DNA of 64,000 nucleotides, from the NCBI GenBank assembly GCA_963748625.1, contig CAVVJT010000004.1, positions 704,001 to 768,000 of the forward strand, in the 5' to 3' direction. This document shows, in pieces, positions 1-64,000 of the stretch. Within the stretch, counting starts at the first letter, position 1. Each line of letters starts with the position of its first letter. The DNA comes from an uncultured Chloroflexia bacterium (GTDB taxonomy: Bacteria > Chloroflexota > Limnocylindria > Limnocylindrales > CSP1-4). Under the pieces are notes generated by a model. It saw only the letters and a list, made by a program, of their open reading frames with translations, was not told the origin of the DNA and ran no database searches. Made by a program: the position numbers and the translations under genes.

Positions 1-411
1 CGCCTTCAACGAGGCGACCCTGGGCAAGAGCGGGATCGCCCCGCTCGAGTGGTTCTTCGGGACGCCGTCGACCCCGGTGGATGGCGCCGGCGGCGCGGTG
101 AACAACACGTACTACCGCCTGTCGCGCGCCTACGAGGACCCGTACGACCCGGAGTACGAGCCGGTCATGACCCTGGCCGAGGTGTTCGACGTGACCAACG
201 GGCCGTCGCTCCGCGCGCTCTACAACGGGGCGGACCCGGACGCCGCACGGATCATCACCACCACCGGCCAGAGCGGGTCGCCGTTCAACGGCCACAACAC
301 GGACTGGATCCGATCTCTGGCTGGCCAACGAGACGGTCCCGTTCCCGTTCTCCGACAGAGGCGATCGAGAAGGCGGCCAAGAACGTGGTGGTCCTGCGCG
401 CGAACCCCTGA
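1..411 (+). pseudogene. 3' end of penicillin acylase (Ntn-hydrolase, S45) family gene, interrupted by two +1 indels (probably assembly errors)
   Basis: Frame from base 2 reads ...GPSLRALY...TTGQSGSPFNGHNTDWI. Removing one base at ~311 and one at ~353 continues DLWLANETVPFPFSTEAIEKAAKNVVVLRANP*, a typical acylase C-terminus (GQSG motif). Truncated at window start. Confidence 0.7.
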
Positions 412-527
412 CCGGAGGAGTCCGGTCGGCGCCAGCGCCGGGCGGACGTCGACCACGGCAGCCGCGGGTCGGGCATCGAGCGTCCGGCGCGACCTGATCC
501 GGCGGGCCACGCGATACTGGCGCCGCG

Positions 528-1272
528 ATGCAGGAATGGATGCAGTGGGAGCCGGTCCGCGGCAAGCGCTTCGCCTCGCTCAAGGCCACCCCGGCCCGGC
601 TGCTGGTGGGAGCTGGAGCCTTGGCTGGCTGTCGTGGCCGGGCTGATGCCATGGGCCGAGGGGTCGCGCCGGGGCGGTCGGGCTTCGAGCCCGTCTCGTA
701 CAGCGCGCTCGGGGGCGCCGGCGATGGCGTGATGCTGATCGTGATCTCGATCGCCGCCGCCATCCTGACGCTCCACCGCACCCCGGCCGAGTCCCGGACG
801 AGGACCGTCCGCCTGCTTCCCGGCCGTGATGGTGACGCTCGCGGTGTTCACCTGGCTGAACGGACGGCGAGCCGCCGAGGCCGCCATCGAGGAGTGGGTG
901 ATCCGCGGCGGCTCCGGTGGACCCGCACTCGGGATGTGGCTGGCCGCGGCAGGCGTTGGAGCGATGGTGCTGGGCACCCTCTGGCTGCTGCCGGCCGTCG
1001 TGCGCTGGCAGCGGCACCACGATGATCCCGAGGATCTGCTCACGTTCAGCTGGGCCGGAACGGCGGAGCTGATCGCCGGCACGGTGGGCCTCATCGTCGG
1101 CGGGATCGTCGGGATCAACATCGGCCTGGCGCTGACCGGGCCGATGATCGTGGGCACGATCTTCCTGGGCGCGGTGTTCGGCGGGCTGCTGGGGGCCTAC
1201 GCCGCGATGTGGGCTGTCGGGGCGATCCTGCGGCGCCTCTCTGCCAGCAGGGGGGCGCCACCACAGGGCTGA
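528..1272 (+). pseudogene. Membrane protein, frameshifted (three indels)
   Basis: ORFs 528..1025 and 826..1272 join into one hydrophobic protein if indels at ~624 (+1), ~662 (-1) and ~821 (+1) are corrected. Confidence 0.55.
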
Positions 1273-1331
1273 CGCGCCAACGCGGCGGCGGCCCCCGGAA
1301 CGACGCCACAACCCCGGTACCATCGCCCCCC

Positions 1332-2291
1332 ATGTTCCGTGATCGCGACCAGCTCGTGGGCACGCTCGCAGCGATTGTCGCCGCGACGCTGTTCGGCACG
1401 CTCGGACCCCTGGCGCGCTTCGGGGCCGATGCAGGCGTGGAGGGCGTCGCCTTCACGGCCTGGCGGGCGCTCCTCGGGGCGACGTTCCTGGTGGTGCTCA
1501 TCACCGTGCGCGGGAGGGCGGGGACCTCGATGGCGGCGGTCCGGAGCCTGTCACGGCGCGGGCGCGTGACATTCGCGGTCGCGGCCCTCATGGGCGTCAC
1601 CCTCAACGTGGCGATGTTCACGGCGTTCGGCCTGATCTCGATCTCGCTGACGTTGATGCTCTTCTACACGTACCCGGCCGGTGTGGTGGTCGCGGACCTC
1701 GTGCTTGGCCGGGAGCGGATGACCATCTCCCGGCTCGTCGCCCTGGCCCTGTCCACGTTGGGCGTGGTGCTCGTGCTGTTCGGTGCGGGAGGCGAAGGCC
1801 TCGGCGGCAACCCGCTCGGGATCGCGCTGGGGCTGCTCGCCGCCGCGAGCCAGGTGGTGTTCGTGACCATCAGCCGCCACGGGTACTCGGACGTGCCCGC
1901 CGACGCCGCCACGCTGGGCATCCTGGGCACGGCCTTCGTGGGCGCGTCCCTGATCGCCATCGTGGCGGGCCAGGGCGCCAGCCTCGCGTCGCCCCTCACC
2001 TCCACGGCCGCCTGGCCGTACATCCTCATGGCGGGCGTGGCAGCGGCGGGTGTCTCAAGCTTGCTCTTCCTGAGCGCCATCCGCCTGATCGGCGGCACCC
2101 GGACCGGGATCCTGATGCTGCTCGAGCCGGTGGTCGGCGTGGGCCTCGCGGCGCTGCTGCTGGGCGAGGCACTTGCACCCCTGCAGGCACTTGGCGGCGC
2201 GCTCGTTCTGGCCGGGGCGCTGGTCCTCCAGGTGGGCGCCGACCCCGATCTCGACCCGATCGAGGAGACGGCAGCCGGACCGATCCTGTAG
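1332..2291 (+). CDS. DMT/EamA family transporter
   Basis: About 10 TM helices in two EamA repeats; motifs LFYTYP and LLEPVV. ATG at 1332. Confidence 0.85.
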   Translation: MFRDRDQLVGTLAAIVAATLFGTLGPLARFGADAGVEGVAFTAWRALLGATFLVVLITVRGRAGTSMAAVRSLSRRGRVTFAVAALMGVTLNVAMFTAFGLISISLTLMLFYTYPAGVVVADLVLGRERMTISRLVALALSTLGVVLVLFGAGGEGLGGNPLGIALGLLAAASQVVFVTISRHGYSDVPADAATLGILGTAFVGASLIAIVAGQGASLASPLTSTAAWPYILMAGVAAAGVSSLLFLSAIRLIGGTRTGILMLLEPVVGVGLAALLLGEALAPLQALGGALVLAGALVLQVGADPDLDPIEETAAGPIL

Positions 2292-2312
2292 GGGCGCATC
2301 CTGTAGGGACGC
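2283..2312 (+). repeat. 15-bp tandem duplication spanning the EamA stop codon
   Basis: atcctgtaggggcgc / atcctgtagggacgc. Confidence 0.85.
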
Positions 2313-2399
2313 GGAAGATCCCGGACACGCGGATCACGCCGACGCCACGGCTCCGCTACCGTACCGGGTGCACCGGCGCCCGCCGGAGCACCGTGCACG

Positions 2400-3119
2400 A
2401 TGGAGGTCCCGATGGTCAGGGTCGAAGGGCTCGAGGGTCGCGTGGCCGTCGTGACGGGTGCAGGGCGGGGCATCGGCCTGCGCATCGCCCAGGTGCTGGC
2501 GGCCAATGGCGCATCGGTCGCGGGTCTCGACCTGCTCCCGCCCGATGTGGACGGCATCCTGGGCATCGAGGCTGACGTCTCCGACGAGGCCGCCCTGAAC
2601 GACGCCTTCGGGCGCATCGAGGAGGAGCTCGGCTCCCCGACGGTCCTCATCCTCAACGCGGGCATCCTGCCGCTGGTGCCGCTCGTGGAGACATCCACGG
2701 AGCTGTGGGAGCGGACCCTCTCGATCAACCTGACCGGACCATTCCTCGCCATCCGGCGCGCACTTCCGGGCATGCGGGTCGAGGGGTACGGGCGGATCAT
2801 CGCCATCGGGGCGGCCGCCGGGAAGTCCGGCGGGGCACGCTCGGCCGCCTACGCCGCGTCCAAGGCGGGCCTCATGACGCTGGTGAAGTCCGTGGCCGCC
2901 GAATACGCCCGGGAGGGCATCACCGCGAACGTGGTCGCGCCCGCCCTCATCGACACGGCGCTCCTGGGTGGCGCGCGCGAGCTGGCCGGCCGGGTGCCGG
3001 TGGGCCGACTCGGGACGACCGACGAGGTCGCCGCGCTCGTGGCGTTCCTGGCGTCAGGCGAGGCCGGCTACATCACGGGCGAGGTCGTCGACATCAACGG
3101 CGGCACCCTGATCGACTGA
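2400..3119 (+). CDS. Short-chain dehydrogenase/reductase (FabG-like)
   Basis: TGAGRGIG, NAG, YAASK, and GEVVDINGG C-terminus. Confidence 0.9.
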   Translation: MEVPMVRVEGLEGRVAVVTGAGRGIGLRIAQVLAANGASVAGLDLLPPDVDGILGIEADVSDEAALNDAFGRIEEELGSPTVLILNAGILPLVPLVETSTELWERTLSINLTGPFLAIRRALPGMRVEGYGRIIAIGAAAGKSGGARSAAYAASKAGLMTLVKSVAAEYAREGITANVVAPALIDTALLGGARELAGRVPVGRLGTTDEVAALVAFLASGEAGYITGEVVDINGGTLID

Positions 3120-3175
3120 CACTCGACGGCGAGCGAGATCGGCCGTGGCGGGCGGCCCAGGAGACGGTGCCCGCG

Positions 3176-3520
3176 CTAGTCGTCCTGGTTGACCTCGAGC
3201 GGGCCATCGGGAACCTCGATCGTGATCCGTCCGTCCACGATCGCCACGTCGTAGACCGCGAGCGGGCTCTCGGCAGGGGCGTCCAGAGGCTCCCCGTCGC
3301 CGAGATCGAACCGGGACATGTGCAGCGGGCACGTCAGCGTGCCGGCCGTCAGGAAGCCCCTGTCGAGCTCGAAGTACTCATGCGAGCAGGTGCCCTGGAG
3401 GGCGTGGAACTCGCCGCTCACGTGCACCACGATCACCGGGTCCGAGCCGTCCACCCAGACCATCTGCATCTCGCCGTCAGGCAGCTCGCCCACGCCGAGC
3501 AGGTCGATCCGGCGGCTCAT
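3176..3520 (-). CDS. Rieske [2Fe-2S] ferredoxin
   Basis: CSH...CPLH Rieske ligands; ATG at 3520; downstream of sufD. Confidence 0.9.
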   Translation of the reverse strand: MSRRIDLLGVGELPDGEMQMVWVDGSDPVIVVHVSGEFHALQGTCSHEYFELDRGFLTAGTLTCPLHMSRFDLGDGEPLDAPAESPLAVYDVAIVDGRITIEVPDGPLEVNQDD

Positions 3521-3551
3521 ACGCGCGCCCCAGCCCGCCGTTGCCCCGCGC

Positions 3552-4952
3552 TCAGGCTGCGGTCGCAGCGCCCGCGGCGAGCCCGGAGGTCCACTTGGCC
3601 TCCAGCGCATCGCGCAGACGGTCCTGCGCCTCCTCGAGCGGAACCCGAGCCACGACCGGCTCCAGGAACCCGAGCACGATGAACTTGCGAGCGTCGTCGG
3701 GCGCGATGCCCCGGCTCTCGAGATAGAACAGCTGGCTCTCGTCGATCGGACCCACCGACGAGCTGTGCATCGCGCGCCGGCAGTCGGGCTGGTCGATCTC
3801 GAGGCTCGGGATGGCCACCGCGCGCGCCGCCTTGGACAGGTTCATCCCGAACTCGCCGAGGTAGCTGTCGGTGCCGATCGCGGTCTTCTCGATCGAGATC
3901 AGGCCCTTCATGTACGTCCGTGCCCTATCGAGCAGCACGCCCTTCGAGAGCAGCTGGCCCGACGTGTCCCTGCCGATGTGCCGCGTGTACGAGGTCAGGT
4001 CGTGCAACTGGTCCCCCGACCCGAACACGATCTCGGTCTGCTCCACCTGGCTGCGGTCGCCCGCGAGGACATTGTCCACGCGGCTGCGCACGAGGCGCCC
4101 GCCCAGCTGGGCCAGCGCCCAGCGCAGGTCTGCGGCTTCCCCGATGTCCGCCCGGCGCTGCTGGAACACGATGTGATCGGGACCAAGCTCCTGCAGGCTT
4201 GCCATGCCCAGGCGGGCGTGGGCGCCGAGGCGCAACTCCGTGGTACCGCAGAACATCGCCTGCTGCCCGGCCACGGCGGCATCCGAGGCGACAAGCTCCT
4301 CGACCACCGAGGCCTCAGCGCCATCGCCGAGCACGATCAGCGTCCGCGCGACCAGCGTCCGCGGTGCGCCGAGCGCCCAGCGGAGCACGATCGGCGCCTC
4401 GGCCACGACGCCCGCCGGGACGTGGAGCACGATGCCCTGCGTCCAGGCGGCGCAGGAGAGCTCGGCGAGGCGCTCATCCACCGGGATCGGGCTCGCGGCG
4501 AGCAGCTCCCTGGCGAGGGCCTCGTCGGAGGCGACGAGATCGCCGAGGGTCTGCAGACGGACCCCGGCAGCGGCCAGCTTCGCGTCGAGCGCGAGCCCGG
4601 CCACGCCGTCCTCACGCAGCTCGATCAGGCCGCCGATGCCGTCTGGCAGGGTGCCGGCGGCGGCGCGGCCGGCGGCCGTGGTCACGTACGGCGCCGCCCC
4701 GTCGATCGAGGCTGCGCGCAAGTCCACGTACGGCGTGTAGAGCCGGTTCGCCTCGGTTGGCAGAGCCTCGAACCGGGCGAGTGCAGCGAAACGCTCATCC
4801 CTGAGCCAGGCGGGCTCGGAGCGCTCCGTCACGAGGCGCTCGACAAGCGCCGTGTCGACGAAGCTGATGGGGAGGTCCGCCGGACCACGGCGCGGGACGC
4901 GCACGGCGCGCGCGGTCGGCACAGGCGCTGATGCTTCGACGGTCTCCGTCAC
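3552..4952 (-). CDS. sufD: Fe-S cluster assembly protein SufD
   Basis: SufBD-family C-terminus (PSLEI...[21 protein letters not shown]). GTG start overlaps the sufB stop. Confidence 0.88.
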
Positions 4953-6352
4953 CCGAGCGACCCTTCCATCTCCAGCTTGACCAGGCGGTTGAACTCGATG
5001 GCGTACTCCATCGGCAGCTCCTTGGTGAACACCTCGAGGAAGCCCTGCACGATGAGGTTCGTCGCCTCGTTCTCGGTGAGGCCGCGGCTCATCAGGTAGA
5101 AGACCTGGTCCGCGGAGACCTTGCCGACGGTGGCCTCGTGGGTCATCGTCGTGTCGTCCTCCCCGATGTCGATGTACGGGTAGGTGTCGCTGCGGCTCAG
5201 GTCGTCGAGCATGAGTGCGTCGCAGCGGACGGACGCGGTGACCCCGGTGGCGCCCGGGGCGACCTTCAGCTGCCCGCGGTAGGTGGCCCGGCCACCGTCC
5301 TTGGACACCGACTTGGACACGATCCTCGACGTGGTGTTCGACGCGAGGTGGACGGCCTTGGCGCCGGTGTCCTGGTGCTGGCCCTTGCCGGCGACCGCCA
5401 CCGAGATCACCTCGGCGGTGGCGCCCTCGCCCAGCAGGTAGATCGCCGGATACTTCATGGTCAACCGGGACCCGGTATTCGCGTCCACCCACTCCACCGT
5501 CGAGTTGGCGTGCGCGTGGGCGCGCTTGGTCACCAGGTTGTAGACGTCGTTCGACCAGTTCTGGATGGTCGTGTACCGGACCTTGGACCCGGCGAGGGCG
5601 ATCACCTCAACGACCGCCGCGTGCAGCGAGTCGGTCGCGTAGATGGGGGCCGTGCAGCCCTCGATGTAGTGGACCTTGGCGCCCTCGTCCACCACGATCA
5701 GCGTCCGCTCGAACTGGCCCGTGTTCTCGCCGTTGATGCGGAAGTACGCCTGGAGCGGGAGCGGGACCTCGACGCCCTTGGGGACGTAGACGAACGAGCC
5801 GCCGGACCAGACCGCGGAGTTGAGCGCGGCGAACTTGTTGTCCTCGGGCGGGACGACGGTGCCGAAGTACTTGCGGAAGATCTCCGGGTACTCCTTCATC
5901 GCCTGGTCGGTGCCCATGAAGACCACGCCGATCTTGGTGAGCTCCTCACGCACGGAGTGGTAGACGACCTCCGAGTCGTACTGGGCGCCGACGCCCGCGA
6001 GGAACTTGCGCTCCGCCTCGGGGATGCCCAGCTTCTCGAACGTCTGCTTGATCTGCTCGGGGACGTCGTCCCACGACTTCTCTTCGCGCTCGGACGGCTT
6101 GCGGTAGTAGACGATCTTGCCGAAGTCGATCGTGCCCAGGTTGCCGCCCCACTCGGGCATGGCGCGCTTCAGGAAGTGGTCGTACGCGCGCAGACGGAAC
6201 TGCAGCATCCAGTCCGGCTCGTCCTTGAAGCGACTGATCTCCTCCACCGTCTCGCGCGTCAGGCCGCGCTTGGTCTCGGCGAGGTAGACGATGTCGTCGT
6301 GGAAGGCGTACTGGTCGCGTTCGTCCTTGACGAGTTCGCGGGTCGAGGTCAT
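4949..6352 (-). CDS. sufB: Fe-S cluster assembly protein SufB
   Basis: [48 protein letters not shown]...MEGSLG. Confidence 0.97.
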
Positions 6353-6438
6353 CGCTGCTCCGTTCGCGGCCTGCCGGCCGCCGGATGGGGTCGCTGGTCT
6401 GGCAATGGGCCGCGACCGCTGGGACGCGGGTCGCGGGC

Positions 6439-6465
6439 TAATCCCTAGCAGAATTATCGGAATTA
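6439..6465. promoter_or_regulatory. AT-rich operator resembling an Rrf2 (IscR/CymR-type) site, upstream of sufB
   Basis: taatccctagcagaattatcggaatta: TAATcC...GGAATTA inverted arms in an otherwise very GC-rich context. Confidence 0.6.
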
Positions 6466-6604
6466 CCGGGCGATCCGTCAACGATGGCGTATCCGTCGTG
6501 CTGAGACCCGGCCGGCGCCTGCAGCGCGGCCGCCGCGGCCCCATGCCAGCGCCGTACCATGCGGCGAGCGCAACCATCACGGCCGCTCGCACTGGAGACC
6601 CCCG

Positions 6605-7258
6605 TTGGACGCAGCAGCCCTCGCGCTCGGCCTGATCGGTATCGGCGCTGGCTCGCTGCTCGCGATGTTCGGTGTGCGCTTCTTCTGGGTCCTGCTGGCG
6701 CTGTGGGGCGCCATCATCGGGTTCCTCGCCGGAGCGGACATCGCGGCGACGATCCTGGGCGAAGGGTTCCTGGCCACCATCGCGGGCTGGATCGCCGGCA
6801 TCGCGGGCGCCGTCGTGCTCGGCCTGCTCGCGGGCGCCGTCTACTGGGCGGCGGTCATCGTCCTGAGCGGTGGCGTCGGCTACGCCATCGGGAGCGGGAT
6901 CCTGCTCATGCTTGGCGCTGAGCCGGGGATCGTCACCATCGGTGCCGGGCTCGCCGGCGCAGCAGCCCTCATCGTGCTCGCCCTGGTCCTGCGCGTGCCG
7001 GTCCTGCTCGTCGCGGTCCTCACCAGCTTCGGTGGTGTGGGCTACGCCATCGTTGGGGCGCTCATGGTCCTCGGCAGGATCCCGCTCGCCGACCTCCAGG
7101 GTGGCGCCCTGGGCTCGCTCGGGGATCGACCCCTGGCGCTCGTCGCCTGGCTCGGCCTGGGGGCGACCGCATGCGCCTACCAGCTGATCGTGGCCCGGGA
7201 GGACGAGCAACGGGTCCTCGGCTCGCTCGACCAGAACCGGCCCGGGGGCGGCGCATGA
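6605..7258 (+). CDS. DUF4203-like integral membrane protein
   Basis: Gly-rich multi-TM protein (FGVRFF...GAIIGF, LTSFGG); TTG start after GGAG. Confidence 0.7.
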
Positions 7259-8361
7259 CGGCGGCCGACCTCCCGCCCGACCCTGCGCTCGAGGGCCAGC
7301 CGCCGATCGGCGACGACCTGCCCAGCCGCAACCCCCGCGCCCGGACGAAGTCGATCCTGGGCGGCATCGGCCTCGTGCTCTACATGTGGCTGGTCTTCGG
7401 TGTGCTGCTGCCGTCGGTCGTGGACTACCAGGCCATGCTCGACGCCTTCAGACAGGTGCCGCCCGAGTGGCTGCTGGTCGTGCTGGTCGTGGGCATGCTT
7501 GGCTGGTACGCGGAGGGCTGGGCCCAGAAGGTCATGTTCCCGGGGCTGGGCTCGTTCCGGTCCACCGGTGCCTACCTCGTCCAGGCGGCTGTCGGCTCGA
7601 CGCTCACGGGCGCCGTGAAGGCGGGCATCGGGTACGTGATGTTCCGGCGCTGGTCGTTCAGCACGCAGGCGGTCGTGCTGGGCATGACCCTCAACGGCCT
7701 GGCGGTCCAGGCGTCCAAGCTCCTGATGCCCGCCCTCTGGATCCTCCTGCTGACGGCCACTGGCACCTTCCCCGGCAACGGCATCCTCATCGCGGTCCTG
7801 CTCATCATCCCGGTGGCGCTGGCGCTGGTCGTCGGGATCTGGATCATGCGCTCCGAGAAGTTCGCCCGGCGTGTGGGGGCCTTCGCGACGCGGGCCTCCG
7901 GCGCGGTCATGCGCCGGATGCACAAGGTGGGACCCGATGACCTCACGCCCCGGGTGCTCGACTTCCGGGCCACGGCGGGGGTCCTGCTGGCCGCCAAAGC
8001 GCTGCCCATCACGGTCACCCAGGCGATCGCGCGCACGGCGGGCTACGTGCTCCTCGTCGTGTCGATGCGCGCCATCGGGATCGGCCCGGAGGTCCTGCCT
8101 CCGGACGTGATCCTGGCCGTGTACGCCGTCGTGATGGTCATCGGCCTGCTGCCGATCGCCCCGGGCGGCGCCGGCCTGCCCGAGCTGCTCTACATCTCGT
8201 TCTTCACCGGCATCGTCGCCGACCCGTCCCTGGACGACCAGATCGCCGCCGGCGTGATGCTGATGCGCGGCGTGTCCTGGTTCCTGCCGATCCCGGTGGG
8301 CTACCTGGTGATGGCGGTGTTCCGCTGGGAGAACCGGCACCGCGCCCCGGTCGTCGGGTGA
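7255..8361 (+). CDS. Lysylphosphatidylglycerol synthase TM / flippase-like (YbhN/UPF0104) membrane protein
   Basis: Multi-TM; [11 protein letters not shown] motif; [14 protein letters not shown]-terminus. ATG overlaps the previous stop. Confidence 0.8.
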
Positions 8362-8401
8362 TGAGCTGGGGCCCGCGCTGAGCGGCCCGCGCCTGACCCG
8401 C

Positions 8402-9631
8402 CTAGAAGAACGTCGAGCAGAACGGCGCGTCAGCCGTCCGGAACAGGGCGTCCGCCTCGGCCAGCGCGCCATCGCGGTGCTCCTCGAAGCCCGTGCCGAG
8501 CACGGCATCGCGCAGACGCGTCCCGCCCAGGTAGGCGGACCCGAGCGCGGCCACCGGGAGCGTCAGGTCGGCCGGGCGATCGGTACCCGTGCACCGGGCG
8601 CCGTCCGCGGAGACGTCGAGCAGGTACCGGCGACGGCCACCGAAGGCCTCGTCGTCCACCACCTCGAGGACCAGGCTCCCGGACAGCTCGTAGGCGCGCG
8701 CCTCGAGTGCCCGGGGCACGTCGAACAGCCTGACCCACACCGCGTCGCCCATGCTCTCGGCTCGGGCGGCACGCGCATTCCGGAGCATCCATGGCAGTGG
8801 CTCGTCCACCCGCCGGCCCTCGGCGCTCACCTGGGTCACGAGGTCCAGCGCGAGCAGGAACCCCCACAGCGCGCGATAGGCCTCGTCGCTCACGGCGACC
8901 AGCTCCTGGATGGCGACCCCGTTGGCGGGCAGGCTGTGCTCCCACTTCGGCTTGCCCGTGTAGCGGGCGTATCCGTCGGGCGTGCCCGCAGCGTCGCGCC
9001 GGATGAGCAGGAAGCCCTTCCACGTCTCGCCCCAGGGCTCCTCCTCCAGGCCCAGGCGGAGCGGCCAGCCCACCTCACGGCGCCGGATCTCCCCTGCCCG
9101 GACGTGCCGCGCCTGCTCGTGGACGCCGCGCACGACCTCCACTGCAGCGGCATCAGGGGTCACCAGGTCCACGCCGCCGGGGACCGGGTCCCGGAATTCC
9201 GCGAGGCGCGCATCCACCGCCCAGTCCGCCCAGCGCGTCGCAGGCCCATAGCCGAAGCGCCCGTAGATCGGGTACTCCGACGCGTACAGCACCGCGACCG
9301 CCTCACCACGCGCCACGATGTCCGCATGGGCCACCGCCGCCATCCGCCCGAGCAGGCCCTGGCGCCGATGCGTGGGCTTGACGCCGACGGCCGAGATTCC
9401 GGCCCCCGGCAGCACCGCCAGGCCGGGAACCGTGAGCTCGGTGCTGAACGCCCGGAACGTGCCCACCGCCCGACCGCCATCGAATGCGGCGACCAGCCGG
9501 CCCGGCTCCCACGTGCGGCGGATGACCTCCGCCACCTTCTCCAGATCGGGACGTTCCACGAACGCGGTGCTGATCGCGTCAACGGCGGACGAGTATTCGG
9601 ACGGGTCGGCGACCCTCACATCGATGCCCAT
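8402..9631 (-). CDS. Eis-like GNAT acetyltransferase
   Basis: VGVKPTHRRQG, LYASEYPIYGRFGYG, C-terminal SCP2-like domain ending CSTFF. Confidence 0.9.
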   Translation of the reverse strand: MGIDVRVADPSEYSSAVDAISTAFVERPDLEKVAEVIRRTWEPGRLVAAFDGGRAVGTFRAFSTELTVPGLAVLPGAGISAVGVKPTHRRQGLLGRMAAVAHADIVARGEAVAVLYASEYPIYGRFGYGPATRWADWAVDARLAEFRDPVPGGVDLVTPDAAAVEVVRGVHEQARHVRAGEIRRREVGWPLRLGLEEEPWGETWKGFLLIRRDAAGTPDGYARYTGKPKWEHSLPANGVAIQELVAVSDEAYRALWGFLLALDLVTQVSAEGRRVDEPLPWMLRNARAARAESMGDAVWVRLFDVPRALEARAYELSGSLVLEVVDDEAFGGRRRYLLDVSADGARCTGTDRPADLTLPVAALGSAYLGGTRLRDAVLGTGFEEHRDGALAEADALFRTADAPFCSTFF

Positions 9632-9707
9632 GCCGCGACTCTAGCACCGGCGGTGGGGCGGTATCCTTGCGCCTCCACCCGGTGTGGCAGGAAGGAGAGC
9701 GACGCGC

Positions 9708-10940
9708 GTGACCGACACCTCAGCCGGCGGTCCCGGCCTGCTCCTGCCAGAGGGGACGCGACTCGTCCACATCGGCCCGCCGAAGACGGGGACCACCTCG
9801 CTCCAGGGAAGCTTCCACGCGCGCCGCGACGAGATCCTCGCCCAGGGTGTCCGTTACGCGGGCCGTCGCCGCCACTCGAGCGCAGCCGTCCTCGCCGTCA
9901 CCGATCGGCCATCGTTCGGGCAGGACTCGGGTTCCCCGCCGATCAAGCACTGGCACGCGATCGTCAACGAGATCCGCACCGCGCGGGAACCTCGCATCAT
10001 CTTCAGCAGCGAGTTCTTCGCCGATGCCCTGGAACCCTACATTCCGCGCATCGTCGAGGACCTTGGCGGGCCGAACGTGCACGTCGTGGTCACCCTGCGC
10101 CCGCTCGCGAAGATCCTCCCCTCCCAGTGGCAGCAGTACGTCCAGAGCGGCCTGCGCATGGACTTCGACCCCTGGCTGGACGCCATGTACAACCAGCCGC
10201 CCGGTCCGTTCATGGCGACGTTCTGGCGTCGCCACCGTCACGACGAGCTGATCGCCCGCTGGGCGGATGTCGTCGGCCCGGAGCGGGTCACCGTCATCGC
10301 GATGGACGAGCGCGACCACGATCATCTCTACCGGGTGTTCGAGCAGCTCCTCGGCCTGCGCACAGGCACCCTCGCGGCGGAGCCGGATCTCGCCAACCGC
10401 TCGATGACGATGCCGGAGATCCAGGCGGTCCGCGCCTTCAACAACCAGTTCAAGGACCTCAAGCTGGGCAATGCCCTGTTCCACAAGGTGATGCACTTCA
10501 CCGCCGCCACCCACATGAAGCTGGTGGAACCGAAGCCGGAGTGGCCGAGGATCGAGGTCCCGCAGTGGGCGCTTGACCGCTCGAGCGAGGTCAGCGCGCA
10601 GATGGTGGCCGCAATCCGGGCGAGCGGCGTCCGGGTCATCGGCGACCTGGACGGCCTCGCCCGAGTCCAGCCGAGCAGGCTGCAGGGGGATGTCCAGCCC
10701 GAGACGTGCATTCCCGCGGAGATCGCCGGCCGGATGGCCATGGGCGTGCTGATGGCGTCCGACCTTGTCCGCACGACACCCGAGGGCACCGTGACGGCCT
10801 CGGCGGGCCGCAAGGACGTGGAGCCACTGGAGCTTGCCCGCATCGACACCTACCGCCTTGCGGGCTACCTGGTCCTGCGCATCAAGCGTGCCGTCCTGCG
10901 TCGCGCACGCGGCCTGCTCGCGCCGCTGCGCAGAGGCTAG
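9708..10940 (+). CDS. Sulfotransferase-fold protein (paralogue 1)
   Basis: 5'-PSB-like loop HIGPPKTGTTSLQ, SSEFF, 3'-PB-like TLRPLAKILPSQWQQ. GTG start after GAAGGAG. Confidence 0.7.
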   Translation: MTDTSAGGPGLLLPEGTRLVHIGPPKTGTTSLQGSFHARRDEILAQGVRYAGRRRHSSAAVLAVTDRPSFGQDSGSPPIKHWHAIVNEIRTAREPRIIFSSEFFADALEPYIPRIVEDLGGPNVHVVVTLRPLAKILPSQWQQYVQSGLRMDFDPWLDAMYNQPPGPFMATFWRRHRHDELIARWADVVGPERVTVIAMDERDHDHLYRVFEQLLGLRTGTLAAEPDLANRSMTMPEIQAVRAFNNQFKDLKLGNALFHKVMHFTAATHMKLVEPKPEWPRIEVPQWALDRSSEVSAQMVAAIRASGVRVIGDLDGLARVQPSRLQGDVQPETCIPAEIAGRMAMGVLMASDLVRTTPEGTVTASAGRKDVEPLELARIDTYRLAGYLVLRIKRAVLRRARGLLAPLRRG

Positions 10941-10942
10941 GC

Positions 10943-12316
10943 GTGCCTCCCGTCGGGGACGCGGGCGCCCTCCTCGTCCCCGCCGGGGCACGCGTCCTCC
11001 ACATCGGTCCACCCAAGACGGGCACCACCGCCCTCCAGGGGGCGTTCTGGCTTGCCCGTGATGCCTTGCCGCGCCAGGGCGTCCGCTACCCGGGCAGGTC
11101 ACGCCACCCGGCGCGCCCGATGTTCGCCGTCACCCGACGCAACCCGCCGGGAGCATCCGAGCCGCCGCCCGCCAAGGTGTGGGACGCCTTCCTCGCCGAT
11201 GTGCGCCAGGATCCCGGCGCCCGGGTCATGGTCAGCAGCGAGGGCTTCGCCTACGCCTCCGAGGAGGCGATCACCCGCGTGGTGAGCGACCTGGGACCCG
11301 ACCGCATCCAGGTGGTGGTCACGCTGCGCCCGCTCGGCCGCCTGCTTGCCTCGGAGTGGCAGCAGCAGGTCCAGGGCGGGATGCGGCTCGCGTTCGAGGC
11401 GTGGCTCGAAGCCCTGTTCGACGACCCTGCCGCTGCCCACTCGCGCTCGTTCTGGCACCGCCACCGGCACGACCGGCTGGTCGCCCGCTGGGCAGCCGCC
11501 GCGGGTGCCGAGCGGGTCACGGTGCTCGTCGTGGACGAGCGCGACCACGGGAAGCTGTACCGCGACATGGAGGCACTGCTCGGGCTGCAGGCAGGCACCC
11601 TCGTCCCAGGGTCCACGTTGCCCAACCGATCGCTGACGCTGGAGGAGATCAGCGCACTCCGGGCGCTCCGCGAGGTCTTTGCCGCAGAGGGACGAACCGC
11701 CGCGGAGTTCGACCGCCTGGTCCGCCTGCAGGCCGGCCCCCACCTCAAGCGACGCGTCCCCGGGCCGGACGAGCACAGGATCGAGACCCCCGCGTGGGCG
11801 CTCGAGCGCGCCGCGGCCGTTGCCGCCGAGATGGTTCCCGCGCTGGCCGCGTCCGGCGTCCGCTGGTGGGGCGACCTGGACGGCCTCGCCGCCCCGGCCC
11901 CGGCCGGCGCGCCGGACCACGTCACCTCCGATGTGCCCGTGCCTGCCCACGTTGGTGCGGCGATCGCCATGGCGGTGGCCCGGGCAGGCGGGCTGGTCAC
12001 ACCGCAGGAGGGCGACACCGGTCCTGCCGATCCGGCACCGGACGACGCAGCCGGGAGGGCACGGAAGAGGAGCCTCGTCGGGCGGCTCGGCGCCAGGGCG
12101 GCCCGACGTCTCGGCCGACAAGCCAGAACGTTAGGTTGGGCCGGCCCCGCGGATGCAGCCGTCCCCGCGAACGCAGGCGTCTCAGGGGAGGCGACGACCC
12201 CCACCAGCTGGTCGGGTGCGCCTGACCCGGCTACGCCCGGTCCGCCACCAGCGCATCGAGCGCGGCCCGGACGCGCGCTGCCCCATCAGCGATCGACACC
12301 GTGCTGGCATCGATGA
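10943..12316 (+). CDS. Sulfotransferase-fold protein (paralogue 2)
   Basis: HIGPPKTGTTALQ, SSEGF, TLRPLGRLLASEWQQ; collinear with paralogue 1. The C-terminal tail overlaps cysC, so the true end is uncertain. Confidence 0.68.
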   Translation: MPPVGDAGALLVPAGARVLHIGPPKTGTTALQGAFWLARDALPRQGVRYPGRSRHPARPMFAVTRRNPPGASEPPPAKVWDAFLADVRQDPGARVMVSSEGFAYASEEAITRVVSDLGPDRIQVVVTLRPLGRLLASEWQQQVQGGMRLAFEAWLEALFDDPAAAHSRSFWHRHRHDRLVARWAAAAGAERVTVLVVDERDHGKLYRDMEALLGLQAGTLVPGSTLPNRSLTLEEISALRALREVFAAEGRTAAEFDRLVRLQAGPHLKRRVPGPDEHRIETPAWALERAAAVAAEMVPALAASGVRWWGDLDGLAAPAPAGAPDHVTSDVPVPAHVGAAIAMAVARAGGLVTPQEGDTGPADPAPDDAAGRARKRSLVGRLGARAARRLGRQARTLGWAGPADAAVPANAGVSGEATTPTSWSGAPDPATPGPPPAHRARPGRALPHQRSTPCWHR

Positions 12317-13592
12317 CCACCTCGGCATCGTCGGGCGGCTCGTAGGGGGAGCTGATGCCGGTGAACTCCGGGATCTGGCCGGCCCGGGCCTTCGCGTACA
12401 GGCCCTTGCGGTCACGGGCCTCGCACACCCCGAGCGGCGTGCTCACGTGGACCAGCAGGAACCGGCCACCTTCGGCCTCGGCCATGGCACGCGCCGCCTT
12501 GCGGCCGGCATCGAAGGGGGCGATTGGCGCGGCGACCGCGAGGCCACCGTGGTGGGCCACGAGGGCGGCGACGTAGGCGATCCTGTCGATGTTGATCGCG
12601 CGGGACTCCGCATCGAAGCCCAGGCCGCGCGAGAGGTGGTGGCGGACCTCGTCACCGTCGAGCAGGGTCACCGTCCGTCCAGCCGCTTCGGCCTCGGCAG
12701 CGAACGCCTTGGCGATGGTGGACTTGCCGGAGCCCGAGAGCCCGGTGAAGAACACGACAACGCCGACCGGGCGGTTCGAGGGCCTGGCGCGCAGGATGGC
12801 CTTCGCCGCGATCGGCGGGTACAGGGCCTGGACCTCGCGTTCCAGGAGCCCGTCAAGGGCCGCGATCCGCGCCGCCTCATCGGCGGGGCGCTCGGCAGCG
12901 AGATCCACGGCTGCGGACGCGCCGTACGCTGCGGCCACGGCGACGCGGTCCAGCCGGGCGCCGGCCGGCCACGGTACGACCACCAGCTCCACGCCGGCCA
13001 GGGCGGTCACCACCATCCAGGCCCCAGTGACGGCCGCCGCGCCTGGTCGGCCAGCGGGCTCCGACCGCGACACGAGGACGAGGAGACGGACCCGATCACC
13101 CGATCGCGCACGCTGCTCCAGGCGCTGCTGGTCGCCGCGCGTGGGCAGCGAATCGACGACGGCCGCGGTCCACAGGTCGCGGTCGCGGGCACGGACGACC
13201 GCGGCGGCGACGCGGTGCTCGGGCGCCCAATGCGGGCCCGGTGCCTCGGCAAAGGGTCGCAGCGCACGTGCATCCCCGTCGTCGGTGACGAGCGCGAGGG
13301 GCGTGTTCTCGGCGTCCGTGAGCACCTCACCCGGGCGCCACGGGCGCTCCGCGTCACCCGGGAGGCCGCCGCCCAGCGCCAGCTCGAGGAGATCGAGATG
13401 GTCTGCTGGAAGCACGCGATGCGGATGGCTCGCGAGCGATGCGAGATCGATGACGGCCTCGGTCGGGTCCGCCACCTCGGCCGGGTCCGCCACCTCGGCC
13501 GGGTCCGCCACCTCGGCCGGGTCGATGGGTCCGGTGCCATCGTCGTGCACGGGTTCGTCGCCCGTTGCCTTGAGGGGCTCCTCTGCGCTCAC
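12231..13592 (-). CDS. cysC: Adenylyl-sulfate kinase with degenerate N-terminal ATP-sulfurylase-like domain
   Basis: FFTGLSGSGKSTIA, LLDGDEVR, CEARDRKGLYAKARAG, FTGISSPYEPP. Confidence 0.9.
   Translation of the reverse strand: MSAEEPLKATGDEPVHDDGTGPIDPAEVADPAEVADPAEVADPTEAVIDLASLASHPHRVLPADHLDLLELALGGGLPGDAERPWRPGEVLTDAENTPLALVTDDGDARALRPFAEAPGPHWAPEHRVAAAVVRARDRDLWTAAVVDSLPTRGDQQRLEQRARSGDRVRLLVLVSRSEPAGRPGAAAVTGAWMVVTALAGVELVVVPWPAGARLDRVAVAAAYGASAAVDLAAERPADEAARIAALDGLLEREVQALYPPIAAKAILRARPSNRPVGVVVFFTGLSGSGKSTIAKAFAAEAEAAGRTVTLLDGDEVRHHLSRGLGFDAESRAINIDRIAYVAALVAHHGGLAVAAPIAPFDAGRKAARAMAEAEGGRFLLVHVSTPLGVCEARDRKGLYAKARAGQIPEFTGISSPYEPPDDAEVVIDASTVSIADGAARVRAALDALVADRA
13464..13523 (-). 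repeat. 18-bp in-frame tandem repeat (DPAEVA x3) in the cysC N-terminus
   Basis: cgggtccgccacctcggc x3 plus a partial copy. Confidence 0.95.
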
Positions 13593-14581
13593 CCCGCCTC
13601 CTCCATGTCCAGGGGCACCGGCTCGGCCACCAGCACGCCGCCAGGAGGTGCGCTCACCGACTCCGTAGCCGGCTTGGGCGGGCGGGCCTGGGCGAGCTCC
13701 TTCGTGTAGCGGCGGATCACGATCCACAGCATGCTGCCCCCGACCAGCGCCATGACCGCCGCCGCGAGCACCCACTCGTTGGGCACGTCGAGCAGCCTGA
13801 GGCCCGACGCGAGCAGCAGGATGGCCAGCGCCCGCCGGATGATGCCGCCTGGCGCCCGGCTCGAGATCTGGGCCCCGAACCAGGCTCCGGGCACGGCACC
13901 CAGCAGCAGCGATGCCGCGACGGTGATCGAGAAGTCCCCGAACATCAGGTGGCCAAGGGCGGCGGCGGCGACCAGCGGGATCGCCTGGGCGAGATCAGTG
14001 CCCACCAGCTGGGACGCCTTGAGGGCCGGATACATCATCAGCAGGACCACGATGATGATCGATCCGGCGCCCACCGACGTCATCCCGACCATGAACCCTG
14101 CAACCGCGCCCAGGACCACCGTGGGGATGGGCTTCACGACCAGGACCGGCTTCGTCATCCGGACCGCCCCCTCGCCCAGGGGCAGGTTGCTGCGGTACAT
14201 CTGGATCATCGCCCGGGCCACGAGGCCGCTCGCCGCGACCAGCAGCGCGACGCCCAGGATGCCCTTGAGCAGCGACTCGATGTCCACGCCTTCGGGCACC
14301 TGGCTGACCGCCCACGCGCCCAGGAACGCGGCCGGCATCGACCCGACGCAGAGCCACGCCACCAGCGAGAGATTGACCGTGCCACGCCGCAGGTGGACGA
14401 AGGCCCCAACCGGCTTCATGAGCAGGCTCACGACGATGTCGGACGAGATCGCCGTCAGCGGGTTGACGTTGAAGAAGAACACGAGCATCGGGGTCATGAG
14501 GGCGCCGCCGCCCATGCCCGTCAGGCCCACGACGGTGCCCACCAGGAGCCCGCCGATGGCGAGCGGGACGTCTATCTCCAC
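13589..14581 (-). CDS. Sulfite exporter TauE/SafE family protein
   Basis: GLTGMGGGALMTP, GMTSVGAGS, LVGTDLAQA; GTG start. Confidence 0.88.
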   Translation of the reverse strand: MEIDVPLAIGGLLVGTVVGLTGMGGGALMTPMLVFFFNVNPLTAISSDIVVSLLMKPVGAFVHLRRGTVNLSLVAWLCVGSMPAAFLGAWAVSQVPEGVDIESLLKGILGVALLVAASGLVARAMIQMYRSNLPLGEGAVRMTKPVLVVKPIPTVVLGAVAGFMVGMTSVGAGSIIIVVLLMMYPALKASQLVGTDLAQAIPLVAAAALGHLMFGDFSITVAASLLLGAVPGAWFGAQISSRAPGGIIRRALAILLLASGLRLLDVPNEWVLAAAVMALVGGSMLWIVIRRYTKELAQARPPKPATESVSAPPGGVLVAEPVPLDMEEAG

Positions 14582-14728
14582 GGGTGCGCAAGGCGTCCGT
14601 GGCGGGCGGGCGGGGTGCAAAGCATGCGGCGATGATAACGTCGCACCCTGCCGGGACGACGTGGCCGCGTGAGCGGACCGGTCATTCCCAGCGTGTACGC
14701 GCGCTCGACCCCCGCCGCAAGGACCCGC

Positions 14729-15610
14729 ATGACTGACCGCTCCACCAGCCCCACCGTCGCCCTGGCGATTCCCGGCCCGGACCTCCCGGCCGACGACGCG
14801 GCACTCGCGGCGGCCCTGGCGACTGCGGCAGGTGAGATCCTCAACGGCCTGCGCAGGCGCGTGGACGCCGGCGGGTTCGACGGCGATCAGCGTGCTCTCA
14901 AGGATGCCGGCGACGCCGCCGCCCAGGCCTGCCTGGCGGACCTGCTCGCGCGCGCCCGGCCCGCCGACGCCGTGCTCAGCGAGGAGGCGAAGGACGATCC
15001 GCGCCGCCTCGAGGCCAACCGCGTATGGATCATCGACCCGCTTGACGGCACCCGTGAGTTCTCCGAGCGCGCGGCCGACGGAGCAGGCTGGCGTGATGAC
15101 TTCGCGGTGCACGTCGCCCTGTGGGCCCGGGGCCGCGGCCTCATCGCAGGGGCCGTTGGTCTGCCGGCCCGGGGTCTTGTGCGCCGCACCGATGCGCCGC
15201 CCGTCGTGGCGGTCGAGCCGCTGCGCGAGGTCCTGGACGGGCGCCGTCCCCTCCGCCTCGCCGTGTCGCGGACCCGGCCGCCCGCGGTGGCTGCGCGGCT
15301 CGGGGAGCGGCCGGACGTGGAGCTCGTACCCATGGGCTCCAACGGCGTCAAGGTCATGGCCGTCCTCGACGGCACCGCCGACGCCTATGTCCATGCCGGC
15401 GGCCAGTACGAGTGGGACTCCGCGGCGCCGGTCGCCGTCGCCACTGCTGCGGGCCTCGTCGCCACCCGGATCGACGGATCCCCCCTCGTCTACAACCAGC
15501 CCGACCCCTGGTCGCCCGACCTCGCGGTCTGCCACCCCGTGCTCGTCGAGCACCTGCACCGCCTCCTGGCGGAGGCAGGCATCGGCGACGAGCCAGGAGC
15601 CCCCACGTGA
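14729..15610 (+). CDS. cysQ: 3'(2'),5'-bisphosphate nucleotidase CysQ
   Basis: LSEE, WIIDPLDGTREF, GGQYEWDSAAP. Confidence 0.92.
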   Translation: MTDRSTSPTVALAIPGPDLPADDAALAAALATAAGEILNGLRRRVDAGGFDGDQRALKDAGDAAAQACLADLLARARPADAVLSEEAKDDPRRLEANRVWIIDPLDGTREFSERAADGAGWRDDFAVHVALWARGRGLIAGAVGLPARGLVRRTDAPPVVAVEPLREVLDGRRPLRLAVSRTRPPAVAARLGERPDVELVPMGSNGVKVMAVLDGTADAYVHAGGQYEWDSAAPVAVATAAGLVATRIDGSPLVYNQPDPWSPDLAVCHPVLVEHLHRLLAEAGIGDEPGAPT

Positions 15611-16515
15611 GCACGCCTGTCCTGACCCTGAGCCAGCTCCGCGCCCTGGAGGCGGAGAGCATCCACATCTTCCGCGAGGTCGCCGCCGAGATGCAGCGCC
15701 CCTGCCTGCTCTTCTCGGGCGGCAAGGACTCCATCGTGATGCTGCACATCGCGCGCAAGGCGTTCCACCCGGCGCGGATCCCGTTCCCCGTGATGCACGT
15801 GGACACGGGCCTCAACTTCCCCGACATCCTCGCCTTCCGCGACCGCTGGATCGAGAAGCTGGGCCTGACCCTGGTGGTCGCGTCCGTGCCCGAGGCCATC
15901 GAGCGCGGCCTGGTCCGCGAGGAGCCCAACGGCTCGCGCAACCGGATCCAGACGCCGGTGCTGCTCGACGCGATCGAGCGCCACAAGTTCGACGCCTGCT
16001 TCGGCGGCGGCCGACGCGACGAGGAGAAGGCGCGCGCCAAGGAGCGCGTCTTCAGCTTCCGTGACGAGTTCGGCCAGTGGGACCCCAAGAACCAGCGACC
16101 CGAGCTGTGGAACCTCTACAACGGCCGGGTCCACATGGGCCAGTCGATCCGCGTGTTCCCGCTGTCGAACTGGACCGAGCTGGACATCTGGACGTATATC
16201 CGCGAGGAGCAGATCGAGATCCCTGATCTCTACTTCGCCAAGGAGCGTGAGGTCGCCGAGCGCGACGGGATGCTCTACGCGGTCAACGAGTTCACGCCCC
16301 TGCGCGAGGGCCAGCAGGCCCAGCGGATCATGTGCCGCTACCGCACCGTCGGTGATGCCAACCTCACCGCCGCGGTGATCTCGGAGGCCGACACCATCGA
16401 CAAGATCGTCGAGGAGATCGAGACCGTCCGGATCACCGAGCGGGGGGCCACCCGCGGCGACGACAAGACCAGCGAGACCTCGATGGAAGACCGCAAGAAG
16501 GAGGGGTACTTCTAG
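15607..16515 (+). CDS. cysD: Sulfate adenylyltransferase subunit 2
   Basis: LEAESIHIFREV, FSGGKDS, GGGRRDEEKARAKER, SMEDRKKEGYF. Confidence 0.97.
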   Translation: MSTPVLTLSQLRALEAESIHIFREVAAEMQRPCLLFSGGKDSIVMLHIARKAFHPARIPFPVMHVDTGLNFPDILAFRDRWIEKLGLTLVVASVPEAIERGLVREEPNGSRNRIQTPVLLDAIERHKFDACFGGGRRDEEKARAKERVFSFRDEFGQWDPKNQRPELWNLYNGRVHMGQSIRVFPLSNWTELDIWTYIREEQIEIPDLYFAKEREVAERDGMLYAVNEFTPLREGQQAQRIMCRYRTVGDANLTAAVISEADTIDKIVEEIETVRITERGATRGDDKTSETSMEDRKKEGYF

Positions 16516-17781
16516 ATGTCGGACCTCCTCCGCTTCGCCACTGCCGGCTCCGTCGACGACGGCAAGTCCACGCTGATCGGGCGGCTGCTGTACGACAGCA
16601 AGTCCCTCTTCTCCGACCAGCTCGAGGCCGTCGAGCGCGTGTCACGGGACCGCGGCAACGACTACACGGACCTGGCCCTCCTGACCGACGGCCTGCGCGC
16701 CGAGCGCGAGCAGGGCATCACCATCGACGTCGCCTACCGCTACTTCGCGACGCCGCGCCGCAAGTTCATCATCGCGGACACCCCCGGCCACACCCAGTAC
16801 ACCCGGAACATGGTGACCGGCGCGTCCACCGCGGATGTCGCGCTGATCCTGCTCGACGCCCGCAAGGGCATCACCGAGCAGAGCCGCCGCCACGCGTTCC
16901 TGGCCACCCTCCTGGGCGTGCCGCACGTGGTGGTCTGCGTGAACAAGATGGACCTCGTGGACTACGACGAGGCGGTCTTCGACGCCATCTCCGCGGAGTT
17001 CGGCGAGTTCGCCACGCGCCTGCGCGTCCGCGACCTGTCGTTCATCCCGGTGTCGGCGCTCAAAGGCGACAACGTCGTCCTGCGCTCGGACAACATGCCC
17101 TGGTACGACGGCACCACGCTCCTCTCGCACCTCGAGCGCCTGCACGTCGCGTCGGACCGCAACTTCGTGGACGTCCGCTTCCCGGTCCAGTACGTGGTCC
17201 GGCCGCAGTCCTTCGACGTCATCGACTACCGCGGCTACGCGGGCACGGTGGCGTCGGGCGTGCTCAAGCCGGGCGACCGGGTCGTGGCGCTGCCCTCGGG
17301 CCTGGAGAGCACGATCGCGTCGATCCACACCGCCGACGGCGAGGTGGACGAGGCGTACGCGCCGATGGCCGTGACCATCACGCTGGCCGACGAGCTCGAC
17401 ATCAGCCGGGGCGACATGCTCTGCCGGCCGCACAACATGCCGACGGTGTCCCAGGACATCGATGCGCAGGTGTGCTGGATGGACGAGAGCGTCACGCTGG
17501 GGGTCGGGAAGAAGTACGGGATCAAGCACACGACCCGCTGGGCGCGCGCGATGGTCAAGGAGCTCGACTACCGGATCGACGTGAACACGCTCCACCGGGA
17601 CGAGACCGCGACCGAGCTCAGCCTCAACGAGATCGGCCGCGTCAAGCTCCGCGTGACCCAGCCGCTGTTCGTGGACCCGTACCAGCAGAACCGCCTCACG
17701 GGCTCGTTCATCCTGGTGGACGAGAGCTCGAACAAGACGGTCGCCGCGGGCATGATCGGGCGGACCCAGCCGGGCGGCTGA
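16516..17781 (+). CDS. cysN: Sulfate adenylyltransferase subunit 1 (no fused APS-kinase domain)
   Basis: GSVDDGKSTLIGRLL, EREQGITID, DTPGH, NKMD. Confidence 0.97.
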   Translation: MSDLLRFATAGSVDDGKSTLIGRLLYDSKSLFSDQLEAVERVSRDRGNDYTDLALLTDGLRAEREQGITIDVAYRYFATPRRKFIIADTPGHTQYTRNMVTGASTADVALILLDARKGITEQSRRHAFLATLLGVPHVVVCVNKMDLVDYDEAVFDAISAEFGEFATRLRVRDLSFIPVSALKGDNVVLRSDNMPWYDGTTLLSHLERLHVASDRNFVDVRFPVQYVVRPQSFDVIDYRGYAGTVASGVLKPGDRVVALPSGLESTIASIHTADGEVDEAYAPMAVTITLADELDISRGDMLCRPHNMPTVSQDIDAQVCWMDESVTLGVGKKYGIKHTTRWARAMVKELDYRIDVNTLHRDETATELSLNEIGRVKLRVTQPLFVDPYQQNRLTGSFILVDESSNKTVAAGMIGRTQPGG

Positions 17782-17786
17782 TCGCC

Positions 17787-17818
17787 CGGGTCACGGCTCC
17801 GCGCGGAGCGTTGACCCG
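17787..17818 (+). terminator. Hairpin after cysN (probable terminator)
   Basis: cgggtca-cg-gctccgcgcggagc-gt-tgacccg stem-loop. Confidence 0.5.
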
Positions 17819-17884
17819 CGTCCGCTCCCTGGCACGGGCGCTGACCCGGCCCCGAGTCACCCGGCGGGGTCTCCTGCACGGGTC

Positions 17885-17910
17885 GTACGCGCAACTCGAG
17901 TTGCGCGTAC
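17885..17910. repeat. Perfect 26-bp palindrome inside a REP/MITE-like intergenic element
   Basis: gtacgcgcaactcgagttgcgcgtac, flanked by gagtcacc...ggtgaccc inverted arms. Confidence 0.85.
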
Positions 17911-17996
17911 ATCCGCCGCACGCACCAGCCGCTGGTGACCCCCACCCGAGTCGGCAGCGCTGCACCTTCCCGGCGTCGGAGCCAGGAAGCCGACCC

Positions 17997-19241
17997 CTAC
18001 AGGCGCGCCCTCACCGCCCCCGCAAGCGCTCGATGGCGCGCCGTCCGCGGCAACGCGAGCCGGGTGCAATCCGCGAACGCCATGTGCGCCCGCAGCGCCT
18101 CTGCCAGCGCGTCCATGAACCCCTCGTGCTCGGCCGAGAGCGGGTCGAAGCCCTCCTCCCACCACAGGTCCACGATCCGCAGCGTGCCCGCCTTGCGGTC
18201 GATGCGCGGCTCGATCCGGCCCACGAACCGGTCCCCGAACAGCAGCGGCAGCACGTAGTAGCCCCAGCGCCGCTTCGCCTGCGGGACGTAGACCTCCCAG
18301 CGGTAGTCGAAGTCGTAGAGGCGCAAGAGCAGGTCCCGGTCCCACGCGAGCGGGTCCAGCGGCGCCAGGAACGCGACGCCGGGCGCCTCCAGCGCGACTC
18401 CGGCCTCAACCTCGGACACGCACGCCTCCAGCAGTGGGACCTCGCCAGCGACCACGAACCGCCGGCCCTTGAGCCCTTCCACGACGACCGGCGCGATCGC
18501 CCCGAGGTCCAGCAGCTCGTCGCGCAGCGCGTTCCGCTCCCCCGCCCCGCCCAGCCCGGCCCACAGCGTGTACTCCCCCGTCTCGCCGAGCAGCCCGTTG
18601 CCCCGGAACCGCGACAGGAGCTTGTGCCGCAACTGCTCGCGCTCGGGCGGGCGCTGGGCCAGCAGCGACGGAGGGAACAGCCGCTCAACCAGGTCGTAGT
18701 AGCGCCGGTTGCCCTCGCGCCGGCTGATCCCCAGGATGCCGGCCTCCCCCAGCGCCTCGAGGATGGCGCGGACCTGGTTCGTCGGCCGCCAGTACCAGTC
18801 GATGGCCGTGCGGGACTCCCAGTCGAGCGAGGACAGCGGCCCCTCCGCGCGGATCCGGGCCAGCAGCTCCTCCACCAGCGGCGCGTGGTCGTCGAAGGCG
18901 CTGCCGCGATGGCGCTCGTGCGAGCGATCCCAGGTGATCCGGTAGAACGGCAGCTCGGCCGTGGGCACCAGCGAGAGCATCTTGTTGTACGTCTCGTAGA
19001 GCACCCGGTCGTGGTAGAGCAGGTCGTCCGTCCACGCGCGCCGGTAGCCCGCGATCCGGGCGAGCAGCACCAGGTCGTGGTTGCGGCCCGCGACCTCGAG
19101 CGGGTCGAACTGGAGTGAGCCCACGCGGTCCACGACCCGCATCACCGAGGCGGGCTCGGCCGGGAGCGAGCGCGGGGGCGCCAGCAGGTGGCGGCGGGCG
19201 AGGTACCGGCGGGCCGCCGCCGCGCTGACGTGAAGGGTCAC
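17997..19241 (-). CDS. Winged-helix DNA glycosylase, YcaQ/AlkZ (HTH_42) family
   Basis: LQFDPLEVAGRNHDLVL, FLAPLDPL, FDYRWEVYVP..KRRWGYYVLP. Confidence 0.9.
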   Translation of the reverse strand: MTLHVSAAAARRYLARRHLLAPPRSLPAEPASVMRVVDRVGSLQFDPLEVAGRNHDLVLLARIAGYRRAWTDDLLYHDRVLYETYNKMLSLVPTAELPFYRITWDRSHERHRGSAFDDHAPLVEELLARIRAEGPLSSLDWESRTAIDWYWRPTNQVRAILEALGEAGILGISRREGNRRYYDLVERLFPPSLLAQRPPEREQLRHKLLSRFRGNGLLGETGEYTLWAGLGGAGERNALRDELLDLGAIAPVVVEGLKGRRFVVAGEVPLLEACVSEVEAGVALEAPGVAFLAPLDPLAWDRDLLLRLYDFDYRWEVYVPQAKRRWGYYVLPLLFGDRFVGRIEPRIDRKAGTLRIVDLWWEEGFDPLSAEHEGFMDALAEALRAHMAFADCTRLALPRTARHRALAGAVRARL

Positions 19242-19248
19242 TGGCCCG

Positions 19249-19740
19249 CTAGTTCCCCGCGGGCATGAACTCGAGCTCCGGAAGCGCGTCCGCCTTGTAC
19301 ATGAACAGGTTCTCCCCGCGCATCTCGACGCGGTCCACCAGGGCCAGGTTCGCGAGGTACGCCGCCTCGATCGACTTGCCGGGATCCTCGCAGGCCACCT
19401 GCGTGCTGGTCACCGGACCCGTGAAGTCGATGGTGTCGCCCTCCACGGTCCAGTTCCCGCTGAAGGTGTTGCAGCCCGCGTTCCCGTTCGCGGTGCTCTC
19501 CGCGAAGACGAGCGTGGGCGTGATCGACATGGGCACGGTGAACTCAGCGCCATCGGTCGGCGAGGTGAAGCCGACCAGGAGCCAGCTGGTGCCGGCCAGC
19601 TCGATGTCCCCGGTGCCCGCGGATCCGTCGGGCGCGCTGGTGGGCGCGGGTGTCGCGGCGGCCGGGCTGCATGCGGCGAGAACCATGGCGCCAAGCAGCA
19701 GGCTGGCGGCAAGACGCGAACGCGCGATGGACTTCGGCAT
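19249..19740 (-). CDS. META-domain (HslJ-like) lipoprotein
   Basis: Lipobox LAAC; LAGTSW, GNAGCNTFSG, STQVAC. Confidence 0.85.
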   Translation of the reverse strand: MPKSIARSRLAASLLLGAMVLAACSPAAATPAPTSAPDGSAGTGDIELAGTSWLLVGFTSPTDGAEFTVPMSITPTLVFAESTANGNAGCNTFSGNWTVEGDTIDFTGPVTSTQVACEDPGKSIEAAYLANLALVDRVEMRGENLFMYKADALPELEFMPAGN

Positions 19741-19840
19741 GGGAGTGCTCCCTGGTGGCCCGGCGGGACCCGCCGACGACTCCGATCGTACCCCGCGGAT
19801 TCGAAGTGCGCGGGCGGACCAATCCAATGCACAGCCTCGC

Positions 19841-19853
19841 CCGAACAGTTCGG
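19841..19853. promoter_or_regulatory. Palindrome, candidate MarR operator
   Basis: ccgaac-a-gttcgg in the divergent META/MarR intergenic region. Confidence 0.45.
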
Positions 19854-19891
19854 TACAAGCAAAGCATTTGTCGAGACCGAAGGAGTACCCC

Positions 19892-20410
19892 ATCACCCCT
19901 GCAACGCGCGCCGGCGCGGTCGACGAGGTCATCGCAGGCTACGAGAGGCTGATGCAGCGCCTCGCGGAAGGCCATGCCCCGGACTTCCTGGAGATCGACA
20001 TCACGATGCCCCAGGCCAAGATCCTGTACCTCCTCGGCGCCGTCGGTGACCTCCACATGTCCGAGCTCGTGGGGCGCCTCGGCGTGTCGCTGTCCACGGT
20101 CAGCGGCCTCGTCGAGCGGATCGTGGACCACGGGCTCGCCACCCGCCGGGACGATCCCGCCGACCGCCGCCAGGTGGTAGTAGCCCTGACCCCCGCCGGT
20201 ATCGACTTCATCGACCGCTTCCGTGAGCTGAACGCACGCCAGATGCGCGAGCTGGTTGCCGTCCTCGGTGACGAGGACCTGGAGCTCGTCCGCCTCGCGC
20301 TCGCCGCCCTCAGCCGGGCCGCCACCCGCGTCGTGTCCGACGACCCCGCCACCGACCGCCCCGCCGCCCCCACAGCGCGCCCCGCCGCCACCCGAAAGGA
20401 TCCCGCATGA
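19892..20410 (+). CDS. MarR family transcriptional regulator (probable ATC start)
   Basis: ITMPQAKIL...VSLSTVSGLVERIVDHGL...DPADRRQV..LTPAG. AAGGAG lies 6 nt before an in-frame ATC. Confidence 0.85.
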   Translation: MTPATRAGAVDEVIAGYERLMQRLAEGHAPDFLEIDITMPQAKILYLLGAVGDLHMSELVGRLGVSLSTVSGLVERIVDHGLATRRDDPADRRQVVVALTPAGIDFIDRFRELNARQMRELVAVLGDEDLELVRLALAALSRAATRVVSDDPATDRPAAPTARPAATRKDPA

Positions 20411-23400
20411 CTCGCCTCTCCGAGTTCGCCGTCGCCAAGCGGAGCGTGACGCTCCTGCTGGCGGCCGCCTTGTTCGTCGCCGGCCTCCTCGCCTGGGGCA
20501 GCCTCAAGCAGGAGCTGCTGCCCGACATCGAGTTCCCGGTCGTCACCGTCATCGCCCCGCTCCCGGGCACCGGCGCCGCCGACGTCGCCGAGCAGGTGAC
20601 CAAGCCGATCGAGCGCGCAATGGCCGGCGTTCCCCGCCTGGAGAGCCTGCAGTCCACGTCCGCGAACTCGCTCGGGCTGGTGGTCGGCCAGTTCGCGTTC
20701 GGCTCGGACGTCAAGGACATCAAGGCGACGATCGAGCAGAACCTGCAGAACGCGGGGCTGCCCGCGGGCGTCAACCCCCAGGTCTCCACGCTCAACATCA
20801 ACTCCTCGCCGGTGATCATCGCGAGCCTGGCGGCCACCAGCGACGACGGCCTCGACGAGGCGGCGCGCGTGGCCCAGGAGGACATCGTCCCGGCGCTGCT
20901 CGGCATCGAGGGCGTCGGCTCGGTCGACGTCACCGGCGGCGTGGAGCAGCGGGTGACCGTCACGCTCTACCCGGACAAGATGGCCGAGAACGGCATCAGC
21001 CTGGGCCAGGTCACGGGCGTCCTCGCCGCGAACAACCTCACCTTCCCGTCCGGCCAGATCACCAGCGACGGCACCAAGATCCCGGTCTCGACCATCGGGC
21101 GCATCGAGTCGCTCGAGGAGATCGAGGACATGGTCGTGGGCGTCAAGCTCCCGGCCGGCGCCGCGGCAGGCGGTCCCCCGGCGGGCGTCGGCGGGGCACC
21201 GGGCGGTGCGCCCGCGGGCGGCACCGGCGCACCGGCCGCCTCGGGCGCTCCGGCAGTGTCGGGCGCCCCGGTCGCCTCTGCGGCACCCATCGCCCCCAAG
21301 CAGGTCACCATCGCCGATATCGCCACCGTCACCCTCGACGGCGTCGCGACCACCGGCTTCGCGCGCACCGACGGCAAGCCCGCCCTCTCGCTCTCCGTCT
21401 CGAAGACCTCCGAGGCGAACACGGTCGCCGTCGCCGAGGCCGTCAGCGCCAAGCTCGCCGAGCTGGGCGAGCAGAACGACGATGTCGTGACGATCACCGT
21501 CGTCTCCGACCTGTCCACGTTCATCAAGGAGTCCCGGGACGGCCTGGTCAAGGAGGGCGGCCTTGGCGCCCTCTTCGCCATCCTGACGATCTTCCTGTTC
21601 CTGTTCAGCGTCCGCAGCACGATCGTGGCCGCGGTCTCCATCCCGCTCTCGATCCTGGCCGCGCTCGTGGTCATGCAGCTGACCGGGATCACCCTCAACA
21701 TCATGACCCTCGGGGGCCTCGCGGTCGCCGTCGGGCGCGTCGTCGATGACGCGATCGTGGTCCTCGAGAACATCTACCGCCACCGCGCGATGGGTGAGGA
21801 CCGCCTGACGGCCTCCATCAACGGGCCCAAGGAGGTCGCCGGCGCGATCACCGCGGCCACGATCACCACGGTGGGGGTGTTCCTGCCGCTCGGCTTCGTC
21901 GGCGGTCTCGTCTCCCAGTTCTTCCTCCCCTTCGCACTCACGGTCACCTTCGCGCTGCTCGCCTCGCTGATCTGCGCGCTGACCGTCGTCCCGGTCCTCG
22001 CCTACCTGCTCATCCACAAGGTCAAGACCAACGTGGACGAGGACGGCGAGCCGAAGAACTCGTTCTGGGTCAACGCCTACACCCCCACCATCACCCTCTC
22101 GCTGAAGAACCGCCGGACCAAGTGGGGCGTGGTCGCAGCCTCGCTGGTGCTGTTCGTCATCACGTCGGCCCTGGTGCCGCTGTTGCCCACCACGTTCCTC
22201 AACGCAGGCTCCGAGAAGATCCTCTCGGTCACCATCGCGCCGCCGCCGGGCACCAGCTCGGATGCGGTCCTCGCACGGACCACCCAGGCCGAGGCGATCC
22301 TCGGCGACCTCGAGCAGGTGATCCTGGTCCAGAGCTCCATCCCGGGTGAGGGCGACTCGGGTGCCCAGACGCTCGCCGCGGCCCGCGGCGGCCGCCCCGC
22401 CAACTCGGCCCGGATGACCGTCCGGCTCGAGGACAACGTCGACCTCAACGAGCAGTCCAAGGCCCTGTCCGATGCGCTGGCGCCAGTCAAGACCGACGGC
22501 TTCGACGTCGCGGTCGGCCAGGCGTCCGGCTTCGGGTCCAACGGCCTCAGCGTGATCGTGTCGGGCGAGAACCGCGACGAGGTCCTGGCCGCCAACGACG
22601 CGCTGCTCGCGGCCCTCGCGAGCGACACCCGCCTGCTCAACCTCAAGTCCGACCTGTCCACCGGGACCCCCGAGATCCAGGTCACCCCCGATCCCGCCAA
22701 GGCGATCGCGATCGGCCTCACCGGGGCACAGGTCGCCCAGGAGGTCCGCGCCGCGCTGGTCGGCACCACGGCGACCCGCGTCGTCCTCGATGCCAACGGG
22801 GACGCCACCGACCTCTACGTCCGCCTCGACCCGGAGGCCGTCCGGTCCGTCGAGGATCTGCGCGACCTGCCGGTCGGCACCGCCGCCAAGCTCCCGCTCG
22901 GTGACGTCGCCATCGTCGAGGAGGTCACCGCGCAGGGCTCGATCACCCGGATCGACCAGTCCCCCGCTGCGTCGATCGGCGCCGAGATCACCGACGAGAA
23001 CACCGGCCTCGTGTCCAAGGACGTCCAGGCCACCATCGATGCCCTCGTGGAGGATGGCTCCATCCCCGCGAGCGTGGACGTCCGGCTCGCCGGCGTCAGC
23101 CAGCAGCAGAGCGAGGCGTTCGGGGGCCTGTTCGTCTCGATGGGCGTGGCGATCCTGGTCGTCTACGTCGCCATGGTGCTGACGTTCAACTCGCTCATCA
23201 CGCCGTTCATCATCCTGTTCAGCCTCCCGCTGGCCACGATCGGCGCGTTCACCGCCCTGTTCGTGACCGGGCGCCCGCTGGGCGTCAGCGCCCTCATCGG
23301 CTTCCTGATGCTCATCGGCATCGTCGTCACCAACGCGATCGTGCTCCTGGACCTTGTCGAACGCCTGCGGCGCGAGGGAGTGGAGACGACCCATGCCCTC

Positions 23401-23697
23401 ATCGAGGGCGGACGGACCCGCGTCCGGCCGATCCTCATGACCGCGATCGCGACGATCCTCGCGTTGATCCCGCTCGCCGCGGGCTTCAACAACGGCTCCA
23501 TCATCGCGGCGGAGCTCGGCACGGTCGTCATCGGCGGCCTGTTCAGCTCCACGTTCCTGACCCTGCTCGTCATCCCGGTGATCTACTCGCTGGTTGACGG
23601 CGCCCGCAACTGGCGCAAGGCGAAGGCAGCCACGGGCGACGTGGCCGCGCCCGTACTCGCCCCGACCGCCGACCCGGCGGCGGCCCCGTCCACCTGA
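20407..23697 (+). CDS. RND efflux transporter permease (AcrB/SwrC-like)
   Basis: ELLPDIEFP, VGRVVDDAIVVLENI, GIVVTNAIVL, RVRPILMTA; 1096 aa. Confidence 0.95.
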   Translation: MTRLSEFAVAKRSVTLLLAAALFVAGLLAWGSLKQELLPDIEFPVVTVIAPLPGTGAADVAEQVTKPIERAMAGVPRLESLQSTSANSLGLVVGQFAFGSDVKDIKATIEQNLQNAGLPAGVNPQVSTLNINSSPVIIASLAATSDDGLDEAARVAQEDIVPALLGIEGVGSVDVTGGVEQRVTVTLYPDKMAENGISLGQVTGVLAANNLTFPSGQITSDGTKIPVSTIGRIESLEEIEDMVVGVKLPAGAAAGGPPAGVGGAPGGAPAGGTGAPAASGAPAVSGAPVASAAPIAPKQVTIADIATVTLDGVATTGFARTDGKPALSLSVSKTSEANTVAVAEAVSAKLAELGEQNDDVVTITVVSDLSTFIKESRDGLVKEGGLGALFAILTIFLFLFSVRSTIVAAVSIPLSILAALVVMQLTGITLNIMTLGGLAVAVGRVVDDAIVVLENIYRHRAMGEDRLTASINGPKEVAGAITAATITTVGVFLPLGFVGGLVSQFFLPFALTVTFALLASLICALTVVPVLAYLLIHKVKTNVDEDGEPKNSFWVNAYTPTITLSLKNRRTKWGVVAASLVLFVITSALVPLLPTTFLNAGSEKILSVTIAPPPGTSSDAVLARTTQAEAILGDLEQVILVQSSIPGEGDSGAQTLAAARGGRPANSARMTVRLEDNVDLNEQSKALSDALAPVKTDGFDVAVGQASGFGSNGLSVIVSGENRDEVLAANDALLAALASDTRLLNLKSDLSTGTPEIQVTPDPAKAIAIGLTGAQVAQEVRAALVGTTATRVVLDANGDATDLYVRLDPEAVRSVEDLRDLPVGTAAKLPLGDVAIVEEVTAQGSITRIDQSPAASIGAEITDENTGLVSKDVQATIDALVEDGSIPASVDVRLAGVSQQQSEAFGGLFVSMGVAILVVYVAMVLTFNSLITPFIILFSLPLATIGAFTALFVTGRPLGVSALIGFLMLIGIVVTNAIVLLDLVERLRREGVETTHALIEGGRTRVRPILMTAIATILALIPLAAGFNNGSIIAAELGTVVIGGLFSSTFLTLLVIPVIYSLVDGARNWRKAKAATGDVAAPVLAPTADPAAAPST

Positions 23698-23720
23698 GCA
23701 ACGGCCCAGCCCACGAACCA

Positions 23721-23747
23721 CCACGGGCGGCTTCCCGCCGCCCGTGG
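23721..23747 (+). terminator. Hairpin after the RND gene
   Basis: ccacgggcggc-ttccc-gccgcccgtgg, perfect 11-bp stem. Confidence 0.65.
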
Positions 23748-23809
23748 CACCCTATCGGTCCGGCCCCGCCGGGCCCTCAAGCCCCCCGCTCCCGCCCAAG
23801 GAGGAACAG

Positions 23810-24250
23810 ATGGCGATCACCCGCTCCGCAGAGGTGGCCTGGACCGGCGACCTCATGTCCGGCAACGGCACCATCAACTACGTCTCGTCCGGTGCCTTCA
23901 GCCGCATGCCCGTGTCGTGGGCCTCGCGCACCGAGGACCACAACGGCAAGACCAGCCCCGAGGAGCTCGTCGCGTCGGCGCACGCCTCGTGCTTCTCGAT
24001 GGCGTTCTCGGCAGCGCTCGCGCGCAACGGCACGCCCCCGACCAAGCTCGACGTGAAGGCCGTCGTCACATTCGACAAGACCGACGCCGGGTGGCGCATC
24101 ACCCGCTCGGACCTCACGGTCCGCGGTGAGGTCGAGGGCATTGACGAGGCCACGTTCGTCGAGCTCGCCAACGGCGCCAAGGACGGCTGCCCCATCTCGC
24201 AGGCCCTCAAGGGCAACGTCGAGCTGGCGGTGGACGCCGCCCTCGCGTAA
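23810..24250 (+). CDS. osmC: OsmC family peroxiredoxin
   Basis: TSPEELVASAHASCFSMA...AKDGCPISQAL; AAGGAGG RBS. Confidence 0.92.
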   Translation: MAITRSAEVAWTGDLMSGNGTINYVSSGAFSRMPVSWASRTEDHNGKTSPEELVASAHASCFSMAFSAALARNGTPPTKLDVKAVVTFDKTDAGWRITRSDLTVRGEVEGIDEATFVELANGAKDGCPISQALKGNVELAVDAALA

Positions 24251-24274
24251 CCCGCCCCTTCGTCCGCGTCACAA

Positions 24275-24308
24275 GCGCGCCGGTCGCCCTCGCGGGCGGC
24301 CGGCGCGT
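24275..24308. terminator. Bidirectional hairpin terminator between convergent osmC and phosphotriesterase genes
   Basis: gcgcgccggtcgccc-tcgc-gggcggccggcgcgt. Confidence 0.7.
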
Positions 24309-24344
24309 TCTGCGTTCCGTGGTCCAGGGGTGCGGCCCCGGCTC

Positions 24345-25283
24345 CTACCCGATCGTGAGGATCCGCCGGGGGTTGGTCACCGTGAGGTGCACGATGTCCG
24401 CCTCGGACACGCCGCGCTCCCGGAGCCGGGGAAGGAACACGTCCGAGAGGTAGGTGTAGCCGTTGCCCTCGAAGTGGCGCAGCTGGCTGTTGTGGCACAC
24501 GTCGTGGCTCAGGAGCACGCGGTCACCGTGGCCCCGGTGGAGCAGCTCGAGGAGCAGGTCGATCACCTTGCCCTCGCCATACCGTTCCATGGGCGTGAAG
24601 GACATCCCGAGGAAGTCGAACTCAATGGAAGCGCCCCGCCTGATCAGCGACAGGTAGTGGTCGAGCACCGGGAAGCTGTCGGCGTGGCCGATGACCACGC
24701 GCCCGGGGTCCACGCCCTCCTCCTCGAACACCGTGAGCTGCCACTGGCCGACGTCGGACATGACCGCGTGGGTGGTGATCGCCAGGCCGGTTCTTCGGGA
24801 TGCCCGAGCCACGGCGCGGTGGACCCGTTCCTCGGCCGGGGTCATCCACGGCTTGTCGGTCCCGATCTCACCCAGGATCCCGATCCGGATCCCGGTGTCC
24901 CCCACCCCCACGGTGGCGTCGTGGACCAGCTCCTCGGCAAGCGAGTCCACCGAGCGCTTCTCGATCATCACCTCGGGCGGGTAGTAGGCGGTCCGGTACC
25001 AGCCGCCGCCCATCACGATGTGGAGGCCGCTCTGCTCAGCGAGCCGCTTGAGCCAGGCCGGGTCGCGCCCGATTCCCGGCAGCGTAACGTCGGTCAGGCA
25101 GGTGCCGCCCGCCTCCTTGAACAGCCGGAGTTCCTCGAGGATCACGGGCTCGTCGGCGGTGAGCTCCCAGTAGTCCCAGCGATCCTGGATGTGCCAGAGC
25201 GTGCACTGGGTGTGCTCGTGGGGGAGGGTGAACCCGAGGGCCGAGGGATCGACCGGGCCCAGGACGGTCATGACGTGCGGCAT
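24345..25283 (-). CDS. Phosphotriesterase-related amidohydrolase (Php-like)
   Basis: TLPHEH, GEIG, TTHA, IGHAD, LSHD, NPRR. Confidence 0.9.
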   Translation of the reverse strand: MPHVMTVLGPVDPSALGFTLPHEHTQCTLWHIQDRWDYWELTADEPVILEELRLFKEAGGTCLTDVTLPGIGRDPAWLKRLAEQSGLHIVMGGGWYRTAYYPPEVMIEKRSVDSLAEELVHDATVGVGDTGIRIGILGEIGTDKPWMTPAEERVHRAVARASRRTGLAITTHAVMSDVGQWQLTVFEEEGVDPGRVVIGHADSFPVLDHYLSLIRRGASIEFDFLGMSFTPMERYGEGKVIDLLLELLHRGHGDRVLLSHDVCHNSQLRHFEGNGYTYLSDVFLPRLRERGVSEADIVHLTVTNPRRILTIG

Positions 25284-25366
25284 GCGCAGATCGTAGACCT
25301 CGCGCCCGGCGGCGTCGCGCCGCAGACCGCGCTACGCTCGCGGCAGATGCGCACGAGGAGGAACCG

Positions 25367-25921
25367 GTGACCGAGCGACGGAACGAGCCCGTCACGGGCG
25401 ACGTGATCGAGGGTGGCGTGGTCCACGCCTACACCTGGGAGTGGAACGACGTCGGCGGGCCGCGCGGCAAGAGCCGCCTGCCGTGGTTCGGGATCTTCCT
25501 CGTCGTCTTCGGCGGCCTGATGCTCCTGCGGCTGGTCTTCCCGTCGCTGGCCGCGATGGGCTCGCTGTTCCTGCTCGCGGTCGGCGTCGCGTTCCTGGTG
25601 TCCTGGCTGGTCAACCGGGGCGTCGGATCGCTCTACCTCGGGTCGATCATCACCGCGCTCGCGCTCCCGGACCTGCTGGCGGCCGCGAACATCGTGTCGG
25701 GTGACGGCGTCGGGACGCTCAGCATGGGCATAGCGTTCATCTTCATCGGCCTCGTCCGCGCGAGCAGCCGGGGCGGTCTTGGCTGGCAGATCGGCCTGGG
25801 CGTGATCCTGGTGCTCATCGGCCTGTCGAGCATGGCGCTGCCCGACTTCAACGAGCTGGTCTGGCCGGTCGTGCTGCTGGTGATCGGCGGCTTCCTGCTG
25901 CTGCGGGCCGGGCGCCGCTGA
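25367..25921 (+). CDS. Hypothetical membrane protein (LiaF-like TM segments)
   Basis: GAGGAGG RBS before GTG; about 6 TM helices; WPVVLLVIGG. Confidence 0.7.
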   Translation: MTERRNEPVTGDVIEGGVVHAYTWEWNDVGGPRGKSRLPWFGIFLVVFGGLMLLRLVFPSLAAMGSLFLLAVGVAFLVSWLVNRGVGSLYLGSIITALALPDLLAAANIVSGDGVGTLSMGIAFIFIGLVRASSRGGLGWQIGLGVILVLIGLSSMALPDFNELVWPVVLLVIGGFLLLRAGRR

Positions 25922-25945
25922 ACCGGCCGCTTCGGGCGGGTTCTC

Positions 25946-26146
25946 ATCCGCACAAGGATTGGATCGCCCATCTATCCGCGGAGGAATGGAATCCGGGGAG
26001 TCCGTCCAGGGCTCGGACCGTGAACCCCGGGTTCGGTGCATGACCCCTGCACGCCGTGGGCAATTCTCACCACGGGGATTGTTGGCCGATTCGATCCGCG
26101 CAGGGATGAATCGCCGAATTCCATCCGCGCAGGGATGGAATCGGGG
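25946..26146. repeat. Four imperfect copies of ATCCGCNSAGGRATGGAATCG in a convergent intergenic gap
   Basis: Copies start at 25946, 25974, 26094 and 26123, forming two pairs spaced 28-29 bp. Confidence 0.75.
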
Positions 26147-26168
26147 GGCGAGCCCGACGCCGGCGAGC

Positions 26169-27509
26169 TCAGCCGCGCGCGGCGATCTCCTCGAGCGCCG
26201 CGTCGAGCGCATCGCCCAGGCCGTTCGCGATCCGGGCCAGCTCGTCATCCGTGATCACGAACGGCGGGCCGAGCAGCACGACGTCGCCGTCCGTGCCGTT
26301 CGCATTCCCGGTCCCGCTGTAGAGCAGGAGCCCGTGCTCCCGTGCGATGCGGACCATCGTCTCCACCAGCCGCACCGAGCGCGGGTAGGGCGTCCGCAGC
26401 TCCCGGTCGCGGACCAGCTCCACGCCCACGAGCAACCCGCGTCCGCGGATGTCCCCGACGGAGGGGTGGTCCCCGAGCCGCGCCCGGAGCAGGTCCAGCA
26501 GCCGCTCGCCCTTGACCGCCGACGCCTCCACCAGCGACTCGGTCTCGATGATCCGCAGCACCTCGCGGGCAACGGTCGCCGCCCCCGGCTGGTGCGAGTA
26601 CGTGAACCCGTGGACGAACCCGCCACCCTTGGTGATCGTCTCCCACAGCTCGCCGGACGCGGCCACGAAGCCGAACGGCCAGTAGCCCGACGTCGCGCCC
26701 TTGGCCGACACCAGGATGTCGGGCTGGACGCCGTAGTGCTGCATCGCGAACCACGCGCCTGTGCGCCCGAAACCCGTCATCACCTCGTCGGCGATGAGCA
26801 GGACGCCATGACGCCGGCAGACATCGGCGATCGCGGGCCAGTAGCCCTCCGGCGGCTCCACCGCGCCCAGGGTGGCCCCGACGATCGGCTCAGCGACGAA
26901 CGCCGCGACCGTGGATGGGCCGGACGTCGTGATCGCCCGGTCGAGCTCGGCGGCCAGCTCGCCGGCATCGCCCAGGGCCTGCGACCCCGGATCCCCACCG
27001 CGGTACGGGTACGCCGCCGACACATGCCGGAAGCGGCCCAGCCAGCCCTCGTAGGGGCGACGGAGCGGCTTGCGCCCGGACAGGTCGAGGGCGCCCAGGG
27101 TGTTGCCGTGGTAGGAGCCCCAGCGCGCGAACACCGTGAGCCGATCCGCCTCGCCCCGCGCGATCTGCACGCCGCGGGCCAGCTTGAGCGCGGTCTCGAT
27201 CGCCTCGGACCCGCCGCTCACCGGGTAGAGATAGGGCTCCACGACCGGGAGGTGCGGCCCGAGCTCCTCCGCATACCGCTCCAGCGGCTCGTTCGTGAAC
27301 GCCGACCCGTGCGCGTAGGAGAGCCGGCCCGCTTGCTCGGCGAGCGCCTCGGCGATCTCGCGGCGTCCATGGCCGACGTTCACGACGACCGCGCCGCCCG
27401 CGGCATCGAGGTACTCCCGGCCGTCCGCATCGACGATCGTGGAACCGTGCGCGGCAACGGCGACGGGCGGGTTGGGGACCGCCGAGCGGCGGAAGACGTG
27501 CCCGCTCAC
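26169..27509 (-). CDS. Class-III PLP-dependent aminotransferase
   Basis: YLDAAGG, SGGSEA, SYHGNT, DEVMTGFGRTG, SAKG. Confidence 0.92.
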   Translation of the reverse strand: MSGHVFRRSAVPNPPVAVAAHGSTIVDADGREYLDAAGGAVVVNVGHGRREIAEALAEQAGRLSYAHGSAFTNEPLERYAEELGPHLPVVEPYLYPVSGGSEAIETALKLARGVQIARGEADRLTVFARWGSYHGNTLGALDLSGRKPLRRPYEGWLGRFRHVSAAYPYRGGDPGSQALGDAGELAAELDRAITTSGPSTVAAFVAEPIVGATLGAVEPPEGYWPAIADVCRRHGVLLIADEVMTGFGRTGAWFAMQHYGVQPDILVSAKGATSGYWPFGFVAASGELWETITKGGGFVHGFTYSHQPGAATVAREVLRIIETESLVEASAVKGERLLDLLRARLGDHPSVGDIRGRGLLVGVELVRDRELRTPYPRSVRLVETMVRIAREHGLLLYSGTGNANGTDGDVVLLGPPFVITDDELARIANGLGDALDAALEEIAARG

Positions 27510-27627
27510 GGGCGGGCCGGGGTGGTATGGGTGCTCACCCCGAGATTGTAGGCCCGGTCGTGACCAGACCACTGGTGCTGGCGGGTCCGCGAGCTGCAGG
27601 CGGCGGCAGATCACTGCGGCAGGCGCG

Positions 27628-27666
27628 AAACGGGCGGGGCCCGGCACGAAGGCCAGACCCCGCCCG
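27628..27666 (-). terminator. Terminator of the SQR operon
   Basis: cgggcgggg...ccccgcccg stem followed by TTT on the minus strand. Confidence 0.55.
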
Positions 27667-27690
27667 ACGCGCGGCGGATCCGAGGGAGAT

Positions 27691-28890
27691 CTAGACCCGC
27701 CCCTTCGGCACGGTGTGCCAGTACGTCTTGTTGAAGATGACCTTGCCCAGGTGCCACATCCTGCCGGGCTTGGGCGGCTTGGGCGGGTGCTCGTAGTCGA
27801 ACTGGAGCAGGGTGCCCTTCCCGTCGCCGACCTCGAAGAAGCACATCACCTTGCCGGTGTAGTTCGCCTCCTTGCCCTCGGGCTCGCGGCCCTGGACAGC
27901 GGCGGAGACCCGCTCAGCCACGATCGGGGCCTCGAAGTGGGCGGTCGAGCCCGCCTTCGAGAGCGGCAGGTCGGTGGCGTCACCGAGCGCATAGATGTTG
28001 GCATAGCGCGGGATCGACTCGTCGGCCTGGCCCGGCGCCGGCTTGACGACCGTCTTCACCTGGAGGGTGTGGCGGTCGGTGGGCAGCCAGCCCGACTTCG
28101 GCGCGAGGCCGGAGTCGATGACCACCTGCGCGCCCTTGTGCGGCGGCACGCAGATGAGCAGGTCGTACGGGTGCTCCTCGAACGCGTCGGTGATGACCAC
28201 CTTGCGCTCGGCGTCGATCTCGCCGACGCCCGCGAGCAGCTCCAGCTGGATCCCCTTCTCCTCGAAGATCGGCGTGGCCATCTCCGAGACGCTCTCGATG
28301 GTGAACGCGCGGTTGATCGGCGAGAGGAAGGTCATCTCGGTCTTGTCGCGCAGGCCGCGCTCACGGAGCTCCGCTTCGACCAGGAAGGCGACCTCGAGCG
28401 GTGCCGGCGGGCACTTGTACGGGATGCCGGCAATGCCGATGACGATCTTGCCGCCCGTGAACGCGTCGAGTGCCGTGCGCAGCTTCGCGGCCGCCTCGGC
28501 GGAGTAGAAGTGGTAGGCCTCGGAGTCGAAGTTCGGCAGATCCTCGGGCAGGATCCGGGAGCCCGTGGCGATCACGAGCTGGGCGTAGCTGATGGTGGCA
28601 CCGGAGCCAAGGCTCACGGTCTGCGCGGTCGGGTCGATCTTCTGGATCGTGTCGACCATGAGATCGACGTTCCCGTCGAGCAGCTTCTTCTCGGGCTTGA
28701 CCAGCTTCTCAGCCTTCTCCTGGCCCATGGCGATGTACATGTAGCCGGGCTGGTAGGCGTGCTGACCGGTGGCGTCGATGACGGTCACCTTGGCCTGACC
28801 CGCCGCAATCTCCTTCTTGAGCTTGCGGGCGATCAGGTTGGCGGCCAGGGTTCCGCCGACCCCGCCACCAAGGACGACGACGTGCTGCAT
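27691..28890 (-). CDS. sqr: Sulfide:quinone oxidoreductase-like FAD oxidoreductase (type III-like)
   Basis: VVLGGGVGG, YQPG, YKCPPAPLE, LGDAT, KAGSTAH, VMCF, DYEHPP; sulfur-carrier neighbourhood. Confidence 0.8.
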   Translation of the reverse strand: MQHVVVLGGGVGGTLAANLIARKLKKEIAAGQAKVTVIDATGQHAYQPGYMYIAMGQEKAEKLVKPEKKLLDGNVDLMVDTIQKIDPTAQTVSLGSGATISYAQLVIATGSRILPEDLPNFDSEAYHFYSAEAAAKLRTALDAFTGGKIVIGIAGIPYKCPPAPLEVAFLVEAELRERGLRDKTEMTFLSPINRAFTIESVSEMATPIFEEKGIQLELLAGVGEIDAERKVVITDAFEEHPYDLLICVPPHKGAQVVIDSGLAPKSGWLPTDRHTLQVKTVVKPAPGQADESIPRYANIYALGDATDLPLSKAGSTAHFEAPIVAERVSAAVQGREPEGKEANYTGKVMCFFEVGDGKGTLLQFDYEHPPKPPKPGRMWHLGKVIFNKTYWHTVPKGRV

Positions 28891-28897
28891 CGTGGGC

Positions 28898-29140
28898 CTA
28901 CCGGGTCTTCTCGACGACGATCTCGTCATAGCCGTCGCGGGTGAAGGTGCCGACCATGGTGTGTCCGGCCTTGCCGACCCACTTGGGGATGTCGGTCTTG
29001 CTGCCCTTGTCGGTGGTCAGGACGGCAAGGACGTCGCCGACCTCGGCCTCCTTCATGCCCCGGATGAGCTCCATCAGGGGACCCGGGCAGAAGCTGCCGC
29101 GGGCGTCGATGGTGGTGGTGATGGTCGGGATCTCAGTCAT
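28898..29140 (-). CDS. tusA: TusA/SirA-family sulfur carrier
   Basis: IDARGSFCPGP. Confidence 0.88.
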   Translation of the reverse strand: MTEIPTITTTIDARGSFCPGPLMELIRGMKEAEVGDVLAVLTTDKGSKTDIPKWVGKAGHTMVGTFTRDGYDEIVVEKTR

Positions 29141-29210
29141 CAGAAGTACTCCGGAAAGTGGGACGCCGGGGCGGCGGCGGGACGCTTGGATGCCGCCAGC
29201 CCCGAGGGGA

Positions 29211-29741
29211 TCAGATGAAGAGCGGGGCGTAGCCCTCGGCGACGAAGCCGAGGTACGTGGCTGCGCCGACCGAAGGGCTCATGCCGTCGATCAGGTCGTC
29301 GGCGGTGATACCGAACATGTCCATGGTCATCTGGCAAGGGATGAACTCGACGCCCAGCATGGCCGCCATCTCGAGCAGCTCGGCCGGCTTGGAGACGTTG
29401 TACTGCTTGGCGAGCTTGAACATCATCCAGGGCCCCATGCCCAGGAAGTTCATCTTGGAGAGCTTGCGATGCGCAATGCCCGGACGGGACATCATCGCGA
29501 GCATCTTCTGCATCCAGTTGGTGCCGGTGATGCGCTTGCCCGGCTTGACGAACGTCTGGAGGCCCCAGAAGGTCACGAAGACCTTGGTCTCCATGCCCAT
29601 CGCCGCGGCGGTGGAGGCCAGGATCATGGCCGCCCACGTCTTCTCGAGGTCGCCGCTGTAGCAGATGATCGCGAGGCCCTTGGCGCCCGGATGGACGCCG
29701 GCGGTCTCGAGTGCGGACTCAGTCATCGGGTCGCCGCTCAC
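29211..29741 (-). CDS. DsrE/DsrF/DrsH-like (DsrE2-type) sulfur transferase
   Basis: SGDLEK, FVTFWGL, LSKMNFLGMG, PCQMTMDMFG, VGAATYL..LFI. Confidence 0.88.
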   Translation of the reverse strand: MSGDPMTESALETAGVHPGAKGLAIICYSGDLEKTWAAMILASTAAAMGMETKVFVTFWGLQTFVKPGKRITGTNWMQKMLAMMSRPGIAHRKLSKMNFLGMGPWMMFKLAKQYNVSKPAELLEMAAMLGVEFIPCQMTMDMFGITADDLIDGMSPSVGAATYLGFVAEGYAPLFI

Positions 29742-29962
29742 TTCTTGCGCAGGACGAAGCGGTAGACGCCGCCGTCCACGGTCTGCTCGACCATGTCGTT
29801 GCCGGTGGTCTTGGACCAGGCGGCGAAGTCCTTCGTGGACCCCGGATCGGTGGCGAGCACCTCGAGCGTCTGGCCCGAGGTCATCCCCTTGACGGCCTGC
29901 GCCGTCTTGACGATCGGCATCGGGCAGTTGAGCCCGCGTGCGTCGACCTGAACGTCAGCCAT
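29738..29962 (-). CDS. tusA: TusA/SirA-family sulfur carrier (second copy)
   Basis: VDARGLNCPMPIVK, ATDPGS. Confidence 0.9.
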   Translation of the reverse strand: MADVQVDARGLNCPMPIVKTAQAVKGMTSGQTLEVLATDPGSTKDFAAWSKTTGNDMVEQTVDGGVYRFVLRKK

Positions 29963-29978
29963 GAGTTCGGTCCCTTTC

Positions 29979-30392
29979 CTAGATGAAGACGATCTGGCCG
30001 TCGCCGGCATTGAGGTAGAACGCGGTCACGCCCTCGGTCCCGTCCACGAGCGGATCGAGATCCTCCTCCTCGAGCTTGAGGAGGTCCATGGAGAGCGAGC
30101 AGGCCTGGATGTCCACCTCGCCCAGCTCCTTGACCTGGCGCAGGGTCTCGGCCCAGGACGCCTGGCCTTCCTGCGCGAGGTTGTCGACAGCGGCGCGGCC
30201 CTCGGGACCCGCCTCATCGGCCAGCCCGTGGTCCAGGCCGATGGAGGCCTTGGTGAAGGCGCGGAGTCCCCAGTACTGCAGGAAGATGTTGACCTGCTTG
30301 CCCAGCGCAGCTGCCCCGGCGGACATGACGGCGAGGGCCTGGAGCTTGTCGTCCGTGCCTGAGAACACCACGAAGTTGATGGTTTCCGACAT
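29979..30392 (-). CDS. DsrE/DrsH-like protein
   Basis: FSGTDDKL, FLQYWGL, ACSLSMDL; GGAGG RBS. Confidence 0.85.
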   Translation of the reverse strand: MSETINFVVFSGTDDKLQALAVMSAGAAALGKQVNIFLQYWGLRAFTKASIGLDHGLADEAGPEGRAAVDNLAQEGQASWAETLRQVKELGEVDIQACSLSMDLLKLEEEDLDPLVDGTEGVTAFYLNAGDGQIVFI

Positions 30393-30415
30393 GCGTTCCT
30401 CCCGAACAGCGTTGG

Positions 30416-30760
30416 TCACTGGATCTCGATGAGCTCAGCCGCGGTCTGCTCCTGCACGGACAGACGGCCCAGCCGGGTGAGGCGGCGCTGGAGCACGCCG
30501 CGCATGAGCGCGCAGGCGGCGATGACGTCGGTATCGGTGAGCCGGTACCTGACCTCGCGTCCGTCGCGCTCTGCGTCGACGATACCCGCGGCCCGGAGGA
30601 CGGAGAGGTGCTGGGAGACGTTGGGCTGGGGCGCGCCGATCTCCTCGGCGAGCCGGCCCACCTCGCACGGACCCAGTGCCAGGCGGTGGATGATGTCCAG
30701 CCGGCGCGGGTTGGCGAGGGTCTTGAGGACCTCGGCCTGCAGGATCGTGATCTCGTCCAT
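30416..30760 (-). CDS. ArsR/SmtB family regulator (possible persulfide sensor)
   Basis: LKTLANPRRLDII, VSQHLSVLR, RDGREVRYRL; two Cys (GPCEV, AACAL). Confidence 0.9.
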   Translation of the reverse strand: MDEITILQAEVLKTLANPRRLDIIHRLALGPCEVGRLAEEIGAPQPNVSQHLSVLRAAGIVDAERDGREVRYRLTDTDVIAACALMRGVLQRRLTRLGRLSVQEQTAAELIEIQ

Positions 30761-30770
30761 GGGCACAAGC

Positions 30771-30794
30771 ATCAGCATATTCGCAGATGCGCAT
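30771..30794. promoter_or_regulatory. ArsR-type operator (imperfect 24-bp palindrome)
   Basis: atcagcatattcgcagatgcgcat, immediately upstream of the ArsR start. Confidence 0.6.
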
Positions 30795-30839
30795 AAGTGA
30801 GGAAGGTCCCGACCGGACGGGACCGGTCACGATCTGGAC

Positions 30840-30892
30840 GGGACCTGCGGCCCGAGCCGATTGGGCCCGGTTGCGGGCCAGCGGTCCCGCAA
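30840..30892. promoter_or_regulatory. Tandem DosR/DevR-like boxes upstream of the oxidoreductase operon
   Basis: gggacctgcggccc (30840-30853) and ttgcgggccagcggtcccgcaa (30871-30892). Confidence 0.55.
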
Positions 30893-31066
30893 CGTTCCTG
30901 GGGACGTAGGGGGCCGACACGAGCGACGGACTCGCCGCACCGCAACCGTGACCCGGCCCCCACGAACGGGGCCTCCCGGCCATGATCTCCGGCCCGCCGG
31001 GACGTGGCTTTGTACCCTGCCCGCAACCATTCGGCAACGCCATCCTCGGCAGTGGAGGTGCCACTT

Positions 31067-31351
31067 ATGGCCATGTCCGCTCCGCTCACCGAAGGCCAAC
31101 TCCGCCACATCGGTAGCGGGCCAGCCGCGTTCCGACCGATCCTCGTCGCCACCGAACGATGCAAGGGCTGTGCCTTGTGCATCGACGTCTGCCAGCCGGG
31201 AGCACTGGCCCTCGATGCGTCCCACGTGAACGCCATGGGCCACCATCCCGTCCTGCTCATCCACCCTGAAGCCTGCACGAGCTGCGCCAAGTGCGCCCGG
31301 ATGTGTCCGGATGCCGCCCTGTCGGTCTTCGCCCGTCCTCGGGAGGCCTGA
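31067..31351 (+). CDS. 2x[4Fe-4S] ferredoxin, delta subunit of 2-oxoacid:ferredoxin oxidoreductase
   Basis: CKGCALCIDVCQ...CTSCAKCARMCPD; GGAGGTG RBS. Confidence 0.92.
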   Translation: MAMSAPLTEGQLRHIGSGPAAFRPILVATERCKGCALCIDVCQPGALALDASHVNAMGHHPVLLIHPEACTSCAKCARMCPDAALSVFARPREA

Positions 31352-31357
31352 GCACCC

Positions 31358-32545
31358 ATGACCGCCATCGCCCCGTCGGGCGTCGATCGCCCCCACCTCA
31401 TCGCCTCGCCGCCCGGGACCGGCGGCGAGGCGTCCCCCACCCCGACCCGTGTCCTGATGAAGGGCAACGAGGCGATCGCCGAGGCTGCGATCGCCGCGGG
31501 GTGCGACGCCTACTTCGGCTACCCGATCACCCCTCAGGCGGAGCTGCTGGAGTGGATGGCCCGGCGCATGCCCGAGGAGGGCCGCGCCTTCGTCCAGGCC
31601 GAGAGCGAGCTGGGGGCGATCAACATGGCCCTCGGCGCGTCCGCCGCCGGCGCCCGGGTCATGGTCTCGTCATCGAGCCCGGGCATCAGCCTCATGGCCG
31701 AGGGGATGAGCTACATGGCGGGCTCACGCCTGCCGGTCGTGCTGGTCAACATCATGCGCGGAGGCCCGGGCCTCGGGTCCATCGGGGCCGCCCAGTCGGA
31801 CTACCTCCAGGCCACCAAGGGGCACGGACACGGGGACTACCACGTGCCGGTCCTCGCCCCGTCGTCCATCGCCGAGGCGATCGAGTTGGTGCGTGACGCG
31901 TTCATCCTCGCAGAGGGCTACCGCACCCCGGTGATGATCCTCGCTGACGGCATCCTGGGCCAGGCAATGGAACCGGTGGAGCCGGACTTCAAGGGTCTCG
32001 GGAAGACCTTCCCGGACTGGGCGCTCTGCGGGGCCGACGGCCGTGAGCCGCGATCCCTGCGGTCGCTGAACCTGCGCGCTGAGGACCTGGAGCGCCACAA
32101 CGACGAGTTGCAGGCCACCTACCGCGAGATCGAGGCCAGCGAGACCCGCTGGGCCGGCGAGCAGCTCGAGGACGCCGAGGTGGTCATCGTGGCCTACGGC
32201 ACCGCGGCCCGCGTGGCCCGGACCGCCGTGGAGCGGGCTCGGGCCGTGGGTCTCCGGGCCGGGCTGTTCCGGCCGATCACGTTGTGGCCCTTCCCGGCGC
32301 AGGCCCTGTGCGAGGCCGCCGCGGGCGCACGCGGTGTGCTGGCGGTCGAGATGTCGGCGGGCCAGATGGTCGAGGACGTGCGGCTCGCGCTCGACGGCGC
32401 CGTGCCGGTCTTCTTCCACGGCCGCACGGGCGGCATGGTGCCCACCCCGGACGATGTCGTGGCGGCCGCCCGGCGTGCCTGGGCGCGCACGGGGACGCCA
32501 CCCCACGGCGCGGACCTCGGGCAGGTCGGGGAGGTTGAGCGATGA
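31358..32545 (+). CDS. vorB: 2-oxoacid:ferredoxin oxidoreductase alpha subunit (ketoisovalerate oxidoreductase type)
   Basis: [47 protein letters not shown]. Confidence 0.9.
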
Positions 32546-33366
32546 CCGCGCCAGTCGCCAGCGAGACCGAGGGCCGCACGATCTACCGGCGGCCGTCGCT
32601 GCTGTCCAACCCCACCACCTACTGCCCCGGCTGCGGCCATGGCATCGTCCACAGGTTGATCGCGGAGGTGCTCGAGGAGCTCGGCCTCGGCGGCCGGACG
32701 ATCCTCGTCGGCTCGGTCGGCTGCTCCGTCTTCGCCTATGACTTCCTCCGGCTCGACGCCGTCGAATCCCCGCACGGGCGGGCCGCTGCGGTTGCAACGG
32801 GCGTGAAACGCGTCCAGCCCGACAAGATCGTGTTCACCTACCAGGGTGACGGCGACCTCGCCGCCATCGGCACCGCGGAGATCGTCCATGCGGCGGCCCG
32901 CGGCGAGCGGATCACCGTCATCTTCGTGAACAACGGCATCTACGGCATGACCGGCGGCCAGATGGCCCCCACCACCCTGCCGGGCCAGAAGACCACGTCG
33001 AGCCCCAAAGGCCGCGATGTCACAACGGCGGGCTATCCGCTGCCGGTGACCGAGATGCTTTCGCTGCTCATGGGCGTCCAGTACGCCGCACGCACCTCGG
33101 TCTCGGATCCGGTGCACGTCGGGAAGACCAAGGCCGCGATCAAGCGCGCCTTCGAGGTGCAGCAGGAAGGCACCGGGTTCGCGATCGTGGAGGTGCTCTC
33201 CACCTGCCCGGTCGGCTGGGGCATGACCCCGACCGAGGCGATGCACCGCCTCGCGAGCGATGTCATGACGGCCTATGCGACCGGAACGTTCGTGGACCGG
33301 GCCAGGCGCATCGCGCCCGACCTGCCCAAGCCGGGCTCCCCCCGGTCGATCACGGAGGGCTTCTAG
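32542..33366 (+). CDS. 2-oxoacid:ferredoxin oxidoreductase beta (TPP-binding) subunit
   Basis: [31 protein letters not shown]. Confidence 0.92.
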
Positions 33367-33918
33367 ATGGAGTTCTCGACGATCATCGCCGGGTTCGGCG
33401 GCCAGGGGATCCTGTTCGCAGGCAAGGTCCTGGCGGAGGCCGCGCTCCTCGAAGGGCGGGAGGTCCTGTGGATCCCGTCCTACGGGCCTGAGATGCGAGG
33501 CGGGACCGCGTCCTGCACCGTGATCGTGGCCGACCGCCCGATCGGCTCACCGGTCGTGGATCGCGCCGACCATGCGGTGGTCCTCAACCCGCCGTCGATG
33601 GCGAAGTACACGTCGCTCGTCGCGAGAGACGGCTTGCTCGTCGTCAACACCACGCTGATCGAGGCGGAGGCCGGACGGGACGACATCGAGGTTCTCGAAG
33701 TCCCCTGCACGGCGCTTGCGAAGCAGGCCGGCGACGACAAGCTGGTGTCGGTCGTTGCGCTGGGGGCGATGCTCGGTCGACGCCGGTTCGTGGAGCCCGA
33801 GTCGGTCCATGCGGCGCTGGTGCGCCTGCTGGGCACCAAGCGGCCGGAGCTGATCGCCCTGGACGCGGCCGCGTTCGACGCGGGCTACGAGGCGGGGCTC
33901 GAGGTGGTCATCGCCTGA
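33367..33918 (+). CDS. 2-oxoacid:ferredoxin oxidoreductase gamma subunit
   Basis: AGFGGQG, PSYGPEMRGGTA. Confidence 0.92.
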   Translation: MEFSTIIAGFGGQGILFAGKVLAEAALLEGREVLWIPSYGPEMRGGTASCTVIVADRPIGSPVVDRADHAVVLNPPSMAKYTSLVARDGLLVVNTTLIEAEAGRDDIEVLEVPCTALAKQAGDDKLVSVVALGAMLGRRRFVEPESVHAALVRLLGTKRPELIALDAAAFDAGYEAGLEVVIA

Positions 33919-33977
33919 TCGCGGTCCCGGTGCGCAGCGCGACCGCGTGCTCGGGCCAGGCGGGTGCTGGGACGGTC

Positions 33978-34484
33978 TCAGTCGCCCTCGGCGACACCGT
34001 CAACCGGCGCCGGCACGGGTTCGGCTGCCACCGCAGGCCGCGCAACCGGTTCGTCATCGGGTTCGGCCGCGGCTGCCATCGCCCGGATCAGATCTGCGGC
34101 GGCCAGGATTCCGATCGGGCGGGCCGGGTCATCGTCGGCAACCACCACCAGGCGGCTCACGTGATGGCGCTCCATGCGCCGGGCCGCCTGCGTCAGTGGC
34201 TCGCCACGCGTGATCGTGAGGGCCGGACTCGTCATCAGGTTCCGGATGCGGAGGTGGTCGCGGTTCGCCCAGAGGCTCTCGGTCGCACGCGCCCGCAGCA
34301 GGTCGGACTCGCTGACCACCCCGACCAGCAGCCCGGCAGCGTCGACCACCGGCAGGCCCGAGATGTCATGGCGGTCCATCAGCGTCGCCGCGTCCGCGAG
34401 CCCGGCATCAGCGTGGACGACGATCGGCTGGCCAGCCATCAGGTCGCCCACCAGGCGCGGGACATTGAGCGGAACGACGTTCAC
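33978..34484 (-). CDS. CBS-domain protein
   Basis: Two CBS repeats (ISGLPVVD..GVVSESDLL; VSRLVVV). Confidence 0.88.
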   Translation of the reverse strand: MNVVPLNVPRLVGDLMAGQPIVVHADAGLADAATLMDRHDISGLPVVDAAGLLVGVVSESDLLRARATESLWANRDHLRIRNLMTSPALTITRGEPLTQAARRMERHHVSRLVVVADDDPARPIGILAAADLIRAMAAAAEPDDEPVARPAVAAEPVPAPVDGVAEGD

Positions 34485-34566
34485 GCGAGAACCTCCGGGA
34501 CTGCTGCCCGCACAACGGGCGTGCGGTCACCGTGACCGCCACGCCGGTGCAGGGATCGTACGCGCC

Positions 34567-35085
34567 CTAGCCGGCAGCCGCAGGCCCGTGCGAGACGTGG
34601 GTCACGCGCTCCAGTTCGAGGGTGATGGCCTCCTGGAATGCGTGCATGTTGAGCCGGACCGATCGCGAGAGCGGGCGCCCGTACCCGAACCGGCGTCCGC
34701 CGATCCCCACGAAGGTGCCGTCGGGCAGGCCGCCCGCCCGGCGCGCCTTTGCATCCTCCAGGACGGCGTCGATGGGCAGCTCATGCGAAGAGCGTGGTGT
34801 CGGGGTGGTCGTATCGCCGGTCACGTCACACAGCTTCATGGTCACGACGTGTCCGGGAGCGATGCCCATGGCCGCGTCCACGAGGATGCAGATCTCGCCC
34901 GAGGGCACATCGAGGAGGTCCTCCGCCCGGAGGTGCCCGCACCGCCGGACCTCGAGCCGCTCCAGCATGGCCGCGGGCAGGGACGGCAGGAGCGTCGCCA
35001 CCGCGCTGAGCGCGGCGCCGTCATCACCCCTGTCCGCGTTGCCACAGACCAGGAGTCGCACCGAGGGCGGTGCCAGCTGGTTCAT
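34567..35085 (-). CDS. Hydrogenase maturation protease (HycI/HybD family)
   Basis: LLVCGNADRGDDG, ILVDAA, SSHEL, FGYGRPLS; GGAGG RBS. Confidence 0.82.
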   Translation of the reverse strand: MNQLAPPSVRLLVCGNADRGDDGAALSAVATLLPSLPAAMLERLEVRRCGHLRAEDLLDVPSGEICILVDAAMGIAPGHVVTMKLCDVTGDTTTPTPRSSHELPIDAVLEDAKARRAGGLPDGTFVGIGGRRFGYGRPLSRSVRLNMHAFQEAITLELERVTHVSHGPAAAG

Positions 35086-35510
35086 ACGTTCGCCTCCACA
35101 ACGGATGTCGGGACGCACGACACCAGCGGATCCCCCGAGGGGGGCTGCATACCCATGCTCGCCCGTGGCCGACGGGCCAGCGAGTGCCGTCCGTCGCCGG
35201 GGCGGCGTGCCGGTCGGCCGGGGGTGCCTGCCGGTCGGCCCGCGTGGCAGGGGCCGGCAGCCCCTCAGCGTGAGCCCAACAGTCCGTCAACGGGGTCCCG
35301 GAGTGCCGCAGCGGGGCCGGGCAGCATCTCAACGGGGGCCAGGAAGCCCCCGCCGATGACCAGGGCCCTGCCGGAGGCGCTCGAGGCGCGCGCGGAGGTC
35401 CGCCTCGCCAACCGGTCCCTCGGGACGCTCCGCACGGATGACGCCTGGTCGCTGGCCGATCGTCCGAAAGGGGTGGGCGATACGCCCGCCCATGGACGCC
35501 GGGACCGACA

Positions 35511-35924
35511 TCACGGTCCGCAGGGCTCGCCTCCGGCCGGGTTCGGGGCGGGGAACGACGGTGCCTGGTCCGATGCCCAGATCGCGAGGCGGCCACAGAC
35601 CATGTCGACCAGGCCGAGGGCGCCGGTGCACGAGGTCGCATCACCCTGGGTGGCGCAGGTCGGCGCAGCATCGAGCTGCATCGAGACGAGCACCCGGCCC
35701 GCCGGGGAGACCGCCTCCACCCGCCATGGGAACGCGACGCCACGCAGGGGGACCGCGCCGCTCTCTCCGGCTGGCGCCATGCCTGCGGGCGTGCCGTTCA
35801 CGCGGATGACCACGTCAAGTGTCGAGCCGTTCTCGTAGACGATGTCCGCGCCCTCCTGCACGCCGGGCAGGATCGTGCAGGCAGCCACGAGGGCCGCCGC
35901 GACGACCAGCGCCAGGACACGCAT
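35511..35924 (-). CDS. Hypothetical lipoprotein
   Basis: MRVLALVVAAALVAAC lipobox; several further Cys residues. Confidence 0.7.
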   Translation of the reverse strand: MRVLALVVAAALVAACTILPGVQEGADIVYENGSTLDVVIRVNGTPAGMAPAGESGAVPLRGVAFPWRVEAVSPAGRVLVSMQLDAAPTCATQGDATSCTGALGLVDMVCGRLAIWASDQAPSFPAPNPAGGEPCGP

Positions 35925-36013
35925 CGCCCGACCTCCACCCCAAGTCGAACCCGGGAATCCGAGGACCGGCCGCAGCATGCGCCGGGCCGGCCCTCGACAG
36001 CAAGCGGTGAAGG

Positions 36014-37351
36014 TCAGTGAGGGCCGGCCTTCGCCTCCTGCGCGCGCTTGATGATCGGGGCGAGCGCCTCCGCCAGGTTGCCCGAGACCGGATCGAGCTC
36101 GTACCGGACGCGCACGATCGGCTTCGACACCTTGAGCACGCGCGTCAGGTCGATGGGCGTGGCAGCCAGGATCACATCGGCCGGGACGGCGTCGAGAGCC
36201 GCTTCCAGCTCGTGGACCTGCTTCTCGCCATAGCCCATGGCCGGAAGCAGGGCTTGGAGCTTCGGGTACTTCGCCAGCGTCGCCGCGAGCTCGCCCGATG
36301 CATAGGTCCGCGGATCCACGACCTCGGCGCCGAAGCGCTGCGCGGCCACGATGCCCGCCCCGTACGTCATGCCCCCATGGGTGAGCGTCGGGCCGTCCTC
36401 CACCACGACGACGCGCTTGCCGGCGATATCGCCGCCCTCGAGCACCAGGGACGAGCGGGCCTCGACGATCATGGCGCCCGGGTTGACCTCGGCGATGGAT
36501 GCGCGGACCTCGGCCAGCGCCTCCGCCGTGGCCGAGTCCACCTTGTTGATGCAGACGACGTCCGCCGAGCGCAGGTTCGCCTCACCCGGGTGATACCGGA
36601 GCTCGTGGCCGGGCCGCAACGGATCGACCACCACGATGGCAAGGTCGGGCGTGTAGAACGGCAGGTCGTTGTTGCCGCCGTCCCAGATCACCACGTCGGC
36701 CTCGGCCTCGGCGGCGCGCAGGATGTCCTCGTAGTCAACGCCCGCGAAGACCAGGCGGCCCGCGTCGAGGTGCGGCTCGTACTCCTCGCGCTCCTCGATC
36801 GTGGTCTGGTGACGGTCCAGGTCGGCGTACGTCTCGTAACGCTGGCAGCGCTGCGCAACGAGATCGCCATACGGCATCGGGTGGCGGACGACCGCGACCG
36901 TCAGGCCCGCGGCCTCGAGGGCGGAGGCGACGTACCGGCTTGTCTGGCTCTTGCCGCAGCCGGTGCGCACGGCGCACACGGACACCACCGGGCGGGTGCT
37001 CGCGAGCATCGTGGCTGCCGGACCGAGGAGCTTGAAGTCAGCGCCTGCCGCCATGGCGCGGCTGGCTGCGTGCATGACCTGCTCGTGGCTCACGTCGCTG
37101 TACGCGAAGACGACGGTGTCCACGGCCAGGTCGCGGACCAGCTGCTCCAGCTCCGACTCCGGCCGGATGGGGATCCCCTCGGGGTAGCGCTCGCCCGCGA
37201 GCTCGGGCGGATAGCGCCGGTCGGCGATGCCGGGGATCTGCGTCGCCGTGAAGGCGACGACCTCGACGGTGGGGTCCGCGCGATACACCACGTTGAAGTC
37301 GTGGAAATCGCGGCCGGCGGCACCCATGATCAGCACGCGTTCGGTGCCCAT
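36014..37351 (-). CDS. P-loop ATPase of the cyclic 2,3-diphosphoglycerate synthetase-like family (arginine synthetase ArcE-like)
   Basis: GAAGRDFH, AFTATQIP, RTGCGKSQT, RHPMPYG, TIEEREEYEPH, WDGGNND, EDGPTLTHGGM, PAMGY. Confidence 0.8.
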   Translation of the reverse strand: MGTERVLIMGAAGRDFHDFNVVYRADPTVEVVAFTATQIPGIADRRYPPELAGERYPEGIPIRPESELEQLVRDLAVDTVVFAYSDVSHEQVMHAASRAMAAGADFKLLGPAATMLASTRPVVSVCAVRTGCGKSQTSRYVASALEAAGLTVAVVRHPMPYGDLVAQRCQRYETYADLDRHQTTIEEREEYEPHLDAGRLVFAGVDYEDILRAAEAEADVVIWDGGNNDLPFYTPDLAIVVVDPLRPGHELRYHPGEANLRSADVVCINKVDSATAEALAEVRASIAEVNPGAMIVEARSSLVLEGGDIAGKRVVVVEDGPTLTHGGMTYGAGIVAAQRFGAEVVDPRTYASGELAATLAKYPKLQALLPAMGYGEKQVHELEAALDAVPADVILAATPIDLTRVLKVSKPIVRVRYELDPVSGNLAEALAPIIKRAQEAKAGPH

Positions 37352-37648
37352 GATCTGCCTTTCCGGAGGCGCAGCACGTCACCCGCGCCGGTCCGCTAGG
37401 GACCAGCAGGCGGGCGCGGCAGGGACAGCCTCCGCATCGTGAGGAGCATGTCGGATGGCCTCCGGCCCGGTCGTCGGCCGGGATGCCCCAGCCATGGTGC
37501 CGCTGGTCCCATGAACCCGGTCCGATCGGCACTCACCGCTGGGACATCGCGTCGGTGACGATTCACGGTGAGGTGGGTGCCGGAGGGGACGCCCGGCATC
37601 CACCCGAACCTTCGCCCTCGCTTCGGCGGGGGCGTTCGTGTGTCCGGG

Positions 37649-38935
37649 CTACAGCTCGTGATGCTGGCGCGCCTGTTCCGTGAGCCAGTCACGATGGTTC
37701 GGGTGGGCGACCGCGATGAGCGCCTTCGCGCGCTCCCGCAGGCTCTTGCCCCAGAGCTCCGCGACGCCGTACTCCGTCACCACCGTGCGGACGTGGGCGC
37801 GGGTGGTCACGACCCCCGCCCCCTCCCTGGGCGCCGGGGTGATGCGCGAGATCTCATCGTCCCTTCCGGCGGCTGACGGCAGGGCGATGATGGCGCGGCC
37901 TTCGGGCGCCAGGGCCGCCCCGCGGATGAAGTCCATCTGGCCGCCCACGCCGGAGTACATCCGGTAGCCGATCGAGTCCGCCACGACCTGGCCCGTGAGA
38001 TCTACCTCGATCGCGGAGTTGATGGCCGTCATGGCGCGGAATGATCGGATGACGTGGGTGTCATTGGTGAAGTCGACGGCTCGCATCTCGACCATCGGGT
38101 TGTCGTCCACGAAGTCGTACAGGCGCCGGGTGCCCATCATGAAGGCGGCCACGAGCTTGCCCCGGTTGCGCGCCTTGGCCATGCCCGTGATGACGCCGGA
38201 CTCGACCAGGTCCACCACGGCGTCGGTGAACATCTCCGTGTGCACGCCCAGGTCCTTCTTGCCACCGAGGAACTCGGCTGTGGCGGCCGGGATCGCCCCG
38301 ATCCCCAGCTGGAGCGTGGCGCCATCGGGGACGAGGTCCGCGATGAACGACCCGATCTGGCGCTCGATCGGCCCGATCTCCGGACGCGCGTGCTCGAAGA
38401 TCGGCTGGTCCACCTCGCAGGCGAGGTCGATCTCGTCAACATGGATGAAGGACTCGCCGAGCGTCCGCGGCATCTGCGGGTTGAACTGGACGATCACGGT
38501 CTTCGCCGCCGTGATCGCGGCCCGCATCGCCTCCACTGACACGCCAAGCGAGCAGTAGCCGTGGGCGTCGGGCGGGGTGGCATGCGCAAACACCGCGTCG
38601 AGCGGCAGGGCGCCCTGCAGGAACAACTCCGGTACGTCGGAGAGGAAGACGGGCACGAAGTCGGCGCGGCCCTCGTTGACGGCCTTGCGCGCGTTGGGGC
38701 CGATGAACAGCGCCCGGTGGCGGAAGTGGCCAGCCATCTCCGGGGCGAGGTGCGGGCCGGGACCCTCGGTGTGGAGGTGGATGACGCCGACGTCGGTCAA
38801 CTCCGACGCCCGGGCGACGAGCGCCTCGAGCAGGACCTCGGGGACGCCCGACGCGCACTGGACGTAGACCTGGTCCCGGGACTTGATCCCCGCGACCGCT
38901 TCTTCCGGGCTCACGATACGCATGGGACGATTCAC
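37649..38935 (-). CDS. Acetyl-CoA hydrolase/transferase (4-hydroxybutyrate CoA-transferase-like)
   Basis: LQLGIGAIP, GVHTEMF, YSGVGGQMDF, VVTEYG, IAVAHP. Confidence 0.92.
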   Translation of the reverse strand: MNRPMRIVSPEEAVAGIKSRDQVYVQCASGVPEVLLEALVARASELTDVGVIHLHTEGPGPHLAPEMAGHFRHRALFIGPNARKAVNEGRADFVPVFLSDVPELFLQGALPLDAVFAHATPPDAHGYCSLGVSVEAMRAAITAAKTVIVQFNPQMPRTLGESFIHVDEIDLACEVDQPIFEHARPEIGPIERQIGSFIADLVPDGATLQLGIGAIPAATAEFLGGKKDLGVHTEMFTDAVVDLVESGVITGMAKARNRGKLVAAFMMGTRRLYDFVDDNPMVEMRAVDFTNDTHVIRSFRAMTAINSAIEVDLTGQVVADSIGYRMYSGVGGQMDFIRGAALAPEGRAIIALPSAAGRDDEISRITPAPREGAGVVTTRAHVRTVVTEYGVAELWGKSLRERAKALIAVAHPNHRDWLTEQARQHHEL

Positions 38936-39025
38936 GCATGCGTCAACGCCGAATGGGGGCGCCGGATGGCATGCGCGGCGGGACCGGTGCGCCCGTAGGT
39001 TTCGGGACGGTTGCGGCCCGAGCGC

Positions 39026-39067
39026 TCAGTCCCCAGCCCTGTCCAACGCGAACGACGGGTCCGGTCC
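39026..39067 (-). repeat. Diverged copy of the last 14 codons of the nitroreductase gene
   Basis: Encodes GPDPSFALDRAGD*, versus GSGPSFALDRAAD* at 39280-39321. Confidence 0.75.
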
Positions 39068-39197
39068 TGCATGTCGGCCCATGTGGGGGGCGAATTGGGA
39101 TGGCGCACGCACGCGCTGCGCGGCAAACCCCGACATTCGGACGCACACCCCGCACGGCAGGCGTCCAAACGGCTCCCACGTGGGGCGGGGTCAGAGA

Positions 39198-39271
39198 CGG
39201 CGCGTCGGGGGCCACGCGTTTGGGAACGAGCGGGCGGCGCGTCGGGGGCCACGCGTTTGGGGCCGAGCGGG
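39198..39271. repeat. 37-bp tandem duplication
   Basis: cggcgcgtcgggggccacgcgtttggg(aa/gc)cgagcggg x2. Confidence 0.9.
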
Positions 39272-39279
39272 CGGGCCGG

Positions 39280-39618
39280 TCAGTCTGCGGCCCTGTCCAG
39301 GGCGAACGACGGGCCCGACCCGAGTCCCTCGGCAGGGGTCCCGTACTTGACGATCAGCTCCCGGACCGCCGCTGCGTGGTCTGGCCCGGAGACCGGCCGC
39401 GCCATGGCGGCGAACGAGAGGTCCGCGATCGTCACGCGGCAGGCCGGGTCGGCAAGGAGGTTGCGGGCCCAGTGGGCGGTTGACGATCCCGCTGAGATCA
39501 GCAGGGACCCGTCCGCGCGCTCGACGAACCCGACGCTCGCAACGGCAGGCTGACCCGTCACCCGGCCGCGGGTCTCCAGGCGCAGCACGCGACCGCGTGC
39601 GACAAGATCCTCCTCCAC
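39280..39618 (-). CDS. Deazaflavin (F420)-dependent nitroreductase family protein
   Basis: LETRGRVTG, WARNLLADP split-barrel motifs. Confidence 0.75.
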   Translation of the reverse strand: MEEDLVARGRVLRLETRGRVTGQPAVASVGFVERADGSLLISAGSSTAHWARNLLADPACRVTIADLSFAAMARPVSGPDHAAAVRELIVKYGTPAEGLGSGPSFALDRAAD

Positions 39619-39654
39619 GTCGTCAGCGCCCGGAGCCGGTAGCGCGAGGGTGGC

Positions 39655-40326
39655 TTATCCGCCGCCGCGGTCAAGCCGGTGCTTGGCGACGAACGCTGCA
39701 GCCTGGGCGCGACGCTCGAGGTTCAGCTTGGAGAGGATGGAGCTGACGTAGTTCTTGACCGTCTTGTCGGAGAGGAAGACCTCCGACGCGATCTCCTTGT
39801 TCGTCTTGCCCTCGGCGACCAGCAGCAGGATGCGCTGCTCCTGTGCCGTGAGCTGCGCCATCTCGTCGGTGTAGGCACCGGTCGCGATGCGCCGGACGCG
39901 CTCCAGCACCTTCTCGGTGACCGCGGGATCGAGGAGGGACTCGCCGCGCCCGACGGACTCGAGCGCAGCCACGAGATCGCGCGCCCGGATCTGCTTGAGC
40001 AGGTAGCCTGAGGCCCCGGCCACGATGGCGGACAGCACCGCCTCCTCGTCCGGGTACGACGTGAGCATCACCACCCGCGTCGCCGGCAGCTCCGCGCGGA
40101 TCTCGCGGCACGCCTCGATCCCCGAGCCATCCGGCAGACGGACGTCCATGATGACGATGTCCGGCTGGAAGCGACGGGCCTGCTCGATGGACTCGGCCGC
40201 GGTCCCGGCCTCCGCGACGACCTGGAAGCCCTCGCGGCGATCGAGCAGGGCCACGAGTCCCTGCCGCACGACCTCATGGTCGTCGACCACGAGCAGCCGC
40301 AGCGGTCGCGAATTGGGATCAGTCAC
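39655..40326 (-). CDS. NarL/LuxR response regulator, DosR/DevR-like
   Basis: VDDHEVVRQGL, DVRLPDGSG, GASGYLLK, TNKEIA..LSDKTVKNYVSSILSKL. Confidence 0.92.
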   Translation of the reverse strand: MTDPNSRPLRLLVVDDHEVVRQGLVALLDRREGFQVVAEAGTAAESIEQARRFQPDIVIMDVRLPDGSGIEACREIRAELPATRVVMLTSYPDEEAVLSAIVAGASGYLLKQIRARDLVAALESVGRGESLLDPAVTEKVLERVRRIATGAYTDEMAQLTAQEQRILLLVAEGKTNKEIASEVFLSDKTVKNYVSSILSKLNLERRAQAAAFVAKHRLDRGGG

Positions 40327-40328
40327 GA

Positions 40329-41954
40329 TCAGCTCTCTCCGGTGGCGGCGATGGGACGCTCGAAGGTCGCGGCACCCGTGAGCGCCGGGATGCGGACGAT
40401 GATACGCGTGCCGGGGCCATCGGGGCGCTCCACCGCGAATGTCCCTCCCATACCGACGGAGCGGTCACGCATGTTGGTCAGGCCCTGGTGGCGGCCGAAG
40501 GCATCGGGGCCCGCGACAGTGAGCGGGTCGAAGCCGCGTCCGTTGTCCTCGATGCACAGCACCAGCTGGTCATCGTCGTCGGCAAGGATCAGCGCTGTTC
40601 GCGTGGCACCGGAGTGCCGGGCGACATTCGAGAGCGCCTCGCGCGCGATGAACAGCAGGTCGGATCGCTGGTCCGGAGGCAGCGCCCGCATCCGGTCCGC
40701 GCCGCCCTCGAGATCCACCTCGAGGTCGATCACGGCGTGCATGCCCAACTCCTCGCCGAGGCGGGCGAGGGCCTCCACCGGGTCCTCGGGGCCGCCCAGG
40801 GCCGGCCGCAGGCGGAGGATGTAGGACCGGATGTCCGCGATCACGAGGTTCAGGGCATCGATCGCCCGGTCGACCCTGGCGATGGCGTCGGCGCGACCGT
40901 CCTCATCCTCCACGAGCTCCGGCACGTCCTCGAGCGCGAGGCCCACGGCGTAGATGCTCTGGATGATCCCGTCGTGGAGGTCCTTGCCGATCCGCTCCCG
41001 CTCCTCGACCACCGCCATTCGCTGCACCTGGTCGTGCAGGCGCGCGTTCTCGATGGCGATGCCCGCGTGGACCGCGAACATCTCGACCATCCGCTCGTCC
41101 TCGGTGGTGAACGGCTCGTCGCCGGGCTTGTCGGCGAGATACAGGTTGCCCACCGACCGTCCCTTGACCAGCACGGGTGCGCCCAGGAAGGACGTCATCA
41201 CCGGGTGGTGCGGGGGGAAACCGTAGCTGCCCGGATGCTGGGTGATGTCCTCGGAGCGGACGACCTGGGCCTCACGGATGATCAGGCCGAGCAGACCGTG
41301 CCCCTTGGGGACTGGGCCGATCGCCGCCCGATCCACAGCCGAGATCCCACTCGTGATGAAACGCTCGATCCGGCCCCGGCCATCGGCGATACCGAGCGCC
41401 GCGAACCGGGCGCCGACAAGGTCGCGCACGCGGTCCACGATCAGGCCGAGGACCCGGTCGATGTCCAGTTCGGCCGCGATGGCCCGGGTGGCCGACTCGA
41501 GTGCCACCAGGCGCTCGGCATGGCCGTGGGCCTCCGCCCCGGACCAGGCCGCCTCCACAACGAACTCCAGGCCGCGCGCAAGCTGCTCCGCACCGGCGTC
41601 GTCCGCAGCGTCCACGTGCACTGTGCCCAGCGTCGCGTGGCCGGCGTGCGCGCCGAGCGCGAAGCGGCGATAGTCCGCGAGGACGTCCGCAGCGGGCAGG
41701 GGCGCGAGGGTTCCGGCCGCCACCTGGAGCGCCTCGAGCGGCGGGGCGGATACGGCGAGGACCGCACCGTCGACACCCACCACGCGGAGTGTCCCCTCGA
41801 GGGCAGCCTGCAGCCCGGCGAGGTGTTCAGGCGTGCGTCCGGCCTGCCAGCGCTGCAGGGCCTCGAGCATCGCCACCATCGGGAAGGGACCCACACCAGC
41901 CGCTGCCGCAGCCGGTGCGGCAGGGCTCGTGACAGGTCGGCTGGAAGCGGTCAT
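40329..41954 (-). CDS. GAF-domain HisKA_3 sensor kinase, DosS/DosT-like
   Basis: GAF with HPGSYGFPPHHPVMTSFLGAP (heme-GAF signature as in DosS), RIGKDLHDGIIQ, DNGRGF, GLTNMRDR. Confidence 0.9.
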   Translation of the reverse strand: MTASSRPVTSPAAPAAAAAGVGPFPMVAMLEALQRWQAGRTPEHLAGLQAALEGTLRVVGVDGAVLAVSAPPLEALQVAAGTLAPLPAADVLADYRRFALGAHAGHATLGTVHVDAADDAGAEQLARGLEFVVEAAWSGAEAHGHAERLVALESATRAIAAELDIDRVLGLIVDRVRDLVGARFAALGIADGRGRIERFITSGISAVDRAAIGPVPKGHGLLGLIIREAQVVRSEDITQHPGSYGFPPHHPVMTSFLGAPVLVKGRSVGNLYLADKPGDEPFTTEDERMVEMFAVHAGIAIENARLHDQVQRMAVVEERERIGKDLHDGIIQSIYAVGLALEDVPELVEDEDGRADAIARVDRAIDALNLVIADIRSYILRLRPALGGPEDPVEALARLGEELGMHAVIDLEVDLEGGADRMRALPPDQRSDLLFIAREALSNVARHSGATRTALILADDDDQLVLCIEDNGRGFDPLTVAGPDAFGRHQGLTNMRDRSVGMGGTFAVERPDGPGTRIIVRIPALTGAATFERPIAATGES

Positions 41955-42009
41955 CGCCCGCAGCCTACCAGCCAGCGCCAGAGGACGGGGCACCGGGCAC
42001 AGCGCCTTC

Positions 42010-42023
42010 GGGCCATTGGTCAC
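42010..42023. promoter_or_regulatory. DosR-like box in the divergent kinase/oxidase promoter
   Basis: gggccattggtcac. Confidence 0.55.
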
Positions 42024-42100
42024 TTCGCAGGGTACGCTTGTGCCCGGAACATTCCCCAATCCAACGTCGCGAGATCCTCGCCCACACGACAGGAGTGCCC

Positions 42101-43504
42101 GTGCCCGTGGAGCCGACCGTCTCCCTCACGCCCGCGTCCCCGGCCGAGTCCGAGCAGGACGGCGCCACCGCCACATCCCCGCTGAGCCGCCGCGGGTTCT
42201 TGCGCGTCGCCGGCCTGACCGGTGTCGCTGCGGCCGCTGCCGCCTGCGCCCCGGCCGCCGCCCCGGCCTGGAGCTTCGGTGCCCCGGCGAGCGGTGGGGC
42301 CGCCACCGCGGTTCCGGCGTCGGTCGCCCCGTCCGTCGCACCGTCGGTCGCACCGTCGGTCGCCCCGTCCGTCGCACCGTCGGTCGCACCGTCGGTCGCA
42401 CCGTCGGCTGACCCGAACATGCCGGTCGGCTGGACCGAGCACGACATCAACGCCCGCAACGTCGTCCGCCGCTACGTGGGCAACCTCGCCCCGGCGCTCA
42501 AGGGCATCTTCGACCCGGTTGACCCCGCCATCTTCGAGAAGCTTGCGGAGATCCTCGGTGCCGCGGACGGCTACCCGGAGCTCTCCCAGCCGCCGGCCTT
42601 CGTCCAGGTCCCGCAGTTGATCCTCAACGACGCACTCACGCCGCTCACCCCCACCATGGATGGCGACGTGAAAGTGTTCGAGCTCACGGTCGACGAGTTC
42701 ATGTGGCCCATCGACGAGCTGAAGGCCCCGGTCGCGGCACTCGGTTACAACGCCCAGTGGCCCGGCCCCACGATCACGGTCACCGAGGGTGACAAGCTCC
42801 GGTTCAACTTCACCAACAACCTCAAGGAGACCACGGGCGTCCACTTCCACGGTGTGGAGTTCGCCAACTTCTTCGAGGACGGCGTGCCGTTCGTCACGCA
42901 GCTGCCGATCATCCCCGGCGAGACGTACCCGTACACCTTCGATGCCAGCCGTGACGGCTCCCTGATGTACCACTCGCACCACAACGCGACCGACCAGGTC
43001 GGCCGCGGCCTCCTCGGAGGCTTCGTGGTCAACGCGAAGACGCCCAGCGACCGCTGGGACAGCGAGTACGTCTGGGTCTCCAACGACGCCCTCGGTGGCT
43101 TCACCATCAACGGCCACGGCTTCCCCGCCGTCGTCCCGGTCCTCGCGTACATCGGCGAGCGGATCCTGGTCCGCTTCATGAACGAGGGCTCGATGATGCA
43201 TCCGTGGCACCTCCACGGCTTCAAGATGCGCGTCGTCGCCCGGGACGGCTACCCGCTCGGCGGGGCCGAGTTCGACTGCGACACCCTGGGCGTCAACCCG
43301 GGTGAGCGCTTCGATGTGATCATCACGGCCGACCGGCCGGGCATCTGGGCGTTCCACTGCCACATCCTCCCCCACGTCGAGGGAGCGGACGGCATGTTCG
43401 GCATGGTGAGCACGCTGATGGTGCTGCCCACCAAGGCGGACAAGGACGCGGTGCTCAAGGCCGTCATCGACCAGTACAACCCCGCGCCCATCGTCACGGG
43501 GTAA
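42101..43504 (+). CDS. Tat-exported two-domain multicopper oxidase (lipoprotein)
   Basis: SRRGFL Tat motif and AAAC lipobox; HFHG, YHSH, HPWHLHG, HCHILPH...M. Confidence 0.9.
   Translation: MPVEPTVSLTPASPAESEQDGATATSPLSRRGFLRVAGLTGVAAAAAACAPAAAPAWSFGAPASGGAATAVPASVAPSVAPSVAPSVAPSVAPSVAPSVAPSADPNMPVGWTEHDINARNVVRRYVGNLAPALKGIFDPVDPAIFEKLAEILGAADGYPELSQPPAFVQVPQLILNDALTPLTPTMDGDVKVFELTVDEFMWPIDELKAPVAALGYNAQWPGPTITVTEGDKLRFNFTNNLKETTGVHFHGVEFANFFEDGVPFVTQLPIIPGETYPYTFDASRDGSLMYHSHHNATDQVGRGLLGGFVVNAKTPSDRWDSEYVWVSNDALGGFTINGHGFPAVVPVLAYIGERILVRFMNEGSMMHPWHLHGFKMRVVARDGYPLGGAEFDCDTLGVNPGERFDVIITADRPGIWAFHCHILPHVEGADGMFGMVSTLMVLPTKADKDAVLKAVIDQYNPAPIVTG
42323..42406 (+). repeat. 12-bp in-frame tandem repeat (VAPS x7)
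   Basis: gtcgc(c/a)ccgtc(c/g) x7 in an A-B-B-A-B-B-B pattern. Confidence 0.95.
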
Positions 43505-43509
43505 CGGTT

Positions 43510-44016
43510 GTGCCGACCCGGCCGGACACCAGTGCCGTGCCGCGCCAGGCACTGGCGAGTCCGCCCGCGTCCGGCGACCCGCGCAAGCTCCTGCTGGCCA
43601 CGGATCTCTCCGAGGCCAGCCAGGCGGCCACGGACGAGGCATTCGAGCTTGCGAAGCGGCTCGAGGCGTCGCTGCTCGTGGTCTCGGTGATCGACCCGGG
43701 AGCGCTGCAGTTGCCTGGAGGCCGGTTCCGCGCCCGTGTCGACCAGGTCCGGGAGCGGCGTGAGCAGCAGGCGCAGGTCCTCGTGGAGCGTGGCCGCGCC
43801 GAGGGCGTGGACGTCTCGTTCCTCGTGTGGACTGGCGACCCGGGCGACATGATCGTCGAGGCGGCGGAGGCGGAGCGCGTGGACATGGTGCTCGTGGGCA
43901 GCCACGGGCGCGGTGCGGTCGGCCGGTTCTTCCTGGGCAGCGTGTCCGAGCACGTCGTCCGGCACGCCCCCTGCCCGGTCCTCGTGGTCCGGCCGAGGGA
44001 CCCGCTCAGCAACTAG
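43510..44016 (+). CDS. Universal stress protein
   Basis: LLLATDLS, LVGSHGRG, LGSVSEHVVRHAPCPVLVV. Confidence 0.93.
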   Translation: MPTRPDTSAVPRQALASPPASGDPRKLLLATDLSEASQAATDEAFELAKRLEASLLVVSVIDPGALQLPGGRFRARVDQVRERREQQAQVLVERGRAEGVDVSFLVWTGDPGDMIVEAAEAERVDMVLVGSHGRGAVGRFFLGSVSEHVVRHAPCPVLVVRPRDPLSN

Positions 44017-44405
44017 CCCAGAACGCCAGCGCGGTGCGCTGATGGGCCCCGACGGGCCCGTGGACGAGGGTGCTGCCCGAGTGCGCCATGTCACCTGCTC
44101 CCATCCCCTCCGGGAGCGCTCGGCGTCATGGCCACTCCGCCGGCTCCCGGGCTGCACGGGAGGATCCCGTGCTCGCCCTCTATGGCGGCGACGGATGGCA
44201 ATTTGTTCCCTGCGCACGGCCAGATCCGGCGACTTCGTCCCGGCACCCTCGCGATCCAGCAAACGGCTCCGGGTTCGTCGGGCGGGGGCCAGACGGGAAT
44301 CGTGCCGTTTGCCCGTTGTCCGGCCAGGTGGAGACTGCCACTGTGGTCGCGGCCCGATCGGCCAGCATCCACGGGCCGTCCCTGTCGACGAGCGAGGTGG
44401 TCACG

Positions 44406-45953
44406 ATGTGGAGCGCCCGAGCGATCCTGGTCGTCGCGGTGGCGGCTCCGGCCTTGGTCGGGCCCTTGCCAGCACCCTCCCATGGCGCCGCAGCGCCCGC
44501 GATGCCCTCCGATTTCAACGGCGACGGCTACGCGGATCTCGCGATCGGGGTGCCCGGCGAAGGACTCGGCCCGACCAGGCGGTATGCGGGCGCCGTCAAC
44601 GTCCTCTACGGCTCGCCGGGTGGGCTGACGGCGGCTGGCGACCAGTTCTGGAGCCAGGCCAGCGCCGGCGTCAAGGGTGTCGCCGAAGACAACGAGTGGT
44701 TTGGCAGCGCCCTCGCGTCCGGTGACTTCGACCGTGACGGATACGCGGATCTCGCCATCGGCGTCTGGGACCGCGTCGCGGGCTTCAGAGGTGCCGGCGC
44801 AGTCAGCGTGCTCTACGGCTCGGCCGCTGGCCTCACGGCCGATCGCGACCAGCGCTGGACCAAGGAGCATCTCGGGGCTGCCGTGGCGGCAGAGGAGGGC
44901 TTCGGGGACGTCCTTGCGGCCGGCGACCTCAACTCGGATGGCTACGACGACCTTGCCATCGGTGGCCCTGGCGAAGGCGCGTCCACGGGCATCGCCCGGA
45001 TCATGTTCGGAGGCCCGGACGGTCTCATCGCACAGGGGGCACTCACGCTCGAGGCGGCGCAGACGATCCCCGGCTATGACGGAGGTGACGGCGAGGTGTT
45101 CTACGGCGCCGCGCTCGCCATCGCCGACCTCGATGGGAACGGGCGCGCGGACCTGGCGATCGGCGTCCCCGGACATGACATCGGCGCCACCTTCGATGCC
45201 GGAGCGGTGAACGTCCTCTACGGAGGCGTGTCCGGCGTCGGGTCCGCGGGCACAGCCCTCTGGACGCGTGCCTCACCAGGCGTGGCCGGGAAGCCGGATT
45301 ACCAGGACGACTTCGGTGCGCCGCTCGTCGCCGGCGACTTCGACGGCGACGGGTACGCCGACCTGGGAATCGGGGTGGTCGGCGACATGACCGGCGGCCA
45401 CTGGGTCGGCGGTGCGGTCAACGTGCTCTACGGATCTCCGACGGGACTTGCCTCGACGCGCAACCAGCTCTGGCACCAGGACGTGCCGGGCGTCCCGGGC
45501 CGGAGCGGCGAGCACCAGTTCGGCGCCGCACTGGCCGCCAGCGATCTCGATGGCGACGGGCGCTCCGACCTCGCGATCGGCGCGCCGTGGGACACGACGT
45601 CCTGGGTGGGCTCGGTCACCGTCCTTTACGGGACCGCGAGCGGCCTGTCCACGACCGGCGTGCAGCGTTGGACGCAGGACAGCCGCGGCGTGCCGGGAGC
45701 CTCGGAGTCGACCGACCAGTTCGGATCGGCGCTCTCGATCGGCGACTTCGATGGCTCGGGCGTGGGCGACCTGGCCATTGGCGTCCCGTTCGAGTCGATC
45801 CACGCTCGACAGGAGGCCGGCCGGGTCGTCGTCATCTACGGGCGAGCAGGCGGTCTGAGCGCCGGCGGTGCCCAGTCGTGGAGCCAGCGGTCGGCGGGCG
45901 TCAAGGGCATCGCCCAAGCAGAGGACAGCTTCGGCAGCAGCCTGGCGCCCTGA
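44406..45953 (+). CDS. Secreted FG-GAP repeat (integrin-alpha-like beta-propeller) protein
   Basis: Signal peptide; about 7 repeats of FG...GDFDGDGYADLAIGxP...GAVNVLYG. Confidence 0.9.
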   Translation: MWSARAILVVAVAAPALVGPLPAPSHGAAAPAMPSDFNGDGYADLAIGVPGEGLGPTRRYAGAVNVLYGSPGGLTAAGDQFWSQASAGVKGVAEDNEWFGSALASGDFDRDGYADLAIGVWDRVAGFRGAGAVSVLYGSAAGLTADRDQRWTKEHLGAAVAAEEGFGDVLAAGDLNSDGYDDLAIGGPGEGASTGIARIMFGGPDGLIAQGALTLEAAQTIPGYDGGDGEVFYGAALAIADLDGNGRADLAIGVPGHDIGATFDAGAVNVLYGGVSGVGSAGTALWTRASPGVAGKPDYQDDFGAPLVAGDFDGDGYADLGIGVVGDMTGGHWVGGAVNVLYGSPTGLASTRNQLWHQDVPGVPGRSGEHQFGAALAASDLDGDGRSDLAIGAPWDTTSWVGSVTVLYGTASGLSTTGVQRWTQDSRGVPGASESTDQFGSALSIGDFDGSGVGDLAIGVPFESIHARQEAGRVVVIYGRAGGLSAGGAQSWSQRSAGVKGIAQAEDSFGSSLAP

Positions 45954-46021
45954 CCCGGCAGCAGCCTGGCGCCCTGACCCGGCAGCAGCCTGGCGCCCTG
46001 ACCCGGCAGCGGCCTGGCGCC
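45932..46021 (+). repeat. 24-bp tandem repeat (x3.75) spanning the FG-GAP stop codon
   Basis: cggcagcagcctggcgccctgacc x3 plus a partial copy. Confidence 0.95.
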
Positions 46022-46064
46022 GTAGGTTCCGCGGGCCACGGCCCATTGGGCGACGTCGCGCCGA

Positions 46065-46844
46065 CTACTTCGTGTAGACGCCCTCGGGATCGAGCTCCTC
46101 GCGGACCAGGCGCAGCTCCTCGGCGGTGGGGGCCGGCGTGACCGTGAGCGATGGGCTGATCTTCGGCTCCCAGGCGATCGTGGACCGGACCTCGTCAAGG
46201 GTCGCCCCCGGGTGCAGGAAGTCCAGCCGCATCTCGCCGGTCTCGTCGAAGTGCCAGATGCCGAGGTCCGTCACCACCACCGATGGTCCGCGCCCGTTCC
46301 AGCCGCCGGCCCTGCGGATCCTCTCGGCCTGCTCGGCGCCGCCGAGGTTGCCGGGCGAGGTCCGGAAGTCGATCTCCTTCACGAAGGAGCGCTGGGACTG
46401 GCGCATGATCACGAAGACCTGCTTCGCGTTGATCGCGATCTCGCAGGCGCCACCGGAGCCCGGGAGGCGTGTCTTGGGCGCGTTGTAGTCACCGATCACG
46501 GTGGAGTTGAGGTTGCCGAACCGGTCGATCTGGGCTGCGCCCAGGAACCCCACGTCGATGAGGCCGCGCTGCAGGTAGAACGCGAACAGCTCGAACATGG
46601 AGACCACGGCCGTGGCGCCGGTGACGATCGTCGGGTCACCGATGGACAGCGGCAGCCGCGCGGGCCGGGCACCGAAGACGCCGGCCTCGTACACGAGCTC
46701 CATGTCCGGGGCGATCGTCCGCTTGGCCAGGTTGACCGCGATGTTGGGCAGGCCCACGCCGACGAAGCAGACGTGCTGCCCCGCGAGCTCGCGGGCCGCC
46801 GCCACGATCATCATCTCGTTCTTGGTGAAGCCGAGGTCGCTCAT
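46065..46844 (-). CDS. CoA-transferase beta subunit (glutaconate CoA-transferase/PcaJ-like)
   Basis: FVGVGLP, YEAG, GFLGAAQIDRFGNLN, LPGSGGA. Confidence 0.9.
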   Translation of the reverse strand: MSDLGFTKNEMMIVAAARELAGQHVCFVGVGLPNIAVNLAKRTIAPDMELVYEAGVFGARPARLPLSIGDPTIVTGATAVVSMFELFAFYLQRGLIDVGFLGAAQIDRFGNLNSTVIGDYNAPKTRLPGSGGACEIAINAKQVFVIMRQSQRSFVKEIDFRTSPGNLGGAEQAERIRRAGGWNGRGPSVVVTDLGIWHFDETGEMRLDFLHPGATLDEVRSTIAWEPKISPSLTVTPAPTAEELRLVREELDPEGVYTK

Positions 46845-47767
46845 CGGTAGTCACCGTAGTCCACCGAGCCGGACGGAGCCGACCCGGGCTTGAGGGATGC
46901 GATCCGCTCGGCGCCCAGCTTCTGGACGTAGGCCTCGCGACCATCGAGGTCGTAGACCCACTCCCGCAGCCAGGCCTGGGTCTTCTCCTCGTCGCGCGAG
47001 ATCGGGTCCCAGTCCAGGTAGAAGCGGTTGTCACGGTCGTAGCGGCCCTGGACGTAGGAGGGATGGGCACCGAACGGGTCCACCACCACCGCGTCCACGA
47101 TCAGGCCGGGGATCACGGTGCGATTGGGATCCGCCCGGACCACCGACTCCTCGACCAGCTCCTCCACCACCACGATGACGCGGTCGGCGGCGAAGGCGGC
47201 CTCCTTCTGGCAGCCCAGCAGGCCCCAGATCTGGGTGTTGCCGTTGGCATCCGCACGCTGGGCGTGGATCACCGTCACGTCGGGGTTCAGCGGCGGGACC
47301 GCATAGACGACCTCGTCACTGTACGGGCTCTTGATCTCGCGGATCAGCGGGTTGGCCTTGGGCAGGTCGGTCTCGAAGTACGAGCGCAGCGGCATGAACG
47401 GCAGGTTGGCCGCCCCCGCGGTGTAGCGCGAGACCATGCCGAAGTGGCTGTACTCCTCCACCTCGAGCGGGGTGTCCACGACCAGGCTGGCGGGCTCGAT
47501 GCGCCTGCGGATGGCGTTGAGCCCGCCGACGCCGGGGTTGCCGAGCCAGGAGAAGATGAGCTTGCGGGCGACGCCGCCGGCGATCATCTGGTCGTAGATC
47601 AGGTCAGGGGTCATCCGGGCCAGCGTGAGGTCGCGCTTGCGCTGGCGGATGATCTCGTGACCGGCCGAGAAGCCGATGAGGTGCGTGAAGCCCTCGATCG
47701 CGACCGTGTCGCCGTCGCGGACGAGGTCCGTGACGGCATCGCGCATCGAGGCGACCTTGCCGGGCAT
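46841..47767 (-). CDS. CoA-transferase alpha subunit
   Basis: AIEGFTHLI, RMTPD, WLGNPGVG, HAQRAD..GN, GAHPS. Confidence 0.9.
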   Translation of the reverse strand: MPGKVASMRDAVTDLVRDGDTVAIEGFTHLIGFSAGHEIIRQRKRDLTLARMTPDLIYDQMIAGGVARKLIFSWLGNPGVGGLNAIRRRIEPASLVVDTPLEVEEYSHFGMVSRYTAGAANLPFMPLRSYFETDLPKANPLIREIKSPYSDEVVYAVPPLNPDVTVIHAQRADANGNTQIWGLLGCQKEAAFAADRVIVVVEELVEESVVRADPNRTVIPGLIVDAVVVDPFGAHPSYVQGRYDRDNRFYLDWDPISRDEEKTQAWLREWVYDLDGREAYVQKLGAERIASLKPGSAPSGSVDYGDYR

Positions 47768-47777
47768 GGCGCCAGCC

Positions 47778-49133
47778 TCAGCCGGCGCCGGTCGCGGCCG
47801 CCACGAGCCCCGCGGCGACCTCGGCATCCATCTCCGCCACATCGGTGGCCCGATGCAGCGCGACGTGCGCAACGGACTCCGAGAAGATCCGGATGGCGGT
47901 CTCCGCCTCCTCCTCGGTGACCACGAGCGGCGGCGACATGCGGACGCAGTCCTCACCCGCCTCGAGGACCAGGAGACCCCGGTCGAAGGCCTGCATCTGC
48001 ACGGCACCGGCGGTCTCGCCCGAGTCGAACTGGATGCCCACCATCAGGCCCTTGCCGCGGACGTCGCGGACCATGCCCGGGTACCTGCTCACCAGCGGCC
48101 GCAGGCCGTCCATGATCTGCGGCCCACGGACGGCCGCGTTGGCCATCAGGCCACCCTCGAGCAGCTTGATGGTCTCCAGGAGCGCGGCGAGCGCCACCGG
48201 GTTGCCGCCATAGGTGGAGCCGTGAGCGCCTGGACCCCAGGTCATCACCGACGACTTGGCGATCATCGCGCCCACCGGCATGCCCGAGCCGATGCCCTTG
48301 GCGGTCAGCAGGATGTCGGGCTCGACGTCCCAGTGCTCGATCGCCCACATCTTGCCCGTGCGCCCGGCGCCCGACTGGACCTCGTCGGCGATCAGCAGGA
48401 TCCCGTGCCTGTCGCACAGGGCCCGCAGGCGCGGCAGGAAGTCGGCATGCGGGACGATGTAGCCACCCTCGCCCTGGATGGGCTCCACGATGATCGCGGC
48501 GAACTCGTCGGCCGGCATCAGGCGCTTGAAGATGCGGTTCTCGATCTCGTCAAGCCCGTCGAGGCCGTACGGGACGTGGTACACGCCGGGCAGCATCGGC
48601 CCGAAGTGGGCGTGGTACTTGGCCTTGGAGCCCGTGAGGCTCACGGCGCCCATCGTGCGGCCGTGGAAGGCGCCCAGGAACGCGATGACGTTCGGGCGGC
48701 GCGTGTGGTAGCGGGCGAGCTTGAGGCCCGCCTCGACAACCTCGGCGCCGCTGTTGCCGATGAAGACGCGGACCGGCTCCTTCATCGGGGCGAGCCGGCC
48801 AAGCTCGGCTGCCGCCTGCGCATAGATCGGCAGGTAGAAGTCGCTCGCGCTGAAGTGCTGGAGCTCGGCGGCCTGGCGCTGGATGGCCGCCACCACGGCG
48901 GGATGGCTGTGGCCGGTGGAGTTCACCGCAATCCCGGCCGCGAAGTCCAGGAAGAGGTTGCCGTCGATGTCCTCGACCCTGCAGCCGAGGCCGCGCACCG
49001 GGACGATCGGGTACGCACGGGGCAGCGACGGACTTGTCCAGGCGTGGTCGAACTCGATGTGCGCGCGGGCCTTGGGGCCGGGCGGCGGCGTCACGATGTC
49101 CGGCACGGGGCGCGCCTGGAGCGGGGTCGTCAC
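47778..49133 (-). CDS. Class-III aminotransferase (GABA/5-aminovalerate/acetylornithine type)
   Basis: LDFAAGIAV, NSGAE, FHGRT, EPIQGEGG, DEVQSGAGRTG, TAKG. Confidence 0.92.
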   Translation of the reverse strand: MTTPLQARPVPDIVTPPPGPKARAHIEFDHAWTSPSLPRAYPIVPVRGLGCRVEDIDGNLFLDFAAGIAVNSTGHSHPAVVAAIQRQAAELQHFSASDFYLPIYAQAAAELGRLAPMKEPVRVFIGNSGAEVVEAGLKLARYHTRRPNVIAFLGAFHGRTMGAVSLTGSKAKYHAHFGPMLPGVYHVPYGLDGLDEIENRIFKRLMPADEFAAIIVEPIQGEGGYIVPHADFLPRLRALCDRHGILLIADEVQSGAGRTGKMWAIEHWDVEPDILLTAKGIGSGMPVGAMIAKSSVMTWGPGAHGSTYGGNPVALAALLETIKLLEGGLMANAAVRGPQIMDGLRPLVSRYPGMVRDVRGKGLMVGIQFDSGETAGAVQMQAFDRGLLVLEAGEDCVRMSPPLVVTEEEAETAIRIFSESVAHVALHRATDVAEMDAEVAAGLVAAATGAG

Positions 49134-49157
49134 GGGATCTCCTCGCATGCGATGAAC

Positions 49158-49172
49158 GCATAGATGTTATGC
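49158..49172. promoter_or_regulatory. Palindromic operator candidate upstream of the aminotransferase
   Basis: GCATA-gatgt-TATGC in an AT-rich patch. Confidence 0.45.
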
Positions 49173-49227
49173 AGAGTGAATACGAGTCTACCAGAGCCGC
49201 ACGCCGTTCCGAGGCCTGTGACGCTCG

Positions 49228-51060
49228 TCAGGGATCCCGCCTGACGCGGACGCGACGCGGTGTCGCCGTGGGCGTGGCCGACTCGATGGGGAGCCGCACG
49301 GTGAACGTGGCGCCGGTCCCGGGGCCGTCGCTGCGGACGGTCAGCGTGCCACCGTGCAGCACCACCAGCTCCCGCGAGATCGAGAGGCCCAGCCCCAGTC
49401 CACCTTGGTCGTCGCCGATGGGCGTCCCGCGTCGGAAGCGCTCGAAGACATGGGGCAGGAGCTCCGGCTCGATCCCGCTCCCGGTGTCGATTACCGCCAG
49501 CTCCGCGTGCCGGCTCCGCCGCGCGATCTCGATCCGGATGGTCCCGTCGGCCGACGTGTGACGGATGGCGTTGTCGAGGAGGTTGCGCACCACCTGGCCG
49601 AGCCTGCCCGCATCGACCACGGCGTGGACGTCCACGGTGCGTACCCGCACCTCCACGCCCTTTGCCTCCGCGAGGGGCCGCATGGTGTCCGCCGCAGCCT
49701 GCGCGATGGGTCCGAGCGCCTGGCGTCGCGGGGTGATCGACAAGGTCCCCGCCATGGCCCGGGAGGCATCGAGGAGGTCGTCCACGAGCAGCCGCTGGGC
49801 CTCCGCGTTGCGCTCGATGGTGTCCAGTGCCTCCTGCTCGCGGCCGGGGATCCGGCCGGACGCCAGGAGCCGCGACCAGAGCAGGATGGCCGCCAGGGGG
49901 GTGCGGAGCTCATGGGACACGCTGGCAAGGAACGCGTCGCGCATGCGGGTGGCAGCCTCGGCCTGCCGGCGTGCGGCACGCTCCTGCGCGAGCGCCTGCT
50001 CCTGCTGGTCGTCCAGGCGCCGGCGCGCCTCGGCGAGCGCCTCCGCTGTCTGGGCGCGTTCCACCGAGGCCCATGTCCGCTCGGCCGTCTGCTCGGCAAG
50101 GTCGATATCGTCAGCGCTCCACGACCTGTGGTCCGCGGCGTAGACCCCCAGCATCGCGACCCAGCGACCGTCCTTCACCAGGGGCACGCCAATGGCCGCG
50201 CCGCCCTGGAAGATCGGCGAGCGGCTCACCTCGAGGCCCGCGAGTCGCGGATCCGTGGCGAGGTCGGACGTCACGAGCGTGGCCCCTGCCGACATCGCGG
50301 CGAGGAGCGGAGCCCCGAAAGCGGCGACGGGGAAGCGAAGACCCGGCCCCGAGCCACCGAGGACGTCGGCGGCGCCCGGGACCTCGGCGCTGCCCGGGAC
50401 CTCGGCGCTGCCCGGGACCTCGGACCCGGCCCCATCGCCGGTGTCGACCCGCGTTGCCACCGTCGCCCCGTCCGGCTCGACCACGGCGTAGAAGACGCGG
50501 TCCGCGGCCAGCTGGTCCGCGAGGAGACGTGCGGCGTGCTCCATCGCCTCGACCGGGCTGTCGAGGGGGCGGAGCGCATCGGACAGGCGCAGGAGGAACG
50601 CCTGCCGCTCGCGCCCGACACGCAGGAGGTCGGAGTTGCGGTGGGCCGCCGTGGTGTCGCGGAAGACGACGGCGACGAGGGGGTCCGACGGCTCCCCCAC
50701 CCTGACCGCGAACGCATCGATCCAGCGGTCAACGGCCGGATCGAAACGCTCCACCCGCTCGCTCGCGCCGGTCTCCGCGACCCGCGCGAAGCCGAGCGCC
50801 CACGCCGGGTCGAAGCCCGGTGTCAGCACGCTCGCGAGCTGGCCCGCGCCCGACGTGCCGAGCTGGCGCTCCATCGCGTCGTTGTGCTCGACGACGACGT
50901 AGTCGACTGGCGTGCCGTCGGCGGCACGGACGATCCGGACCAGGGCGTAGCCGAGGTCGAGCGATGCCGTGAGCAGCCGGAACCGGTCCTCGGACGCCGG
51001 CAGGTCTGGGACGGCGTCCAGGCGGGGAGCGCGGTCGCTGGCCAGGTCGGGGCCGTTCAC
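49228..51060 (-). CDS. PAS-GAF-HisKA-HATPase sensor histidine kinase (orphan)
   Basis: SHELRTPL, NLLDNAIRHT, DTGSGI, GLGLGLSI. Confidence 0.9.
   Translation of the reverse strand: MNGPDLASDRAPRLDAVPDLPASEDRFRLLTASLDLGYALVRIVRAADGTPVDYVVVEHNDAMERQLGTSGAGQLASVLTPGFDPAWALGFARVAETGASERVERFDPAVDRWIDAFAVRVGEPSDPLVAVVFRDTTAAHRNSDLLRVGRERQAFLLRLSDALRPLDSPVEAMEHAARLLADQLAADRVFYAVVEPDGATVATRVDTGDGAGSEVPGSAEVPGSAEVPGAADVLGGSGPGLRFPVAAFGAPLLAAMSAGATLVTSDLATDPRLAGLEVSRSPIFQGGAAIGVPLVKDGRWVAMLGVYAADHRSWSADDIDLAEQTAERTWASVERAQTAEALAEARRRLDDQQEQALAQERAARRQAEAATRMRDAFLASVSHELRTPLAAILLWSRLLASGRIPGREQEALDTIERNAEAQRLLVDDLLDASRAMAGTLSITPRRQALGPIAQAAADTMRPLAEAKGVEVRVRTVDVHAVVDAGRLGQVVRNLLDNAIRHTSADGTIRIEIARRSRHAELAVIDTGSGIEPELLPHVFERFRRGTPIGDDQGGLGLGLSISRELVVLHGGTLTVRSDGPGTGATFTVRLPIESATPTATPRRVRVRRDP
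50374..50423 (-). repeat. 18-bp in-frame tandem repeat (SAEVPG) in the kinase GAF domain
   Basis: gcccgggacctcggcgct x2.8. Confidence 0.9.
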
Positions 51061-51083
51061 GAGCGGGCAGTGGATCCTGGAGG

Positions 51084-52655
51084 TCAGTCCACGACGGTGT
51101 GGCTCTGCTCCCGCAGGAACTGGGCCACGTAGTACATCGACAAGCCGGACTTGCCGGTGGACCCGGAGCCCTTCCAGCCGCCGAAGGCCTGCACGCCCGG
51201 CCAGGCGCCCGTGGTGGCACCGGCACGGCGGTTGACGTAGAGCACGCCCGCGTGGATCTCCTCGAGGAACCGGTCGACCTCTTCGGGCTCCTCCGAGTAG
51301 ATGCCCGCCGTGAGCCCGTACATGCCGGCGTTGGCGAGCGCGATCGCCTCATCGAGCGAGCCCACGGGGGCGATCGCGGTGAAGGGGGCGAACAGCTCGT
51401 CGTGGAACAGCCGGTGCGTGGCGGGCAGGCCCACCACCGCGGGCTCAACGAACCAGCCACGGGCCAGGGCGCCGTCGGTGAGGCGCTCCCCGCCCGTGAA
51501 CACCGTGCCATCGCGGCGGGCTTCCGCCACCGCCTGCTGGTGCCGGTCAACGGCCGTCTGGTCGATGATCGGACCCATGAACGCTGCGCGGTCGAGCGGG
51601 TCGCCGATCACAAGCTTCTCGGTCTTCGCGACCAGGAGGCGCACCAGCTCGTCGTGGACCGGCCGCTCGACATAGACGCGGCTGTTGGCGGAGCACTTCT
51701 GGCCCCCGAACCCGAAGGCGGAACGCATGATGCCCTCGGCCGCCTCCTCGAGGTCCGCGCTGCGCATCACGATGGTCGCGTTCTTGCCGCCCATCTCCAC
51801 GATGGCCGGACGCGGGTAGTGGGTGGAGAAGTTGCGGAAGATGTCGAAGCCGACCTCGTAGGACCCGGTGAAGACGATCCCGTCGATGTCCGGGTTCTCC
51901 TGGAGCTCGGCGCCCACGGTGCTGCCCGGGCCCATGACGAGGTTGAAGACACCGTCGGGAACTCCCGCATCGCGGTAGGCCTCGAGGATCGCGATGGCCG
52001 TCATCGCCGACGCGGACGCGGGCTTGAAGACAACCGCGTTGCCGGCCATCATCGCCGCCGAGCTCGGGCCGATCGCGAGGGCCATCGGGAAGTTGAACGG
52101 GCTGATGACGGCGAACACGCCGTGGGGCCGCAGGATCGACCGGGTGTGGACCGATGGATCACCGAGGTTGTCCATGTCGTGGTCGTAGAACGCGTTGTCC
52201 TCGGCGGTCTTCGCGTAGTAGCGGATGAGATCGGCCGCCTCCTCCACCTCACCCAGCGCCTCGATCCGGGTCTTGCCGACCTCGATGGCCATCAGGGCGG
52301 CGTACTCCATCTGGCGCTCGGAGATGAGGTCCGCGGCGCGGCGCAGGATCTCGAGGCGCTGCTCCCAGCCCAGGCGGAACCAGGCCGGCTGGGCCGTGCG
52401 CGCGGCGGCAACGGCGTCCTTGGCATCCTGGCGCGTGCCCTTGGCGAACGTGCCGACAAGAATGTCGCGGTCGATGGGCGAGCGGACCTCGAAGGTGCCC
52501 ACGCCGTCACGCTCCACACCGCCGATGACATTGCGGTGGTAGGCGCCCAGGCGGGCCTTGGCCTTGTCGAGCCCGGCCTCGTAGAGGGCGTGCAGCTCCT
52601 CGTTGTCGGCGCGCAGGGTCGCATACGTGATCTTGAGGCGCGGGGCGCTGGTCAT
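51084..52655 (-). CDS. Aldehyde dehydrogenase (P5C-dehydrogenase/RocA-like clade)
   Basis: SPFNFP, FTGS, EMGGKN, GQKCSA, ELFAP, QAFGGWKGSG. Confidence 0.9.
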   Translation of the reverse strand: MTSAPRLKITYATLRADNEELHALYEAGLDKAKARLGAYHRNVIGGVERDGVGTFEVRSPIDRDILVGTFAKGTRQDAKDAVAAARTAQPAWFRLGWEQRLEILRRAADLISERQMEYAALMAIEVGKTRIEALGEVEEAADLIRYYAKTAEDNAFYDHDMDNLGDPSVHTRSILRPHGVFAVISPFNFPMALAIGPSSAAMMAGNAVVFKPASASAMTAIAILEAYRDAGVPDGVFNLVMGPGSTVGAELQENPDIDGIVFTGSYEVGFDIFRNFSTHYPRPAIVEMGGKNATIVMRSADLEEAAEGIMRSAFGFGGQKCSANSRVYVERPVHDELVRLLVAKTEKLVIGDPLDRAAFMGPIIDQTAVDRHQQAVAEARRDGTVFTGGERLTDGALARGWFVEPAVVGLPATHRLFHDELFAPFTAIAPVGSLDEAIALANAGMYGLTAGIYSEEPEEVDRFLEEIHAGVLYVNRRAGATTGAWPGVQAFGGWKGSGSTGKSGLSMYYVAQFLREQSHTVVD

Positions 52656-52768
52656 CGGGGTCCTCCGAGGCGGAACGCTGTGCGGTCTGGCGACCCGGAG
52701 GGTACCCGCGAGGGCGGAGGCCGGTCCAGCCACGCCTCGCCCCGTTGCGCCGCGTGATCGTGGTCGGC

Positions 52769-52996
52769 TCAGCCGCCCGAGAAGACCGGCGCGATCATGA
52801 CCCGGTCGCCCGGCTCCAGGCGCTCGACGGCATCCACCGCCCACCCGTTGCGGGCGATGATCATCGGCCAGGCAGGATCGATCGCGAACCTCGCGAGAAG
52901 GTCCGCGATCGTCGTTCCGGGCTCGACGTCGAGCTCCTTATGGCTGAATCCCGCCTTGTGCGCGATGCCGCCGGTGAGCTTGAAGGTGATCCGCAT
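52769..52996 (-). CDS. moaD: MoaD/ThiS ubiquitin-like protein
   Basis: 75 aa ending PVFSGG; adjacent to AOR. Confidence 0.85.
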   Translation of the reverse strand: MRITFKLTGGIAHKAGFSHKELDVEPGTTIADLLARFAIDPAWPMIIARNGWAVDAVERLEPGDRVMIAPVFSGG

Positions 52997-52999
52997 GCC

Positions 53000-54838
53000 C
53001 TAGTTGAGTGTCGCGTAGGCCTCCGCCTTCGCGGCCTCCTCCGTGAGACCAAGCTGCTCGAGGGTCGCCCGGGTGGGCACCCCGCGCGCATCGTAGCCCC
53101 GGATGTCGTAGTAGTGGCCCAGCAGCTCGTCGTACTTGTCCCGGTCGAGGTGCAGGCCCGCGATGGGTCCCTCGGTATCCGCGTTCTCCGGGTCGAACCA
53201 GGCGGCCGGGACGTAGTCGGCCGTGCGATCGGTGTCCGGGAACTCGCGCAGCCAGAACAGCTTGATGAGCGCGTAGATCCGGTCGGAGATCGGCCAGAAG
53301 TCCTCGAGCGTCCAGTCCTTGCCCGTGATGGTGTTGAAGTACTTCGGGTAGTTCTCCACGCCCCAGCCGAGCTCGACCCACGGGAAGCGGCAGGTCACGA
53401 TCGACTCGAACAGGCCGCCGCGGATCCGCTGGAGGTCGACGACCTTCTGGGCCTTGTCGCGCCCGTACGACCCGCGCTCGGTCTGCCGGACCTCGTACGT
53501 GATGATCCACGACTCCTTGTGGTGGGCGCCGATGGGGCTCACGCCGAAGGCGAGCGCCATGCCCGGGATGAACTTGCAGTTGTAGGCCGAGATCTCGAGG
53601 CCCTTCACCTGCATGGCGTAGTCCTCGGAGTCGTGGCCAAAGACCCGGGCGGCACGAAGGGTTCCCTCGGCCAGGATGTTGCCGATCTCGCCGTCCCGGT
53701 GGGCGATCTGCGCAAGCAGCGCCTTGAACGCCACCACATCGCCGAACAGCGGCGCTCCCGGGGCGGCGCCCCGCTCGACGGCATCAGCGTAGAACCCGAG
53801 CACGTTGCCGGCCGAGATGGTGTCCAGGCCGTAGTCGTCGCAGTCGTAGTTCAGCGCGGCAACCTGGGGCAGGTCGTACAGGTCGAGATTGGGACCGAGC
53901 AGCCCGACGGGTTCGTAGTCGAGCTCCGACTCGCGCCCCTGGTCGTCGAGGACGGCGATGCCGCAGCGCATCGTGCAGTTCGGGCAGCCGTAGGTGGCGA
54001 CGCGGGCCGCGTTGGCGCGCTCGCCGTCCACCTGCCAGGCGTCGGGATGGTGCGTGCCTCGGAAGTTGTGGACCGGGAGCGCCGCGACCTCGTTGCACCA
54101 GGGGAGGACACCGTCCGTGCCCTGGACCGACCAGCCCTGCTCCTTGTCCCAGGCACGGACCTCCTTGAGGTCGTCGCGCCCGAGGATCTTCATCTCCGCG
54201 GGGAAGGCCTGCGGGATGGGCTTGGACCCCTTGATGACGATGGCCTTGAGGAGCTTGCTGCCCATGACCGCGCCCATCCCGGGCCGTCCGCCGGAACGCC
54301 CCTCGAGGCTGCGCACGGTCGCGTAGCGGACCATGTTCTCGCCGGCCTGGCCGATGTTCAGGACGCCCGCGCCCTTGCCGTAGCGGGCGTAGATCCAGTC
54401 GTTCGTGGCGATCGTGCCCTTGCCCCAGACCTCGTCCGCAGGCAGGAACTCGACGCGGTCGTCCTCGATGTAGAGCATCGTCGGGCTGGCCGCCCGGCCC
54501 TCGACGATCAGCGCGTCGTACCCCGCCTTGCGGATCTGGTCCGTCACGCGGGTGCCGAGATTGCCGTCGCCGTAGCCGCCGGTGGCGGGGGACTTCGCCG
54601 CCACGATCGTCTTGCCCGTGTTCGGCGCGGGAATGCCCGAGATCGGGCCGACGGCGACGACCAGCTTGTTCTCAGGGCCGAGGGGGTCGATGCCGGGGGC
54701 GAGCTCGTCGTACAACAGCTTCACGGCGAAGCCACGGCCGCCGATCCACGTGGTGGCGAACTCCTCTGAGAACGTGTCCACGCGGTGCGTCCGGTCCGTC
54801 AGGTTGACCCTGAGGATCTGCCCGGTCCAACCATCCAT
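53000..54838 (-). CDS. Tungsten-dependent aldehyde:ferredoxin oxidoreductase family protein
   Basis: ILRVNL, GGRG, KSPATG, GRPGMGAVMGSK.LKAI, CPNCTMRC, GLDTIS. Confidence 0.92.
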   Translation of the reverse strand: MDGWTGQILRVNLTDRTHRVDTFSEEFATTWIGGRGFAVKLLYDELAPGIDPLGPENKLVVAVGPISGIPAPNTGKTIVAAKSPATGGYGDGNLGTRVTDQIRKAGYDALIVEGRAASPTMLYIEDDRVEFLPADEVWGKGTIATNDWIYARYGKGAGVLNIGQAGENMVRYATVRSLEGRSGGRPGMGAVMGSKLLKAIVIKGSKPIPQAFPAEMKILGRDDLKEVRAWDKEQGWSVQGTDGVLPWCNEVAALPVHNFRGTHHPDAWQVDGERANAARVATYGCPNCTMRCGIAVLDDQGRESELDYEPVGLLGPNLDLYDLPQVAALNYDCDDYGLDTISAGNVLGFYADAVERGAAPGAPLFGDVVAFKALLAQIAHRDGEIGNILAEGTLRAARVFGHDSEDYAMQVKGLEISAYNCKFIPGMALAFGVSPIGAHHKESWIITYEVRQTERGSYGRDKAQKVVDLQRIRGGLFESIVTCRFPWVELGWGVENYPKYFNTITGKDWTLEDFWPISDRIYALIKLFWLREFPDTDRTADYVPAAWFDPENADTEGPIAGLHLDRDKYDELLGHYYDIRGYDARGVPTRATLEQLGLTEEAAKAEAYATLN

Positions 54839-54991
54839 CGTCAGCTCATCCTTGCATGGGTTGTCGGATAGGACCGTAATGCGTCTCCGGGTCAGGCTCC
54901 TAAGGGCATTGGACCCCTGTTGCAGGATGAAGGTCCCGACTCTTCCGGCCAGCCTGGTGACAGACCCCGGCGCCGCATCTACCCTCCTCGG

Positions 54992-56596
54992 GTGAACCGC
55001 ACCATCCGTCCGCTCGGCATCCTCGCCCTCGTCGCGGCCCTGCTGGGAGCCGCCGTGCCCGTCCGCGCGGCAAACGGGTTCCCGGCCGGCTACGAGGGCT
55101 TCCACACCTACGCGGAGATGCAGGCGGAGATCGCCGACGTCGCCACTGCGCATCCCGACATCGTTTCCCTGTTCACCATCGGCACCTCGTACAAGGGGCG
55201 CGCGCTGTGGGCCGCCAAGATCAGCGACAACGTGCTGGTGGACGAGGACGAGCCCGAGGTGCTGTTCGACGGCCTGCACCACGGCAACGAGCACATGGGC
55301 CTGGAGATGACGCTGGCGATCCTCCACTGGCTGGCGGAGGGCTACGGATCGGATGCGCGGATCACGGACCTCGTCGACACGCGCGAGACGTGGATCGTGT
55401 TCGCGGTCAACCCCGACGGGGCCGCGTTCGATGTGCTCGACGACGGCTTCCGGGACTGGCGCAAGAACCGCCAGCCGAACGCCAACGGCACCGTGGGAAC
55501 AGACCTCAACCGCAACTACGACTACCGCTGGGGCTCGAAGGACACCTCCGGGTCGCCGGTCCCGGGCGCCAGTGGCTACCGCGGGCCCCGGCCGTTCTCG
55601 GCACCCGAGACCCGTGCGCTTCGGGACTTCCTCGCCGGCCGCGTCGTCGGTGGCCGCCAGCAGATCCGCGTGGCCATCAGCTTCCATGAGTACGGGCGCC
55701 AGGTGATGTGGCCGTACGCCTACACATCTGCCGACGCGCCGCCCGACATGACGGCCGACGACGCCGCGGCGCTCCGGCGGATCGGCCGGCGCATGGCGGC
55801 GTCCTCGGGCTACACGCCGCTGCAGGCGAGTGAGATACGGCTCGCATCGGGCACGTTCCGCGATTACGCCTACGGGCGGTACCGGATCTTCGCCTACACC
55901 GTCGAGCTGTCGGCCGTGAACTATCCCAAGGACACGCGTATCCCGGCCGAGACCGGCCGCAACCGCGAGGCGGTCCTGTGGCTCATGGAGCAGGCGTGGT
56001 GCCCGCTGAACGTGCTCGGGGCTGCCGTGACCGCCGCCCGCTGCGGAGCCTTCGACGACGACCTCGAGGTCACACGGGGCTGGCAGGTGAACCCGGACGG
56101 CACGGACACCGCCGGCGCGACCGGCGGCCGCTGGCAGCGGGCGGACCCCGCGTCGACGACGCTGTCGCGCACGGTCATGCAGCGGCGTGCGGTCCCGTCC
56201 GGCCGCGCTGCACTCGTGACTGGCGCGTCGGCCGGCAGGCGCGCATCGGCCAATGACCTCGACGGACGGACCACCGTGCGCTCAACGCCGATCGCCCTGG
56301 CGGCGGGCGCGGGGCAGACGCTCAGGTTCCGGTGGCTCTTCGCGCACGCGGCCACCTCGGGGCCAGAGGACCACCTGCGCGCCGTCGTCGAGGCGGATGA
56401 CGGGACGCTGACGACGGCCTGGGAGCAGACCGGCGCAGCCAGCCTCCGGGGCGGGACGTGGGGTTCGGCGTCGGTCCCCCTGGACGCCTGGGCCGGGCAG
56501 ACAATCCGAATCCGCTTCGAGGCGGAGGACGGCGGTAGGGGCGGCGTGGTGGAAGCCGGGATCGACGACGTCAGGGTGACCCGCCCGGCCGAGTGA
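54992..56596 (+). CDS. Secreted M14 zinc carboxypeptidase (carboxypeptidase T-like) with C-terminal beta domain
   Basis: Signal peptide; HHGNEH, NPDG, WRKNR, DLNRNY, FHEY. Confidence 0.9.
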   Translation: MNRTIRPLGILALVAALLGAAVPVRAANGFPAGYEGFHTYAEMQAEIADVATAHPDIVSLFTIGTSYKGRALWAAKISDNVLVDEDEPEVLFDGLHHGNEHMGLEMTLAILHWLAEGYGSDARITDLVDTRETWIVFAVNPDGAAFDVLDDGFRDWRKNRQPNANGTVGTDLNRNYDYRWGSKDTSGSPVPGASGYRGPRPFSAPETRALRDFLAGRVVGGRQQIRVAISFHEYGRQVMWPYAYTSADAPPDMTADDAAALRRIGRRMAASSGYTPLQASEIRLASGTFRDYAYGRYRIFAYTVELSAVNYPKDTRIPAETGRNREAVLWLMEQAWCPLNVLGAAVTAARCGAFDDDLEVTRGWQVNPDGTDTAGATGGRWQRADPASTTLSRTVMQRRAVPSGRAALVTGASAGRRASANDLDGRTTVRSTPIALAAGAGQTLRFRWLFAHAATSGPEDHLRAVVEADDGTLTTAWEQTGAASLRGGTWGSASVPLDAWAGQTIRIRFEAEDGGRGGVVEAGIDDVRVTRPAE

Positions 56597-56654
56597 CCCA
56601 CGCCGGACGGCTGAACCCGCCTGGACGGCTGGACCCCGCGTGTGACAGGCGTGA

Positions 56655-57539
56655 TCAGTCGAGGGCCGCGACGATCTCCCTGATCGAGTCGGCGACGCCG
56701 TCGGGCCGGTACGCGCCCCGGGCCCGTGCCGCAACCGCGTCCAGCTCGGCCTCCCCGTGCTTGCCGGTCCGCACGAACACGGTGCGCAGCCCGGCGCGCC
56801 TGCCGCCACCGATATCGCTGTGCACGTCGTCGCCGACCATGACCACCTGCGACCGGTGGAGCGGCGCCTCACCGCGGGCCGCGGCCTCCCGGGCGAGCCG
56901 CTCGAACCCGGATCGGAAGAACGACGGTGACGGCTTGCCGACTGTGCGCGCGCGTCGGCCGGACGCCCACTCCAGGCCGACAAGGAACGCACCTGCGTCC
57001 AGCGTTGGACCGGCCGCGGTGAGCCACCACGGGTTGCGGTGCATCCCGATCAGCGCGGCGCCGCCCAGCACCAGGCGGAACGCCCGATCGAGATTGGGCT
57101 TGGTGATCTCGTCCGGTGAGTCGCCCAGGATCACAGCCGCCACGGCGGAGGGGTCCGCGTCGGCCGTCGGGCCTTCGACAAGATCCAGGCCGTCGAGCTC
57201 CGTGCGCGCGTCGGCCGAGCAGATCACGTAGACCTTGCGCCCGGCGAACTCCCGGCGCACGAGATCCGCCGATGCCGCCAGCGCGGACAGGAACCGGTCC
57301 CGCGGGATGGCAAGACCCACCGACGCGCTCCAGCGGGCGAGCGTCTCGCGGGACACGAGGGAGCTGTTGGTCAGCACGAGGTACGGGATGCCGCGCCCGT
57401 CGAGCTCGGCCATGGCCTCCACGGCACCCGGGATCGGCTTGCCCTTGAGCAGCAGGACGCCGTCGAGGTCAAGGAGGAAGGCCCGGGCCCCGTGCAGGGC
57501 TGCACGCAGGGCGTCGTCCGGGGCGGTCGCGTCGGGCAT
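56655..57539 (-). CDS. HAD-superfamily IIA hydrolase
   Basis: LDLDGVL, LTNSS, GKPS, VGDD..SDI, VRTGK. Confidence 0.9.
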   Translation of the reverse strand: MPDATAPDDALRAALHGARAFLLDLDGVLLLKGKPIPGAVEAMAELDGRGIPYLVLTNSSLVSRETLARWSASVGLAIPRDRFLSALAASADLVRREFAGRKVYVICSADARTELDGLDLVEGPTADADPSAVAAVILGDSPDEITKPNLDRAFRLVLGGAALIGMHRNPWWLTAAGPTLDAGAFLVGLEWASGRRARTVGKPSPSFFRSGFERLAREAAARGEAPLHRSQVVMVGDDVHSDIGGGRRAGLRTVFVRTGKHGEAELDAVAARARGAYRPDGVADSIREIVAALD

Positions 57540-57573
57540 GATGGGCGGAGGGTATCGGAAGGAGGAGCCGCGC

Positions 57574-58356
57574 ATGGGCCTGCTCGACGGACGCAAGGCG
57601 CTTGTCTTCGGGGTCGCGAACGACCACAGCATCGCCTGGGGCATCGCCAAAGCATTCCACGATGCAGGGGCCACGGTTGGCTTCTCGTCGGTGGAGAGCC
57701 TGATCGAGCGACGCGTGAAGCCGCTCGCGGACTCGATCGGCTCGACGTTCGTGGAGCCCGCAGACGTGAGCTCGGACGAGCAGCTCGCAGACGTGATGCG
57801 CAAGTGGCACGCGGCTCACGGCGAGATCGACATCCTGGTCCACGCGGTCGCCTACGCGAAGCGCGAGGACCTCGACGGGCAGTTCGTGAACACGTCGCGG
57901 GCCGGGTTCGCCCTCGCCCTGGACGTGTCGGCGTACTCCCTCGTCGCGATGGCCCGCGAGGCGCGCCCGTACCTGCACCGCGGCTCGTCGATCATCACGC
58001 TCAGCTACTACGGAGCTGAGAAGGTGGTCACCAACTACAACGTGATGGGGGTGGCCAAGGCGGCGCTCGAGGCGTCCGTGCGCTACCTCGCGGCGGACCT
58101 CGGGCCGGACGGCATCCGCGTCAACGCGATCTCGGCGGGCCCTATCCGGACCCTGTCGGCAGGCGGGATCGCGGGCTTCCGCAAGCTCTACGGCCCGTTC
58201 GACCAGGTCGCCCCGCTGCGGGCGCACATCTCGATCGAGGACTGCGGCAAGACCGCGGTGTACCTGGGGTCCGACCTGTCGTCCGCCGTCACCGGCGAGG
58301 TGGTCTACGTGGACGGCGGGTTCAACATCCTCGGTGTGCCCACGCCCTCCGACTGA
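57574..58356 (+). CDS. fabI: Enoyl-ACP reductase
   Basis: GVANDHSIAWGIA, YNVMGVAKAALE, ISAGPIRT, TGEVVYVDGG. Confidence 0.95.
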   Translation: MGLLDGRKALVFGVANDHSIAWGIAKAFHDAGATVGFSSVESLIERRVKPLADSIGSTFVEPADVSSDEQLADVMRKWHAAHGEIDILVHAVAYAKREDLDGQFVNTSRAGFALALDVSAYSLVAMAREARPYLHRGSSIITLSYYGAEKVVTNYNVMGVAKAALEASVRYLAADLGPDGIRVNAISAGPIRTLSAGGIAGFRKLYGPFDQVAPLRAHISIEDCGKTAVYLGSDLSSAVTGEVVYVDGGFNILGVPTPSD

Positions 58357-58370
58357 GGAGGCTGTATCGG

Positions 58371-58745
58371 ATGGACCTGGTCCTCGTGGGGGTGGGCGGC
58401 TTCTTCGGCGCCATCGCGCGCCGGGCCGTCGACCTGTGGGTGAGCGACAGGAGTGGCTCGCCGTTCCCCCTTGGAACGCTGGTGGTCAACCTGTCCGGCG
58501 CGTTCCTCCTCGGACTCCTGTTCGCGTGGGCCACCGAACGCGACGTGCTGCCGAGGGAGATCCGCGGGCCGGTCATGATCGGCTTCATCGGGGCGTACAC
58601 CACGTTCTCCACGTGGATGCTGGAGTCGATGCGCCTGTTCGAGGACGGGGCCTGGCAGCTCGCCCTGGTCAACCTCCTCGGGTCCATCGTGCTGGGCGTC
58701 ATCGCGGTCGCCGGGGGCCTTGCCCTCGGCCGGCTGCTTCCGTAG
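58371..58745 (+). CDS. crcB: Fluoride channel CrcB/FluC
   Basis: GGFFGAIAR, PLGTLVVN, GFIGAYTTFST. Confidence 0.93.
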   Translation: MDLVLVGVGGFFGAIARRAVDLWVSDRSGSPFPLGTLVVNLSGAFLLGLLFAWATERDVLPREIRGPVMIGFIGAYTTFSTWMLESMRLFEDGAWQLALVNLLGSIVLGVIAVAGGLALGRLLP

Positions 58746-58768
58746 CCGCTCCCAGGAGGGACGCAACC

Positions 58769-59116
58769 ATGTCGATCGAGGGTGAGGCCCTGCTGGTCCG
58801 GATCTACATCGGCGAGTCGGACACGTTCCACGGCAGGCCCCTGTATGACGCGATCGTCCGGCTCTTCCGCGAGCGGCACATCCGCGGCGTCTCGGTGTTC
58901 CGGGGGATCGAGGGGTACGGGCGCTCGTCGCGCGTGCACACGACCCGGGTGCTTGCCCTGTCCGAGGATCTGCCGATCCTGATCGAGGCCGTGGACGAGG
59001 CCGACCGGATCCGCGCCGTGCTCCCAGACCTCGAGCCGATGATCGGCGGCGGGCTGGTGACCCTCGAGAAGCTCGAGGTGGTGGTCTACCGGGGCGGGGA
59101 GGCGACGGCGGGGTGA
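58769..59116 (+). CDS. DUF190 (PII-like) protein
   Basis: RIYIGESD, FRGIEGYG, LSEDLP; the usual crcB partner. Confidence 0.9.
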   Translation: MSIEGEALLVRIYIGESDTFHGRPLYDAIVRLFRERHIRGVSVFRGIEGYGRSSRVHTTRVLALSEDLPILIEAVDEADRIRAVLPDLEPMIGGGLVTLEKLEVVVYRGGEATAG

Positions 59117-59985
59117 CGCTCCCCTCCTCCGCCCGACCGTTCGACGCGCGGGTCCTCGCCAGCGCCGACGCGTGGGAGGCGGGCGCCGTGGCGGTGGCGG
59201 TTGTCGATGTCGACGGCCTGGTGGCCGTGCGTGGCACACAGGATCGCGTGCTGCCCTGGGCATCGGTGACGAAGCTCTTGACCGCCTATGCCGTGCTGGC
59301 CGGTGTGCGCCGGGGCGTGGTCTCGCTCGACGACGCAGCTGGACCGGAGGGCTCCACGCTGCGCCACCTGCTGGCCCACGCCTCGGGCTGCGCGTTCGAC
59401 ACCGCTGTGCCGATCTCGCCACCGGGCCGGACGCGCATCTATTCCAATGCCGGGTTCGACACGGCCGCAGCGCACCTCGCGCGCGCCGCCGGCCGGCCGT
59501 TCGCGGCGCTGCTGCGCTCGTGGGTGCTCGATCCACTCGAGATGCACGGGACCAGGCTTGTCGGGACGCCGGCTGCGGGACTCGAGGGCCCGGTGGCCGA
59601 CCTCGCGGCGTTCGCCCGCGAGCTGCTCCGGCCGCGCCTGCTGCCGGTGGCCGACCTCGCGGCCGCGACGGACGTCGTCTTCCCCGGGCTGCGCGGCGTG
59701 CTGCCCGGCGTCGGACGGATGGATTCGAACGACTGGGGACTGGGCTTCGAGATCCGGGGCGTGAAGGCGCCGCATTGGACCGGGAGCCGGAACTCGCCGC
59801 GGACCTTCGGGCACTTCGGGCGGAGCGGGACGTTTCTCTGGGTGGACCCTGAGGCCGGCCTTGCACTGGCCTGCCTCACGGAGCGGGAGTTCGGGCCCTG
59901 GGCGCTCGACGCCTGGCCGCCCTTCTCCGATGCGGTCCTGGCCGCGGCCGACCCTACCAGCCCCCGGAGCCTGGCTCACCCTTGA
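59113..59985 (+). CDS. Serine hydrolase (beta-lactamase fold)
   Basis: WASVTK, LLAHASG, YSN, FGHFG. Confidence 0.88.
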   Translation: MTLPSSARPFDARVLASADAWEAGAVAVAVVDVDGLVAVRGTQDRVLPWASVTKLLTAYAVLAGVRRGVVSLDDAAGPEGSTLRHLLAHASGCAFDTAVPISPPGRTRIYSNAGFDTAAAHLARAAGRPFAALLRSWVLDPLEMHGTRLVGTPAAGLEGPVADLAAFARELLRPRLLPVADLAAATDVVFPGLRGVLPGVGRMDSNDWGLGFEIRGVKAPHWTGSRNSPRTFGHFGRSGTFLWVDPEAGLALACLTEREFGPWALDAWPPFSDAVLAAADPTSPRSLAHP

Positions 59986-60442
59986 TGGGCCCGGTGATCC
60001 GGGACGTGACCCAGCCACCGTAGAAGCCGCCCGCCTGCGGTGTCGCGAGCTCGTCCCCCACCCACGCCTCGTCCACCTTCGACGCGTAGAACGCAATGTG
60101 GCCCCGGATCGCTGCGAAGCCCGCCATTGGGGCCTCATAGGACCACGCGATGTCATCCACGCTTCGCCGGGGAGTCACCAGCGACCAGTACGCCGCCCGG
60201 CCCTTCCACTCACAGTGGCTGGAACGGGAGGACGGGCGCAGCACGTCCAGCCGGACATCCTCGGGTGGCAGGTAGTAGACCGGCGCACCTGCTGTCTCGA
60301 TGACGCGCAGGGCACGGACCGACTCGGCGATGGCTTCACCGTCAACGACCACGCGGATGCGCTCGACGACGGGCTCGACACGCGGCGGGCGCGGATAGTC
60401 CCACACGGATTCCTGGCCGGGACCCGGGATCACCGGGGCCAC
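59954..60442 (-). CDS. DUF427 family protein
   Basis: GQESVWDYPRPP, ETAGAPVYY, CEWKG, FYGGW. Confidence 0.88.
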   Translation of the reverse strand: MAPVIPGPGQESVWDYPRPPRVEPVVERIRVVVDGEAIAESVRALRVIETAGAPVYYLPPEDVRLDVLRPSSRSSHCEWKGRAAYWSLVTPRRSVDDIAWSYEAPMAGFAAIRGHIAFYASKVDEAWVGDELATPQAGGFYGGWVTSRITGPIKGEPGSGGW

Positions 60443-60611
60443 ACCACGCGGGATGGTCGAGGCAAAGCGGTGGGCAGTGGGTCGATCGCGCACACCGCCT
60501 CTACGCGCGCACGGTCCTCGCGGATTGGGGCACCCGCAGGGTGGGCGTCTCAATGGCGTCCGCGCCCGACGGTTGGCCCGGCCAGCGCGCACCGCCGGCG
60601 CTGCGGCCGCG

Positions 60612-60647
60612 GGGTCAGTCCTCCGGCGCGGGTCAGTCCTGCGGCGC
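60612..60647 (-). repeat. 18-bp tandem duplication spanning the Fur-family stop codon
   Basis: gggtcagtcctccggcgc / gggtcagtcctgcggcgc. Confidence 0.85.
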
Positions 60648-61112
60648 GCAGGCGGCGCACCGGCCGGCAATCGAGAGGTGCGAGAGCTCCACCCTGAACC
60701 CACGTGAGGCCTGGAGCGACGCGACGAGCGCCGCGGCCTCCTCAGCCCCGATCTCCCACGTGCCGCGGCACCCGGCGCAGTACAGGTGCCCGTGATCGGC
60801 GGCGGGCATGACGTGGAACTCCTCCCGGCCGTCCATGCCGTGGGCGTGGCGGAGGACGCCGATCTCCTCGAGCACGTCGAGGGTGCGGTACACGGTGGAC
60901 GGGATCGTGGTCGGGTCCACCTCGCGGCAGCGCTCCACGAGCTCCGCTCCCGTGACGTGCCCATCGGTCCGGGCCAGGACGTCGATCAGCACGCGGCGCT
61001 GGGGCGTCCAGCGCAGGCCGCGCGCGCGAAGCTCCGCGGGCACGTCGGACCACGAGGCGGGGGCGGCAGGCTGGGGCGATCCGGCAGGTCCGGGAGATCC
61101 GGTGGAGCTCAT
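60633..61112 (-). CDS. Fur family transcriptional regulator
   Basis: GLRWTPQR, STVYRTL, HGHLYCAGC...CAAC. Confidence 0.92.
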   Translation of the reverse strand: MSSTGSPGPAGSPQPAAPASWSDVPAELRARGLRWTPQRRVLIDVLARTDGHVTGAELVERCREVDPTTIPSTVYRTLDVLEEIGVLRHAHGMDGREEFHVMPAADHGHLYCAGCRGTWEIGAEEAAALVASLQASRGFRVELSHLSIAGRCAACAPQD

Positions 61113-61140
61113 CGCGCGAAGGATAGGGTGAGCCAGCATA

Positions 61141-61162
61141 CTATTGCAACTAATTGCAATAG
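61141..61162. promoter_or_regulatory. Fur-family operator between fur and cbiM
   Basis: ctattgcaactaattgcaatag, a near-perfect 22-bp AT-rich palindrome. Confidence 0.8.
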
Positions 61163-61226
61163 CAACCCTTTGCGACTACGATGTCCACACAGCGCATCGC
61201 CACCTGCAACCGGGGAACCCGTCCTC

Positions 61227-61961
61227 ATGGACCTCTTCACCATCGCCAGCGCCCCCCTCACAGGCATCGCCGATCCGTCGCTCCATGCAGCGGACCGGTT
61301 CCTCTCCGTCCCCGTCGCACTGCTCTTCTGGGCCATCACGATCGTGGTGGTCGGCATCTCGGTGCGCAAGGTCGGCCGGACCATGGATGAGCGGGCCATC
61401 CCCCTGATGGGCGTCATGGGCGCCTTCATCTTCGCCGCCCAGATGATCAACTTTCCCGTCGCCGGCGGCACCTCCGGGCACCTCCTGGGCGGCGTGCTCG
61501 CGGCTGTGCTGCTCGGGCCTTGGGCGGGCACGCTGGTGATGGCCTGCGTGATCGCGGTGCAGGGCCTCGTGTTCTCCGACGGTGGCCTGCTCGTGATGGG
61601 CGCCAACATCTTCAACATGGGCATCGTGGGCACCGTGGGCGGCTTCGCGATCTACCGGGCCCTGTGCGGCGTCCTCGGAGGCGAGGATCGCGGGCGCATT
61701 CCGGCATCGGCGGTCGCCGCTTGGCTGTCGGTGATGATCGCGGCCGCCTTCATCGCCGCAGAGCTCGCGGTCTCCGGCACAAGCCCGGCAGAGGTCGTGT
61801 TCCCGGCCATGCTCCTGGTCCACACGGCCATCGGCTTGGGCGAGGCCCTGATCACCGCCGCAACCCTCGCCTTCATCGGCAGGGTGCGCCCGGACCTGTT
61901 CAACCTGCGCCCCGATCGTGCCGGGCGTCCGTCCGGCACGACCGCCCCGGTGCCGGCATGA
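61227..61961 (+). CDS. cbiM: Ni/Co ECF transporter substrate-binding component CbiM/NikM
   Basis: AFIFAAQMINFP..GGTSGHLLGG, QGLVFSDGG, GANIFNM, HTAIGLGEALIT. Confidence 0.92.
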   Translation: MDLFTIASAPLTGIADPSLHAADRFLSVPVALLFWAITIVVVGISVRKVGRTMDERAIPLMGVMGAFIFAAQMINFPVAGGTSGHLLGGVLAAVLLGPWAGTLVMACVIAVQGLVFSDGGLLVMGANIFNMGIVGTVGGFAIYRALCGVLGGEDRGRIPASAVAAWLSVMIAAAFIAAELAVSGTSPAEVVFPAMLLVHTAIGLGEALITAATLAFIGRVRPDLFNLRPDRAGRPSGTTAPVPA

Positions 61962-62413
61962 GCGGGAACGAGGGCCAGGTGGCGACGGCGGCCGCGGAGC
62001 CCGCGGTGGACCAGCCCGATGCCGGCACGGCGGTGGCCGCGGCCACCGACACGACCACGCCGGCGCCCGCGACCACCGACACGATCACGCCAACGCCCAC
62101 TCCAACGACCACAGCAACGAAGCGCGCCGGCGGCCGCTGGTGGTGGGTCGGCGGGATCGCGATCGCGGTGCTCGTGGTCGTCCTCCTCGCGCCGCTCGCA
62201 TCGTCAGACCCTGACGGCCTCGAGCGTGTCGCAGAAGACCAGGGCTTCATCGGCCAGGCGACCAACCTGATCGGCGGCCTGCTGGGCGATTACGCGCTCC
62301 CGGGCGTCGGCAACGAGGCCGTCTCGACGGTCCTGTCGGGCCTGCTGGGCATCGCGATCGTGGTGGGGCTGCTGTTCCTCCTGGGGCGCCTCATGGCGCG
62401 CCGCCGCGCCTAG
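61958..62413 (+). CDS. PDGLE-domain (NikN/CbiN-like) component with Thr/Pro-rich N-terminus
   Basis: ASSDPDGLERVA; two TM helices. Confidence 0.88.
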   Translation: MSGNEGQVATAAAEPAVDQPDAGTAVAAATDTTTPAPATTDTITPTPTPTTTATKRAGGRWWWVGGIAIAVLVVVLLAPLASSDPDGLERVAEDQGFIGQATNLIGGLLGDYALPGVGNEAVSTVLSGLLGIAIVVGLLFLLGRLMARRRA

Positions 62414-62425
62414 GAGCGCCGGGCC

Positions 62426-63220
62426 CTGGAGCTTGACCGGTACGTCGAAGGCACGAGTCCCTTCCATCGGGCGGATGCGCGCGTCAAGTTCATCCTGACC
62501 CTGGTGGCCATCCTGGCCATCTCCCTGCTGCCGGATGCCTCCTGGGTCGCCCTGGCGATGGCCTGGCTCACCCTCGTCGCGTGCTCGGCCACGGCCGGCC
62601 TGGGCCCGTTCCGGCTCACCCGCGCCGGCGTCGTGGCGCTGCCATTCGCGATCGCCGCCCTGCCCCTTGTGTTCACCGTGCAGCAGGACATCGTGGCCAC
62701 CATCGACCTCGGCCCCCTGACACTGACCATCTCCGCGGAGGGTTTCCGTCGGTTCCTCTCGATCCTGATCGGCAGCTGGCTCTCGGTGCAAGTCGCGCTC
62801 CTGCTCGCCTTCACCACGCCGTTCCACGATCTCGTGGACGGCCTGCGGGAACTGCGCGTGCCGCGAATCCTGATCGCGATCATCTCGTTCATGTACCGGT
62901 ACCTCGCGGTGCTCTCCGACGAGGCCTCGCGCATGATGCGGGCCCGCGATGCGCGCTCCGCCATGCGCACGGGCTCCTCGGGTGGCACGCTCCGCTGGCG
63001 CGCCACCGTGGCCGGGCGCATGGTCGGCTCACTGTTCCTGCGCGCCTACGAGCGAAGCGAGCGCATCTACGCAGCGATGCAGGCGCGCGGCTTCGAGGGT
63101 GAGTTCCGCCACCTGCAGGCTCGCGCCCTCCGCCGCTCCGAGATCGCCTGGCTCTTCCTCCTCATCGCCCTCCTGGCCGCCTACGAGGTCATCGCGTTCA
63201 TGTGGCTTCCCCACCAGTGA
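62426..63220 (+). CDS. cbiQ: ECF transmembrane component CbiQ/NikQ (probable CTG start)
   Basis: LDRY..SPFHRADARVK, FMYRYL, ARDAR, LFLRAYERSERIYAAMQARGF; AGGAG before an in-frame CTG. Confidence 0.88.
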   Translation: MELDRYVEGTSPFHRADARVKFILTLVAILAISLLPDASWVALAMAWLTLVACSATAGLGPFRLTRAGVVALPFAIAALPLVFTVQQDIVATIDLGPLTLTISAEGFRRFLSILIGSWLSVQVALLLAFTTPFHDLVDGLRELRVPRILIAIISFMYRYLAVLSDEASRMMRARDARSAMRTGSSGGTLRWRATVAGRMVGSLFLRAYERSERIYAAMQARGFEGEFRHLQARALRRSEIAWLFLLIALLAAYEVIAFMWLPHQ

Positions 63221-64000
63221 GCACGCAGCTCGACCAGCCCCACGTCCACGAGCACGTCCACGACGAGCTTGGCGCTCACGCCCACCCGCACGCGCACGAC
63301 GAGCCCGCGGGTGCCGGGGGGAGCGCCGCCGACAACGCCCGCGGCACCGTCAGCCTGCGCCATGTCCACTACCGGTATCCGGACGGGTTCGAGGCGCTGC
63401 GGGGCGTTGACCTGCGGATCGAGGCGGGCGAGAAGGTCGCGCTGGTCGGGCCCAACGGCGCAGGCAAGAGCACCCTCATGCTCCAGCTCAACGGCACGCT
63501 CCGGCCGGAGTCGGGCGAGGTCCGGGTTGCCGGGGTGCTCGTCGAGAAGGCCTCGCTCAAGCGCGTGCGTGCGGAGGTGGGCCTGGTCTTTCAGGACCCG
63601 GACGACCAGCTCTTCAGCCCCACGGTCTTCGATGACGTGGCGTTCGGGCCGCTGCACATGGGCCTGTCCGGCGACGAGGTCCATCGCCGGGTGGAGGGCG
63701 CGCTGGCGGCCGTCGGGATGGCGGCCTTCGCACACCGGGTGCCCCACCGCATGTCGCTCGGGCAGCGCAAGCGCGTTGCCGTGGCCACCGTGCTCTCCAT
63801 GGACCCGTCGATTCTCGTGTTCGACGAGCCGTCGGCCGGCTTGGATCCGCGGGGCCGCCGCGAGTTGATCGGGCTGCTCCGGTCGCTCGACCAGACCATG
63901 CTGGTGTCGACGCATGACATGCGGCTGGTCGCTGAGGTCTTCCCGCGGACCGTGGTCGTCGATGACGGCCTCGTGGTGGCCGACGGGCCCACGGATGCCC
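63217..64000 (+). CDS. cbiO: ECF ATPase CbiO/NikO with His-rich N-terminus (3' truncated by window end)
   Basis: GPNGAGKST, FQDPDDQLF, SLGQRKRVA, FDEP, STHD; GTG overlaps the cbiQ stop. Confidence 0.9.
   Translation, partial: MSTQLDQPHVHEHVHDELGAHAHPHAHDEPAGAGGSAADNARGTVSLRHVHYRYPDGFEALRGVDLRIEAGEKVALVGPNGAGKSTLMLQLNGTLRPESGEVRVAGVLVEKASLKRVRAEVGLVFQDPDDQLFSPTVFDDVAFGPLHMGLSGDEVHRRVEGALAAVGMAAFAHRVPHRMSLGQRKRVAVATVLSMDPSILVFDEPSAGLDPRGRRELIGLLRSLDQTMLVSTHDMRLVAEVFPRTVVVDDGLVVADGPTDA

Follow-up and report, generated by a model that had tools for sequence, protein, structure and literature searches.

The 64-kb window, the whole stretch of DNA analysed here, probably harbors a DevS/DevR-type regulatory switch with binding boxes at its own operon, at a laccase–universal stress protein (USP) operon, and at a sulfide-oxidation operon headed by an ArsR-family gene. 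The host is a Limnocylindrales-like Chloroflexota bacterium and not an actinobacterium; the relatives of the locus are likewise Chloroflexota (Limnocylindrales-like) MAGs and not actinobacteria. An initial annotation had placed genes for a sensor kinase, a response regulator, a USP, CBS domains, an F420 reductase, a 2-oxoacid:ferredoxin oxidoreductase, a CoA-transferase, and a hydrogenase protease in one hypoxia regulon. All of these genes are present.

The sensor histidine kinase (40329–41954, minus strand) comprises, according to Pfam, an N-terminal GAF-like domain (approximately residues 20–160), a heme-type GAF domain, HisKA_3, and HATPase_c. Its heme-type GAF finds its nearest match in GAF-A, the heme domain of DevS/DosT (E 4.5e-36 to 7e-35), and keeps the His at the heme-ligand position as well as the Tyr at the position of the distal Tyr, which bears out the earlier description of a DosS-like GAF kinase. 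The stretch FPPHHPVM, containing the aligned heme-ligand His, is among the most conserved stretches used to find 93 relatives. The AF2 model of the N-terminal domain has a pLDDT of 82.8, and its sole fold matches are weak GAF domains (E ≥ 6e-3, TM ~0.3).

Two features of the kinase count against a DevS-type reading. The heme-type GAF stands second, adjoining the DHp domain, after the divergent GAF-like domain, an order unlike that of DevS. Furthermore, G and A occupy the positions aligned to DevS E87 and H89, which have a role in ligand discrimination. The kinase may only resemble DevS, without sensing O2 via heme, its GAF binding another ligand or its heme being tuned to NO, CO, or sulfide; this is a serious alternative, albeit the less probable one. 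The label “hypoxia regulon” would then be wrong even with DosR-like wiring. One of the regulated operons encodes sulfide oxidation, and Mycobacterium tuberculosis DosS binds H2S through its ferric heme (PMC9062744). However, the retained His and Tyr and the high overall similarity to GAF-A speak for the DevS-type assignment, and O2 sensing would fit equally well with a regulon that includes a USP and a laccase, an O2-consuming enzyme.

The cognate regulator is a DevR/DosR-like protein of the NarL family (39655–40326, minus strand; REC and GerE domains), the best solved relative of which is DevR (3c3w; E 1.2e-56, 194.8 bits, compared with 164 bits for VraR and 123 bits for NarL). Its recognition helix, KTVKNYVS, is identical to that of DevR, and the residues aligned to DevR Q153, K168, K179, K182, N183, R196, R197, and D54 are kept (roles of the DNA-reading residues from PMC13486717). 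Across 17 close loci, the protein is 92–99% identical. The DosR-like designation given earlier is upheld, and homology supports a DevS/DevR (DosS/DosR, OsdK/OsdR)-type two-component system. The last gene of the kinase–regulator operon, found directly 3′ of the regulator gene in 15 close loci, encodes an F420H2-dependent reductase (39280–39618, minus strand; PF04075, TIGR00026). The earlier reading as an F420 nitroreductase typical of DosR regulons holds for the cofactor; however, the protein belongs to the DDN family, whereas the DosR regulon of M. tuberculosis has Acg-type nitroreductases.

The kinase start (ATG at 41954) is preceded by a conserved TAGGCT-N7-ATG in 11 of the 14 loci examined. 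The hexamer (41962–41967, minus strand) is a putative −10 element only 7 nt before the ATG, such that the transcript of the kinase–regulator–F420 reductase operon would be leaderless, with boxes at approximately −39 and −62; all transcription starts given here are placed solely from such −10-like hexamers. The hexamer and ATG form the most conserved block of the kinase spacer (0.88–0.91) and, with the primary box, its most conserved part.

This primary Dev-type box (42007–42026; core 42010–42023, GGGCCATTGGTCAC) lies in the divergent kinase/laccase spacer. It is conserved in 13/13 aligned orthologous spacers, with a mean column identity of 0.89 versus 0.67 for the whole spacer, and a position weight matrix (PWM) match of at least 15 is found in all 16 close loci with upstream sequence; the box proposed earlier at 42010 is thereby confirmed. 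Its spacer and flanks are A/T, as in the M. tuberculosis consensus. The secondary, degenerate box (41987–42000) is 23 bp from the primary one and centered at approximately −39 of the kinase promoter. It is exact (GGGACCGGCGTCCC) in one relative, L001, and has at most one mismatch to GGGMC-N4-GKCCC, the Mycobacterium/Streptomyces-wide core, in 8/15 loci. Against a DevS/DevR-type reading stand the weakened half-site, GTGAC, of the window's own primary box and the background-level conservation of the secondary box (column identity 0.68 versus 0.67).

The boxes of the kinase spacer also face the divergent laccase–USP operon. Its first gene (~42101–43504, plus strand; Cu-oxidase_3/_2) encodes a two-domain multicopper oxidase of the laccase type with a twin-arginine (TAT) signal read in the sequence; among solved structures it comes closest to the two-domain laccase 2zwn (E 1e-40), which scores far above copper nitrite reductases. 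This gene, situated between the kinase and the USP, is absent from the initial annotation. The USP gene (43510–44016, plus strand; PF00582, E 1.3e-39) begins 6 bp after the laccase, and the two probably form one operon; the pair adjoins the kinase in 13 close loci. The USP noted earlier near the system is part of a box-bearing operon.

A second set of boxes precedes a six-gene operon (27691–30760, minus strand) that runs divergently from the 2-oxoacid oxidoreductase and is absent from the initial annotation. Pfam and NCBIfam assign its genes as ArsR (Rv0081-like), DsrE-like, TusA, DsrE2-like, TusA, and type III sulfide:quinone reductase (SQR). The operon lies 3–9 kb from the kinase–regulator pair in L015, L019, L020, and L024. 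Among solved structures, Rv0081 is closest to the ArsR protein (E 4e-13); the ArsR protein matches the BigR model below the cut-off (62.5 versus 155 bits) and has a His at the position aligned to the first BigR Cys.

Trained on kinase-promoter boxes alone, the PWM scores just one other site in the 64 kb at 14 or above, where 0.117 are expected at this threshold and 0.017 at 17 or above. This site is the promoter-proximal box of the ArsR–SQR operon (30794–30813; core 30797–30810), with a score of 17.0. Its position is kept in L015 (17.8), L024 (14.5), L019 (9.9), and L020 (6.8). The distal box (30840–30853, GGGACCTGCGGCCC) matches GGGMC-N4-GKCCC exactly, and its core is identical in L015, with one mismatch in L019 and L020 and two in L024. 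The tandem pair is kept in 5/5 genomes. The boxes are 22–23 bp apart in the relatives and 43 bp apart in the window because of a 21-bp tandem duplication (30805–30845). These spacings, in place of the 21 bp reported for M. tuberculosis, count against a DevS/DevR-type reading. The pair lies at approximately −36/−80 of the ArsR–SQR operon and 220–270 bp from the oxidoreductase start; thus, it does not obviously serve the oxidoreductase and, by position, would serve the divergent ArsR–SQR operon. The boxes reported earlier at 30797 and 30840 stand. In contrast, the third box (30875–30888), an exact GGGMC-N4-GKCCC match within the TTGCGGG...CCCGCAA palindrome, is specific to the window and lacks cross-genome support: L015, the closest relative, does not have it, and in L009, the only other locus covering the spacer, the segment is unalignable.

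ArsR-family proteins commonly autoregulate, and the neighboring repressor of that family, or another local factor, could have the 30797/30840 boxes as part of its operator, the DevR-like regulator controlling its own spacer only; we consider this unlikely. The proximal box directly abuts an ArsR-type operator-like palindrome (30775–30796, minus strand) that overlaps a TATGCT −10 element and is conserved in 5/5 genomes. Moreover, one half of the 30797 box breaks the Dev rule, having G where PMC3177182 reports an essential C. Both points weigh against control of this spacer by the DevR-like regulator. However, the palindrome, TCATGCGCAC-GT-TCGCATAT, is already a separate and complete ArsR-like operator, the kinase-trained PWM selects 30797 as its sole other strong match, the distal box is exact and identical in L015, and the tandem 22–23 bp layout mirrors that of the kinase promoter.

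Approximate box matches occur at every position put forward in the initial annotation, with one mismatch to GGGAC-N4-GTCCC at 30840 and 30875, two at 30797, 34497, 37497, 42010, and 54924, and three at 34517. No exact GGGAC-N4-GTCCC exists anywhere in the 64-kb window, and matches with at most two mismatches are not enriched window-wide (70 versus 102.8 ± 10.1 in shuffles); both results stand against a DevS/DevR-type reading. Matches are enriched locally: intergenic DNA from 29.7 to 56.6 kb, 2,083 bp in all, contains 10 matches, compared with 3.77 ± 1.90 expected from dinucleotide shuffles, 5 of 1000 of which reach 10. When 80 composition-matched 5-N4-5 palindromes are counted in this intergenic DNA, the box pattern takes first place; the mean is 3.55 (sd 1.83) and the runner-up reaches 7. 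GGGMC-N4-GKCCC has four exact matches in 64 kb, where 2.28 would be expected, and a single 288-bp spacer holds two of the four (30840 and 30875). As half-sites, GGGAC and GGGCC agree with the core of M. tuberculosis and with the OsdR consensus of Streptomyces, AGGGCCGATCGGCCCT. Boxes next to DevR-like regulators are also picked up by the PWM in other loci, among them Nocardia and Acidimicrobiia.

It is hardly credible that every box is a GC-rich palindrome arisen by chance in a genome of 71% G+C. Window-wide counts at or under expectation and mismatches in every listed site would agree with chance; position-specific conservation (42010 in 13–16 genomes, 30797/30840 in five), the intergenic enrichment, and a second PWM match expected 0.017 times per window do not. 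Of the eight boxes listed, the evidence supports three, at 42010, 30797, and 30840, as real, conserved, tandem, promoter-proximal Dev-type boxes. Chance, contradicted for these three, is the best reading for 34497, 34517, and 54925.

The remaining listed sites concern fermentation-type neighbors. The four-subunit 2-oxoacid:ferredoxin oxidoreductase (delta, alpha, beta, gamma; 31067–33918, plus strand) has an alpha subunit of the VorB-type subfamily NF005507 (499 bits). In a three-genome comparison, a conserved block upstream of it (31004–31028) scores like random DNA with the box PWM (−2.4 to 1.4). Farther along, on the minus strand, lie a CBS pair (33978–34484), a hydrogenase-maturation-protease-like gene (34567–35085), a gene of the cyclic-2,3-diphosphoglycerate-synthetase (cDPGS)/CobW-like family (36014–37351), named earlier as an ArcE-like ATPase, and a CoA-transferase (37649–38923). 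The sites at 34497 and 34517 are not conserved in three relatives, and 37497 falls within a leader of ~270 nt, conserved in 15/15 loci, that behaves like structured RNA. The weak site at ~54925, claimed upstream of AOR, finds a match with at most one mismatch in only one of five carboxypeptidase-upstream regions. None of these four sites is upheld as a Dev box. A conserved promoter motif of its own, not of the Dev type, precedes the CoA-transferase gene, and the operator of the aminotransferase operon reads TATKCA-N3-TGCATA, with no box that recurs consistently. The oxidoreductase, both CoA-transferases, aminotransferase, AOR, CBS, and protease genes carry other conserved control elements, not Dev boxes, so their coupling to the switch comes down to synteny.

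It is improbable, for this reason among others, that a single DosR-like regulon spanning 30.8–44 kb and beyond switches on Thermococcus-like peptide/2-oxoacid fermentation at low O2, with a module of oxidoreductase, CoA-transferases, AOR, aminotransferases, hydrogenase protease, and CBS. Beyond the intergenic enrichment, such a regulon would be consistent with the gene order ALDH, aminotransferase, CoA-transferase A/B, USP–laccase, kinase, regulator, DDN, CoA-transferase, cDPGS-like, which is kept in at least 12 close loci, and with the co-directionality of the genes from the kinase to the CBS pair, which makes read-through possible. Relatives also encode a NiFe hydrogenase a few kilobases downstream of the kinase–regulator pair, between the cDPGS-like and protease genes (L001, L004, L007, L010, and L016; group-3b-type subunits in L001). 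Upstream of this hydrogenase, L001, L004, and L007 share a half-perfect box, TTCGGGACGAACGGCAG, at a conserved position. According to PMC2799521, the Hyd3 cluster of Mycobacterium smegmatis lies next to a devR cluster, and low O2 induces both. However, the hydrogenase-upstream site is weak (PWM score 4.2–7.3, the 90th–95th percentile of random windows). Unlike in M. smegmatis, the hydrogenase has been lost from the window, L015, and L009, where only the maturation-protease-like gene remains. In addition, no ADP-forming acyl-CoA synthetase domain occurs among the 33 ORFs scanned in 26–58 kb. The proposed oxygen switch to fermentation thus reduces to a conserved gene neighborhood: the oxidoreductase, CoA-transferase, aminotransferase, and AOR are conserved neighbors whose regulon membership is not demonstrable.

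The DevS/DevR-type switch resembles that of M. tuberculosis (DosS/DosT–DosR) in its heme-type GAF kinase with HisKA_3 and HATPase, in its NarL-type regulator with an identical recognition helix and a palindromic GGGAC-type box, in the box pair near −40 and −62 upstream of its own operon, with a primary and a weak secondary box in tandem, and in the USP and Rv0081-like ArsR genes of its box-bearing operons. M. tuberculosis promoters pair a conserved primary with a poorly conserved secondary box at −42.5/−63.5, 21 bp apart (PMC3177182). In contrast, the present locus has a single kinase, which lacks the E87/H89 equivalents and the GAF-A(heme)–GAF-B order, mixes GGGAC and GGGCC half-sites, spaces its boxes by 22–23 bp, and includes a two-domain laccase, an SQR operon, and a DDN-type F420 reductase. 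The operon of Rv0081 encodes a formate-hydrogenlyase-like complex. Rv0081 itself is an ArsR-family hub of the DosR regulon (regulon membership from PMC6177252) and, as here, the first gene of an operon preceded by Dev-type boxes; the downstream genes here serve DsrE/TusA/SQR sulfur trafficking, and the protein similarity is moderate. OsdK/OsdR of Streptomyces coelicolor (PMC5069765) shares GGGCC/GGCCC half-sites, a box at the regulator's own gene, and nearby USP genes. However, the spacer of most OsdR sites is GC-rich, unlike that of the primary box here, and the reported OsdR targets are nitrate reductase and developmental genes.

It is hypothesized that heme bound in the second GAF domain of the kinase would alter autophosphorylation with the diatomic ligand or redox state (O2, NO, CO, or H2S), and that the kinase would phosphorylate the Asp aligned to DevR D54. 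A regulator dimer may then bind the tandem GGGMC-N4-GKCCC boxes near −39/−62 of its own leaderless operon for positive autoregulation, the same boxes facing laccase–USP. A second pair (~−36/−80) would serve the Rv0081-like gene at the head of the sulfide-oxidation operon, an operon with an ArsR-type operator of its own as well. A DosR-type system, known from mycobacteria and Streptomyces, is probably found here in a Chloroflexota genome.

The candidate DosR/DosS-like system of the window consists of a histidine kinase with a heme-type GAF domain (40329–41954, −) and a DevR-like response regulator (39655–40326, −). In the reading that is considered probable, the kinase would sense a gas or redox signal and phosphorylate the regulator, which would act through the tandem boxes of three operons. 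It would thereby activate its own operon together with an F420 reductase, the divergent laccase–USP operon, and the ArsR–sulfide:quinone reductase (SQR) operon, the last of which would also be controlled by its own ArsR repressor. Homology is established, as is the conservation of residues and of boxes; the direction of regulation and the transcription start sites are presumed. The system resembles DosRST and OsdKR both in its regulator and in its boxes.

The G+C content of the window (66–74%) fills ORF lists with shadows, and genes were called from third-position G+C in combination with family searches (Pfam, NCBIfam). The gene inventory of the initial annotation proved correct, with the laccase and the sulfide operon missing from it. 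The sulfide operon (27691–30760, −) encodes an ArsR-family regulator, a DsrE-like protein, TusA, a DsrE2-like protein, a further TusA, and a type III SQR. The delta, alpha, beta, and gamma subunits of a 2-oxoacid:ferredoxin oxidoreductase follow (31067–33918, +), the alpha subunit belonging to the VorB-type subfamily (499 bits). The minus strand then carries a CBS pair (33978–34484), a hydrogenase-maturation-protease-like gene (34567–35085; TIGR00072, 52.7 bits), a lipoprotein-like ORF (35511–35978), a member of the cyclic-2,3-diphosphoglycerate-synthetase (cDPGS)/CobW-like family (36014–37351), a CoA-transferase (37649–38923), and an F420H2 DDN-family reductase (39280–39618), which precedes the regulator and kinase. 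On the plus strand, a two-domain laccase with a TAT signal (~42101–43504) is followed by USP (43510–44016). Beyond USP lie genes for an FG-GAP protein, CoA-transferase A/B, a class III aminotransferase, a second GAF kinase, an aldehyde dehydrogenase, a ThiS-like protein, AOR, and an M14 carboxypeptidase. The F420 reductase and the CoA-transferase are separated by ~356 bp in the window, against ~90–140 bp in relatives, and this spacer holds a 27-bp direct repeat present twice (39198–39261).

A kinase-based scan yielded 93 relatives, and the analysis continued with the best 80. Among these 80, the 17 closest loci (L001–L016 and L022) have a best tblastn segment 67–81% identical to the kinase and a regulator 92–99% identical, and all belong to MAGs labelled Chloroflexia, Chloroflexota, or Candidatus Limnocylindrales; more distant single-GAF relatives come from many phyla, including Actinomycetes. 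Because the closest relatives are Chloroflexota-type MAGs, the frame of a high-GC aerobic actinobacterium is wrong in detail. The second kinase (GAF-HisKA-HATPase; 49228–51060, −), located between the aldehyde dehydrogenase and the aminotransferase, looks inserted. None of the fetched loci has a tblastn counterpart of it, and several close loci have more than 1 kb between the two flanking genes.

The top five PDB matches of the kinase GAF domain (Pfam) are GAF-A chains of DevS and DosT (E 4.5e-36 to 7.4e-35), with the match spanning residues 219–367 of the long ORF. The heme-ligand histidine and the distal tyrosine, H149 and Y171 of DevS, are kept at the aligned positions (HHPVM for YHPPM and NLYLADK for TLYLTDK, respectively). 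In DevS, Glu87 and His89 form a distal hydrogen bond network. The aligned residues are Gly and Ala in the kinase, and the best match of its GAF domain is the E87G mutant chain 2y8h. The domain order also departs from the canonical GAF-A(heme)-GAF-B-HisKA_3-HATPase arrangement, as the heme-type GAF (approximately residues 185–335 of the 541 in the protein) immediately precedes HisKA_3. On both of these grounds, the kinase is classified as a DevS-like variant. Its N-terminal 188 residues have no Pfam match even at E ≤ 5. The extra N-terminal domain of ~150 residues is predicted (pLDDT 82.8) to fold as helix-helix-strand-strand-helix-strand-strand-long-helix, and a fold search with this model returned GAF domains alone, weakly (E of at least 6e-3, TM ~0.3). 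Heme binding by the GAF domain and the nature of the signal are presumed.

The regulator combines REC and LuxR/GerE domains (Pfam) and is directly adjoined by its cognate kinase, the stop of which (40329) abuts the regulator start (40326). Its closest solved relative is DevR (E 1.2e-56), in which D54 is reported as the phospho-acceptor (PMC3029386); the corresponding aspartate is conserved in a DVRLPDG sequence. All DevR residues listed as DNA-reading (K179, K182, and N183) or as interface residues (Q153, K168, R196, and R197) (PMC13486717) are kept, and the two proteins share KTVKNYVS. VraR, the second-best match, has KTVKTH where the regulator and DevR have KTVKNY. As judged from sequence, the kinase–regulator pair is DosS/DosR-like in the parts relevant to wiring.

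The Dev-type box of M. tuberculosis is GGGAC-N4-GTCCC. None of the boxes proposed initially is an exact copy, and across the window the motif falls below its expected count; the broadened core, GGGMC-N4-GKCCC, is likewise not enriched. Enrichment is local: 10 matches with at most two mismatches occur in 2,083 bp of intergenic DNA versus 3.77 ± 1.90 in shuffles (at least 10 in 5 of 1000), and the pattern ranks top of 80 composition-matched palindromes in intergenic DNA. The individual sites were told apart by phylogenetic footprinting.

The box proposed at 42010 (42007–42026), upstream of the regulator's own operon, is kept in all 13 aligned loci, and a matrix (PWM) trained on kinase-promoter boxes matches it in every close locus for which upstream sequence exists (16 of 16). 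Along with a TAGGCT-N7-ATG block, it is the best-conserved element of the kinase/laccase spacer. Its orthologous consensus, WAGGGACCWWWGGCCCGAA, is a hybrid that joins the GGGAC half-site of M. tuberculosis to the GGGCC half-site of the Streptomyces OsdR consensus (PMC5069765). The third G and the next C (G5 and C7 of the 18-bp box), reported to be essential in each half-site in M. tuberculosis (PMC3177182), are kept in both halves in all 13 orthologues. A second, degenerate box lies 23 bp from the primary one (exactly GGGACCGGCGTCCC in L001, one of the close loci), and its conservation is no better than background. In the window and in 11 of the 14 loci inspected, exactly 7 nt separate the −10-like TAGGCT (block 41952–41967) from the downstream kinase ATG. 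If transcription starts at this ATG, the boxes would center near −39/−62, near the positions reported for M. tuberculosis (−42.5/−63.5 and −43.5; PMC3177182, PMC13486717). PWM matches also accompany DevR-like regulators in Nocardia, Acidimicrobiia, and further loci.

A copper nitrite reductase, and with it a link to NO, was considered for the laccase and rejected on PDB comparison (1e-40 for two-domain laccases versus ~1e-14). Between its twin-arginine signal and the cupredoxin domains, the laccase has a long N-terminal extension, where tandem repeats (42290–42410, +) encode (A/V)PSV-type peptides.

Elsewhere in the 64-kb window, the PWM has a single match scoring at least 14, at 30794 (17.0), whereas Markov simulations predict 0.017 matches of this strength per window. 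This match falls in the divergent spacer between the ArsR gene and the oxidoreductase, for which boxes at 30797, 30840, and 30875 had been proposed. The first two form a tandem pair that is kept upstream of the ArsR gene in five of five genomes (the window and L015, L019, L020, and L024 of the relatives). The layout in all five is a distal box (30840 in the window), 22–23 bp, a proximal box, an ArsR-type palindrome, a TATNNN hexamer, and a conserved ATG (30760). A 21-bp tandem duplication between the two boxes (30805–30845; GGTCCCGACCGGACGGGACC/GGTCACGATCTGGACGGGACC) extends their distance from 22 bp in L015 to 43 bp in the window, i.e., by two helical turns with the phase kept. The tandem pairs of both promoters are spaced by 22–23 bp, or 43 bp in the window's ArsR promoter; the spacing reported for M. 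tuberculosis is 21 bp (PMC3177182). One half of the 30797 box (GTGAG) is an exception to the G5/C7 rule, with G at the C position. By position, the boxes serve the ArsR–SQR operon, as the oxidoreductase start is 220–270 bp away. The 30875 palindrome fares differently: it is absent in L015, and its segment is unalignable in L009, the only other locus covering the spacer.

The closest solved relative of the ArsR protein is Rv0081, a reported member of the DosR regulon (PMC6177252). A role as a BigR/SqrR persulfide sensor is not supported, the protein scoring below the model cut-off with the first sensing Cys unaligned. M. tuberculosis DosS is reported to bind H2S (PMC9062744), and it is conceivable, albeit unlikely, that the DevS-like kinase is a sensor of sulfide, or of sulfide and low O2, switching on the Rv0081-like ArsR and DsrE/TusA/SQR operon via the Dev-type boxes. 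If so, the heme–H2S binding that has been described for M. tuberculosis DosS alone would have a physiological output, and the DosR circuit, together with its second-tier regulator of Rv0081 type, would either be older than the Actinobacteria/Chloroflexota divide or have crossed it.

The same spacer contains three copies of GTTGCGGG(C/A) (30870–30893 and 31019–31027), two of which constitute the 22-bp palindrome proposed at 30875. The third abuts a positionally conserved block upstream of the oxidoreductase (31004–31028), which scores in the random range with the PWM (−2.4 to 1.4). The repeated word may be the site of a factor for the oxidoreductase operon. The GTTGCGGGC word was rejected as a shared motif, as its 55 matches (38.3 ± 6.3 expected) are mostly scattered in coding DNA; copies cluster only in this spacer (three).

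The initial annotation also proposed an oxygen-controlled switch to a Thermococcus-like peptide fermentation. Parts of such a module are present, namely the 2-oxoacid:ferredoxin oxidoreductase, AOR, and aminotransferases (Pfam, NCBIfam); the 33 ORFs scanned at 26–58 kb include no ADP-forming acyl-CoA synthetase and have CoA-transferases instead. Coupling of the module to the regulator is not supported, as conserved Dev boxes were not found in the promoters of its genes; the promoters of the oxidoreductase (three genomes) and the CBS pair were compared in three to four genomes only. None of L015, L009, and L010 keeps the boxes at 34497 and 34517, and the site at 54925 is unsupported by comparison with relatives. 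For the aminotransferase operon, a box match with at most one mismatch lies in the upstream region of 8 of 13 loci; Dev boxes were rejected there because the alignment contains no consistent box and the window none. The proposed hypoxic switch to peptide fermentation is therefore tempered: these genes are neighbors with their own controls.

The aminotransferase promoter (49157–49190, −) lies upstream of a conserved GTG start (49133). In all 13 aligned sequences, it has a near-palindromic, operator-like TATKCA-N3-TGCATA immediately after a TAGACT/TATKCT hexamer, an arrangement that points to a repressor specific to the operon of the aminotransferase and CoA-transferase A/B. The other CoA-transferase starts at ATG 38923 (MRIVSPEE). 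In its promoter region (38912–38971, −), a −10-like hexamer lies 6–7 nt before the ATG, suggesting a leaderless transcript; most loci have TAGACT at this position, and the window has TGAATC. The GGGCGnTCCGG and TGCCATCCGGC words further upstream, conserved in 14 aligned sequences, do not form a Dev box; a different regulator may bind there. Both this promoter and that of the ArsR gene resemble the apparently leaderless kinase promoter, and leaderless transcripts may be common in the clade.

The box proposed at 37497 is better explained as part of a structured leader. Upstream of the cDPGS-family gene, the 37352–37648 interval (−) contains a block of ~270 nt conserved in 12 aligned loci, the box-like words of which are present in 15 of 15 loci. 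A 14-bp hairpin (37572–37605) has an invariant loop and two compensatory changes, and further helices are found, with 95.3% of cells paired. Nine pairs have double changes versus 4.3 ± 1.6 in shuffles (1 of 500 reaches nine) and 1–6 in slid controls. At gathering thresholds, Rfam has no match in the whole window; Scr5676, the best match of a permissive scan of 37300–37700 (17.4 bits, E 0.57), was rejected. The element is a candidate new cis-regulatory leader or riboswitch.

The maturation-protease-like gene is an orphan in the window. In L001, L004, L007, L010, and L016, it directly follows the large subunit of a NiFe hydrogenase ending in DPCxxCxxH, and in L001 (region 15801–21143) the upstream genes encode FeS, NAD-binding, and small subunits of group-3b type. 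This hydrogenase, placed between the cDPGS-like gene and the protease, is preceded in relatives by a weak, positionally conserved half-box, and its proximity to the kinase–regulator pair is reminiscent of M. smegmatis, in which Hyd3 adjoins devR (PMC2799521). The arrangement would favor a wider fermentation regulon, reached by read-through or weak sites. However, the hydrogenase genes are absent from the window (35086–35510 region), as well as from L015 and L009, and such a regulon is considered quite improbable.

Actinobacteria are the group in which DosR-type regulons of dormancy and hypoxia have been characterized, and Gerasimova et al. reportedly treated the mycobacterial dormancy regulons by comparative genomics in 2011. 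For Chloroflexota, full-text literature searches turned up no account of such a regulon. The sensor, the DNA-reading helix, and the box with its putative tandem promoter architecture are conserved in a widespread soil and freshwater clade of Chloroflexota. The box-bearing operons, among them the sulfide-oxidation operon headed by the Rv0081-like gene and the laccase–USP pair, would constitute a small, testable regulon for these uncultured organisms, and the locus offers an independent lineage for asking what DevS-type heme sensors sense.
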